DNA of 63,270 bases, the filler included, from Collodictyon triciliatum (taxonomy: Eukaryota): NCBI GenBank assembly GCA_043381765.1. It is 21 parts of 21 records of this genome, joined end to end, with 100 filler letters (N's around TTAATTAATTAA, not from the genome) between each part and the next. Parts side by side here need not be neighbours in the genome. Positions count along the whole stretch, not along the records: positions 18,150 to 21,075 come from JBHJMP010008068.1; 20 more parts are not named here. The stretch is one strand, 5' to 3'. The translations under genes and the position numbers were made by a program. Below, piece after piece: positions 1 to 63,270 of the stretch. The notes under the pieces were generated by a model, which saw only the letters and a program-made list of their open reading frames with translations, ran no database searches and was not told where the DNA came from. Position 1 is the first letter of the stretch. Each line of letters begins with the position of its first letter.

Positions 1-98
1 ACATACATACATACATACATACATACATACATACATACATACATACATACATACATACATACATACATACATACATACATACATACATACATACATAC
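1..98. repeat. (ACAT)n microsatellite at a contig end; the same motif recurs at about 39085-39183 and 54149-54242
   Basis: Perfect tetranucleotide array. Most contigs end in simple repeats (TTA, AGT, GAAA, TGTGTC, TTTTATCTCTTA, AAAACCAAAATA and others), consistent with short-read assembly breaks. Confidence 0.97.
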
Positions 99-950
99 AC
101 TACAAGGATTGCTGTGTTAGATAGATCGCACCAACAACGAGGGGAAAATTAACAGGAGGAACAGAAGCTAAAAAGAACGTACGGGGTGCGGGATGACCAA
201 GACTCTAGCGTAAACTTCTTTGGAAATTCTGTTCAATCCTTACTCTATGATGCCCAGTACCTTTGCTATCTGTTGGAAAAAAAGTGGTTGGTCTATGAAT
301 TTCCCGTCGCATTCCAATAGCTTTCAAGAAATAAACTACACAGCAGGCTTTAGAAACTTAACATCGAGGAACCGCTTCAGAAGGTGTCGATCAAGAAATC
401 TTTCGGCTGATAAAGTTCATTTTGGTCTTTCAAACAATATGCTCAGGACAGAGAAAACCGAGCCATTCATTAATACGCCTCAACCCTATTTTCAGCTGTT
501 GTCTTTTGTCTTAAGAAAAAAAAAGGTTCGTTTTGGTGGCTAGACCTCGCTCTTTAAAAAGTATATATGCCAAGGTAGAGAAAAATAAAAGGCAGAATCC
601 GAGAGAGGGAGAGAGAGAAGTGTGAACCACCAGATTCGTGACAAAATCATCGGCAAAATTGGAAGGGAGGCTATTTTTGCCCCGTGATACTCATCCCTTC
701 CCAAGGAACAGACTGCCTCGTGCTTTACCAGCGCCACCTAGCTGCCCTTGCTGGACGCGCTTCCGCTTCAGATTAATCTGTTTCTTGATTGACCCCAGTC
801 CAGTATTACCGATGTGTAAAAATAACGGAATCCTCCTTCTGGTATGAGTAATCAGTTATCTGACCCTTAAATCATATGTGGAAATTATATTATTTTCCAT
901 CTGTCTCTCTTCGATCTCGGCTGGTTTAATTCAACCATCGATGGACTCCA

Positions 951-2927
951 ATGACACATGAACTTCATGGCGCCAGTTAGCCTCGTGCAGAGTCGAGCTT
1001 GCATGGGAAACGGAACATTAAATCAAACTTTTGTGGCTGACATACCACAACTAAAAAATGTACGATTGAGAACGAACACTTCAAAGACGAAGACTGCTTT
1101 GTCCGCCTTCGGGGCAAGCGATGGCCGGTTCTCTCTTTCGCAAACCGTAGCAATATGTACAAGCAACTGCGTGCAGTAATGGAAACCCGAAAAGGCTACG
1201 AGAGAGACGTGACACTAATGGTGGACAGCCCTGCCCTCGGACTCCGGATCGCCTTCCCAAGAAAAGAAAACACAGCTGCCTTCATTAAGGAGGGGTCGTT
1301 TAAGCTCCTCAATCACCAATACACTCCCATGCCAGCGAAGACTGTCACAAAGGTTGCGCACCTGTCTAACATACCGCTGGGGGCCAATTGGACTGACATT
1401 TTCGAAGCCTGCAGCGAATACTTCACCCCAATCAAAGTCAACTGGGCAAAGCCTGGAGGAATATGCATGAATGATGCACTCGTTACCTATGACAAAGAAT
1501 AGGAAGAATTGGGGAAAATACCTCACTTTGTCGTCATTCATGACAGATGCTGTCGCGTGGAGATACGCGCCCTCAAAGAGTCTGACATCCCATCAACTCT
1601 CCCCAACAAAGAAGGGTATGACACACAATGTCAAGCCACAAAAAAAAAAAACTACTGCCAAGCCGATCACCACCAAACAAGCGGCCAGTAACAAACAAAA
1701 CACCGCCACTCGCTTCTCAGGCTTCCACACAAAAGTAACCGACTTCAGCGCTAAAGACTGGCCAACCGTGCAGGAATCGTCTGTGCAAAACAAGTCCAGA
1801 GCCCACCAACAAGGCCAAAGGCAACACGCGTCGTCCTCTAAAGTCAGAGGGAGAAATCGTGACAAGAAACCCGTGGATAAAGTGCTCGAAGTCTCAATCA
1901 AGACAAAGGTTCAAGAGCGGCCCCAAAATCAAGAAATGAATATCGAAATGATGGACGAAACACCAGGCGATTTTCCCGAAAGTGCATCATCAAGTTCGCC
2001 AATGAACACAGAGGAAGCAATATCAATCGTGGAATGGCTTCGAGGAAATGGAGGAAACATCGCATGCCTCCAAGATTACCAACCACCTCAAGCCGATGAT
2101 ATCTCACCAAGCTCTCCTTTAAATCATGGAGAGATGCCGAGAAAAGGGAAACCCAGGCCAACTCGGTAACAGAATCGGGAAATAGCATAATGGCACCCAG
2201 CAAACCACACCCGCCAGCCAGCTTAGATGGCATGGCTCCTGGAACCACCCAAGAGACTCTTTCTTCAGCAAGTACTGCGCAATTCATAAGAGCGACATCC
2301 CAGAAACGGGATTGGAAGAACAACAGTCCATCCAACCTGTCGTCATCATAGAAGGTTCTGCTGAAGAAGAAAGCGAGCACCTTGAAGCTTCGGGAACAAC
2401 GAATTACTCCTCAAGTACTGTTTGTGAAAACAGACCTACTGTCGAGACATTTGCGACTCCCAGCGAGAAACACTTCCTATCCAAGAAAAAGAAATGTAGA
2501 CGAATATAAAACACCGGTTACTCATCCTACAATCACTGGCGCACCAAAAAAGATCGAAGCCGTCGAAGATAAAGCATCGGCCGATGAAAAGAGAGTGAAT
2601 CAGTCAATACACCACCGAATATAGCGAGCCAGAAAGCAAATCAGAATGAAAGTGGAAACATGAGTGGCCCTGCCTACCGCGTGGATGAGGGAGAAAAATT
2701 GGAACCGAGGTTTACCGATGACTGACAGAGTGCATCTCCCAACACACCAGCTACAAAGGGGCTGCAGCCAAAATCCCAAGACCATCCGACAAACCCTGGT
2801 CGAACCGCGAGCAATTATAACACCGGCCAAATGAAAGATAACTCGAGTAAACCATCCCACCCTGAGCAACCCAGCTCCAGCGGAGAGGGCCAACCACCGG
2901 AGGCTACGGCCTCCAAAAGCCAATAGA
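951..2927 (+). pseudogene. Decayed non-LTR retrotransposon ORF1 (gag-like, RRM-type) relic
   Basis: One frame runs from ATG 951 through in-frame TAG/TGA/TAG stops and an A-run frameshift at about 1640-1651. It contains VAHLSNIPLG..DIFEACSEYFTPIKVNW..MNDALVTYDKE*EELGKIPHFVVIHDRCCRVEI followed by a long low-complexity basic/polar tail. It is intronless and resembles the relic at 60362-61700. No RT is seen. Confidence 0.5.
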
Positions 2928-3027
2928 NNNNNNNNNNNNNNNNNNNNNNNNNNNNNNNNNNNNNNNNNNNNTTAATTAATTAANNNNNNNNNNNNNNNNN
3001 NNNNNNNNNNNNNNNNNNNNNNNNNNN
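2928..3027. other. Artificial contig spacer (44 N + TTAATTAATTAA + 44 N); first of 20 such spacers, recurring about every 3.02 kb
   Basis: The same palindromic 12-mer (stop codons in all six frames) flanked by N runs occurs at 2972, 5998, 9023 ... 60306. Contig lengths decline slowly from about 2927 to about 2909 nt. Confidence 0.98.
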
Positions 3028-3740
3028 AGCAAAAAATAACAATGCAACAGAAACACCCCGTAGTAAAAAAAAGACAAAGAAGGCCACTCATAAACTTGCC
3101 GAACCACATACACTGAAACATGAAATAAACAACAAGGTATGACGACGCGATATATGGACCGGGCAATTCTCTGCCAACCAAAAGTGAAAATGAATATTGT
3201 AGAGACAGAGGCATACGTCGCGACTGCAAAAACTGAGTTTGAAATGATAAAGTGATAGAGAACATTCTGATGATTAAAGTGAAATAACCACGTGCAACCA
3301 AAGATGATGAAAGTAAACACAGCTGGAACAACCCCAAGGGCGAGAGAGTAGTATAGAAGCCAAAGGACATTATGGCATGATTCTCTCACGACACCGATGA
3401 AGCTTGTCGACTGAGATGTAATTGGCAGTTGAACTCTCTCCTGCACTTCTTTTGGATGAGAGAAACCGACAAGCCCTGGGTTTGAAAAAGAGTGTGGGGT
3501 TTGGCAGCTTTGCTGCTTGGCTGGGATATTGCCCACGCTTGCAGCTCCATCTTGCCCGCCTTCCGCTGCGGTGCTCACATACTCTCGCTTTTGTGTCTGA
3601 AAATGAGGTGTCAAAGCGAATCCAGTTCCTACAGCTTGTCTCGTCGCTGAGTTCGTCTCCAAACCGAATGCGCGGTCGAGTGCGCCATGTGAGTCGCAAT
3701 TGGAGTCATTTCTTGCAGTTTCTTCGGCAATACCATCCAT
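3028..3740 (-). CDS. Multi-pass membrane protein of unknown family, 3'-truncated
   Basis: Open frame MDGIAEETARN... with a polar N-terminus, then at least four hydrophobic segments (VLWLLYYSLALGVVPAVFTFIIFGCTWLF and others), running into the contig end. Confidence 0.6.
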
Positions 3741-4163
3741 CAGTTCTGCGCGCAAGGGAAGTTACTTCAGCGAGGAAAAATGAGAATAGTCCAGGGTGTG
3801 CACGATTTATATGAGATGGGTCATCTGCAACATGATAAGGGTGGTTTAGGATTCTGTTGTGTTGAGCAGCAGCCTTCTCTCGCTTTTTCTTTGATTTTTT
3901 TTTACTCAAGGAACAAGCCCAAATTTGGATAATCTTCAGTCCTTCTTTTACTTCCGCCATCCCATTCCCAATCATTTATGTGTAATGAAAAGGTGTGTGT
4001 TTCTCCAATTAAGGAATTGGGTGCTCGTGCAACTTACTATCGAAATTTATATACAAATATATACAATTGATACGCATTGGCAAGTGCATTAAATATAATT
4101 GACCTGCTTTGAATCGAATAATTGTATATTCCACATGCGATTTGTTGAATGGCCAAAACTTTG

Positions 4164-4235
4164 TGGGGTAGGCAGGCACCAACCCATTACCTCTCGCATA
4201 CTAAGCGAGCGCTGTACCATCCGAGCTACACCCCC
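4164..4235 (-). pseudogene. tRNA-Ala(AGC)-derived pseudogene with anticodon reading AGT
   Basis: The reverse complement GGGGGTGTAGCTCGGATGGTACAGCGCTCGCTTAGTATGCGAGAGGTAATGGGTTGGTGCCTGCCTACCCCA closely follows eukaryotic tRNA-Ala(AGC). The anticodon stem CTCGC/GCGAG is perfect, but the D stem has a mismatch, the T arm is degenerate and the acceptor stem is imperfect. Confidence 0.75.
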
Positions 4236-6364
4236 TTCCTTGTTGGGAATAAGAGCATAGTAGAAATCTTATAGTTACCACGTTTTCTTTAGTGGGGTGA
4301 TTGTTTGCACATTTTCTTTTGTGGCATGATTGTTTTTAATTATTTATCATTGTCTTATATATTTTCAGGCCACTTTCAAATTCCCATTTCATCTGATGCG
4401 ATTTGAAAATCAAGTTCCGTCGAAATGATGGGCATTAGATTCACAACCCAACTGCATGGGAGACTTGCAAGAACGACACCAGCAGGAGACAAGAAATTAT
4501 TAAAAATTCAAACTTTATACTCACACCCAGCTTTTCCTGTTATTTTATTTAGGAACATGTTAACTCTGTTACATGACAATGTTAATCGAAATGATGTTTT
4601 GAGAAATCTTTATTTTTTTTCAGGATTGAACCTTGTTTTTAGTTGCAATAGATATGGGCGCAATTCGTGTGAGACATTATTTTATTTTATTTTATTAAAT
4701 TATATTTGACAACTTGGCTCATGACCAAAGTGATATAATTAATGGTCTCATTATGCTACATATTTTTATGCGAAATCTTAATTATCCTTCGCATCTTGCA
4801 CAAATACAAATTGAGAATATGAATGTAATACGATATAGAAAAAAACGGAGAGTCTTATCAAACCATATTTTAAGTAGAGAGAAAATATTTGTGTTCCTTA
4901 TGTAATGCTGGATTCCAAAGTATCTCAAAATGAAATTCTCTCATATTGCATTGATGAGTTCCTGAACTAAGGTGTTCCGCCAAAAAAATCAGTAAATTTA
5001 ACATACGAAAATTCAATGTACTTTTTTAAAATAAACATTCGTCCAGTGGTTCGCTCGGTACATTAGGTTTCATAGATGAAAGGTTCAGGTTTGTCAATTC
5101 TCGCCAAACTTTCATCCTACGAAATGCTTTCTTTTCATAAAATTGATTTGCCAATTGAACATAGAATTCGTTAGCGCGAGGTGCTTGCTTTGTTATTGCC
5201 TCAGCAATGCAGATTCTGTTTATAGCAAAAGCATAGCATATGTACTATTTTTGCTTTATATGAAACCAATCATTCAATTTAATCACAAATCTACCACATC
5301 GAACTGATTAACTCTAAGCGTAATGAAACTTGAAATTTTTTTGTCAACCAAATTCTTGATGCAGCTTAGAAAAAAATGCTTAATGATACTATTGAATTCA
5401 CATTAAAAATCTGAAGTATTGTCATGTGTGTCCCTGTCGAATTAAGCGCGAAAGTTCGAATAGAAACCCGAATCCAGGCATAGTCTGTACTTCATGTAGA
5501 CCTAATGTCTTGTACTAACTAAGTGAAATGCAAAAATATGAATTCATAATTTCGCCTTTCTGCTTTAAATAGCCACGCACTCACGTCATAATCGCCATCT
5601 ATTTGCTCTTTATCTCATATTCGATCTGATGAATACATTCATGTATCCAAAATCCCTCTAAAACTGCGGTTCTCAATCGATTCATATATATCAAGTCTTT
5701 TACACCTTTAAAATAAGATTATTTTCGAAGAAAAAACCCTGCCAGTAGGTTGGAAAATATTACAGAATAAACAAAATCTTTGTGTTGGCTACATCTGCCT
5801 ATGCATTTAATGAGAAGGTCTTGCATCTTTCCTCGATGCCTTGCTGATAAAAATAGGCGCGGTGGACGAGATACACAAATCTCATAGATACCAACGGTGG
5901 TCGACTACATATCAGCCATATTAATGGCGGCGGGTGCAATTGGAGAGGTATGGNNNNNNNNNNNNNNNNNNNNNNNNNNNNNNNNNNNNNNNNNNNNTTA
6001 ATTAATTAANNNNNNNNNNNNNNNNNNNNNNNNNNNNNNNNNNNNNNNNNNNNCCTTTCTTCCCCTTTCTTCCCCTTTCTTCCCCTTTCTTCCCCTTTCT
6101 TCCCCTTTCTTCTATTTTTCATTCCTGTTTCTTTCAACATTTTTCCGTTTATTTTCCTCTTGTTTTCGATTGTTTTCCTTTATTTCTCTTCATATTTTTT
6201 CCCCTCTTTTCTTCCCTTTCGTTTCTCTTCTCTCCTTCCCTGGCTTAGATACCAATATGGCGTCGAGTTGAAGGGTTCAGTTGTCGCGCTGGTCTGACTC
6301 GATGGTAGTACCATTTCGGTCTTCATTTCTTTTCACTCCTCTTTCTACACAATCATATCCTCAG

Positions 6365-8600
6365 TTCCACGACCAAGTAGCTTCCGTACCTATAAACCGA
6401 ATATAGAAAAAAATCTTGCCTCAGCTACGATGAACGAGTTTTACGGTGTGCATTCCACCAGAATAATCTAAACCATAAGCATTTCGGCATCGTTTTTCTA
6501 ATCTCTCTTTTGTTTGGATTCGACTCTGACCCATAAGATAAACCCTGCCCAGATTCTACCGGAGCTAAAGCTCGCCTCAGATCCCCTCTGGGATCATTGG
6601 GACACGCTCTTTACGATTGCCTCGAGTTTCGTGGTGAGTATATGCGGAATCACAAACATACTTACCGGACTCGGATTTATTCTTCGAGGAGAACCGATTT
6701 GGTCAACATGACACTTTCTGGCAGTGGGAGTGAGAGTGCTGGTGAGTAAGAAAGAAAACAGTCCAACTGAGTCAGTAAAAAAATAACAATAATATATTTT
6801 CTGCATTCGATGCAAAGCTGCGTTGTAATAAGTCTTGAACACTTGGAAACGTGCCATAACTATTATTCTATATTCTTATATTCATTTTTTGTTTTATCAA
6901 ATAGGGTATACTTGAAAGGAAGAATAAATCAAAAGGGGTATAATTAAACTTGCATATGCTTCTTATTTCTTACGCTGCGTGTAGGTGTCGTTCTATTTTT
7001 TCAGGAAGGAGGAGTATGAATCGAGTTGGCGATATCGCTTGTGCACTATCTTGCAAATAAACTTTTTATTAGATGCTCTTCGATGCTGTGGGTATAGGAA
7101 AAAAATTTGCATAGCGCGTCTCATGCTCCCTTATCTCGTAACTCTCCTATACTGTGTTCGTTTCCTGTCACTTTCTTATCAGTTTTTTTCTCGAGATATC
7201 ACTCATGAATTATGTTACCCTAATATCCTAATTTTTCAACTATACACAAGCCAAAAGAAATACCTATCTAATTTCTACTGGGGGAAGCTATTGCACTCCA
7301 CTTTGGAAGCCACCCCTCTCTCCTTTGGCACTGTCTATATTCTTCTGGATGGAAATGTTGTAAGTCCCATTCATATAACAGCCCATCTAAGATAACATAT
7401 TTTTCTTTTGGAAGGTCAGCCATACGCTAGTGAATATGGTTTTCTTTCTATTTGTTTCTCTCTCTGTATTTTGCTAATTATTCTATTTACCAATGATTCG
7501 CTGAAGAGTGATCATATGATGCGAAGACAACTAGGTGCCGTCGCTTTATCAGTTCTGTGCATTTCCGTCGCTGTGTCCGTCTGCAACCATGCGCCCTTGT
7601 ATCAGATAAAGTATCGAAAATGGGGTAGTTTTCTACTTCGATTGCTGGAATTGGTTACCTTCTCTCTGTCATTTGGTCTTTTTGCACACAAATTTAAGGT
7701 TTGTCCTTTCTTTTTTCTTTTTTCTTTTCCCTTTGAAGTGTAATAATTCTATGAACTCTTAATGACATAGGCGAATTCATAAAATATTTAAAGGACAATA
7801 CAGGCATCTTAACTATATTCTCGAATACTTCAATAGCACTTTTGTTTCTAATAATTGGCTCAATCCCCAAGGTTTTTGCGATACCAGTCATTGCGGCAAA
7901 ATACTTTGGTGCAACAGGGCTCATATACTATCATAATCGAAAAACAGGGAGTGTCAAAGACGTGCTCCTTTTTTCTGGGTTCGCTGCGTTACTAGATGTG
8001 GCGATTATTTGGTACTCTTCTTCTCTACCTCCACCGTCAGACGATAATGCGTAAGTATGCATATAAAATTGATAAAAGAAAAGGAGACATGTTCACGAAT
8101 TGTTTCAGTGCTTTCATTTATTTCTATCCTCTCACAAGAGGCCGCACGCGGTGCTAAAAATTACAATTGATTAATATTTTTATAAGTCTCATTTTCTATT
8201 ATGATTAAAGCTAAGAAGAAAAAGAAAACGAAAAAGAAATAATGACCTCATTTATCGTATTTATATTAGCGACGTGCGTGAGGAAAATAAGCAAGAGGCA
8301 TTTCTTGTTGAGGACGGGACGGTGAAGTCATGCTCCCAGAGCCTGCTATTATCAGACGTTTACATAGTCACGATACTGGCGTTCGCCTTCGCCATGTCTG
8401 ATATCCACGATGGATTTGAAGCAAATCTTTTGCTCGCTGCCGTAGTCTCATTCATATCACAGCATGTTATTTACCTAACGCTTGTGTTCACGCACCCGAG
8501 GGACTCACCGTACTCCAAACACGCCAATAAAGTATACTTTACTCCCAACTAGAACCCCACAGCCTCGATGCTTTGCGGTTCACAAAAAACAAACAACCAT
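6365..8600 (+). CDS. Multi-exon membrane protein, possibly XK-related (XKR-like); boundaries approximate
   Basis: Spliced hydrophobic exons: LLHSTLEATPLSFGTVYILLDGNV|gtaagt, GFLSICFSLCILL..FLLRLLELVTFSLSFGLFAHKFK|gt, IPVIAAKYFGATGLIY.. These recall the XK motifs E(S/A)xPQ..lYi and lwR.fEi.sr...l.LFA. The 5' exon frames are ambiguous. Confidence 0.45.
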
Positions 8601-9208
8601 ATTTTTCCGATATAAATAAACAACTGCAAACTACCTGGAGAAGAAAAAAAAGCTTCAAAGATGTGTTCCAAGCATATTTTTATCACGTTTTTCTCATGAT
8701 TATATTCATTTTGGATGCTGTCAGAGGAAATGGTAGAAAGAATAACAAAAGCAGAAATGAAAAGGCGAGAGTCATGTATTTTCCCTTTCTCAAGAAAATC
8801 ATACTGCGGATTGCACACACCATATAAGCCATTCACACATACCACATAGAAGCATACCAATCCATGACGACATGAGGAAAAGCATTTATATCAAGAAAAT
8901 TTACATAAAAAGACTTATATTCACAATTTGGTTTGGCTCTCATATCATATAAAAGAAAAGAGAAAAGAGAAAAGAGAANNNNNNNNNNNNNNNNNNNNNN
9001 NNNNNNNNNNNNNNNNNNNNNNTTAATTAATTAANNNNNNNNNNNNNNNNNNNNNNNNNNNNNNNNNNNNNNNNNNNNGTAAACGTTGAATCTAATCTCT
9101 AAAACCCATTCATTCTTTTTCCCTTTCTCTTTGTCGAGAATACACAAAGATACTTCTAATTCTGCCCGACTTGTATTTTATTTTATTTTTGTGTGTATTT
9201 TTCATCAG

Positions 9209-9731
9209 AGGGAGATACTGGTGTTCTAGAAGTTATTGAAGATCGAAAAATGGTGACAATTTACCTTTTTCTCATTTTGTTTCTCTTCTGACTTTCATTT
9301 TAATGGTTAATGATTGACATTCCTACGTAAATCACATCCACAATGAGCCGATACGTATATTAACCTTTTTCTCTATTTAAATATTTTCATTGACAAACTT
9401 TCCCCTGTCCCTTCATTCCCTCAATTTTTCCTTCTTTTTTTTGTTTTGTTTTTGTTATTATTTTTAATTATTTTGATTGTTTTTATTTTCAATTGATTTA
9501 TTGATTTTTAGTTTCAAGCATTTGAGGTCCGCCCCCAAAAAATATCGAGAGCTCATGTTAAAGTACCACTTTACTCATTATATTTGGTGCTAACTCCGCA
9601 ACATTTATACTTTTCCAGTCGCTGTTTTGATTTATTCATGCTCTAGCTTCCGACGTTCAAGACCAATCATGCAAATTCAAATCAGCCTGTCCGAGGCTCC
9701 GCATCAATGTCTGAATTCTCGTCAAAGAAAG
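9209..9731 (+). CDS. Short exons of an unidentified gene (continues into an N gap)
   Basis: AG/GT-bounded, relatively GC-rich islands: GDTGVLEVIEDRKM; FKHLRSAPKKYRELMLK; LPTFKTNHANSNQPVRGSASMSEFSSKK. Confidence 0.35.
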
Positions 9732-9809
9732 GCAAGCTTATATTACACATAATGATACAAAACGAACATTCTCAAACTCTTATCTTTAATTTTAATTATT
9801 ATTGTTGTA

Positions 9810-9858
<49 letters not shown>

Positions 9859-12104
9859 NNNNNNNNNNNNNNNNNNNNNNNNNNNNNNNNNNNNNNNNNN
9901 NNNNNNNNNNNNNNNNNNNNNNNNNNNNNNNNNNNNNNNNNNNNNNNNNNNNNNNNNNNNNNNNNNNNNNNNNNNNNNNNNNNNNNNNNNNNNNNNNNNN
10001 NNNNNNNNNNNNNNNNNNNNNNNNNNNNNNNNNNNNNNNNNNNNNNNNNNNNNNNNNNNNNNNNNNNNNNNNNNNNNNNNNNNNNNNNNNNNNNNNNNNN
10101 NNNNNNNNNNNNNNNNNNNNNNNNNNNNNNNNNNNNNNNNNNNNNNNNNNNNNNNNNNNNNNNNNNNNNNNNNNNNNNNNNNNNNNNNNNNNNNNNNNNN
10201 NNNNNNNNNNNNNNNNNNNNNNNNNNNNNNNNNNNNNNNNNNNNNNNNNNNNNNNNNNNNNNNNNNNNNNNNNNNNNNNNNNNNNNNNNNNNNNNNNNNN
10301 NNNNNNNNNNNNNNNNNNNNNNNNNNNNNNNNNNNNNNNNNNNNNNNNNNNNNNNNNNNNNNNNNNNNNNNNNNNNNNNNNNNNNNNNNNNNNNNNNNNN
10401 NNNNNNNNNNNNNNNNNNNNNNNNNNNNNNNNNNNNNNNNNNNNNNNNNNNNNNNNNNNNNNNNNNNNNNNNNNNNNNNNNNNNNNNNNNNNNNNNNNNN
10501 NNNNNNNNNNNNNNNNNNNNNNNNNNNNNNNNNNNNNNNNNNNNNNNNNNNNNNNNNNNNNNNNNNNNNNNNNNNNNNNNNNNNNNNNNNNNNNNNNNNN
10601 NNNNNNNNNNNNNNNNNNNNNNNNNNNNNNNNNNNNNNNNNNNNNNNNNNNNNNNNNNNNNNNNNNNNNNNNNNNNNNNNNNNNNNNNNNNNNNNNNNNN
10701 NNNNNNNNNNNNNNNNNNNNNNNNNNNNNNNNNNNNNNNNNNNNNAGGCAGCGCCCTAGAGATATAGGTTCCATCTCTCACGACTAGATTTGAAATACTC
10801 CGCTTCTAGCTTTTGTCTTGGAATTACCCAATCGCAAAGTTGTTTTATTCTTATTTTCTAAGATTATCTGTCTTGGTTTGTCTCCTTCCCCATTTCTTCA
10901 CCTCTCAATATTGTGCTGCATTCATCGAGGTTAAAGCTTCGTGGCCATTTGTATTTAATCACGAGCTTCCATTTTCGAAGTTAGAACTAAGGATGAGAAG
11001 CACTGAAAAAAGAAGAAAAAATAAACTAGTCTAGTTTTTAAAGAGAGAAAGGAGACCTTTTTTTTTTTTTAAGAGTGGTGGTGATTATAATAAAAGTAAA
11101 AAAGCGATGATTACGATATGAATCGACCATATCAGTCTCCGTTGGGTGTAAGATGCCGAGATGCCGTCATTGTGGTCCGGGCAGAACAACTCCACACTAA
11201 ATTTCTTTCTTTCATATTATACATCACATTTCGATTGAATACTGTCTGTGTGTAGTGATAGGGCCTGCTGAGGTAGCGATATCTCCACTTAGACATAACA
11301 AAACCCCGGTCAGTAAGAGAGTCGATGCAGTGTTTTCTTTATTTCAATATCGTATCATCCAATCCAACAGTCAAATGTCCGCCTGGGCGATTCGCCGGCG
11401 CACTTCATATATTCCTCCTTACTCTCTTGCGTGTTCCTAGCCAATAATGTGCTGCATTCACTCATTTGCAAGGTTATCTGTGACAAGAAAGTCGAGTAAT
11501 TACCATATAACAATGTAACGAAAGATTTAGAGGTTTGATATCGAATTGGTATGATAGATAGTATGGAATAAGTTTTCTTTTTTTTTTTTTACTTCGTTCG
11601 ATTCAAGTGAAGGGGTTTCGTATTTTTCTACAGCCCGGCGTGGTTGTCGCGCATTCAACAAGTTTTTATTTTATTTTATTGTCAACGCTTTGTGTCGGAT
11701 ATTGCTGCCATATTTTGGATTTATGATTGGTGTGTGCGTTTCTCATTCCGGTGCATGCTGGGTTATGGAATAAAATATTCCTTGCACAGCCTGAATAATG
11801 TTTATCGGATGCCTTCTGCCAAAAAGGTTCCTCTGTCTTTTGTTCTTTTTTTTTATTCTTTTTTTATTCTTTTTTTATTCTTTTTTTATTCTTTTTTATT
11901 CTTTTTTTATTCTTTTTTTATTCTTTTTTTTATTCTTTTTTTATTCTTTTTTTATTCTTTTTTTATTCTTTTTTATTCTTTTTTTATTCTTTTTTTATTC
12001 TTNNNNNNNNNNNNNNNNNNNNNNNNNNNNNNNNNNNNNNNNNNNNTTAATTAATTAANNNNNNNNNNNNNNNNNNNNNNNNNNNNNNNNNNNNNNNNNN
12101 NNAG

Positions 12105-12213
<109 letters not shown>

Positions 12214-12589
12214 CACAATAATACCACCAATAATAAGAATAAAATAGGAATTATCATTACTTCGGTTTTTCCTCTTCATCAGAATCGCTGAATCCATCAT
12301 TATTTTTTGGAGTTGCTATTTTATAAACAAATTTAACCCTCCCGTTTTGACTCCCTCCTAATTGAAAATGGCCCTTTCGAATTCATAAATGGTATGATCT
12401 TTTCTGATAAATATTACCTGGTTGTTGCCTGATAGCACCCGTCATTAGAATTATATGTAAATGTTAAGATTCGGAAATTTTACAAAACACTTCAATCTTA
12501 CTTCAATTACGCCATAAGAAAGAATATATATAAACTTATGAATCGAATAATTTATATTTGAAAAAAATTAAATTATAATAAATAATTAC

Positions 12590-14834
12590 GCATCAGAGGG
12601 CTGATTTTGTCGGGTCAAGCCAAGATTTTGCCCAAATTGTAGAGGGGGTATCGGAAAAGCAGACGCGGCACTTGTATCCTTTGGTCTTATAGTAATTCCA
12701 ATCTTCACGGGTCTATTTGTCGATTTTGAACGTCATTATGAAACAACCGTATGATTTTTTTTCTACAAATAATGAGATTCTCGTATAAAGTTAGCGGCTT
12801 TACTTTTCCATGGACGATTCTTCACCAGAACTATAGTTGGTCTCTAAATATACAATTATTTGTATTTTGATTAATTTTTCATATAATCATATTAAACAAT
12901 ATTCGCACAGTTTAATTAGGGACTGAAAAGGATATATTTGCTATTAGCAGGGAAGCGTGTATCGCGTACGTGGCCTATTCGGATTGATATAAAAATTAGA
13001 ATGAGTGGCAAAGCATAAAAGTGTGTTTAGGCTTACTTGGAAGAATTTCTGGGTGCCTCGTCATCTGAAGACTCCGAATCTAAATATGCCATGAAAATTC
13101 AATGAGAAAATGGTATGTGTAACATTTAATGGGACACTCACGCTTCTCATTTGAATCGGCTGCATCTGAAGCTTTCCCAATTCGATATCCTTCATCGTCC
13201 AGCAAATATCCATCTTCATCGACTCTAGGTTTCTTTTTTCCGTCCTGTTTACCAAAGCTATCCTCCTTCCTTTCCCTTGAATTCACAATGTGTAATTTAG
13301 TGCGATAGATCGAATAAAGAATAATGCTGCCTGCTTAAGTTAAAAAGTTCATTAGTGATGCATAAAGTAGCTTCACTGGAAACACCCAAACGCACTTGAC
13401 TTTCCCTTCAATATTGTTGAATGAAACACTCTCTAGCCAGTCCTCCAATAAGTTCAGTTTGATTGTGTCAACTTTCTTGGAATCGCCACTGACTAGTTTT
13501 AATTTAATATCGACATTCATAAAATCTACAGGTCTCCACGATTCCGATGAGGTTTTCTGTCATAAGGGTTAACCATGTAGAAGGATATCGTATGAGAATT
13601 ACATTTAGTGCATTGGAATCCTGATAAGAAGTGCCAGTTAAAAGTTGGTGGAGTGAATAAATAGTAGTCGTCCGTAAATAATGAAATATTTCTTTTGTGT
13701 CGGCACCTTGAGTCCCGAGCGTGACTTTGGAAAAATGTTCACTGGTGTATCGTTTTCCTTGGGTGCGTTTGGTTTCGACTGAATCATAGACAATTTGGAT
13801 TACATATTCAATAAGTAGATGAAACTTTGAAAATAATAATGCATAAAAAGATATCTAATCGACGAGATGGATTAGCGAAGGAGGAAATACGTGAACGTAG
13901 ATAAAGCCTTCATACGTAGGTCTGGAAAAAGAAATAACAACCTTAATGGAGGCGGTTGGAAGATGAAGCAGGCTACTGAGTTTAGTCATGTTTTGCTCAC
14001 AAGACTTTGCAATTGACTTCAAAGCACTTTCGCGCTGTGATTTGGACTGAGCGAATGGGAAAACATCTGGACGAGTTGAAGCCAATTTCTGTATTGAATG
14101 AAATTGGACAATCATATTAACACATGAATAAAGCCCATAAAACGCAAATGGGATTGATAAAAGCAATAGAAAATACTCTTAAAATGTCCTCTATAATTTC
14201 GATAGTTATCACGTATTTAGATACCCCACCAGATTTTGGTCTAGACTGCACTGCAAATTGTAGACGCACATCTTCATAAAATTGTCTATTTGGTGAAGGG
14301 ATTCAATTCGGTAAGGATCATCTCGCATGGCGCGATCCATCACCTCCGTAAGTATGCTGAGATTTTCTCTTAGAGAAGAAGTATCATCGCTTCCTGTGTA
14401 AAGCCATGGCAATTGAGTCAGTATACACATTTTTATTATTGAAATAAACATATGTATTGGTTTATTTATTTAATCAGGTAAAGTGCCTGCAACAGCCTTA
14501 AATTTGGACGGGTTAGCTAGCACTGGCCGAATCAAAGAGCGATAAATGACTAGATTCAAAGAATCAATAGTCTTCTCTCGAACGAAGGTCGGAAATCGCT
14601 CAACCAGGATAGCACGAGTTAAAGTGAGCAGATTAGTCATATACCTACGAAACCATCATCGAAGTCACTCTCTTTCACCAAATCACATAGATTCCAGCTT
14701 TATCCTGTGTAAGCTATATGCTAAAATTTGAGTACTCACGGAGGAAATCCTTCGATGATTTCTGCAATTGCATCCGATGTTATGGTCAATTGCGACATCA
14801 TCATGTTCACATCAAAATGCTCGCGCTCTGGTTT
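12590..14834 (-). CDS. Divergent RasGAP-domain protein with a downstream acidic linker carrying FCHo/SGIP1 APA-like motifs (internal fragment)
   Basis: Exons 14834-14740, 14644-14487 and about 14393-14230 splice to AEIIEGFPPYMTNLLTLTRAILVERFP..LNLVIYRSLIRPVLANPSKF..SLRENLSILTEVMDRAMRDDPYRIESLHQIDNFM, which follows the RasGAP C-terminal pattern. Later exons give RVDEDGYLLDDEGYRI..SESSDDE..YSSGEE..KIGITIRPK. Confidence 0.65.
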
Positions 14835-15272
14835 CTGAATATGATGCATAATTGATTACGTTGCATTTCAGACGAAGGAAACATATTGCGAAAAAAAAAA
14901 GCTAAAATGGTTTAATCTCGCATAATGTATAAGAAAAGAAAAAAGGAAAAAGGAAAAAGAAAAGAGAAAAGAGAAAAGAGAAAAGAGAAAAGAGAAAAGA
15001 GAAAAGAGAAAAGAGAAAAGAGAAAANNNNNNNNNNNNNNNNNNNNNNNNNNNNNNNNNNNNNNNNNNNNTTAATTAATTAANNNNNNNNNNNNNNNNNN
15101 NNNNNNNNNNNNNNNNNNNNNNNNNNTTTTTTGTTTGTTTTTTGTTTGTTTTTTGTTTGTTTTTTGTTTGTTTTTTGTTTGTTTTTTGTTTGTTTTTTGT
15201 TTGTTTTTTGTTTGTTTTTTGTTTTCTGGTTCTCTGCTTCATATTCGTATTTTTTTATGTTATAACAACAAG

Positions 15273-17824
15273 GGAGTGACGAAGACGACTTGCCCGCCTT
15301 GGAGGATAATCACAGTCGTCCAGTTTCACAAAAGAAACCGCAGACGGAAGTTCCTCCGGAGACCAGATATATTCAAGGACACCACAAGAGGACAATATGC
15401 ATAGAACCAGGGTATTTATTTATTCACTTCCACTATGTTAACTTCCTATCAAAGAGAGATTCTCTTTTTTCTGCTAATGTGTGAGACCTAGATAAAATTA
15501 TATATATCTCCTTTTTTTTTTTGTTTTTCCTTTGTTTTTATCTTTCTTTTCTATTTGCCTTTAAAGAAATAATCAAATATAATTGTGATTGCATGTTAAA
15601 AAAAAATATAACTATGCGTATCCGCAAAATTGAAAATTCATTATATATTCAGGTTAGCAGACATGTGCAACTTTGTCGTAGAGGACTGCAAAGTTTGTAT
15701 TTTTCGTATCACCTCATCGCTTTTATTTGTTTATTTCCTCCCATAATGTCTAGTTTTTGTTGAAGACGAGACACTTTTCCTCAAATATTGTGGGCAAATA
15801 GCGTGGTTTCGATTTTATTTTTGCTATGAAAACGTTAGGAGTGCGACATTTTTATATGTAATGCCTTGACTGCTGTCAACATCGACCGCTGCATTAAATG
15901 CCGAGTGTTTGTCGGTCCGTGCAAAGAAATGTAATTTTCATGTCGTGTATCGCCCGTGGGATTTTGGGGGGAGATGACTGGACCATATTTATTTAGATGG
16001 CGAATTCGATACGTAATTGAGTTTATTTATTTTCATATACTAATACCACTTTGTAAAATGACCGTAGAATACGCATCTCAAACTCCGAGGAGTGTAATTT
16101 TGTAATCGCCGCAAGTGAAATTCAGTAAGAATCCACCAGCAAAATCATCTAAGGAGGCATATTTTCATTTATCCTCTCTTTTAAAGAAGTTTCTAATGCA
16201 TCTTTTTACCACTTTGAGAATGTTGCAATGCAAAGACTCGAACATACTTGTTTTTGCTCGAAAGGGTGTTCGAATTCACATGTGCTTGAATTTGAAGTTT
16301 GGTTGTTTCGTTTTCTCATATTCGCGATTAGCTGGTAACCCTATTCATTAATTAGAGTAAAAATAAATAATCATTTTATTTATTTCATCTTATCTTTTCG
16401 TACAACTGTTTATTTTTTTCTTGGGCCGATTATCTTTTAAAAAAAAAAACTATGTAGAACAATTCAGTCGAGCAGGGTTGTCTGTCTTTAACAACCGATG
16501 GAGCGAAATCAAGGATTTGAGTTCGCTGCAATTCTCATGGGCTTACTTGCCTCTTGTAATTTTATTGAAAATGTTTCTTTTTATGTAACATTTATCACTT
16601 TTAAAATGCAGTCAATTATTTCGAATTTTTATGATGAGGACAGCCCGTTTATTATATTTACAATCCCATAAATTTAAATGCAAGGAATCGACTCCTGAGA
16701 CTCTTTTGCCCAATCGGCCGCCTGAGAGAATGATTAACTTCAAAAGAACTTCGCTCAATGTGGTTGTTCCATTGATGCACGGAGACCGCCCCAGATCGAC
16801 CGATGAAGTTTGCTTGCATTTTATATATTTTATTATACGGATGAGAGAGGGAAACAACATGCTGGTTTATTCCATGAAATCTCTACTAGTTTTGCTATGC
16901 CTCTATCTAAGATTTTCTGGGGAGTAAAAATCGAAGAATGAATCCTAGGTGGTCTTTGCTCTTTTCCTGCCGAATCATGGGCCGGCTGCTCTTCAATGTG
17001 TTGAGTCACTGATTGAAAAGGTGCGGTACCTGCATACTTTTATGCAATTTGAGTATCTTCATGGCAAAGCTGTGCACACACTTGTGCATGTTCTAAAATT
17101 TGTCCTGTTTTTTTTCTCACCAAAAATAAAAAAGGGATTCTTTTTGATAAAGTCCCGTGAGGCGAAATTGAAAGTAAGTAATTGCTCTCAAGTGAGAACA
17201 ACTAAAATATAAACTTTGGTTTCATTAATAACTTTGTGATAATCCATATTCAAAGTAATGCTCTTTATAGACACCTGACGTCGAGAATTTGATGACCTGC
17301 TTCGAAAACTACACAGAACACCGCAAATCAAGGCAGAATCTCCACCTTGGTAGAGTCCAATACCTTTGTCAGAGAAAACAATCTATTCTTGCAAATAGCC
17401 AGCTAGAAAATTGGTGTATTAATTGTCGATGGAACTCTCTGCTCCCAGGTCAAACCATCGGTCTTCTTTTCAACGGTCCAGATGTGTGTGAGGCTGTCTT
17501 TGACATGTCTCAAGTATATAATCAGGTCTGATTCTCACACAAATGATAATCCTGTTGTTGTTTTTTTTTTGGTTGGCTTTTCGTCTTTTATGATAAAAAT
17601 TATTATTCCTTTTTATCTGGGCATCTTTATTTCCACGTGCCACGAAGATTAAGTTGCGAATCCAACTCTTTGTCTGGCCAAACCAAGAAATAACTCGCAA
17701 TAAACACGTGCAGATTGATAGTTATCCCTTCATATTTACAACACGAACCCCGGAGGCGACTGCAAGAGCAACAGAAATATACTACCACAGCAAGCGAGAA
17801 AGAAAAACCGTCGGAAAAGTGTGA
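15273..17824 (+). CDS. RP2: RP2 (XRP2) homologue: TBCC beta-helix plus NDPK-like domain; about 12 exons, 5' end missing
   Basis: The spliced product [114 protein letters not shown] is collinear with RP2 (QFKDAGLSIFNNTWS, KGFFLVQTKEV, ALEFNG). Stop TGA at 17822-17824. Confidence 0.85.
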
Positions 17825-17961
17825 TACTTTGCTCAATCATGAAATAAATTGGGAGGGAAAAAACATATAAAATATTGTTGCATCCAACATCGAGAATGCA
17901 TATTTATTAATTTGTTTTGTTTGTTTGTTTTTTTTGTTTTTTTTGTTTGTTTTTTTTGTTT

Positions 17962-18049
<88 letters not shown>

Positions 18050-18192
18050 NNNNNNNNNNNNNNNNNNNNNNNNNNNNNNNNNNNNNNNNNNNNTTAATTA
18101 ATTAANNNNNNNNNNNNNNNNNNNNNNNNNNNNNNNNNNNNNNNNNNNNGTATGGCCAACACTATTTTTTTTTCCAAACAAAAACTCGGTAG

Positions 18193-20847
18193 GTTGAAGA
18201 CATCCCAGTATGGATAACTCGGCTTGTCAAGCTCATGGACTTACAAATCGAGCACGGAGGCGCCATCAGCGTAAAGCGGTCACCACGAGGAATCACAGCT
18301 CTTCCATGCTGGACAAACCAGAATAAGCTTGATGGGATGACTTTGTCTGTCTCAGAGTCACTCAAAGGACTGGTGTACTCAATCATTCAATCCAACCGCA
18401 ACGCCACCACTATAACTCCGTTGTCAATTGACTACTACAAGCAATATGAGAGTGTTGATATATCCAGTAACAAGGTGAACGGTTGAACTTTTTAAATCAA
18501 TGGTGTAATTGTTACCTATTTAATTGTAATGTATTTATGAGGTTAGGTTTATTTAATCCTTTTCTCAAAAAAAGCTGTCTTCAATCCCTGAAGGCTTCAA
18601 AGACTTAACGATATTGAATGCGCTTAGTATATCACAAAACCTTGTAATTTTAAAAACCTGGAACTTTTTATTTATTCATGTATAATTAGTCCTCTTATTT
18701 ACACAAGTAGACGCATCAGAGGTAATATATTAACTTACACCTTATCAGCTCTCTGAACTCCCTTCGGGAATATCTCTGCTGACAAACCTGTTACATATCA
18801 AGCTTGATGGCAACAAGGTAATCATAACAAGCGGTAGATTCATTCAACTAAGTAATAAATCTTTATATGCAAATACATAAAAGGAATAAATCATAATTCA
18901 TAAAGATCTCCTTTCAAATTAGTTTACATCTGTTCCAATGTGCCTGGGGACACTAACGAATCTTCACAAGCTTTCACTTCATAATAACATGGTACTACCT
19001 GATTTAAGTCATATGCTGCGTGTATAAATATAATTGCTTGTGTGGTTGGGAATCGAAGTGTCCTCATATTCCTCCTGACCTTTTAGATTGAAGACATCCC
19101 AGTATGGATAACTCGCCTTGTCAAGCTCATGGACTTACAAATCGAGCACGGAGGCGCCATCAGCGTAAAGCGGTCTCCTCGAGGAATCACAGCTCTTCCA
19201 TGCTGGACAAACCAGAATAAGCTTGATGGGATGACTTTGTCTGTCTCAGAGTCACTCAAAGGACTGGTATACTCAATCATTCACTCCAACCGCAACATCA
19301 CAACACTCGACTTATCCATGATTGAGGACTACAAGCAATATGAGAGCATCGATATATCCAGCAACAAGGTAGTTACTGATTTGCATGGCTATTATAACGC
19401 TTCACAATAAACTACATAAGTTGATACAAATAATTTTTTTTAAAAGATTGTATGTATCTTACATTTAAGGACATGCATATATATGTATATATATATATAT
19501 TCACAACGGTCTACATATGCAGATATCTATGCTGCCAGAGGATTTCAAAGAGCTCACGGTTCTCAAGCACCTTAACCTCTCACACAATCAGGTAAGCATA
19601 CCCACAGGCACTCCAATGCAAATATTGAGAGTCTAAAATCAGTGCAATGACTCAACCTCTTCATAATACTAGCTCTCCGGGCTACCCACAAGCGTATCGC
19701 TACTGACTGGACTATCCTTCGCTGGACTCGGGAATAACAAGGTATCCATACATATAGTACATCGCAAACATTGTAATATTCTTAAAACAAACAAACAAAA
19801 TAAAAGAAAACAAAAGAAAACAAAAGAAAAGCGATATGTGTCATATTCAAAGTCTCGATGACAATCATAAACCCACCATTGTAGCTTACATCTTTACCAA
19901 CATGCATGAGCACACTGACGAATCTTCATGGGCTTTTGATCCACAACAACCCGGTATCGCACCAATACGTTCCATCAAATAAACACTTTCGAAAGACGGG
20001 AGATGAAATGGATGGTATGGCCAACACTATTTTTTCCAAAAAAAAACTCGGTAGGTTGAAGACATCCCAGTATGGATAACTCGGCTTGTCAAGCTCATGG
20101 ACTTACAAATCGAGCATGGAGGCGCCATCAGCGTAAAGCGGTCACCGCGAGGAATCACAGCTCTTCCATGCTGGACAAACCAGAATAAGCTTGATGGGAT
20201 GACTTTGTCTGTCTCAGAGTCACTCAAAGTACTGGTGTACTCAATCATTCACTCCAACCGCAACATCACAACAGTGGACTTATCCATGATTGAGGACTAC
20301 AAGCAATATGAGAACATCGATATATCCAACAACAAGGTTTCAATCAGTTGCTTAATTTGATGCAATCTCAATTCAGATTCTCGCAAATACGGTTGGACTA
20401 ATGAGTTTTTTCTCTTGTCCTTTAGAAAATTAAATACAATTTGTATCTAAGTTATAAATTTCACTGCAACAGATTTTCGAAATCCCGGAATCTTTCGGTG
20501 CTATGCTGTATTTGCATTCGTTAAATCTCCGAGGAAATCATGTTTGTTCAATACTGTTTGATCTATCATTTACATTTATATAAGATTGTTTTGTTGTAAA
20601 ACTTTATCGATAAATGCTAGGTATCTGCTCTACCCAAAAGCTTCTCCCTGTTAACAGGACTCACATTGCTATTATTAGGAAACAATAAAGTATTTACTAA
20701 TGATTATATCTGTTATAATTTTCATTTTTATTTTATCTAATTCTATAATCCATGGTTTTTCACTTTACGAAATCTCAGTTCATTACGTTCCCTATGGAAA
20801 TTTCCATGCTCACAAATATTGCGTCTCTTCAATTTGATACTAACCCG
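18193..20847 (+). CDS. LRR protein built from three cassettes, each one 282-nt exon plus three 69-nt LRR exons (internal fragment, 12 exons)
   Basis: Large exons at 18193-18474, 19087-19368 and 20055-20336. 23-aa LRR exons at 18575-18643, 18749-18817, 18923-18991, 19523-19591, 19673-19741, 19885-19953, 20473-20541, 20621-20689 and 20779-20847. All are AG/GT-bounded, phase 0 and stop-free, with consensus LxxLPxxhxxLTxLxxLxLxxNx. Confidence 0.93.
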
Positions 20848-20939
20848 GTACAGTTCGCAATTTGGCAGTTGTAGTTTTTTTTTAATATATAAAGGCATTA
20901 AATTAGAATGACAGCCTTCTCTCTCTCCTTCTCTCTCTT

Positions 20940-20971
<32 letters not shown>

Positions 20972-21184
20972 TTTCTCTCTCTTTCTCTCTCTTTCTCTCT
21001 CTTTCTCTCTCTTTCTCTCTCTTTCTCTCTCTTTCTCTCTCTTTCTCTCTCTTTCTCTCTCTTTCTCTCTCTCTTNNNNNNNNNNNNNNNNNNNNNNNNN
21101 NNNNNNNNNNNNNNNNNNNTTAATTAATTAANNNNNNNNNNNNNNNNNNNNNNNNNNNNNNNNNNNNNNNNNNNNTATTATTAG

Positions 21185-23230
21185 ATTACAGATGTTCCTC
21201 ATAGTATATCCAGGTTAACAAAATTGACAGATTTAATCGTCTCCAGCAATCAGGTTCGGTATCCATTGAATAAAATTGTGATTTAAACCCGATTTTTTTG
21301 GTTCTTGTTCTCGTAGTAAGGTTGATGTTCTTGTATTTTTCAACATTCAATTATATGACTTTGAATCGAAAAAAAGGAAAAACTTTCAATTATATGAAAA
21401 TTTTAAAGCTACATATCAAACTCATACTGACATGTTTTCTCTTCAACAGCTTACAGAACTACCCGAATGTGTGGTTTTGCTGACAACTTTAAGGCGCCTA
21501 AACATATCGCTAAACAAAGTAATATTGATGATTTCTTCTGATGCTCCTCGCTAAAAGAATATTTTTCTTAAAGTAATTTCCGATTCGTTTTCAGCATATG
21601 ATAATTATTTTTTACAAACAAACAAAAACAAAAAACAAAAAACAAAAAAAAAAACAGATACAAAGACTTCCCTCTCATTTAAGTGTCTTGAAGAATTTAA
21701 GGGAACTCTATTTCTCTGACAACCAGGTGGGGTTTTGAACAATTACCCTTAACAGTTTAAATAATTTTCTCTCAAATCTTCTAACGACGACGTGATTTTT
21801 TCAAAACAGATATCATGGCTTCCTCCGTCATTTCGTCTACTCACGAATTTAATCGAGATATCAATGGAACACAATCCCTTACCAAAAAGTGTTTTAGTCA
21901 TCTGGAAGTCATATATATTAAATAAAAGTTGTGTCAATCTAAGAGGAAAGAAGTTGACTTCTTTATCTCCTTTGCTCCAAGATTTGATTCCATTTAAAAC
22001 ACTTAATCTATCAAATAATCACGTATGTAAATACTCTTGGAATTTAGCAAAGAAAAATATGTAAACATGATATAATTCTTATAATTCATAATAATTCAGA
22101 TAAAAGTTAATAGAATATTAAACTTATATATATATATTAGTTTAGAAAATTACCCTATCACGTTAATAATTTAGAATCTCTAAGAGAGCTGGTTATTCAA
22201 AACAATTCGGTATTTTTAATAACAATTGTTTGAATTTTTCTTGAAAAAATCGCCAGAAATTATGGCAAAATCTTTTCCATTTCGATAATTATGATTAACT
22301 TAGCTCTCTGACCTCCCAAAGACTCTGAGTAATCTTACAAATCTGATTAAAATTGACCTCACTTCAAACGATGTAATTGACACGACATTTGATTTGTAAT
22401 AATAAAGTGTACCCTTCTCAATTTATCTGTCAAAAAATATTATTATCTTACGCTATTCTCTTCAACGGTTATATGCTCATCAAAAGCAACCGAATGACGA
22501 AAAACACAACAAGAGAATGTTTACAAAAGAGCTAAAAAAGATTTTTTTACAGTTGACATATATACCCATGGTCGTCTATGAAATGACACAGTTACAAAAA
22601 CTGTACTTGGTTTCCAACAAAGTAAATGCTCCTGCTTCTGTTGATACATGCATTTGGTTAATGGTTCCTACCTTTAACAGCCGACCTTACATTTTGATAA
22701 TTTGCATGATTTCAATACCAAAGGTTCAAGAGATACCACAACAAATTTCCTGTTTAGTGAGACTGAGAAAATTCCTGGTGTCGTTGAATAAGGCAATTAA
22801 AAATGAATAGGCTGATAATCATGTCTTATTCATGATTATAATGCGTGCATGCGTATATTTTCGTTCAGCCTGTCCCAATTTTATAAGCTCATCAGAAGGA
22901 ATTTTGATGCAGGTAAAGTACATCTCCCCTGATATAGCAATTCTGCGCAGCTTAGAACTCTTAAATCTATACGGAAATCAGGTTCCATACTCTACAAAAC
23001 TGAACGATATAACATTAGCCTATGCACAAATTCATCCTTATCATTCGATTTGATAAAGTAGCTGATAGTCCTCTCTTTTGTATATTAATAAAAGATGGCC
23101 TTCGAATGACAATATTTCCCTTTTGTGATAGCTCGAGAAGACACCGCTTCACATATTCAAAATAACAAACTTGGCGAGTATTCGTTTACCAAGAAACTGT
23201 ATCCAATTCCTTCCGGATTCATATCTATGA
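21185..23230 (+). CDS. LRR protein, 3' part; one 23-aa LRR per 69-nt phase-0 exon
   Basis: Exons at 21185-21253, 21450-21518, 21658-21726, 21810-22022 (213 nt), 22141-22209, 22304-22372, 22553-22621, 22724-22792 (GC donor), 22913-22981 and 23132-23230 (TGA). Example: LTELPECVVLLTTLRRLNISLNK. Confidence 0.9.
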
Positions 23231-23974
23231 ACATAATAACTTAAGTGCAAGTAATCTTCCAATGTGTTGGTTAAATGACGTAAATCGTTGGTATCTGATA
23301 ATAAGAACCTGCCTACCGAAATAAATACTATCCCAGTAACTTAATCTTTGTTCGTTTTGTATTCATCAAAAAAATATGATGTATATCATTTGTGGTTATG
23401 ATTAAGAAACTTGACATAAACATAACCAACGCTAGACGAGATTTATACTTAACTTTGTTTTAATTTTTGAAAAATTATTATAAAGAGCACCGTTTTTCAT
23501 TCAAAATATCGTAATCATACATGAACTTCCGGTGATTTGGTTGGGAATTGTTTGACTCATTTCATACGCCCCTAAAACCCATCAGCCTTCCGCCCTCTTC
23601 GTTTTTTTTTTTTTTGCTCGTAATGGCGCAGATATGTCACTCAGCATAATTTCCAGAAATTATTTCCATAGTAGGTATGAAAAAGCGTATATCATTCCGA
23701 GTTCTTCCATTGGTGGAAATTTTTTTGGATCTGTCCATTCTGCAGCCCAATTCGTCGATTTTCGATCTGATCTTGATTACCCTTCCTGTTCTCCGTGGCT
23801 TTTCTTCTATTCTTTTCGCCCTTTCGCCGCTCCTCTCTTCCTCCCCGTTTGGCCACGGACACTAACTAGCCGCACAACTTTACTCCCTCTCGTGCTACTT
23901 TTTTTTCTTTTCATCAATCATTATGCCCTTTATTACAAAACAAATGTTGGCTTAGTTTATTAGTTAATGGCAGA

Positions 23975-24071
23975 ATGCTCGAGAAGCGTGCGGCACTGCT
24001 CCTGGACTACTTCGTCGGAGGTTACTTTCGGAACATCAACCGGGAGAATCTAAGCGCTTCTGTTTTGAAAG
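23975..24071 (+). CDS. First coding exon of a Chorein-N (VPS13-family) protein; absent from the ORF track
   Basis: MLEKRAALLLDYFVGGYFRNINRENLSASVLKG|gt matches the Chorein-N start (MLEslva.lLn.ylG.Yv.nld..qL.i.iw.G). Confidence 0.7.
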
Positions 24072-24195
24072 GTTGTCTTTTTCCTTTTATTCCATNNNNN
24101 NNNNNNNNNNNNNNNNNNNNNNNNNNNNNNNNNNNNNNNTTAATTAATTAANNNNNNNNNNNNNNNNNNNNNNNNNNNNNNNNNNNNNNNNNNNN

Positions 24196-25555
24196 AGAAT
24201 CCCGCAGGGCAGTCGAAGCAACTTGATCTACCGTCCACACTGTTGTATGTACCAGGACTGCATTCAAGACAAGACGAAATACCTGCACCTTTTGAAAGTG
24301 GGTTATATAAACCTGCAGGGCAAGCAGTGCAAAAGATTTGGCCATAGTCGCTGTAGAATCCTGGAGAACACTCGAGGCAAGTAGATTGACCAGTTATGTA
24401 ATTGTAAGTGCCTTGTTCACAATCCCTACACGAAGATTGTCCAGGTATCGGGTTATATGTGCCATTGGCGCAGGGGAGACAATCATTTAATGAAGTTGAA
24501 CCACTTAACTTATTAAATGTTCCAGGTGGACAGACCGCACAATAGTTGGAATTGTGTCCGTAGTTGTATGTTCCTGGCGGACAAGAATTGCAGCTCTTGG
24601 AGATAGCATCGTAATACAAGCCAGGAGAGCATATATCATATAGGTTCCACACCTTAATAGACCTATCGTAACTTCCTGTGATTATTTTTGTACCATCTAT
24701 AGTCACAGCCACGCCAGTGACGCTACTACTGTGACCATCAAGGGAACGAATAAGACCATAATCTGGATAACGCCATAACTTTGCGGTATTGTCGTCACTT
24801 CCAGAGATAATCTTGGTGCCATTTTGGGCCATAACTATTGATTTTATTTGATTTCTGTGACTAGATAGAGAGGTTAAAAAGGCTCCGGTAGAAAAACTCC
24901 ATACTTTTATGGAGCAATCACCCCCTCCTCCAGAGATAATTTTTGACCCATCTGGTGCAATCGCAAGACTAAGTACACGAGAGCCATGACCAGTAACTGT
25001 TCGAATCAAAGAACCATTAGAAATCAACCATATTCGTATCGTTTGGTCATCACTACCTGATATTGTGTACAAACCATCAGGAGTGATTGAAACCGCATTA
25101 ACTTGTCCACTATGTCCGGACAGTGTGCGAACTAAGCTTCCATCAGATAAATTCCAAATTTTTACAGTTTGGTCTCGACCGCCGGATATAATAGTTGCTC
25201 CATCGGGGCTGACTGCCACACCCAGAATATAATTTGAGTGACCAACAAGAGACCTCATTAGAGTTCCAAGAGAAAGGTTCCAAATATCAACAGAATTTGA
25301 AAATCCACCGGAAACTATATGCAATCCATTTGAAGACACTGTTACTGTAAGTATACCGTTTGAGTGATAAATTGTTCGGATCAAAGAGCCATCTGATATT
25401 GCCCAAATCCTTATTGTATTATCCATACTTCCAGACACAATTTTGGAACCGTCTGGCGTGACAGCAACAGTCTCGACGGTGCGTGTGTGCCCAGTTAATG
25501 TTCGAATTAAATTTTGGCACAGCACCGGCGACAAGGCACTGATAAGGAGAAGCAT
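24196..25555 (-). CDS. Intronless signal-peptide protein: seven WD40 repeats followed by Cys-rich GCC2/GCC3 (ephrin-receptor-like) repeats; 3'-truncated
   Basis: MLLLISALSPVLC leader; repeats GH..V..V..xPDG..I.SGS.D.T...W; then CxPGxY..C..C..GTY repeats to the contig edge. Many NxS/T sequons (NLS, NGS, NGT). Confidence 0.88.
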
Positions 25556-27217
25556 GACTGGTATTTTTTTTATTTTATTTTTTTTGTGGAGATGGATTTT
25601 ACTATAACTATCAGCAAAATATGGCATTATATACATATCCTTGCATTGGTTTGGAGAAAATAATCACAGGGTTTTATTTGAAAGAATTCTCACCAGGAAA
25701 GACATATCTTCCTTTTGTCTGCGGCCTTATGTCCATTTTATCTAAAACAATATGAAATTCATTTTCTATTTCACCATAATATCAAAGAATAATTTATGAC
25801 AATAGGGGTACGATCGAGAAGACACAAAAGATCGAAGCAAAAACAAAAAAAAAAAAAGAAATATCCCATTTGCGATGGCAACTTTCTTTGTGCCAGGCGA
25901 GTCTTATCCACCCAATAGAAAACCCACGTATTTGAGTGCGCCTTTGTCACTCTGGAGAACTTGCCCACAAAGACGAGGGTGATTGCGTGAGGTTTGCTGG
26001 GCAGCGGCGCTGTGGATATTTGTTATTCGATTTGATCAGCACACAGCTCTTGCTAAGCCAGGCCGATCCCCTTTTGTCCTATTCCTACAAATGTGGAATT
26101 TATGCACTCTTGCAGTTTTTTATTTGCTTATGGCCAATGCTTCTGCAATTCACTAGATTATGTCAGCTGTTGCTATAATTATAATAAAGGGTAAAAAGAT
26201 TTTGTGAAATATGTGCGTATCCAACATTTTCTAATAATGGGTCGAGATATATGGTAGGGATGCATGTCTCCTCTGCTATAATCGACTGGGTGAGTTGTTC
26301 GGGACGCTCTGGATAGACTGGCACATGAGCAGATGAGGACCAGTCGAGCAATTAATATCATCTGCATAGCTATTCAAATCAATCAGATTTCTTGCAATTA
26401 TCTTGAATTATTATATTTTTTTTTTTGTAACTTGAAAGTCATTGGGCATCCCATGGAATTATAGTTATGAAACAGAGGAACCAAGGCTACATGATGTCGT
26501 TGGTCGTATTTTATCAAGAAAACGACGCTTTCAATAGTTTTTAGTTCGCGCAAGCAATCACACAAAGATATTGCCAGAGCCCGTAAGAGCCAAGCGCCCT
26601 TGAAAAAAAAAAAAAAGGTATTTGCACCGAATTTGGTGGGCGGGATTCGTCTGGTAACGCATTTTTAAAATGCATCCCTCTAATTAAACGCGTCGCCAGC
26701 CTTGAACCTCTTATTACTAGCGGGTTGTGTGAAAACGCAAAGCACCATCCAAGGCAGCCACCCTCGTTCTCGTCGTTGCTTCGCTGTGATCTGGCTCGAG
26801 CCTTTTCTTCTTTTCCCACTTTTCTTTCCTTTCCTTTCCTTTCCTTTCTTTCCTTTTCTTTCCTTTTCTTTCCTTTTCTTTCCTTTTCTTTCCTTTTTCT
26901 TTTCTTTTCTTTTCTCTTCTTTTCTCTTCTTTTCTCTTCTTTTCTCTTCTTTTTCTTTTCTTTTCTTTTTCTTTTCTTTTTCTTTTCTTTTTCTTTTTCT
27001 TTTCTTTTTCTTTTCTTTTCTCTTCTTTTTCTTTTCTTTTTCTTTTCTTTTTCTTTTCTTTTCTTTTCTTTTCTTTTCTTTTTCTTTTCTTTTTCTTTTC
27101 TTTTTCTTTTCTTTTNNNNNNNNNNNNNNNNNNNNNNNNNNNNNNNNNNNNNNNNNNNNTTAATTAATTAANNNNNNNNNNNNNNNNNNNNNNNNNNNNN
27201 NNNNNNNNNNNNNNNGG

Positions 27218-30100
27218 GCTGAGATGAGAGACAAATTTGCTGATAAACTCGGATGTATTCACACCAGAACATTGAATTCATGCGAATACTTGTCCGTCCA
27301 TTCAAAGGAAATTGGAATCAAGAAAGAGCCCGTCGAGTTTACAAGAGTCAAGGAATTTATCTGTGAAACTCTTGATGATGCAAAACTAGATGAGGAATGG
27401 AATCGTGAGCAAATCATTGCATCGTTATTCAGAATTGTCTACATGTCAAAGACTGATGAGAGCAAATCAAAGGCTGCATCTGATGCAATCACAGTTTTGA
27501 ATTTCATGAATATTTCGTTCGGTGGAATGGATTTATCAAACATCAAAATTCCGCATGCGAATCTCAGTAATTCAATCCTTGATGGTGCAAACCTCACTGG
27601 TGCCAACTTGGATGGTGTCGATTTCACGAATTCGATGCTTGGTGATAGTGTTTTTGATAATGCAAATATGAGTAATGTGAAATTCGGAATTCTGAATGAT
27701 AAATTGGAAGGTCATACATATGCTGTCACTAGTGTTTGCAGTATTCAAGGACCGAATGGTGAAAATTGGCTGGCTTCTGGCAGTAATGATGCAACAATAC
27801 GCATTTGGGATGTAGCCACGGGAAACCAAATCAAAACATTGGAAGGTCACATAGATGAGGTCATGAGTGTTTGCAGCATTCAAGGACCGAATGGTGAAAA
27901 TTGGCTGGCCTCTGGAAGTAATGATAGAACAATACGTATATGGGATGTAACCACAGGAAACCAAATCAAAACATTAAAAGGTCATGATTACAGTGTCAAC
28001 AGTGTTTGCAGTATTCAAGGACCGAATGGTGAAAATTGGTTGGCTTCTGGAAGTTTTGATACAACAATACGCATTTGGGATGTGGCCACAGGAAACCAAA
28101 TCAAAATACTAGAGGGTCATACATGGTCTGTCAATAGCGTTTGCAGTATTGAAAGACCGAATGGCGAAAATTGGTTAGCTTCTGGAAGTAGGGATAGAAC
28201 AATATGCATTTGGGATGTAGCCACAGGACACCAAATCAAAATATTGGAAGGTCATACAAGTGCTGTCAATAGTGTTTGCAGCATTCAAGGACCGAATGGT
28301 GAAAATTGGCTGGCTTCTATTGGAAGTCAAGATAACACAATACGTATTTGGGATGTAGCCACAGGAAATCAAATCAAAACATTAGAAGGTCACACAAATT
28401 GGGTCAATAGTGTTTGCAGTATTCAAGGACTGAATGGCGAAATATGGTTGGCTTCTGGAAGTAATGATGGAACAATTCGTATTTGGGATGTAACCACAGG
28501 AAACCAAATCAGAACATTAGAAGGTCATACAAATGATGTCAATAGTGTTTGCAGTATCCAAGGACCGAATGGTGAAAACTGGTTGGCTTCTGGAAGTCGT
28601 GATGATACAATACGTATTTGGGATGCAGCCACAGGAAACCAAATCAAAACATCAAAAGGTCATACAAGGGAAGTCTACAGTGTTTGCAGTATTCAAGGAC
28701 CGAATGGTGAAAATTGGCTGGCTTCTGGAAGTGTTGATAAGACAATACATATTTGGGATGTAGCCACAGGAAACCAAATCAAAACATTAGAAGGGCATAC
28801 AGAACGTGTCAAATGTGTTTGCAGTATTCAAGGACCGAATCGTGAAAATTGGTTGGCTTCTGGAAGTTTTGATAAAACAATACGTATCTGGAATATAGCC
28901 ACAGGAAATCAAATCAAAATATTAGAAGGTCATACAGATTGGGTCTTTAGTGTTTGCACTATTCAAGGACCTAATGGTGAAAATTGGTTGGCTTCTGGAA
29001 GTCAAGATAACACAATACGTATTTGGGATGTAGCCACAGGACACCAAATCAAAATACTAGAAGGTCATACATATGGTGTCAACAGTGTTTGTAGTATCCA
29101 AGGACCGAATGGCGAAAACTGGCTGGCTTCTGGAAGTGGTGATTGGACAATATGTATTTGGGATATAGTGACAGGAAACCAAATCAAAACATTGGAAGGT
29201 CATACAGATGGTGTCATGAGTGTTTGCAGCATTCAAGGGCCGAATGGCGAAAGTTGGCTGGCTTCTAGAAGTTATGATAAAACAATACGCATTTGGGATG
29301 TAGCCACAGGAAACCAAATCAAAATATTAGAAGGTCATACAGAATGGGTCACTAGTGTTTGCAATGTCCAAGGACCGAATGGTGAAAACTGGTTGGCTTC
29401 TGGAAGTGAAGATAATACAATACGCATCTGGGATGTAGCCACAGGAAACCAAACACACAGTCTGCAAAAGTCAGAAGTGACCTACACCCAAGGAAAATAC
29501 CTTGTCAAGAAAGAAAAGCCAGACGAAGTCATCGCAGTATTCAACAGTACAAGTGATGCGATGAACATGATTGACACCAACAGAATCCAAGATGCAAAGA
29601 CAATCCAGATTATCGGCCCAAGAAAGCTGCAAGGTGGAAACATCCAAATCAGAAATGTCGCAGGATTGAGTCAATACAACAAATCCCTCCTACTTTCTAT
29701 CGGTGCTGCTTCCTTTGATGCGGACTTTGCTGCCTATTGTGAGCAGGGTAAGTTTACAAAGTTCCAGGCTCAAATGATGGCTGAGTGCTATGAGAATGGA
29801 TGGGGTGTTGAGAAGGACACCGAGAAAGCAGTTGAGTGGAATCTATTGGCTCTAAAAGCATATAAAAACTTTGATAAACTGAAGGAACTGGCTCAAAAAG
29901 GCTCAAATAATGCATTCAGTGTTTTGAAAGAAATGGCTGACATCAAGGAAGATATCAAAAACGATTGGGGATATAAAACCGGTGAAAAACACAAATATCC
30001 ACAGGCTGTTTCTATTGTTGCTGAATGCTATGAAAATGGATGGGGTGTTGATAAAGACCCTGGAAAAGGAGTAGAGTGGAGACAGAAAGCCACAGATTAA
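27218..30100 (+). CDS. Intronless protein: pentapeptide repeats, 13 near-identical 47-aa WD40 repeats, SEL1-like tail (probable C-terminal part of a NACHT-WD40 NLR-like protein); 5'-truncated
   Basis: The frame is open from the contig edge. AASDAITVL..ISFGGMDLSNIKIPHANLS..ANLTGANL..NVKFG; repeats GHxxxVxSVCSIQGPNGENWLASGSxDxTIRIWDVATGNQIKTLE; IQIRNVAGLSQYNKSLLLSIGA; two AECYENGWGVxKDxxKxVEW SEL1-like motifs. Confidence 0.92.
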   Translation, partial: AEMRDKFADKLGCIHTRTLNSCEYLSVHSKEIGIKKEPVEFTRVKEFICETLDDAKLDEEWNREQIIASLFRIVYMSKTDESKSKAASDAITVLNFMNISFGGMDLSNIKIPHANLSNSILDGANLTGANLDGVDFTNSMLGDSVFDNANMSNVKFGILNDKLEGHTYAVTSVCSIQGPNGENWLASGSNDATIRIWDVATGNQIKTLEGHIDEVMSVCSIQGPNGENWLASGSNDRTIRIWDVTTGNQIKTLKGHDYSVNSVCSIQGPNGENWLASGSFDTTIRIWDVATGNQIKILEGHTWSVNSVCSIERPNGENWLASGSRDRTICIWDVATGHQIKILEGHTSAVNSVCSIQGPNGENWLASIGSQDNTIRIWDVATGNQIKTLEGHTNWVNSVCSIQGLNGEIWLASGSNDGTIRIWDVTTGNQIRTLEGHTNDVNSVCSIQGPNGENWLASGSRDDTIRIWDAATGNQIKTSKGHTREVYSVCSIQGPNGENWLASGSVDKTIHIWDVATGNQIKTLEGHTERVKCVCSIQGPNRENWLASGSFDKTIRIWNIATGNQIKILEGHTDWVFSVCTIQGPNGENWLASGSQDNTIRIWDVATGHQIKILEGHTYGVNSVCSIQGPNGENWLASGSGDWTICIWDIVTGNQIKTLEGHTDGVMSVCSIQGPNGESWLASRSYDKTIRIWDVATGNQIKILEGHTEWVTSVCNVQGPNGENWLASGSEDNTIRIWDVATGNQTHSLQKSEVTYTQGKYLVKKEKPDEVIAVFNSTSDAMNMIDTNRIQDAKTIQIIGPRKLQGGNIQIRNVAGLSQYNKSLLLSIGAASFDADFAAYCEQGKFTKFQAQMMAECYENGWGVEKDTEKAVEWNLLALKAYKNFDKLKELAQKGSNNAFSVLKEMADIKEDIKNDWGYKTGEKHKYPQAVSIVAECYENGWGVDKDPGKGVEWRQKATD

Positions 30101-30390
30101 CAAGGTAAGTAGTGTTATACATTCATATTAATANNNNNNNNNNNNNNNNNNNNNNNNNNNNNNNNNNNNNNNNNNNNTTAATTAATTAANNNNNNNNNNN
30201 NNNNNNNNNNNNNNNNNNNNNNNNNNNNNNNNNCTGTTTTCATGGAGCGTCCTTGTGGGAAAAAAGCGGAGGTCTGCTTGAAAAAAACCCAGAGAATCTC
30301 TCCATCTAAAATGATTATAATTAACGAATATACATTAATTTGCATTTACTATACTACTTACCTTGTTAAGCTGCGGCTTTTCCGAACCAG

Positions 30391-33150
30391 TCAACTGCTT
30401 TCTTCATCATCTCCCCATTCTTCTCCCCATTCTTCTCCTTCTTCATCCTGTCCTTCTTCATCCTGTCCTTCTTCATCCTGTCCTTCTTCATCATCTCCCC
30501 ATTCTTCTCCCCATTCTTCTCCTTCTTCATCCTGTCCTTCTTCATCCTGTCCTTCTTCATCCTGTCCTTCTTCATCTTCTCCTTCTTCATCATTTCCTAT
30601 CACAAAGTTTTTAGCTTTCTGTCTCCATTCAGCTGCTTTCACGGTGTCCCTCTCAACACCCCATCCATTGTCATAGCACTCAGCCATCACTTGAGCCTGG
30701 AACTTGGTGAACTTACCCTGCTCACAATAGGCAGCAAAGTCCGCATCAAAGGAAGCAGCACCGATAGAAAGTAGGAGGGATTTGTTGAATTGACTCAATC
30801 CTGTAACATTTCTGATTTGGATGCTTCCACTTTGCAGCTTTCTTGGGCCGATAATCTGGACTGTCTTTACATCTTGGATTCTGTTGGTGTCAATCATGTC
30901 CATCGCATCACTTGTACTATTGAATACTGCGATGACTTCGTCTGGTTTATCTTTCATGACCAATTGGCTCTTTAAATTGTAAGTCACTTCTGCTTTTTGC
31001 AGACTGTGTATTTGGCTTCCTGTGGCTATATCCCAAATATGTATTGTTTTATCATCACTTCCAGAAGCCAGCCACTTTTCGCCATTCGGTCCTTGAATGC
31101 TGCAAACACTCATGACAGATTCTCTATGACCTTCTAATGTATTGATTTGGTTTCCTGTCACTATATCCCAAATAATTATTGTTTTATCACCACTTCCAGA
31201 AGCCAGCCAATTTTCACCATTCGGTCCTTGAATACTGCAAACACTTCTGACCCAATCTGTATGCCCTTCTAATGTTTTAATTTGATTTCCTGTGGCTACA
31301 TCCCAAATACGTATTGTGCTATCATAACTTCCGGAAGCCAGCCAATTTTCACCATTCGGTCCTTGAATACTACAAAGACTGTTGACATAACCTCTATGAC
31401 CTTCTAATGTATTGATTTGGTTTCCCGTGGCTACATCCCAAATACGTATTGTTCCATCATGACTTCCAGAAGCCAACCACTTTTCACCATTTGGTCCTTG
31501 AATATGGATACTGTTGGTGTCAATCATGTTCATCGCGTCACTTGTTCTGTTGAATACTGCGATGACTTCGTCTGGCTTTTCTTTCTTGACAAGGTATTTT
31601 CCTTGGGTGTAGGTCACTTCTAATTTTTCCACACTGTGTGTTTCGTTTCCTGTGGCTACATCCCAAATACGAATTGTTTTATCAACACTTCCAGAAGCCA
31701 GCCAGTTTTCACCATTCGGTCCTTCAATACTGCAAACACTATATACAATACTTGTATGTCCTTCTAATGTTTTGATTTGGTTTCCTGTTGCTATATCCCA
31801 AATACGTAATATATTATCATAACCTCCAGAAGCCAACCATATTTCACCATTCGGTCCTTGAATAGTGCAAACACTCATGACAAAACCTATATGTCCTTCT
31901 AATGTTTTGATATGGTTTCCTGTGGCTACATCCCAAACACGTATTGTCCTATCATCACTCCCAGAAGCCAGCCAGTTTTCACCATTCGGTCCTTGAATAC
32001 TGCAAACACAATAGACCCAGCTTGTATGACCTTCCAATGTTTTGATTTGGTTTCCTGTGGCTACATCCCAAATACGTATTGTGTTATCTTCACTTCCAGA
32101 AACCAACCAAGTTTCACCATCCGGTCCTTGAATACTGCAAACACTAGTGACTTCGCTTGTATGACCTTCTAATGTTTTGAATTGGTTTCCTGTGGCTACA
32201 TCCCAAACACCTGTTGTTCTATCGTCACCACTACCCATCCAATCTTCACAAATCTGCATTCTAATACTGCAAATACTCCAGACAATATGTGTATGTCCTT
32301 CTAATTTTTTGATTTTGTTTCCTGTGGTTATATCCCAAATACGCATTGTTCCATCCCAACTTCCAGAAGCCAGCCAGTGTTCACCATTCGGCCCTTGAAT
32401 ACTGCAAACACTATATACAGAATCTACATGACCTTCTAATGTTTTGATTTGATTTCCTGTGGTTACATCCCAAATACGTATTGTATTATCACCACTATCA
32501 TTAGGATTACCACCTCCAGAAGCCAACCAGTTTTCACCATTCGGTCCTTGAATACTGCAAACACTTTCGACACAACTTGCATGTCCTAGTATTTTGATTT
32601 GGTTTCCTGTGGCTACATCCCAAACACGTATTGTGTTATCGTCACTTCCAGAAGCCAGCCACTTTTCACCATTCGGTCCTTGAATGCTGCAAACACTCAT
32701 GACAAAACCTGTATGTCCTTCTAATGTTTTGATATGGTTTCCTGTGGCTACATCCCAAATACGTATTGTATTATCACGACTTCCAGAAGCCAACCAATTT
32801 TCACCATTCGGTCCTTGAATACTACAAACACTATTGACTTCCCATGTATGACCTTCCAATGTTTTGATATGGTTTCCTGTGGTTACATCCCAAATAAGTA
32901 TTGTATTATCCCAAATTCCCGAAGCCAGCCACTTTTCACCATTCGGTCCTTGAATGCTGCAAACACTCATGACAAAACCTGTATGTCCTTCTAATGTTTT
33001 GATATGGTTTCCTGTGCCTACATCCCAAATACGTATTGTTTTATCACCACTTCCAGAAGCCAACCAGTTTTCACCATTCGGTCCTTGAATATTGCAAACA
33101 CTATTGATAGCATCTGTATGACCTTCTAGTGTTTTAATTTGGTTTCCTGT
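30391..33150 (-). CDS. Paralogue of the 27218-30100 gene: 14 full plus one half WD40 repeat, duplicated linker, one SEL1-like repeat and an acidic tail; 5'-truncated
   Basis: Same 141-bp repeat consensus and a near-identical C-terminal block (GLSQFNKSLLLSIGAASFDADFAAYCEQGKFTKFQAQ). The frame is open to the contig edge. Confidence 0.92.
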   Translation of the reverse strand, partial: TGNQIKTLEGHTDAINSVCNIQGPNGENWLASGSGDKTIRIWDVGTGNHIKTLEGHTGFVMSVCSIQGPNGEKWLASGIWDNTILIWDVTTGNHIKTLEGHTWEVNSVCSIQGPNGENWLASGSRDNTIRIWDVATGNHIKTLEGHTGFVMSVCSIQGPNGEKWLASGSDDNTIRVWDVATGNQIKILGHASCVESVCSIQGPNGENWLASGGGNPNDSGDNTIRIWDVTTGNQIKTLEGHVDSVYSVCSIQGPNGEHWLASGSWDGTMRIWDITTGNKIKKLEGHTHIVWSICSIRMQICEDWMGSGDDRTTGVWDVATGNQFKTLEGHTSEVTSVCSIQGPDGETWLVSGSEDNTIRIWDVATGNQIKTLEGHTSWVYCVCSIQGPNGENWLASGSDDRTIRVWDVATGNHIKTLEGHIGFVMSVCTIQGPNGEIWLASGGYDNILRIWDIATGNQIKTLEGHTSIVYSVCSIEGPNGENWLASGSVDKTIRIWDVATGNETHSVEKLEVTYTQGKYLVKKEKPDEVIAVFNRTSDAMNMIDTNSIHIQGPNGEKWLASGSHDGTIRIWDVATGNQINTLEGHRGYVNSLCSIQGPNGENWLASGSYDSTIRIWDVATGNQIKTLEGHTDWVRSVCSIQGPNGENWLASGSGDKTIIIWDIVTGNQINTLEGHRESVMSVCSIQGPNGEKWLASGSDDKTIHIWDIATGSQIHSLQKAEVTYNLKSQLVMKDKPDEVIAVFNSTSDAMDMIDTNRIQDVKTVQIIGPRKLQSGSIQIRNVTGLSQFNKSLLLSIGAASFDADFAAYCEQGKFTKFQAQVMAECYDNGWGVERDTVKAAEWRQKAKNFVIGNDEEGEDEEGQDEEGQDEEGQDEEGEEWGEEWGDDEEGQDEEGQDEEGQDEEGEEWGEEWGDDEESS
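30400..30595 (-). repeat. Coding minisatellite of (DEEGQ)n and (EEWG)n units with an 84-nt higher-order duplication
   Basis: 15-bp units TTCTTCATCCTGTCC and 12-bp units TTCTTCTCCCCA occur in two repeated blocks. Confidence 0.9.
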
Positions 33151-33471
33151 GNNNNNNNNNNNNNNNNNNNNNNNNNNNNNNNNNNNNNNNNNNNNTTAAT
33201 TAATTAANNNNNNNNNNNNNNNNNNNNNNNNNNNNNNNNNNNNNNNNNNNNTGTGTCTGTGTCTGTGTCTGTGTCTGTGTCTGTGTCTGTGTCTGTGTCT
33301 GTGTCTGTGTCTGTGTCTGTGTCTGTGTCTGTGTCTGTGTCTGTGTCTGTGTCTGTGTCTGTGTCTGTGTCTGTGTCTGTGTCTGTGTCTGTGTCTGTGT
33401 CTTGATGTGAATGCTCCTATTAATAATAAAAATAATAAAAGTTCATATCTTGTACCTTTACTATTTTAATA

Positions 33472-34223
33472 GGGAAGCACAGGTCGAAAAAATCAGCAAG
33501 GACTTATCAAAGTTCACGAGAGAAGAGAAACTGCAGATTTTGTTGACAGAAAGTCCTGAACTGTTTGAATTTTTGGAGGATTATAAAATATGTATCAAAC
33601 AAATACAATCACAGTATTATCCGAATTTGAAGTGGTTAGTTTTGTCATTAAATCAATGAATTATGTTCTTATTCATCGAGTAGAAGGGTGTATAACTCAT
33701 AAGCATGATACATAAATGAATAACGGAATTTATAAAAGGTTGGCAGAAAATGAGCAGCTAGATACAGCAGTTGCTCGTTTTTTCCAGACAAAGTTAGGTA
33801 CTTCAAGCCTTCCCAGCCGCTTGTGTTTATTGGACATATGTCTTTTAAAATGATTGAATACTGTCCGATCCATATCAGATAACCCAATACGTTCCCCGGT
33901 TTAATACAGGAATCCTGAGCTCCTATTGCTCTACTATCTCGTATTATTTGCTGATGAAATCAAGCGGAAGTGCAGTCAAAGATCATTCAATCATAGATCA
34001 ATTGGTTTGTTTGGAACCATTTTACCGTCTTTTCATTTGATTTCTCTATACCCATCACTTCACCGGATTGAAGATTTTCTTTTTTCGTTCTCTAAAAAGC
34101 TCCCCTAACTCCAAATAGGTTCGGCTTCGTGGAGTGATTGAGAAACTCAACGGGTTTGATTCTAATATGGATGTAGAATTTAAAGGTGTCAAGAACGAAG
34201 TTTCCCAGAAAGGTAATACATCA

Positions 34224-34302
<79 letters not shown>

Positions 34303-35691
34303 TAAATGACAAATTAACTATGAGAAACATATCAAAAAAGATGAAGGCCACGCGGGTATCTCATAAAATCTAATATATTGTACTAATTTGTTTTAGACTT
34401 TACATTCACATCATTTTCTTTCCAACTTCTTAAACCAAGCCGAATTGAAGAAAACATCGGCAAACCAAATCGCACCTTCACAAGACGGTGCTAATGTCAT
34501 GGATTCCCAAGATATAAAGGCAGATGCTGCCTCACTGCATCTAAAACGCCAAACAAGAAAGATGAAATCAAAATTGAAGGCGACGTTATCGAAATTGGAG
34601 GATGAAGAGAAGTTCTACTTGAGCCTTGCATCGGATACAAAGGATACCGAAACAGTTGCAAAGCCATCAAACCGCAAGGTATTTCCTCTGAAAGTATTCA
34701 TAGGTTCCACCCAGAAGATATGGAATCATATCGCACATGGATATATTCCCTCTTCTTTTATACGTACATGTTGTTCAAGCCTTCAGACTGTTGTTTATGG
34801 ATTTGCTAGTCCAGCATTTTTGTCACAATGTGATTTCATTTCATTTGTGATATAGTCAAAGCTGAACGATTTGAATGATTTCGTGGATGAATACAAACCA
34901 GAACCTGCCAAACATAATCCTCTGCATCGCTACATAAACGCAGCCGCCCAGGTTTGGCCCATACCTCATTCAGTATCTTATGCTCTTTCAGAGCACTGGG
35001 AGTTCGTTCATCATGCTATTTTTTGAACTCACAACATGATTTGGACCAGCACCACTTTTCTAAAAGCACACTCGTTTGCATTTAAAACGGAGAAGGACAA
35101 GAAACCCATTTCGCAGGATGCTGATGTCCCCATCAACGAGCCGAAGGTAAAGAAGCCTGCTGGAGCCTCGACCAACGCATCCAAAGAAAAAGACTCTACA
35201 ATATTTGGTGGAGCTGCTGGGGATGAGGATGTCATTAACCAAGGAAAAGCACAGGAAGTGAAGTCCAAGACAAAAGCAGCAAAGCCGCCGTAAACAGAAT
35301 CAAAAAAAAAAATAGTCATACATCCACATCTCAGACCCCCATATCTTTTTCCCTCCTCATTCAATTGTCCGTAATTCTGCTCTATCTGCGTCTCCACTAC
35401 TAACGCCCCGGAAACGCTCTCTGGCTCTGCAGGAAACCGGTTCTCAACCCACCAGTCGAAGACGGCCAGAAGCGCCAGGCGTCCAAGCATATCGTGGTGA
35501 ATCGCGGTCTTGTGCGCCAACGCAAGAAGGCAAACAAAAACTCGCGCGTCAAGTTCAGAAACAAATACAGCAAGGCTGTAACAAAGAGTCGCTCTTACTC
35601 GAAGCAGTTCTCTTCACAGCCCATTGTATACGGAGGAGAACGCACAGGAATCCGCACAAACGTCACACACAGCATCAAGATAAAGTCGTGA
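33472..35691 (+). CDS. UTP3: UTP3/SAS10 small-subunit processome factor, 3' part, multi-exon
   Basis: EEKLQILLTESPELFEFLEDYK; ISYYLLMKSSGSAVKDHSIIDQLVRLR (Sas10/Utp3 domain); C-terminal NRGLVRQRKKANKNSRVKFRNKYSKA..YGGERTGIRTNVTHSIKIKS* (Sas10_C). Confidence 0.93.
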
Positions 35692-36334
35692 GGAGCAAAC
35701 CGCCGCGTCTTTTGCACGCTAATAAATGCGCAATCATGCCTATTATGGGGGATATCGAGGCGAGTCGGCTCCACGTCATCATTTATCTGTCGCCGTGACC
35801 AAGAACGAAGAACTGGACTCGCACTCCTTTTTTTTGCTTTTTCTCTTGTTTTCTCGTTTTCATTTTTCTCAACTTTCCTCTCTTTACTTTCGTTCTCCTT
35901 TTTCTTATGTTTTTCTTCTTTTTTCTTCTCTTTTCTTTTTTTCTCTTTTCTATTATTTTCCTTTTTCTTTTTCTTTCTTTTTCTTTTTCTTTCTTTTTCT
36001 TTTTCTTTCTTTTTCTTTTTCTTTCTTTTTCTTTTTCTTTCTTTTTCTTTTTCTTTCTTTTTCTTTCTTTTTCTTTCTTTTTCTTTTTCTTTCTTTTACT
36101 TCCATTCCTTTTTTTCTCTTTTTTTTCTCTTTTTTTTCTCTTTTTTTTTTCTTTTTTTTCTTTTTTTTNNNNNNNNNNNNNNNNNNNNNNNNNNNNNNNN
36201 NNNNNNNNNNNNTTAATTAATTAANNNNNNNNNNNNNNNNNNNNNNNNNNNNNNNNNNNNNNNNNNNNGGAAAAAAAAAGGGGTGTGGGGGTTTGGGTGT
36301 GGGTTTTTTTTTTTTTTTTTTTTTCTCTTTAAAT

Positions 36335-36373
<39 letters not shown>

Positions 36374-37187
36374 AATTTCGTGTAAATAGAGGAATGGTGG
36401 GGATTGCAAAAGAAGAAGGAAAACATAAAATCGGACTTTCCCTGGGGTAGAAAATAAAAACTTGGGATAGAGGGACAGGAGAAGTGAGCATGAATTCATT
36501 TGCTCGATTGGGTAAGAAAGATGTAATGGAAGGAAAGATAGGAAGGGAGAAAAAAAAAAAAGGAAGAAAGGGAGGGAAAAAAAAAAAGAAGAGAGAAACG
36601 CATTGAAAAGCGAGACAGCCGCGAGGAGATTGCACCTGAATCGGCATTACTGCTGTTACGCGTTGTGGAGATGAGTGAGTACGTTAGTGACAACCCTAAC
36701 CCTAACCCAATTGCAAATAGAGCTTTAAAACATATGGCATTACTTCTGGTATAGTGTGTGGGTGAGATATAGGAGGGAGCTTGGGGCTTATGTCCACCGA
36801 AGTTTGCATTTGGTCTGGGTTTTAACCTCGTAGGTTATAATTCAGCACATCCTATTCTTTATCTTCTTTTTTTTTTTTTGTTTTCTTTTTACACTGTCAA
36901 CCTCCTAGGGCATATATGTCCCAAGCTACCGAACACCGAATGAATTGTTTAGGTCGTTGATATGCTAATTTTTTGTGCTGTGTTCTCTCATTCATAGTTC
37001 CTTCTTCACTCCCTCCCCGTTCCTTGGATTAATCTCGTTTTGTCATTCTTTTTGAATATTTTTTTGGTAGCCTCCGTGTGATGTAGTTTTAAAATACGAA
37101 AGATAAAAAGAGTTTTGAGCCAAGCCTTCGAATCGAGCTATAGATACACAGGGAAAAAAAGGCTTAGTGAGACTTGAAATGATTTGG

Positions 37188-38993
<1,806 letters not shown>

Positions 38994-39401
38994 CTACGAA
39001 CATGAAGTGATGGTTTTTCATTAGTGCTATTGCCCATCTCATGATCAAAAATTTATTAGATTATTACATCGGTGACTCGTTACTACATACATACATACAT
39101 ACATACATACATACATACATACATACATACATACATACATACATACATACATACATACATACATACATACATACATACATACANNNNNNNNNNNNNNNNN
39201 NNNNNNNNNNNNNNNNNNNNNNNNNNNTTAATTAATTAANNNNNNNNNNNNNNNNNNNNNNNNNNNNNNNNNNNNNNNNNNNNTTTTTTTGTTTTTTGTT
39301 TTTTGTTTTTTGTTTTTTGTTTTTTGTTTTTTGTTTTTTGTTTTTTGTTTTTTGTTTTTTGTTTTTTGTTTTTTTCTTCAGCTAACCGCAAGTACTTCAG
39401 G

Positions 39402-42001
39402 ATGGCAGACTCGTCGGCAGGAATGGCCGATCTTCATTTTAAAATGAGCAAAAAGATTGCACAGTTGACAAAAGTGATATACCAGCTCAATACAAAGAAT
39501 GACGATCACGAATATGAGCTCCAGGAGCTTTCTGATGCGTACGAAAGAGAGATCGACGAGGTGCTAAAAAAAAACACACTTTTGCACAAACCTTTCTTTC
39601 TTATCTCTTGAATCAATGGTATCCCTATATTATTATTTAAAAAAAATCGTTCGTATTATTTTATGTCTCCTTTATCTTTCTGCATTTTATGATTTTGCAG
39701 CCATACATACTTTTTAAGTCCATTCGTCTTTGCTGGAATTAACATCGCAGCAGGAGTCAGATCCCGTGCGTTTATGGTTAATTTTTTTTTAAAAAAAAAA
39801 AATAAATAAATAAAATAGATTATGAAAGACGCGCACAAGAAAGTAAACGATTTTCGTAAGCAACTGGAGTCGAAGAAGGATGAATCTCGTATCCAAGAGG
39901 CCATACAGGTAGGACTATTTTACTCCACAATATTTGTAAGGTAGCCTTGGTTCCTCCTTTCCACTTAATGACAACAATTTTTAAACCTCCTTCTTCACTT
40001 GGATCGAATAAAGGAAAAAAAAAACAATGACGTTTTTTAATTAGAGTATGACCAGAAAACACGAAGAGGAGAAAAAACAGGCCTTTGCTGAATTTGAAAA
40101 ATTCAAGGCTAAAGTAAAGGAAAGGGAAGAGACCATCACATCACAAGCCCAGGCAACCATCTTGACAATCACAAGGTTTAAATCATAATGTAGAAGGTGT
40201 CGCTAACATATCCGTTGCTCCTATCCCAAAAAATACATTACTGATTTCATAATGATTCCCGAAAATCTTACCAGAGAGCTCGAAGAAACAAAAGCACAGT
40301 TTTCAGAAAAAGTACATGCATTCTCTGAGTTTATGAAGATTCAAGAGAAAGACAAGTATTTTACTATATATCCTTTTACAAATATCGCTTCTTTTTTTAT
40401 CTTTTAACGTGCATCTTTACTTTCCTTTAGGTTTAAAAGTCTTTTATGGAATCTTTGTTATAAAATTAAAATATGTTTCTGCTAATTTCATCCTTTGTTC
40501 CTTTTATTCTTGTCTGTCATAGAGAACAATCAGAAGAGACTAAAAAAGCTGTCAAGGCAGAGGTGGCTGAAGTAGTCCGTAATTACAACAAGATGTACAA
40601 TGACATGCTGACAGAACAGCTAAACATCCAAGAGCAGCTTAAAGCAAAGCACGCTGATGAACTGGCGAAGGCAAGAACTCGATATGAACTATTTTCTCGT
40701 ATTTAAGTGATTTAAACCTAAATGTGTAAATATAAGAAACATATTCCTCTTTCTCGCTACACTTATTCTAAATTATCTTCTACTATTTGGGAAAATAACT
40801 TTCAGCTGCGCAGTGAATTGGAAAATGAATATGTTCGTCGCGTTTCAGAGATACAGTTGGCTGATTCTGAAAAGCTTCGTCTGGCGCTGGCCGAAGAAGC
40901 GGCAAAGCTTGATTTAATGAGAAAAGAGATGAATGCTCAGATGAACACAGAATTGGATAAGGTATACCCACGAAAACTACATGAATCTAATTTTGATTAA
41001 AATTTTTGCAGTCATATGTTTTATCAAGCGTGTGGAATTTGAAACTGGTCTGTGTGTATGTGTCGCAGTAAACATACAATATATCCAGATGAGAGAGCGA
41101 GAGCAAGGATTTAATTCGAAATTAGGCCAGCTAATTAAGGAAATGGATGACTTGAAAGTCCAAATCAAACAGTAATCATATCATACATGTTCCTTTCAAA
41201 ATATATGTGCGGGGTAAGATGTAAAAGCTTCTATTGGTTATCCTTTCTCATGTAGGAAAGATACAGAACTTTCATCTTTGAGGGGTCAACTGTCACAGAT
41301 CCAATCCTCTTCAGCGAGTACAGCTGGTGAACTCCAGCAAATGGTTGTGCGTCTGAACGGAGAAGTTGCGGTATAGTCCCTCATAGCCATGCATAGTGAT
41401 GTCAAGAAAAATATTATGTGGTTTTGTTTTGCATAGAGTATGTATAATCCCTGATTTTTTGTTCAAAAATAAAGCATCTCAAAGATGAAGTAGAGACTTA
41501 CAAAAACCTGCTCCATGAAAAAAATACCAAATTCGAGGAACAACAGATGACTATAGGCAAATTAGGTGAATTTTATATGATAGTCTGCTGTAATATCGTA
41601 TACAAAGCGCCGAAGAGCGGTTGTTAACCAAAATAATTATCCATAGAGAGCGATATGAAGTTAAGTCAATCCCAGATACTGCAGCTAACTAGCACAATAT
41701 CAACACGCGACTCGACCATTACGGAGGCAGAAAAGCGAGTGCAAGAATTAAGCAGAGAAATATCAAACCTTCAAAAGTTTGTCCCTTAATATTAAAATGA
41801 ATATATTGGTGTCAATGTTTTGCAGTCTTTTTCTACCGATTCTTGTGTACCTACCTCTCTTTTCATCAAAATTCAGTGAGCTTGCAAGTTCAAGTCGTCG
41901 GTCAGATGACCTTGATTCTCTTCGAACAGAGCTCCTGCGAAAAAACTCTCAACTGCAGCAAGAGATTGAGGCTTTGAAGCAAAAATATGAATCGGAAATA
42001 G
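39402..42001 (+). CDS. FAM184: FAM184-family coiled-coil protein, 5' part, 11 exons
   Basis: LHFKMSKKIAQLTKVIYQLNTKNDDHE..AYEREI is the FAM184 N-terminal signature. All following exons splice in frame as coiled coil. Confidence 0.9.
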
Positions 42002-42340
42002 GTGTCTATTCGCCATATTTTATCTCTTATTTTATCTCTTATTTTATCTCTTATTTTATCTCTTATTTTATCTCTTATTTTATCTCTTATTTTATCTCTT
42101 ATTTTATCTCTTATTTTATCTCTTATTTTATCTCTTATTTTATCTCTTATTTTATCTCTTATTTTATCTCTTATTTTATCTCTTATTTTATCTCTTNNNN
42201 NNNNNNNNNNNNNNNNNNNNNNNNNNNNNNNNNNNNNNNNTTAATTAATTAANNNNNNNNNNNNNNNNNNNNNNNNNNNNNNNNNNNNNNNNNNNNAAGA
42301 AAGAAAATAAGAAAATAAGAAAATAAGAAAATAAGAAAAT

Positions 42341-42436
<96 letters not shown>

Positions 42437-42453
42437 AAAAGAGGTATTGATAC

Positions 42454-44831
42454 ATATTGTTTTGGCCATGGTAAATAAATTTACGTGGTCGTTTTTTAAA
42501 TACTCGATCAGTGCGTCAAAGCATTCTCCTTCTTTGAGTTGGTAGCAAATCTCAGCAATCAATTCGATATCTACGTCCGCAGTATCAGCATATTGTCCAT
42601 AAAGCCACATTCCATACTCCTTGTGCACCAGAGGTTTATCTTCAGGCTGGTTGAAAAAGTATTGTTCTATCGTATCTAACAGCAAGCGATGGAAGTACAT
42701 GTACCTTTTATTATATAAATAAAATCACAGTTATCTTTATTACAACAGAGGCATCATCATAATGATTAATGAGGAAGTATAAAAAAAATATGAAAATCCC
42801 ATGTAAGGAATCCGAAAGAGGGTAAAGAAGGGGATTTACCTCCCATTTCGAACAAAAAGGGACTCCAACAGAGTGAAAAAGAATGCTTTCCTAGACATTT
42901 TTATATGTTTATTTATTCTTTCAATGCAAACATGATTCAAGGGGAAACAAAATTCAAAGAGACCATCCTGATTATTTATTAAACAACACCATTCTGAAAT
43001 ATTGAAGAACTTTCCCACGTGGTCTTCTATATACTTATCCAAGTCACTTTCGCTGAGGCCGATTCGTGATATAAACAATACCTTCATCGATCTCTCGACA
43101 ATTTGAGCTCCTATGGTATTTAATCAGGTCTGAAACCTTGACTTTGGATCGAAAAAGGAAAAAGTTTGAAATCTTGTGGAGGTTACAGTCGTATAGTATA
43201 TCAGGTGTTATTGTCTAATGTTCGCGCAAACCTTCTGTATTATATTTGGCCTCCCATCTTTTGATAATAAGGTGGTACAAATCCATGACCCCCTTTGTAT
43301 TTAGCAGTTCTTCTAGTTCGATCGATAATTTTTCGTAGACACCAAAAACACGAATCTCATCAAGAACTAGTCTCAAGTAGAGGGGATGTCCTAAAGATGA
43401 CCAAAAGAAACATGGTATAGTCAGTGCAATTATAGAGTATACATGGAAACAAAGAACAATAAAATGAGGTGGAAGAAAAAGCTCTGCAAAGTAAAAATAA
43501 GTATAAAATGCAAAGGTGCCAGCAATTCACGTGACATTCAAGAAAAGTACATATGTGATCAAATTGCAGTGAGCTAACCAGTATCTTGGTCATCATCCAG
43601 GATCATTTTTACTTGCAGTTCGTTCAGCTTTTTATCGTACCTGTCAAGATATGATAGCGAACCTTGTAGAATTTCGTTTCTCGTCAATTGACTAACGGGG
43701 ATAGTCCCTAAGCTGCAGTCTAGTAATACCTATAAAGTTTGTAACAGGCACGAAGACATTATTTCAAAATCATTCAATAACACTCAAGTTAATGTTTCCC
43801 CATGAATGTAAATCAAGTTGAAAAACCTGACAAGCTTGATGGTTTTCTACGGTAGAGACAATTATAGCAACATTTTTCGGTGTCTTTTTTGGTAACCAGT
43901 GTAGAAGATGAGGTGCAGGTGTCTCATGTGATGGATGTATTTGGTTTATTCCATCGATCAAGAATACATACTTGTATTTTCTGCAAAAATCAATCCGTAG
44001 GCAAGAGATACAACAAATTGAAAATAAGATATTGTACAACATTGGTACATCGATGTTTTTAAAAAACAGTAATATTTTTCATCCTACGAAGGAGTCTTGT
44101 TTTCTCTCAATAAACTGTTAAAAAGAAACCAAAAAAAAGCATACGAAGGAGTCGATCCAAGGATATTGATAATGTCAGTTAATGTTCTTTGTTGCGGTTC
44201 AAGCCCTATAAATGATTTAACCATTCATGATTTTGGTGATTTTTTCTGGACGTATGTGTTGGGAAATATTGCTTTTTATATAACCTGCAGAGCTGATTCC
44301 TTCATGTTCATGAGAGCTTACGATCTTCCAGAAGCGAATATGAATACTATGGACACCGTTACCTGCTTTGAGTACATGAAAGAACATTTTCTACCAGCTA
44401 TTAAAGTCATCATTCAATCAGAATAGCTTTACCTTTCGACGTAGTTGCTTAGATTTGTGCACCCAACAAAATGATAAACAACTTTTATATGCTCTCTATC
44501 TAGAATATCCAGAGCTCGCACACACGCGGCCATTAGAGATGATTTTCCAATACCAGATTCAGCAGCAACGATGGTTATTTGTTCATCATTTTTTTCTAGT
44601 TGGCTCATCACCTAATTTTAATAATATTTACTAAGCTGAGTGTTATTATAGCTTCTTTTTTTTTTAAAAAAAAATGTCTTGGTTCATAAGGAATGGTTAA
44701 TGTCTAGAAATAATGAACACGTCCATTACATGTCCCTTGATTTTAATGAGTAACTCTATTCTTCCACAAAAGCCAGTCAACCGATGAAGCAAAAATTGGT
44801 GTTGAGCTCGTTCTTCAGTATCATCGATTGA
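42454..44831 (-). CDS. NACHT NTPase of the TEP1/NPHP3/TTC41 type, internal multi-exon fragment
   Basis: FCGRIELL; Walker A AESGIGKSSLMA; YHFVGCT; Walker B VFLIDGINQI; WLPKKTPKNVAIIVST; YDKKL; GHPLYLRLVLDEIRVFGVYEKL; GLSESDL; YFHRLL. Confidence 0.88.
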
Positions 44832-44916
44832 CTACAAGCAGATATCAAGAAAACAAATGACGAAATATGAGCTGAAATGCAAAATAATACATAAGTAACG
44901 AGTCTTGGTCTATGGA

Positions 44917-44988
<72 letters not shown>

Positions 44989-45162
44989 AAAGAAAGAAAA
45001 GAAAGAAAGAAAAGAAAGAAAGAAAAGAAAGAAAGAAAGAAAAGAAAGAAAAGAAAGAAAGAAAGAAAAGAAAGAAAAGAAAAGAAAAGAAAGAAAAGAA
45101 AGAAAGAAAGAAAAGAAAAGAAAAGAAAAGAAAAGAAAAGAAAAGAAAAGAAAAGAAAAGAA

Positions 45163-45206
<44 letters not shown>

Positions 45207-45904
45207 AANNNNNNNNNNNNNNNNNNNNNNNNNNNNNNNNNNNNNNNNNNNNTTAATTAATTAANNNNNNNNNNNNNNNNNNNNNNNNNNNNNNNNNNNN
45301 NNNNNNNNAGGCTCGACAGAAGAGGGGGAAGATGAAAAGGACGGGCACCGAGTCTGAGCGAAGGAAATTGTGTATCTGCTGGACTTTCTGCTGCCTTTCC
45401 CGTTCTTCGTGGTTGGCGGTTTCTGCAGGATGTTTTGCCTTCTTTCTCTGCTGGAGTCGCGCGTTCTTTCCTCGCTTCATTGTGCAGCCGAGATTCTTTC
45501 TTTAGGTTTGATCGCTTCCACTCTTTGTGCATAAGCAACAGTAATAGACATAGCGCCATTAAATTTCAACCCTGTATGTGGATATTGTGACTTTAAAATA
45601 TATATTGCGTTAGCATATTTCATTTTGATACAATAATCTCATTTGTAGAAATTCATATCAACTTCGTGACATATATATTATAATTTCCATAATAGTAAAA
45701 TTGACATTATACAAAACGGATTTGGATACAGATTGACATGTCACGTCATTTCCTGTCTCGGCGCAGGTTGAAAAAATTACAAACGCGCAAGACAGTATAA
45801 CAAACTCGCAAACGTAGAACAGAGCAGCTCGTGTTTCTTCTTCCAGCGGGTTGCAAATACAAAGGGAGTCCAGAAGGCTTCATTTATTTGTCTGGCTCGT
45901 AGGC

Positions 45905-48220
45905 ATGGTCTTTGCGTTTTGCAGCGCCTGGCAGGTTGCGTTTCTCGTTGCCGTTTGGGCGTCGCTCCTGTGTACATCTCTTGGTGCTTCACTGGGAAGT
46001 TTGTCTTTTTTTCTTTTTATTATCTCGCGGTTTATCTATTTTAATTTTTATACTACGTTCCTTCTTTTTGTTTTATTCTAATTTAATTCGATTTTTCTTT
46101 AATTAATATGAGCACCTTAGTCTTTTGATAGGCAAATATTCTCCCCTTACAACCATACAACAGCACGCAGCATCTTTTAACTTTTCTCTTTTGCACGTAT
46201 TGTCACACAATCTGATGACTGAAAGATTGGACTTATGCATCGATGGACCCAATAACCACCCAGAGCACATCCGTTGTTTCTAGAGGAGAGCTCGTTTATT
46301 TCCTTGGAGATGAGTAAGAATAAGAATCTGAATCACAACAATTTTCTGACAAGTGTGTTGCTTCCCTTATGTTATTTTTTTTTATTTTTTTACTCTTTCT
46401 ATAAAATATGTAATACTTAATCATAAACAGAGGAAGTGGGGAATACATGCCCAGCAGACCAATCTTTGATCGCGTTTGGATTCTCAATTCGAGTGAGTAC
46501 AGACTAATATATTTTTATTTTCAAGATAAAATGTATCAACATGCGCATGAAAATTTGTAGCAAATCTGTATTGGTCATGGGCTTTTTCAAAGGGTGAAAT
46601 TCCTGAAAGAAGAATAAGCTATTGCACTGTCCTAGTTGATAATAAGGTTTGTATAGGACATAGTATGACCTCTCATTTCGAACTACTATCAATAAATTCA
46701 AATATGCTATTTTACGACAAAATAATTTTACCAAAAGATGTACCTTTACGGAGGGACGTCATGGAAAGGCTTGGTTAATTTGAATGATATGTACTCGCTC
46801 GATTTGAATTCTTTATGGTGGGAGCAAATTATATATTCGAAATCTTCAAGTGCCCCAAAGCCTGCAAGTGATATTGCCTGCATATATTACAACCAAAAGA
46901 TTTACGTTTTTGGCGGAAGTAACGGCTACACAGAGTATAACTTTTGGTACTACAACTTAGGTATCCTTAATATACTGCAATATTACATCTCTGCAATTCA
47001 TGACCCTCATTTTTTTTTTATTAATTTCTTTTTTTCTTTTTCTTCTTGTAAATGCACACAGAGACTCAAATTTGGTTTAGCTTTATATCGGCACTTACTT
47101 CAACCAACGTCAACCAAGCTTTATTAGCCTATTCTCAAATGGGGCTGTATGATGGTCATTTAGTCTTTTTCAGTGGTATAAATGCTTACGATGAATTTCA
47201 ATCGAAGTACTGGACATTTAACCTGAGTAAATAGCTTTTATTATTGTGCATTTATATGTTCGCTTCATTCTTATATCAATAACGGACGTACTGCTCTATT
47301 ATTTTAACCATGTAATAATTTATATAAAGACAGTTTTTTCATTTTAAATTTGATTTTTTGAAGCGAATCACGAATGGAATCCACCCGAAGAAATTGGCTC
47401 GATACCTTTTTTCTTCGCAGCCCCGATAATCTACCATGACAAAATGTTTTCCTTTAGCGGCTCTTTGGATAGTGGAACTTTACTGCTCATAAATAACATG
47501 ACAGTTTTGGATTTAAGTAAATATATATATCACTTTTTTTAGTTACAAAAATATCATAGAATATTCCACCATCACATGAGTTAATTCAAATAATTTAGTA
47601 TCGTAGAGAATAAATATCCCTGAACTATTCATAGAATCAAAATCAGTTATCACCACAAGTTTCCCAGAGCCGAATTACCTAAAGACCTACCCGATTGTGG
47701 CTCCATCTCCTAGAAGCAATGCCGCATTCACCAAGGTTAACAATAGACTGATTTATCTCACAGGATGTGGGCCATCATCTAGACTAAATGACGTTTGGGT
47801 TTACGACACCGGTGCTCATTCATAACTTTATTTTTGTTGATAAATTGCCAAATATTCATATTTTGAATGGATAATCCCATAATGCATAATTTTTATTTTT
47901 AGAAACATCAAAATGGATTGACAGCAGCTTGTCTCGATATCCGCTGGGTCGCTTCAATCCTCATTTAGCTTCGATAAACAAGGACATGATAGCCATGTTT
48001 GGTGGAGAAACAAATCAAAATATTAAATTACCTATAAATGATTTGTGGATTTTACATGCAGGTAATTTTATTCCTCTGAAAAATATGCTATATGTTTTAT
48101 GCTCTTCACTTCTCTGTGTCCATTGTCCGATATTTTTACATATTAGGTAAGGAGGAATCGAAATGGGAGAGAATTGTTGCAGAGTCTGTGTGCCTCCCCT
48201 CTCAAGGAGATTGTGCACCA
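45905..48220 (+). CDS. Signal-peptide Kelch-repeat beta-propeller protein, 5' part, multi-exon
   Basis: Hydrophobic leader MVFAFCSAWQVAFLVAVWASLLCTSL; Kelch motifs MYLYGG..LNDMYSLDL..WEQ, KIYVFGG, PSPRSNAAF..RLNDVWVYDT, MIAMFGG..INDLWIL. Confidence 0.8.
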
Positions 48221-48320
48221 NNNNNNNNNNNNNNNNNNNNNNNNNNNNNNNNNNNNNNNNNNNNTTAATTAATTAANNNNNNNNNNNNNNNNNNNNNNNN
48301 NNNNNNNNNNNNNNNNNNNN

Positions 48321-48445
48321 CCGGATGCTCGATTCAAATCTGAATATGCGTCGTCCAATCGTTTGAGTTTTTGTAATGCGCCTTCTGTATGTCTTGTTAG
48401 AAATCGACCGACACCTCTTGCACCTTTTCGAACGTCTACAATCAT
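48321..48445 (-). CDS. 5' end of an ORF divergent from 48478, unknown product
   Basis: ATG at 48445, MIVDVRKGARGVGRFLTRHTEGALQKLKRLDDAYSDLNRAS, open to the contig edge and only 32 bp from the opposite ATG. Confidence 0.4.
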
Positions 48446-48477
48446 ATTATGGCCAAGAAAATTATATATTCTAAAGT

Positions 48478-51231
48478 ATGAGCAAAGAGGACCAATTGTA
48501 TAAAAGTTACTTGAAATTAGTTCAAGATGGTAAATTGGAAGACCTGAAAAAAATAGCAAAAGAAAATAAAGTAGATATTTCTAACTTGGGTGGCAATCCT
48601 ATAAGAATTGCTACAGCCGTTGCAAAAAAAATGGCTGAACCTAGTTCAGCTGAATCATCAAGGACAGTTCAAACAACAAAAACACCTCCAACTAAACCAC
48701 AGACTTATGAACCTCAATCAAAAAAACCAGCAAGAGAAAAACCAAAAACTAAAAAAGGAGAGGAAGAAGTTAAAGACGAGGAGACAGAGGCCGAGGATGT
48801 AGAATTTGAGGAAAATCGTATATATGGAGAAGATGAAATTGGTGCAATGACAGTAACAAAAATTCAACAACAATTTGCCAAATTTTATCCTACAGCAAAA
48901 ATGAATAAATCAATAAAAAAAGAGGACGCAGTTAAACAATATTTAGGGGAGCAACGAAAATATTATGTAACTGAATTTGTAAAATTAATTAATGATAATA
49001 CTAAATCAGCGCCTTATAATACAGAAGATTTAATTAAATTTTATAAATTTTTTTTAGACTCTATGAATGAGTATGATTTTATGCTTGCATATGAACATCC
49101 AAGAATGCAAGAATTTATTAAAAGGATTAGAGGTGCGCCAAATGCAGATTTCTTACCTTGGGATAAAGCGGCAATTTGGGTAATGGAAAAATACTATGAC
49201 CAACAATTGAAAGTATCAGACTTTGTTTATCTTATGGCCAGTAATCCTACAATGGCCCAAGAAATCGAAGAGGAAGGAGATGATCCCAATGTTCCGTATA
49301 ATATTAATACATTTGTGGATCAACTAAAGGAAAAATACAAAGGTGGAATAATTAATGCTAAACAAGTTAAAACTTCTGCAGACTATAAAAAGTGGTTTGA
49401 ACAACAAATCAAACCTATATATCCAAGTACTTTTTATTATGGATATGATGAAAATAAGCCAGACTGGAGACATGATGAAACAGAACTTAATGCCCTGCGG
49501 CAATTATTTTATGAAACTTATCACGAGCCAGAAAAGAATACAGAGGTAGAGAGAAGAATAATGAAAAGAATAAAAAATCAAAGAATTGATAGAGATGGAA
49601 TGATTTCATTTTTGGCCGATAGATTTTTATTAAATCAAGATGTGCGCACTGCTCAAAAAACATTTTCTAACTGGGAAAAAGTAAAAGACTATCGAGAAAG
49701 TACAAGAAGTATGTTTGCAGCAGAGAGTCACGATTTTTATATAGGTGGCTTTAATAGTAAAAAGCCTAATGAAACTTTTTACACCTATCTTCCATATGAT
49801 CCCGTAACTAATTTAGTTGTTGGAACAATAAAATCGGGTACGCAGCAGGGGGAATCTATTAGTAAACAACCAAGTCCAGTTTCACCTCTAGCAATAAAAA
49901 AAGTGGCATTACAAGACATTTCATTTGGAGATACACCGGTGCCCACCAAAACACCAAATACATCGTTTCAAACACCTTTTACTCCCGTACCTCGTAAAGA
50001 AACTAAAGAAGAAATCAAGGCAAGAATTGCAGAAAGACAGCGGCGTGAATCTACTGCTCTTAAATCAACTGTTTCAGGAGCCGAAAATGTTGTAGAAGCA
50101 ACTACAGCCAAACAAAGATTACAAAAAAATCTTGACGAGCGGGCGTTTGAAATTATTGATGAAGATGAAGATGAACCTACACGTGTTTTTCCGGCAGATA
50201 TGAGAAATGTTTCTGCAATTAGTGCACAGTCAGCTGAGTCATTTGGCTCTTTTGAATCTGCTACATCAGCTAGATTTGAAGAAGACGAACCGGTATTTGT
50301 AACAACAAAAACAACTGATATGTCACAAGCAAAATTTGGTACTGCACCAGAAGGCACATTTGATACAAGTCAGCTTATACCAGGTCCTAGAGGCAAAGAG
50401 GGTGGACCTATTACACCAGAAAAATTAAAAGAAGTTGTAACATTTTCACAATTTTCAGATTATTCACAACAACCTCAGACAAAAATAGGCGGCGGTAGAT
50501 TTACAACAGACACACAGACCTCTCCACCTCCACCAGACCTAAGAAATGAATTGCAAGCGGCTATAAATGATTTGGAAGAGGCTAGAAATGATAATCTGGC
50601 GTCTAGTCAAACTATTGCACAATTAATAAGAGAAAAGGATGAAGTAGAACAAGAACTTAAAGCATATAAAGGAGCAGAAAAATTAGATAAACAGCAAAGA
50701 TTAATAGAAGTTAGACAACAAAAAGAAGAAAAACTACGGATTGAAAATGAGTTAAAAGCGCAAAGAGACGAAATTGCAAATCAAAAAGACGAAATTGCAA
50801 GACTAAAAAGTGTTGAAGTTACTTTAAAAACTAAAGAATCAGAATTGGCAGCACTTCAAACAAAATTGGATCAAGAAACAAAATTACGAAATATATCTAA
50901 AACTAGAAATGATAGGTTAGATAATGATATTGCAGGCTATAAATCTCAAGTAGCAGCATTAATTAGAGAAAAAGAACAATTACAACTAGACTTGGCTAGT
51001 AAAGATGTTAATATCGAACTTATGAAACGACAAAATACAACAGGTGCAGATAATTTAGCAGCAATTAAAAAAGCTACTGAAACACTCAATGCACAATTAG
51101 AAACGGCAAATTCAAGATTAGCAGAATTTGAAAGTAAAACACCTCAATTAGTAGCTGAAAGAAATAGACTAAAAGAAGATTTAAAAACTGCACAAGAACA
51201 ACTTCAAGAATTAGATAAAGAATTAGATGAA
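48478..51231 (+). CDS. Intronless protein of more than 918 aa with a C-terminal coiled coil; unknown family, possibly viral; 3'-truncated
   Basis: Uninterrupted 2.75-kb frame with strongly A/T-ending codons. Rho_N/SAP-like motifs near the N-terminus (KLEDLKKIAKENKVDIS; MTVTKIQQ..IKKEDAV) and heptad-rich sequence from about aa 690. Confidence 0.88.
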
Positions 51232-51588
51232 NNNNNNNNNNNNNNNNNNNNNNNNNNNNNNNNNNNNNNNNNNNNTTAATTAATTAANNNNNNNNNNNNN
51301 NNNNNNNNNNNNNNNNNNNNNNNNNNNNNNNAAAAGAAAAAAAGAAAAGAAAAAAAGAAAAGAAAAAAAGAAAAGAAAAAAAGAAAAGAAAAAAAGAAAA
51401 GAAAAAAAGAAAAGAAAAAAGAAAAGAAAAAAGAAAAGAAAAAAGAAAAGAAAAGAAAAAAGAAAAGAAAAGAAAAAAAGAAAAGAAAATAAGAAAGGAG
51501 AAAACAAAGCTGGAGGCGAATAGCACGCATACATGCTCCCTCCGACCCTTTGTTTCGCCTCATAAAACAACACCTCAAATAGACAGCC

Positions 51589-53495
51589 ATGTGGCTTCGC
51601 ACCCTGCTCGCTGCCCGCCAAGTACGCACAAAGCCTGCGTTTCTCTCTGCGCCCGGGCCGAGTCACATCGAGCCGCACCAACTCGCAAATCATAGCACTC
51701 TGCAGCGCCCTTTTCACAGCCCAGGCCCAAGTCATAGACATGCCCGCGCACTGAGCCCGGCACGAATCTACGGAATCCGCTGCTACACAGATTCGCTGGC
51801 GCCCCGATCTTCGCAGCTGGCTGCGTTCTCAACCGCGTCCGATCCCTCGGCGGCGGAAAAGGCCTCATTCCACGGCCAGCTGCGAGCCCCAAAGCGACCG
51901 CGCAAGAAACAGGACATGGTGGAGCTGGCAACCGAGAGCGACGCTCCAGAGGCATCTTCGACAGCCCATCAAGATGAAGCATCGTCTGCAGAGTCTACAC
52001 AAAGGCAAGGGAAGCGCCGTCCGCTCGGCCAGACAGACAACACGGCCAGTTTCATCGCGCTGGTTCGCAAGGCTCAATCGTCCTCAGAGAGTGCAGAATC
52101 CATTGAGATTGCCTGTCGCGTGGCCGATGATATCAGCCTTCGATTCAGGAGAAATCGTGCCGAAATACATGCCCAGTCGCTGGTTCAGCAGGTATATACC
52201 ACAATCTTATCTTGTATTATTGTTAAGCCTTTCCGTCAATTTTCCACTTTATAATTTTATAAAAGTTCTTGTGGAATAGAAAAATTCAAGGCGCTGAACT
52301 TACCCGTAAATAGGTGCAGCTCTTAATAGACAATGATGTCCCAGAGACAAAAATACTACGACTTTACCGAATCTTCCCAGAAGCAATTAGGTTGAGCATA
52401 GGTAATATGAAGGCTAAAGTGGAGTTTTTGCGGGCGATACAAGGAGGAGAAGAAAAAAGGTGTTATATCAGTCTATTTCTCATACATAGCCTCTAAAAAA
52501 TAAAACAAAAAATTGTCCTTGGTAACCGAAGTAGTGTACAGCACACATCTATATTCCTACAAAATATTTATTATAAGGCAAGGTCATATTTCGTATAATA
52601 TTCTATTTCCTCACTTAAATGCAAAGGATTTCTATTCAATTACCTAGGTTCAAAATCAACTTGTGCTCGTCAGTCCTTGGACTAAACGTTGAGACTGCAA
52701 GGAAACGTATAGAATATTTGAAATCTATGGGAATGAGTGATAAATTTATCATTCAGATCACAAAAAGATGGCCTTGTATTTATTCTTTTCGGCTGGAAGA
52801 CCGAATTCCGCACTACGCTACATTTTTCAGACAGTATGGAATCACACAAGATCAATTTATGGACATGATTGCAAAGTCTCCGTCTTTGATGGGATTGTCG
52901 CTGGTACAAAATTTATTCTGATAGTACTTTGTTTACCCTTGATTCGATTCGAGATGTATTTTCCAAATGATAGATGTGTTTTTGTTTTAAAGGCAATGTC
53001 CTTTCTTTGACTTCTGATATCATATTCTTTTGTATTTTCCTCGCTTGACCCACATTGTTCAATCAGGAAAAAATAGAGAGCAAAATTTCTGCCTTGTTAA
53101 GAATCGGAATCAGCAAAGATGACATTGGAGCGATGATTTCTCGGTCACCGATGATATTAGGCCAGTGCATCGAGGGAGAGGGCCGAACAGCCCAGAAAAT
53201 ATCCTTTATAACAACTCAGCTGAATAGCTCGCTTCAGTCAGTCATCAACTTTCCAAACATTCTAAGTTATTCGTATGAATCCCGCTACTGGTTTCGAAAC
53301 GAGGTCTACAAATGGAAATACAAACAAGTGATGAAGATGTATTATATCCGCATATCGGATGAATGGTTCTCTAGAATCCTGGGGCTAACACCCAAACAAC
53401 TGGAGGATGCATACAAGCATTTTAAAGAGACAAGAAAAATCCACATCACCCCCAATAATTCACAAATCACCGAACCACGAAAAAAAAATCCCTAA
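51589..53495 (+). CDS. mTERF-family protein with a mitochondrial-type transit peptide, multi-exon
   Basis: Arg/Ala-rich leader MWLRTLLAARQVR; mTERF repeats FPEAIRLSIGNMKAKVEFL, VLGLNVETARKRIEYLKSMG, MIAKSPSLMGLSL, MISRSPMILG, FPNILSYSYESR. Confidence 0.88.
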
Positions 53496-54144
53496 AGGAG
53501 ATTCCTCTACCACCCTTCATTTTTTTTTTTTTTTTTTTTAGCCTTTTGATACCTTCAACATAAATTATATTTAAAATATGATAGCAAAGGGGGCAGGTGA
53601 GTAGTGTTCATCTTTTATTTCTTTCTCTTTTTCATAAGGAATAAAACTAAGTCCTTGAAATTCTATGCAAACAATCTAAATACCATCATTCAACGAACAC
53701 GGTCAGCTTAATGTTCATAATCATATAGAAATCAACAGAAAATTGCCCAATGAAAAAAAAAACATGCTTACTAGTTTTTCACCTATGACTATCGCGAGGT
53801 GGAGGTTTAGGCATCATCCTGATGGGAATTCATAACTTTTTTGGTCTAGTCGATGTCAATTTGAAATTCTTCTGTGTTCAACAGAGGTATTTTGATGCCC
53901 ACTGTGTACTTAACCACCTATTTTATTTTAGACTTCTAGGTTATTTTTTCCCCAAGATGACCTTAAGTGGTATTATATCTTGCATCCAGGAGAAAATCAT
54001 CTATGGATTTATCAAGACTATGTCTTTGATGTGAAGTAATTGCGTATTAATATATTCAAAATTGATTGATTTCAATATATGTATGTTTTGATACTGATGG
54101 CTTTTTTTTTCTCAATCTGAGATGTTACTGCTCTTATTTTTTTC

Positions 54145-54177
<33 letters not shown>

Positions 54178-56727
54178 CATACATACATACATACATACAT
54201 ACATACATACATACATACATACATACATACATACATACATACNNNNNNNNNNNNNNNNNNNNNNNNNNNNNNNNNNNNNNNNNNNNTTAATTAATTAANN
54301 NNNNNNNNNNNNNNNNNNNNNNNNNNNNNNNNNNNNNNNNNNATAAAAACCAAAATAAAAACCAAAATAAAAACCAAAATAAAAACCAAAATAAAAACCA
54401 AAATAAAAACCAAAATAAAAACCAAAATAAAAACCAAAATAAAAACCAAAATAAAAACCAAAATAAAAACCAAAATAAAAACCAAAATAAAAACCAAAAT
54501 AAAAACCAAAATAAAAACCAAAACGAAAAAAACAGTTGACGCAAATGACATTGTGACTAAACGCCCTCAGAATGATTTTCATTTCCGATTCATTCATATA
54601 ACTCAACTGACACTCATCTCCATTAAAAACATGCCATTCAAGCTGGTCAATTATTCATTTTTGTATTGTTTTGTACACATCAAAGGAAAGGAAAGCTGTG
54701 GAAGAGGCAACCATAAGTCTCGACATAGATCACTCCTTTTCACTAAACAACTACTCCCTGGAGATAATCAAGGGGTATTCTCCATTTTGCATGCAGCTTA
54801 CTTTTTTTTCTTTTTAATGGTATTATGCTTAATTGGTCGGCATAGGGCGGTTCGAGTCTTTGTAAATAGCACCCTTCTGTATGCCAAAAACGGTTTGTAT
54901 GAATTGTTAGTCTTGTACATGGGAAATCTTATATCTTTAGAGGGTACCTTTTAAAAAGTATCTGCAATAAGCTTAAGTTATGGAACAATCCTTTTTCCTT
55001 TACTCTCATAAATTATCAGGGGATGAACCTTTCGTAAAAATAGCTCCATTCGCATCCGTTTGGGTATCGAAAGAGTATTCATTTCAGACATAATATCCTG
55101 TCGATTGAAAAAATAAAGTTTCATGATACCCTACCTTTCTATTCAATTGATTTTTTTCATAGCAAATCTATTTGAATGTTTGTCGTAGTATACACTATCA
55201 TTCTATTCATCTTAGAGAGACATGGGCATCACCCTTCTTGGCAACACAAGACTTAATAGCAGCTGTCGGAATATTCAAGGATATGTCATTTACATATTTG
55301 GAAGGCGAGGTGATTTTTTTTCCTCTTGGATTAGTTATTAAACACTGACAAATTTCATCACCAACTTAAGAACGAAATATATCACCATTCAGTTACCATA
55401 TCATCGTTATATCCAAGTGTGACCATGTATGACAGCACTATGTAATTTTATAGTTCAAAGGATCTCAAATTGAAATTGAATGCGAATCAGCTGTCATTGA
55501 CGCCTTGCGTATCACACTAGCTCGTGAGACTATACTTAGTTGTAATACATTAATGGACTAGATGGTGATACACGAGCTGTGATTGCGTTTCCGCACTCAC
55601 CATGTTAAAAAATACAGTGTTTTAAAAGAATCTTCTGCACATTTTTACTATCAGTATGATAATAAACTAACATAAAGCATTTTGTTGTTGTAGTTGTTAT
55701 ACTTGTTACTTTGTCCTGTGCTTTTATTTGCCAGAGAATATCAAATAGAATCCAACGAATGGTCAACTCAAGAGTCTACTGGGCAGTTGGGCAGGGGACT
55801 GGAGAAAACACCGACATTGAGATGAACTTGCGGAGGGAAGATGTCGCACAGTTCGTATGGCTTCTCCCCCCCCATTTCATTCCTCTCTATTATTTTTGTC
55901 GTTGATTCGATAAGAAAAAAAATGCAACATGTATATATTTATTCACCAATTTTGCAGAATAGCTTTCACTCTATCAAAAAAAATGCTTTATGTGGTTGTT
56001 TATTCTCACTTTTAAAGTTTAACAGGATGAGGATTCTTCAAACGAAGATGGAAGCCGTAATTTAGTTTGATGTGTTTTGCTGTTTTTCTCTGCAATAAAG
56101 TGATATTCTCCAGAAAATTGGTCGGCATCTAGCATATTGTTTTCCACAAATATGTTAAACCAATCCACTTCGATATAGGTCGCGGCTCTGGGGATGAACA
56201 GTGGACAGAGCAGTTTATGGTTTGGATTCACATGATATAGATTGTGCTTGGTGTCTTACTGTCTCTGTGTCGAGATTAGATAAGCATGATAAGATCTAAA
56301 TATTTTGGGATTTCTGTGCATGAAAAGAAATCATATACACGCCTGGAGTATTAGTTTGGTAACATAGCTTGTGGATAATATTTGGGCACGTGCAGGAGCA
56401 AATGCGATTGATACTGGAGCAAATGGAAAGACATGCACATGCGCACGCACAGTTACGTGGGCAGACTCATGCCCAGGTGCAGGACGGACAGACGGGCGTA
56501 TCAGCTGCATATTTGCATCGTCTGCCAGTTCGGATATTCTCATCCTCACGCGAAAGGGGAGGCGGCAGGTGCTTATAATCAGATATATTGCATCTCAGGA
56601 CTATGTGTCATGTTAATTCTTACGGCATAAATCACTCGAGTTTGTACACGTATGGGCATGTATTTGCGCATGCGTGTGTATTATGTTAAAGGAAACCTTC
56701 TTGCTCTTACCCCAACACACGATGCAG

Positions 56728-56872
56728 CTGTTCTATCTGCCTGGGCGACTACCAGGACGGTGAGGAGCTCAGAACACTGCCGTGCTTCCATGTATTCCAC
56801 GTTGCGTGTGTGGATCCGTGGCTGCAATCGAAGGGCTCTTGTCCAATCTGTAAAATGGACCTTGTGGAGTGA
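56728..56872 (+). CDS. Terminal exon of a RING-H2 E3 ubiquitin ligase (frame absent from the ORF track); upstream exons lie within about 54685-56060
   Basis: After the gcag acceptor: [47 protein letters not shown], a complete C3H2C3 pattern. Confidence 0.93.
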
Positions 56873-57742
56873 CTCAGAACCGTGCGATGCGCCTTACTCG
56901 ACCCGCCCTTTATCTCTGCTTTCCTCTCACCTTGCCTCTGTCCTGTGTAAATGGCCTCACTCTTGCTTTGGCCCTCTCAAAAGCCGTCTTTACCATCTGC
57001 AAATCGCTGCCGCTGCTCATGAACTGTCGATAAGATGGGCAGCAAATATAAATCACCCAAGTGCCTCCGCAGACAGCGCCTTTCCCAACAGACACACACC
57101 CCACACACAGCCAACAACTCTGGGTGCGGCGTAGTTCCCTTCGTGCATTCATACCTTATCAGGATATTTAATCATCCTTCACATCCAATCCTGCAAAAAA
57201 AACCAAAAAAACCAAAAAAACCAAAAAAACCAAAAAAACCAAAAAAACCAAANNNNNNNNNNNNNNNNNNNNNNNNNNNNNNNNNNNNNNNNNNNNTTAA
57301 TTAATTAANNNNNNNNNNNNNNNNNNNNNNNNNNNNNNNNNNNNNNNNNNNNTTTTCTTTTCTTTTCTTTTCTTTTCTTTTCTTTTCTTTTCTTTTCTTT
57401 TCTTTTCTTTTCTTTTCTTTTCTTTTCTTTTCTTTTCTTTTCTTTTCTTCCTTTCTCTCTTTCTTTCTTTCCTTCTTTGTTTACTTTCGCGAAGTATTAT
57501 ACTAGTCTCAACTATGGAAGTGCTCTCTCCGCTCGCAGAATTGTTTAAGAGACCTCGCCGGCTTAATTATATCATTAGAAGTCTAACCCTCAAAGAAGGT
57601 GTCTGCTTTACCTCTATTTTGTCCATGAGACAAGACAAGGAGGTGGTCTGAGCGTATTACTTCTGCACGTAACATATTAACCAACAATACCACGATAAAC
57701 AGGCCAGCAATCGAAGAAAATTAAGAGGATAAAGTATCTTCG

Positions 57743-60083
57743 ATGCCATGCATCCTGCGTGTAAAGATCATCAAAGCGCGTCGGCTTCCGGTGATGGATC
57801 AAAGAACTCGACGCGCTGACTCCTATGTCGAGGTATTATCTATCATCTTATCTTCCGTTTTATGTTATTCGTATGCAATTTCTGTGTCACTTTATTTAAT
57901 CTTATTAGTATTAGTATCTGTAGTATTGGTTTTGTTAATTTTGGTAGTATTATTAGTGATTTTGTTAGCTTTGCTTTGCTTCGTGTTTTCTATTACAGAA
58001 AGAAAAATATTGAATAAACTTATTTTCATATCCACTTCATAAACTACTTTTCGGTCGATGGATGTAAGATGGTCTAGTATTTTCTATCAGATGATAGTAA
58101 TCGCAAATGATATAGTTTACTAGCCCCGTCCTCAAGTTTCAAACGGAAGTACAGTGGAATACACTTGAGCCAGAATGGGGACACGAAGGCCAGGTCGAGG
58201 TGTCTGATAGCAACACCCTTTTGCAGGAGCCACTTGAGTTCAAGTTTGTGTTACTGCTCTTATTTGGTGATATGTCACTTCTTTTCTATGCAATAAAAAA
58301 TGCTATATTTAAACTTGCTAACCTCTTTTGAAATTTTTATTCATATTTTACTTGCTGCGTAAGGTATATCGCTCTGATGTCTTTTCGAAATACCATTTTT
58401 CTCAAAATGATTATGCATTTTCATTATATACGCAGGCTATGGGATCACGACAAGGTTGCAGATGATATCATCGGCTCCGTATACATAAATCTCGGCCCAG
58501 CAATGGCTCGCAAACAAGATGACTCTAAGATTCGAATCGGAGGCTGGTTTCCAATTTACGATACCCTAAGAGGAATATCGGGCGAACTGCAAGTTAGTAT
58601 ATCCATCGAAATTATTGGAGATGTTTCAAAGTCGCTGGAGTCATCTGTTGGTGTGTCTGTACACAGTGGTATGTGTAAACTGAATTGTAGTTATAGATTT
58701 TTTATATATATAAAATGAGTATTTGTGTTTTGATATGTTAAAAAAAAAAAANNNNNNNNNNNNNNNNNNNNNNNNNNNNNNNNNNNNNNNNNNNNNNNNN
58801 NNNNNNNNNNNNNNNNNNNNNNNNNNNNNNNNNNNNNNNNNNNNNNNNNNNNNNNNNNNNNNNNNNNNNNNNNNNNNNNNNNNNNNNNNNNNNNNNNNNN
58901 NNNNNNNNNNNNNNNNNNNNNNNNNNNNNNNNNNNNNNNNNNNNNNNNNNNNNNNNNNNNNNNNNNNNNNNNNNNNNNNNNNNNNNNNNNNNNNNNNNNN
59001 NNNNNNNNNNNNNNNNNNNNNNNNNNNNNNNNNNNNNNNNNNNNNNNNNNNNNNNNNNNNNNNNNNNNNNNNNNNNNNNNNNNNNNNNNNNNNNNNNNNN
59101 NNNNNNNNNNNNNNNNNNNNNNNNNNNNNNNNNNNNNNNNNNNNNNNNNNNNNNNNNNNNNNNNNNNNNNNNNNNNNNNNNNGTGACAATATCCCTTGTT
59201 GATAATTAAATACTAACGCTTCAATTACATATGTATCACCGACAATCTCTAGCCGCATAAGAAAGCCGCTTTGTAAAAAAGTTGCAGACTGGGGAGGCAA
59301 TGCTATTCTAGGGTACCAACTCAATCTTGACTTTGAATTTGAGAAAGAGATTGTTGCCATCGCTTATGGAACTGCTTGCCGAATTGAGAAGGTCTTTAGT
59401 TCAATTCAAGAAATGTGTGGGATAATTAATTCTCATGATACTAATTTTAATATGCATTTGCATACAACCCTTTTTCTCTGAGTATCTTCACCTAAATTAC
59501 CGATTCCAGATTTCTGACGAGGATGATTCCCCATCCGCCTCATTTGGATCTTCGATGGCTTTACCAATATCTTCTGCATTTCCCCTCAATCGCCAACCTT
59601 CGCTTCCGGCAACACCTTCTTCTTCTTCACTAGAACTAGATTCACCTATATCTGACGGTTTGAATTTTTGTGCAAACGAGCTAAATTAATGCATACGCTA
59701 ATGTATGTATGAAATCAGTGCCTGGGACAAAAAAAAAAAAAAATCAATCAGATTTCACTCATCCCCATCCTCTATTTTCGTTTCTTTTTTTTTTTAACTA
59801 TGCAGCCAAATACCGGAGCAGACGAGAAGGCAGTTTTCGGGATGACATCGCCGCCAAACAGCTTTACATAGCAAATAGATCTCTTCAGGTATTGCTTCCA
59901 TACTCCCTTTCGATCCATTTCTAGCTATATCAATAAACCCAACATATTTTTATTTACTTTTTAATTGAATTTTTTTATTATTGTTAAAATTTTCGTATGA
60001 TTGATTGACGGACTAGGAGGTACAACTACTGACCTTAACGTCATTGCCTCATGGCTGCATTCTCAGGATTGGTGGACTAGTTG
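57743..60083 (+). CDS. C2CD5: C2CD5/CDP138 homologue, 5' part, multi-exon with an internal N gap
   Basis: MPCILRVKIIKARRLPVMD..ADSYVE|..TLEPEW..LLQEPLEFK|LWDHD..DDIIGSVYINL..GWFPIYDTLRGISGEL; GGNAILGYQ..FE..AYGTAC; EVQLLTLTSLPHG..RIGGLV. Confidence 0.92.
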
Positions 60084-60361
60084 GTGTATGATGTTAATTA
60101 TTTTTCTTTTTCTTTTTCTTTACGTTCTCGAGTACATGATAATGTATATATATATCTATCTACTATCTATCTACTATCTATCTACTATCTATCTACTATC
60201 TATCTACTATCTATCTACTATCTATCTACTATCTATCTACTATCTATCTACTATCTATCTANNNNNNNNNNNNNNNNNNNNNNNNNNNNNNNNNNNNNNN
60301 NNNNNTTAATTAATTAANNNNNNNNNNNNNNNNNNNNNNNNNNNNNNNNNNNNNNNNNNNN

Positions 60362-61700
60362 CGAGGCGGAATGGCCTGTATTAAAAAAACAGCTTTCTAT
60401 ACTTCTTATCCAAAAATCGAGCTGGTTCAAAAATAAGGATGGAGAGGAGCGGAAGAAGCTTGAAAGGGAGAAAGAGGCTCTTATGAAAGCAGTAGATAGA
60501 CCATCGGGGTGGAGCTCGCTCTTGAAGGAAAACATAAACGCAAGCCACGACTCATCAAAGGCTTCGCAAGTTGCAGCCAGTTCTTCTGGTTCCAACGCTG
60601 GTGCGGAAAAACCCCGAGTGGCACGTAAGTCCAGGGAGACGCGTGCAAGGAAGCCGCCTACAAATCTGTCTGAGCGGATAGTATTTTTGCACGGGGTCGA
60701 GCAAGTCTTTTACAACAAGGACAAGGCACGCAGACTCACAGATGCGCTCGCCTCCTTCTTGAAAGCGAACAAAGTTTAGGAAGAGTCCATCCAATTGCGC
60801 TTACCGGACAGCGAAAGCCTTTGCCTGACTGCCTTCTGCACTCAAAAAAACACCCGAAAGCTTCTGGAGCTGAAGCAGGCAAGTTTGAGCGACATTACAA
60901 TCATCTTAAGCAGAAGTAAACCAACAGAGTCCTCGGTGATGCTCTACTAACTACCGCTGAAACTGTGACCGCAAATCCTTCGTGAGGAGTTGAAGCCGTT
61001 CAGGCCGACCCACGGGGAGATCAAAAAAGGACAAAGGCTTTTCATAGACACGGCCGTGGTGAAGCTTCTTTGTCACAAGAACCAGCTCCCTGCAAAGTTT
61101 ACGGTCATGGGCAAAAGGTGTTCAAAGCGCATTCTCAAAGAGAGTCCGCCAGCCGCGAACAACGAACGACAAGTAAAAGCCAAAGCAAAAGAATACATCT
61201 GACAAGCAGACAAGCAGCAACGGGGTCAAGGAAGCAAAGGCCAGGCAACAACTGAGCCCGCAAGACTCACAGCAGATACGCGCATACAGCGACAGCGACG
61301 ATGACATGGAAGGAAATCTTGGTTCCTCTTCAGAATCTTTGCACTAGAGCCCTTCACCGCCAACACCGGACAAGCCCGCACATCGCAAGACCCAAGAGCA
61401 GCGCATCTCCATACCCCGAAAGAAAATACCCCCTTAAACTACTCATTCAGACTGACGTGAATATGGTTAACATAGGAGGCATCAAGGCAGTCTTCGTTAC
61501 ATATCCGAAAGGATACTTACAAGCAAAGGCAACACAAGAACCAGCGCCCACCAAAGATAGTCCGTTTACCCTGCCCCAGCCCGTCGCACCGAGAACCAAG
61601 GAGCAAAAGCAAACAGCACAAGTCGAATCCAAGCTTGGAACTTCACATACAACAAAGACAGTCCGAGCAAACATGAGCGTATATTTCTAAAACCAAAAAC
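60362..61700 (+). pseudogene. Second decayed non-LTR ORF1-like relic
   Basis: One frame is interrupted by TAG 60777, TAA 60948, TGA 60966 and TGA 61200, with later frameshifts. Its core SVMLY*LPLKL*PQILREELKPFRPTHGEIKKGQRLFIDTAVVKLLCHKNQLPAKFTVMGKRCSKRI parallels the 951-1600 relic. Confidence 0.45.
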
Positions 61701-63270
61701 GCATATCCATACTCCGGTTAAGCAAAGTCTACTGCCGGCTACGCATGGTTCCCGAAACCAGGGGACTGTCAAGCGTCACTTCCGATAATACCAGACAAAC
61801 AACGATGTATCGCTTTTTGTCAGAGTCTACCAGCAAGCACCGCAAGGAAAGTGACCCGTCGTCCCCTCAAAAGACTCATCCTGTGGAATGAAATAGGATG
61901 TAAACCATGTCTGAGAATGATGGTTGAAAGGACTCGTCGGAATCGATTTGAGAAGTAACTGCTATGCGCGTACTTTCATCGACCCGACAACTTTATCCGC
62001 TCTTCTGTCAGTCTCGAACACAACCAGAAACCGCATTGGAGCTGAATTACTTTGGGTAGAATAGCCTGCGTGTGTAAGAACACTTTCTCTCTTTTCTGTC
62101 TCGTTTATTTCTTTCCTTCCACCGAAAACCCAAAATCTACCAACCACACAATCCGGGGGTTTCCACTGTCTTGTCCACAGCTTATTTTTGTCCTTGAGGC
62201 GAAAGGCGGTTTCCTCGGCTTTGTTTTCTCCCAATAAATTGTTGATATGAAAATGTTTCTTTTTAAATTGTTCAGAATGGGTACTTTGAATCAAATAAAG
62301 AGGGAGATAATATTCAGAGTGGGTTGGCGGTGAGTATAGGGGCAAGAATAAGAAATGTTTTTTTTTTATTTCCCTTTAATTTTTGTAATACATTTGAATC
62401 AAGTTTATGAATTAAAGAGAGTCACATAAGGCTCAAGGATGATTGAATAATACGACTGTGTATCGAATAAGAGAAGTCCCCAAGGCTTGGTGTTGCTGAA
62501 ATATGTGTGGTGACGTGATGCACAACCAGCTGAAGAGGAGTTTATTTCTGGGTTATTCTTGAAGGAGGCGAGAGGTATATAGATTCATAACGATATTCGG
62601 GTCATTTAGGTGCGATGCCTTGCTTGTTCATGCAACAACAGGAGTAGAGGGATAGAAAAATTGGCGTGAGATGAGCCGGAGCTAAGATTTGGCGAAGACA
62701 CAGTTACATGGGATTGAAGTTGGGTATTAAAGAGGACGATTAAAGGGAGAGTATGAAGGAAAAAAATAGGATAAAAAGGACATAATTGGAATTGATGATG
62801 TATAGATTATGGGGATGAGTCTTAATTTAGATAAAGGACATATATTATTCCCCATTGGTGTTCACTATATAGGTATGAAATACACAAGGTCGAGTTCCCT
62901 TTCTTATAGAAATATAGTGAAACCCACAAGTCCCTCAGCCGTCCAAGGTGATAAGTTGGGAACAGATTCTCTCCCAGTCGTATCGTATCTGTTTAACATG
63001 TCCAATTCTGGGCACATCAACTCCATTGAAAATTCTGATAAAAAAAACAGCAGGAAAGACTCTTTCGGCGCGGAGATGATGAAATTACGGGTGTGGAAGA
63101 AGGCAAAAGAGGGGAGCGCGCGAAAGTAAACCACGATCAGATTCCGCGGCACCTGCCAGCAGAATCCCGATCACAGCACCGACGGACGCAAAATGAAAAG
63201 AGAGGAAGAAAGAAGAGAGTTCACGCCTGAAGAAGAGCCAACGCGCTTTCGCATCTAGTGTACAAAAAAA

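What the first reader, a model, noticed from the sequence alone, without database searches (positions are those of the whole stretch)
18150..20847. LRR gene built from a higher-order cassette: a homogenised 282-nt anchor exon alternating with triplets of divergent 69-nt LRR exons
Seen: the unit (one 94-aa exon plus three 23-aa LRR exons) repeats three times, all in phase 0. The anchor exons are almost identical, including silent sites; copies 1 and 2 differ at 6 positions in the first ~210 nt. The LRR exons keep only positional similarity (slot 2: LSELPSGISLLTNL / LSGLPTSVSLLTGL / VSALPKSFSLLTGL), and their introns are not alignable by eye. One recent tandem duplication would leave introns and LRR exons equally similar. 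Inference: the anchor exon is a homology platform for gene conversion or unequal crossover that swaps old, diverged LRR triplets, giving a combinatorial receptor-diversification system. Known analogues are one-repeat-per-exon shuffling in Ectocarpus ROCO LRRs and ciliate LRR genes. I do not recall an anchor-plus-triplet design.
Basis: partly seen in the sequence, partly recalled or inferred. Interest (0 to 1): 0.8.

Follow-up and report, generated by a model that had tools for sequence, protein, structure and literature searches.

The report
Repeat-built LRR gene fragment, anchors homogenised
This is an expressed piece of a protist leucine-rich-repeat gene made of three copies of a seven-repeat unit, in which one long connector exon has been kept almost identical by selection and gene conversion while the short repeat exons drifted apart; it is an interesting but largely ordinary case of repeat evolution, not a shown diversity-generating system.

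Summary
Window 18150-21075 is a single 2.9-kb unplaced contig, flanked by artificial N/TTAATTAATTAA linkers. It holds 12 phase-0 exons with AG/GT borders: three times (one 282-nt "anchor" plus three 69-nt LRR exons). Anchors differ at 4-7 of their first 210 nt (pS 0.04-0.10). LRR exons keep only slot-wise similarity (43-71% nt, pS 0.46-0.87), and introns align no better than shuffles. Spliced RNA contigs from public runs support 8 of 11 introns.

The anchor is not a free-standing novelty. It is a conserved ~94-aa LRR-connector module (motif R-x-P-x-G-I-T-x-L-P-C-W). It recurs every 139-177 aa between neighbouring copies in Diphylleia rotans proteins that carry Roc-COR, kinase, RING-NHL or NYN effectors.

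Informative sites switch from A1=A3 to A2=A3 near anchor position 184-197 (p<1/2000). This indicates intragenic gene conversion confined to the only stretch that is still homologous.

Against a dedicated shuffling system: slot order is fixed, and no relic exons lie in introns or on the other strand. The next (fourth) anchor, seen in RNA, is diverged at silent sites. D. rotans anchors are only 26-52% alike.

Verdict: new variant of a known kind; interest about 0.3.

The parts
18050..18149 (.). Artificial linker (N44 + TTAATTAATTAA + N44) that separates unplaced contigs
   Evidence: 20 identical linkers in the window
18150..18192 (+). 3' end of the intron upstream of anchor 1. It is the contig's first bases and is nearly identical to 20012-20054, upstream of anchor 3.
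18193..18474 (+). Anchor exon A1 (94 aa, phase 0). LRR-connector module with the motif RSPRGITALPCW. Positions 211-246 are diverged from A2/A3.
18575..18643 (+). LRR exon 1.1 (23 aa)
   Evidence: the joint 18643>18749 is seen in RNA contig X2
18749..18817 (+). LRR exon 1.2 (23 aa)
18923..18991 (+). LRR exon 1.3 (23 aa)
19087..19368 (+). Anchor exon A2 (94 aa)
19523..19591 (+). LRR exon 2.1
19673..19741 (+). LRR exon 2.2
19885..19953 (+). LRR exon 2.3
   Evidence: X3 record 13 joins 2.1-2.2-2.3-A3 with 0 mismatches
20055..20336 (+). Anchor exon A3 (94 aa). A mosaic: the upstream intron and 5' part resemble A1, and the 3' part resembles A2.
20473..20541 (+). LRR exon 3.1 (its splice joints were not seen in RNA contigs)
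20621..20689 (+). LRR exon 3.2
20779..20847 (+). LRR exon 3.3. In RNA contig X2 it is followed by a fourth, silent-site-diverged anchor that lies beyond the contig.
20848..21075 (+). Start of the next intron, running into a CT-rich microsatellite (20917-21075) at which the contig ends

Best explanation
The contig is a fragment of an expressed, intron-rich gene of a freshwater eukaryote. The organism is probably a protist, but it was not identified. The gene encodes a large cytosolic-type (SHOC2/ROCO-class) LRR protein.

**Build of the protein.** It consists of tandem ~163-aa super-repeats. Each has one 94-aa connector exon plus three single-LRR exons. In the fold predicted for a homologue, the connector is an LRR strand, a beta-hairpin, and helical, irregular turns that restart the next LRR block.

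**Age of the super-repeat.** It is old. Introns and LRR exons are saturated, and only slot-specific residues remain alike.

**What keeps the connector alike (inferred).**
1. Strong purifying selection on a structural module, which is shared with Diphylleia rotans proteins.
2. Among these three copies only, recent intragenic gene conversion or unequal recombination.

The connector is the only stretch that still has enough nucleotide identity to pair. Exchange is therefore confined to it and keeps renewing that identity, making it a 'homology island'.

**LRR exons.** They evolve independently, fastest at the concave-face x positions of LxxLxLxxN.

**Function (inferred from relatives).** A ligand- or protein-binding arm of a sensor or signalling protein. 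Its effector domain lies outside the contig.
For: - **Exon structure and numbers:**
- **Splicing:** spliced RNA contigs support 8 of 11 introns. One contig joins 2.1-2.2-2.3-A3 with 0 mismatches.
- **Anchor divergence:** anchor positions 1-210 have pS 0.04-0.10 and pN 0.013. 6 of 8 variable sites in positions 1-210 are third codon positions.
- **LRR exons and introns:** LRR exon pS is 0.46-0.87. Introns score z<=2.0 against shuffles in 10 of 10 pairs.
- **Mosaic:** breakpoint between positions 183 and 198, permutation p<1/2000. The upstream intron is shared by A1 and A3 only.
- **Fourth anchor:** in RNA it matches 10 of 11 residues but has about 6 silent differences in 33 nt.
- **Rarity of the module:** only 33 of 1.84 billion representative proteins match the anchor at E<=1e-3, at 32-51% identity.
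- **Source of the relatives:** of the 20 hits looked up, 15 are D. rotans transcripts, 4 are unnamed short contigs, and 1 is a bacterial MAG protein judged spurious.
- **Architecture of relatives:** the module aligns end to end. It recurs every 139-177 aa between neighbouring copies. It sits in proteins with Roc-COR, kinase, RING+NHL or NYN domains.
- **Predicted fold:** AF2 model of homologue P0010 has pLDDT 88.4. It shows an LRR strand, a hairpin and three helices, after which LRRs resume. Foldseek finds SHOC2, Leptospira LRR and Roco LRR chains, with TM only about 0.46.
- **Residue classes in LRR exons:** same-slot identity is 64% at framework positions, 44% at other positions and 16% at concave x positions.
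Against: - No genome is held, so the number and arrangement of anchors elsewhere is unknown.
- The contig is short and unplaced, and begins inside a repeated stretch. Some mis-joining at anchors cannot be excluded. Three introns (A1>1.1, A3>3.1, 3.1>3.2) have no RNA support.
- Some RNA contigs join a 2.3-like exon to anchors that map better to A1 or A2 than to A3, and one joins anchor to anchor. This could reflect paralogues, strain variants, de Bruijn chimeras or real rearrangement.
- The effector domain and the function are inferred from proteins only 32-51% identical over the anchor.
- Purifying selection cannot be separated from positive selection in the LRR exons, because pS is saturated.
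Confidence: 0.65

Rival explanations
1. The anchors serve as homology platforms for unequal crossover or conversion that swaps whole LRR triplets between units, loci or cells. This would give combinatorial diversity in a receptor family.
For: - A recombination breakpoint lies inside the anchor.
- A metagenome DNA contig has an A3-type anchor end joined to the A2 downstream intron.
- RNA contigs have a 2.3-like exon joined to non-A3 anchors, and one has an anchor-anchor joint.
- All exons are phase 0, so any unit can be removed or added in frame.
- Relatives carry immune-like effectors: Roc-COR, RING-NHL and NYN.
- Concave-face residues are only 16% conserved.
Against: - Slot order is identical in 3 of 3 units.
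- There are no relic or inverted LRR exons.
- The exchanged tracts seen do not carry flanking triplets or introns with them.
- The fourth anchor is diverged at silent sites.
- Anchors within D. rotans proteins are only 26-52% identical.
- The odd RNA joints come from short de Bruijn contigs of mixed samples and map ambiguously among near-identical anchors.
Confidence: 0.12
2. Assembly artefact. Near-identical anchors from several units or paralogues were collapsed or used as bridges. The order of triplets, and part of the anchors' identity, would then be products of the assembler.
For: - The contig is a 2.9-kb unplaced piece that starts inside a repeated stretch and ends in a microsatellite.
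- No independent contig spans a whole anchor with both flanks.
- Further anchor variants at 85-97% identity exist in RNA runs.
Against: - The three anchors differ from one another at 11-29 sites in a structured, mostly third-position pattern.
- Independent RNA contigs support 1.1-1.2-1.3, 1.3>anchor, anchor>2.1, 2.1-2.2-2.3-A3 and 3.2-3.3>anchor.
- Metagenome DNA contigs match unit-2 introns with 0-3 mismatches per ~130-145 nt.
Confidence: 0.12
3. The silent-site identity of the anchors reflects selection on the nucleotide sequence itself (splicing enhancers, an RNA structure, or the antisense ORFs of 65-74 aa), not conversion.
For: - Open antisense frames of 74, 65 and 73 aa cover all three anchors.
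- Identity stops exactly at the exon borders for A2 against A3.
Against: - The fourth anchor keeps the peptide but changes about 6 silent sites in 33 nt.
- Rfam finds nothing in the window.
- The mosaic switch of site patterns, and the shared upstream intron of A1/A3, are signs of exchange rather than of constraint.
- The antisense frames are alike only because the DNA is alike.
Confidence: 0.05

Closest known systems
Diphylleia rotans LRR proteins with the R-A-P-x-G-I-T-x-L-P-C-W connector module (EukProt transcripts, e.g. the 2181-aa LRR-Roc-COR protein P0001)
   Same: - The 94-aa anchor aligns end to end at 32-51% identity.
- The module recurs every 139-177 aa between neighbouring copies, with 2-3 ordinary 23-aa LRRs in between. 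The window's period is 163 aa.
- The LRRs are of SHOC2/ROCO type.

   Different: - Anchors within one D. rotans protein are only 26-52% identical, against 86-95% here.
- Only transcripts are known, so their exon structure could not be compared.
- The effector domains are known there but unknown here.
- No paper on these proteins was found: 0 papers hold 'Diphylleia rotans' together with 'leucine-rich repeat'.
Brown-algal (Ectocarpus, Saccharina) ROCO genes with shuffled one-LRR exons (PMC3341825: abstract and sections 12 and 15 read; PMC11378527: passages read)
   Same: - One LRR per symmetric exon.
- Relatives of the window's module include LRR-Roc-COR proteins.
- Recombination within the LRR region.
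- Variable residues on the binding face.
   Different: - The algal exons are 72 nt and phase 2 (24-aa type I). Here they are 69 nt and phase 0, with borders offset.
- There is no long anchor exon in the algae.
- Algal loci carry intact or dead LRR exons in introns and on the non-coding strand, and a rearranged order between paralogues. None is seen here.
Tetrahymena LRR genes with arrays of exactly 90-bp exons (PMC6564038, passages read)
   Same: The exon equals the repeat unit. [quoted passage not shown]
   Different: The exons are 90 bp with phase-2 introns, in tens of thousands of copies. There is no higher-order anchor-plus-triplet unit. The window's long ORFs are open under the standard code.
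LRR super-motifs (STT) of small leucine-rich proteoglycans and TLR7/8/9 (PMC1899181, passages read), and plant LRR proteins with non-LRR island regions (PMC4030839, search listing only)
   Same: A higher-order repeat made of unlike LRR types, and a non-LRR island that interrupts the solenoid.
   Different: Those are extracellular animal or plant proteins with super-motifs of about 80 residues. There is no report in the passages read of one member of the super-motif being homogenised at the DNA level.
Lamprey variable lymphocyte receptor assembly from LRR cassettes
   Different: Nothing here shows an incomplete germline gene, flanking donor cassettes or somatic change.

Membership tests
D. rotans-type LRR-connector module proteins | Full-length match to the ~94-aa module, including the R-x-P-x-G-I-T-x-L-P-C-W motif | tested here: met
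   phmmer E-values of 6e-28 to 1e-10 for the 10 best of 33 hits. The motif RSPRGITALPCW is present in 3 of 3 anchors. The alignments have invariant G, P, P and C.
D. rotans-type LRR-connector module proteins | The module recurs periodically, with a few ordinary LRRs between copies | tested here: met
   The period is 163 aa here. In the relatives, neighbouring copies are 139-144 aa apart in most and 162-177 aa apart in P0001.
D. rotans-type LRR-connector module proteins | C-terminal effector domain (Roc-COR, kinase, RING-NHL, NYN) | not testable with these tools
   The contig ends after exon 3.3, and no genome is held.
Brown-algal shuffled-exon ROCO genes | Each LRR on its own symmetric exon | tested here: met
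   9 of 9 short exons hold one 23-aa LRR, phase 0. The anchor, however, holds several irregular repeats.
Brown-algal shuffled-exon ROCO genes | 72-nt exons, phase 2 (type I, GxxPxxL...) | tested here: not met
   The exons are 69 nt, phase 0, and begin LxxLP. The definition comes from PMC3341825 section 15 and passages of PMC11378527.
Brown-algal shuffled-exon ROCO genes | Relic or intact LRR exons in introns and on the non-coding strand | tested here: not met
   tblastn of all 12 exon peptides against the window found no hit with E<0.1 inside contig 7 outside the 12 exons. The only hit there was a 13-aa minus-strand match at E 0.77. Introns are 79-154 nt.
Brown-algal shuffled-exon ROCO genes | Roc-COR domains downstream of the LRRs | not testable with these tools
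   The contig is a fragment. Roc and COR are present in the relatives P0001 and P0013, and Roc in P0004.
Brown-algal shuffled-exon ROCO genes | Rearranged exon order between paralogues | not testable with these tools
   No genome is held. Within the contig, slot order is the same in 3 of 3 units.
Tetrahymena 90-bp LRR exon arrays | Exons of exactly 90 bp separated by phase-2 introns | tested here: not met
   The exons are 69 and 282 nt, with phase-0 introns.
Concerted evolution by intragenic gene conversion | Discordant site patterns along the repeat (mosaic), with low silent divergence next to saturated flanks | tested here: met
   Max chi-square breakpoint between positions 183 and 198, with 0 of 2000 permutations as extreme. 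pS is 0.04-0.10 against 0.46-0.87.
Diversifying selection on LRR binding face | dN/dS above 1 at the x positions of LxxLxLxxN | tested here: inconclusive
   Concave positions are identical in 7 of 45 same-slot comparisons, against 52 of 81 at framework positions. But pS is saturated and there are only 9 exons.

The most novel reading that the evidence does not exclude
In a protist lineage that carries D. rotans-type LRR sensors, the long connector exon acts as a recombination platform. Exchange within it adds, removes or swaps whole three-LRR cassettes between units, paralogues or strains. This would be cassette-level exon shuffling of putative immune receptors. Frame-neutral skipping of cassettes in mRNA could add further variety.
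Probability: 0.12. Interest if true: 0.65.

Novelty: new variant of a known kind. Interest (0 to 1): 0.3.

Why it matters
The contig gives a clean, small example of how a repeat protein can evolve at two speeds within one gene. A structural connector is kept alike by selection and conversion, while the neighbouring ligand-facing repeats diverge to saturation.

It also brings to light a connector module that no Pfam model reached its cut-off on in the window's three anchors. In D. rotans this module links LRR blocks in proteins with immune-like effectors.

If the anchors really mediate cassette exchange, this would be a second, independent route to LRR receptor diversity in protists, beside the brown-algal ROCO genes. 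The present data do not show that.

Tried and rejected
- **Whole-genome search.** A search for further anchors was not possible: no genome is held.
- **The search for homologous proteins.** It found nothing with anchor 2 ('longer'; 'near'). It also found nothing with the 12-row module alignment ('longer': 7353 candidates, none scored). The D. rotans relatives came only from the exhaustive representative search.
- **Spurious hits among the 33.** Two hits scanned against Pfam, P0003 (Big_12/FG-GAP) and P0022 (fn3), look like chance matches of repeats. P0025, a bacterial MAG protein, and P0029, which was not examined further, match only about 30 residues of the anchor. I treated all four as spurious and left them out.
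- **Pfam on the three anchors.** Only sub-threshold hits: LRR_8 at E 0.14, and a chance Herpes_DNAp_acc hit.
- **Rfam on the whole window.** 0 matches.
- **ESM Atlas.** Only generic LRR clusters, with scores of 0.93-0.95 and 109-126 shared features.
- **Earlier findings.** Nothing by place or by sequence.
- **Sequencing runs.** No run holds more than 0.11 of the sampled words, so the source organism's own reads were not available. Parts of the contig without cover in X1-X4 (for example A3>3.1 and 3.1>3.2) say nothing either way.
- **Contig 8 as the direct continuation (21176-24095; at least 8 LRR exons on the same strand).** Rejected. The RNA contig that joins 3.2-3.3 runs on into another anchor, not into contig 8's first exon. 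Contig 8's 71-aa exon shows no BLASTP similarity to the anchor.
- **Ciliate origin.** Unlikely, since ORFs of 900-980 aa are open under the standard code.
Full report
**What the window is**

The 63,270-nt window is not one chromosome stretch. It is a chain of 21 contigs of 2909-2927 nt, roughly in order of size. They are joined by identical 100-nt linkers (N44, TTAATTAATTAA, N44). The finding lies in the seventh contig, 18150-21075. That contig begins inside an intron and ends in a CT-rich microsatellite. No whole genome is held for the window. Everything below therefore concerns a 2.9-kb gene fragment.

**The observation**

It holds. Three direct copies of 287 nt lie 894 and 968 nt apart. Their identities are 90.7%, 96.2% and 90.6%, with E-values of 1e-112 to 1e-133.

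The exons, all with AG and GT borders and lengths divisible by three, are:
- anchors 18193-18474, 19087-19368 and 20055-20336 (94 aa each);
- nine 23-aa LRR exons at 18575, 18749, 18923, 19523, 19673, 19885, 20473, 20621 and 20779.

Divergence differs sharply between the parts:
- In anchor positions 1-210 the copies differ at 6, 4 and 7 sites. pS is 0.04-0.10 and pN is 0.013.
- Same-slot LRR exons are 43-71% identical in nt, with pS 0.46-0.87.
- Other-slot pairs are 28-54% identical.
- All ten pairs of corresponding introns align no better than shuffles (z<=2.0).

- The 43 nt before anchor 1 match the end of the intron before anchor 3.
- Anchor 1 differs from the other two at 19 of 36 nt in positions 211-246.

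**Is it a real, expressed gene?**

No public run holds more than 0.11 of the contig's sampled words. Laying four runs was nevertheless informative.
- Spliced contigs from RNA-type runs support 8 of 11 introns at the predicted GT..AG sites.
- One 256-nt contig joins 2.1-2.2-2.3-A3 without a mismatch. Another joins 1.1-1.2-1.3.
- Three introns (A1>1.1, A3>3.1, 3.1>3.2) were not seen.
- Short DNA contigs of a freshwater metagenome match unit-2 exons and introns with 0-3 mismatches each.
- The contig that joins 3.2-3.3 runs on into a further exon that starts like an anchor: 10 of 11 residues are the same, with about 6 silent nucleotide differences in 33 nt. The gene therefore has at least a fourth unit beyond the contig. 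That anchor is not homogenised with the first three.
- Other RNA contigs carry anchors with 4-22 mismatches per 122-250 nt, so more units or paralogues exist.

**What the anchor is**

Pfam gives only sub-threshold LRR hits for the anchor alone. An exhaustive phmmer search of 1.84 billion representative proteins found only 33 hits at E<=1e-3, at 32-51% identity.

I looked up 20 of these 33:
- 15 are Diphylleia rotans transcripts from EukProt.
- 4 are unnamed short contigs.
- 1 is a bacterial MAG protein, which I judged spurious.

Four hits in all were treated as chance matches. Two (P0003, P0022) carry unrelated Pfam repeat families. Two (P0025, P0029) match only about 30 residues of the anchor.

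The anchor aligns end to end with a module that has this consensus: I-x-E-L-P..I-T..L..L.I-E..G...V.R-A-P.G-I-T.L-P-C-W...M-T...S-E.L..L.L...S.N.

- In D. rotans the module recurs 139-144 aa apart in most proteins, and 162-177 aa apart in the 2181-aa protein P0001. Wider gaps of 260-326 aa also occur. The period here is 163 aa.
- It sits in proteins with Roc-COR, protein kinase, RING plus NHL, or NYN ribonuclease domains.
- Several of the short environmental hits continue with V (GTx) right after the final S-x-N-K/Q/E. This suggests that the 3' exon border is shared, but that is an inference.
- An AlphaFold2 model of homologue P0010 (pLDDT 88.4) shows the module as an LRR strand, a beta-hairpin and three helices, after which regular LRRs resume.
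- Foldseek finds SHOC2, Leptospira LRR and Roco LRR chains, but with TM only about 0.46. That fits an interrupted solenoid (inference).

The 'anchor plus a few LRRs' design is therefore an old protein architecture, not a peculiarity of this locus.

**Why the three anchors are so alike**

Structural constraint explains the low pN, but not the low pS. The fourth anchor keeps the peptide yet differs at silent sites. Anchors within D. rotans proteins are only 26-52% identical, against 86-95% here.

The pattern of informative sites is mosaic:
- In positions 1-183 there are 4 sites with A1=A3, 2 with A1=A2 and none with A2=A3.
- In positions 198-282 there are 22 sites with A2=A3, 2 with A1=A2 and none with A1=A3.
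- The best breakpoint lies between positions 183 and 198, and 0 of 2000 label permutations reach its chi-square.

The upstream intron is shared by A1 and A3 only. In addition, a 151-nt metagenome DNA contig carries anchor-3 letters at the 4 listed sites that distinguish A2 from A3, then continues into the intron downstream of A2. This looks like a conversion polymorphism. However, it rests on one short contig.

I conclude that recent intragenic gene conversion, or unequal recombination with short tracts, acts on these three copies. It is confined to the one stretch that still has enough identity to pair.

**Does it shuffle triplets?**

Nothing shows that it does.
- Slot order is the same in all three units. 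Slot identity resides mainly in non-framework, non-concave residues: 44% identity for same-slot pairs against 18% for different-slot pairs.
- tblastn with all 12 exon peptides finds no relic or inverted exon in the contig. Such relics are the hallmark of brown-algal ROCO shuffling (PMC3341825, section 15).
- The exchanged tracts do not carry neighbouring introns or LRR exons with them.
- Some RNA contigs join a 2.3-like exon to anchors that map better to A1 or A2, and one joins anchor to anchor. These could be paralogues, strain variants, graph chimeras or real rearrangements. I cannot tell which.
- Concave-face residues are almost fully diverged (7 of 45 identical). But synonymous sites are saturated, so positive selection cannot be tested.

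**Comparison with what is known**

- **Brown-algal ROCO genes.** They use 72-nt, phase-2 single-LRR exons, and show relic exons and rearranged paralogues (PMC3341825, sections 12 and 15; PMC11378527, passages).
- **LRR super-motifs.** These are described in small proteoglycans and TLR7-9 (PMC1899181, passages).
- **Non-LRR islands.** These are described in plant LRR proteins (PMC4030839, search listing only).
- **D. rotans proteins.** No paper in the searched library holds 'Diphylleia rotans' together with 'leucine-rich repeat'.

The window's gene shares the one-LRR-per-symmetric-exon principle and probably the ROCO-like protein class. It differs in exon size, phase and borders, and in having a long connector exon that is locally homogenised.

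**Verdict**

This is a new variant of a known kind: concerted evolution of one member of a higher-order LRR repeat, within a little-known module family. A cassette-shuffling role remains possible at roughly one in eight. Testing it needs the full genome and long reads.

Noticed in passing
whole window; linkers at 2928-3027, 5954-6053 and so on (20 in all): The window is a pseudo-molecule of 21 unplaced contigs of 2909-2927 nt, joined by N44-TTAATTAATTAA-N44 and roughly sorted by size. Contig 7 (2926 nt) is slightly out of order. Neighbouring features in this window are therefore not neighbours in the genome.
   Followed up: yes
21176-24095 (+): The next contig holds a second LRR gene fragment. 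It has at least 8 single 23-aa LRR exons, one 71-aa exon (21810-22022) and an apparent stop near 23230. It has no anchor module (no BLASTP similarity). Its first exon resembles the first 17 residues of the anchor (53-59% identity, E 0.2-0.3). Two of 21 contigs carrying such genes hints at a large family.
   Followed up: partly
27216-30133 (+) and 30234-33151 (-): Two separate contigs carry long intronless ORFs (about 960 and 919 aa). They contain 11-13 WD40 repeats with a very regular ~42-aa unit and near-identical repeats, followed by a shared C-terminal region. This looks like another fast-evolving repeat family.
   Followed up: partly
24196-25663 (-): An ORF with WD40 repeats followed by ephrin-receptor-like cysteine-rich repeats. 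It runs off the contig end.
   Followed up: no
48475-51231 (+): A 919-aa open frame that fills almost a whole contig. It has no Pfam match at E<=1e-4 and a coiled-coil-looking C-terminal part.
   Followed up: no
contig ends, e.g. 17920-18049, 20917-21075, 26700-27115, 35800-36168, 44900-45208: Many contigs end in microsatellites or low-complexity runs (poly-T, CT-rich, GAA/CTT-rich). Simple repeats probably broke the assembly at these points.
   Followed up: no
18162-18386, 19083-19280, 20027-20248 (-): Antisense open frames of 74, 65 and 73 aa cover each anchor. They are probably just a by-product of the anchors' identity. No evidence of use was found.
   Followed up: partly
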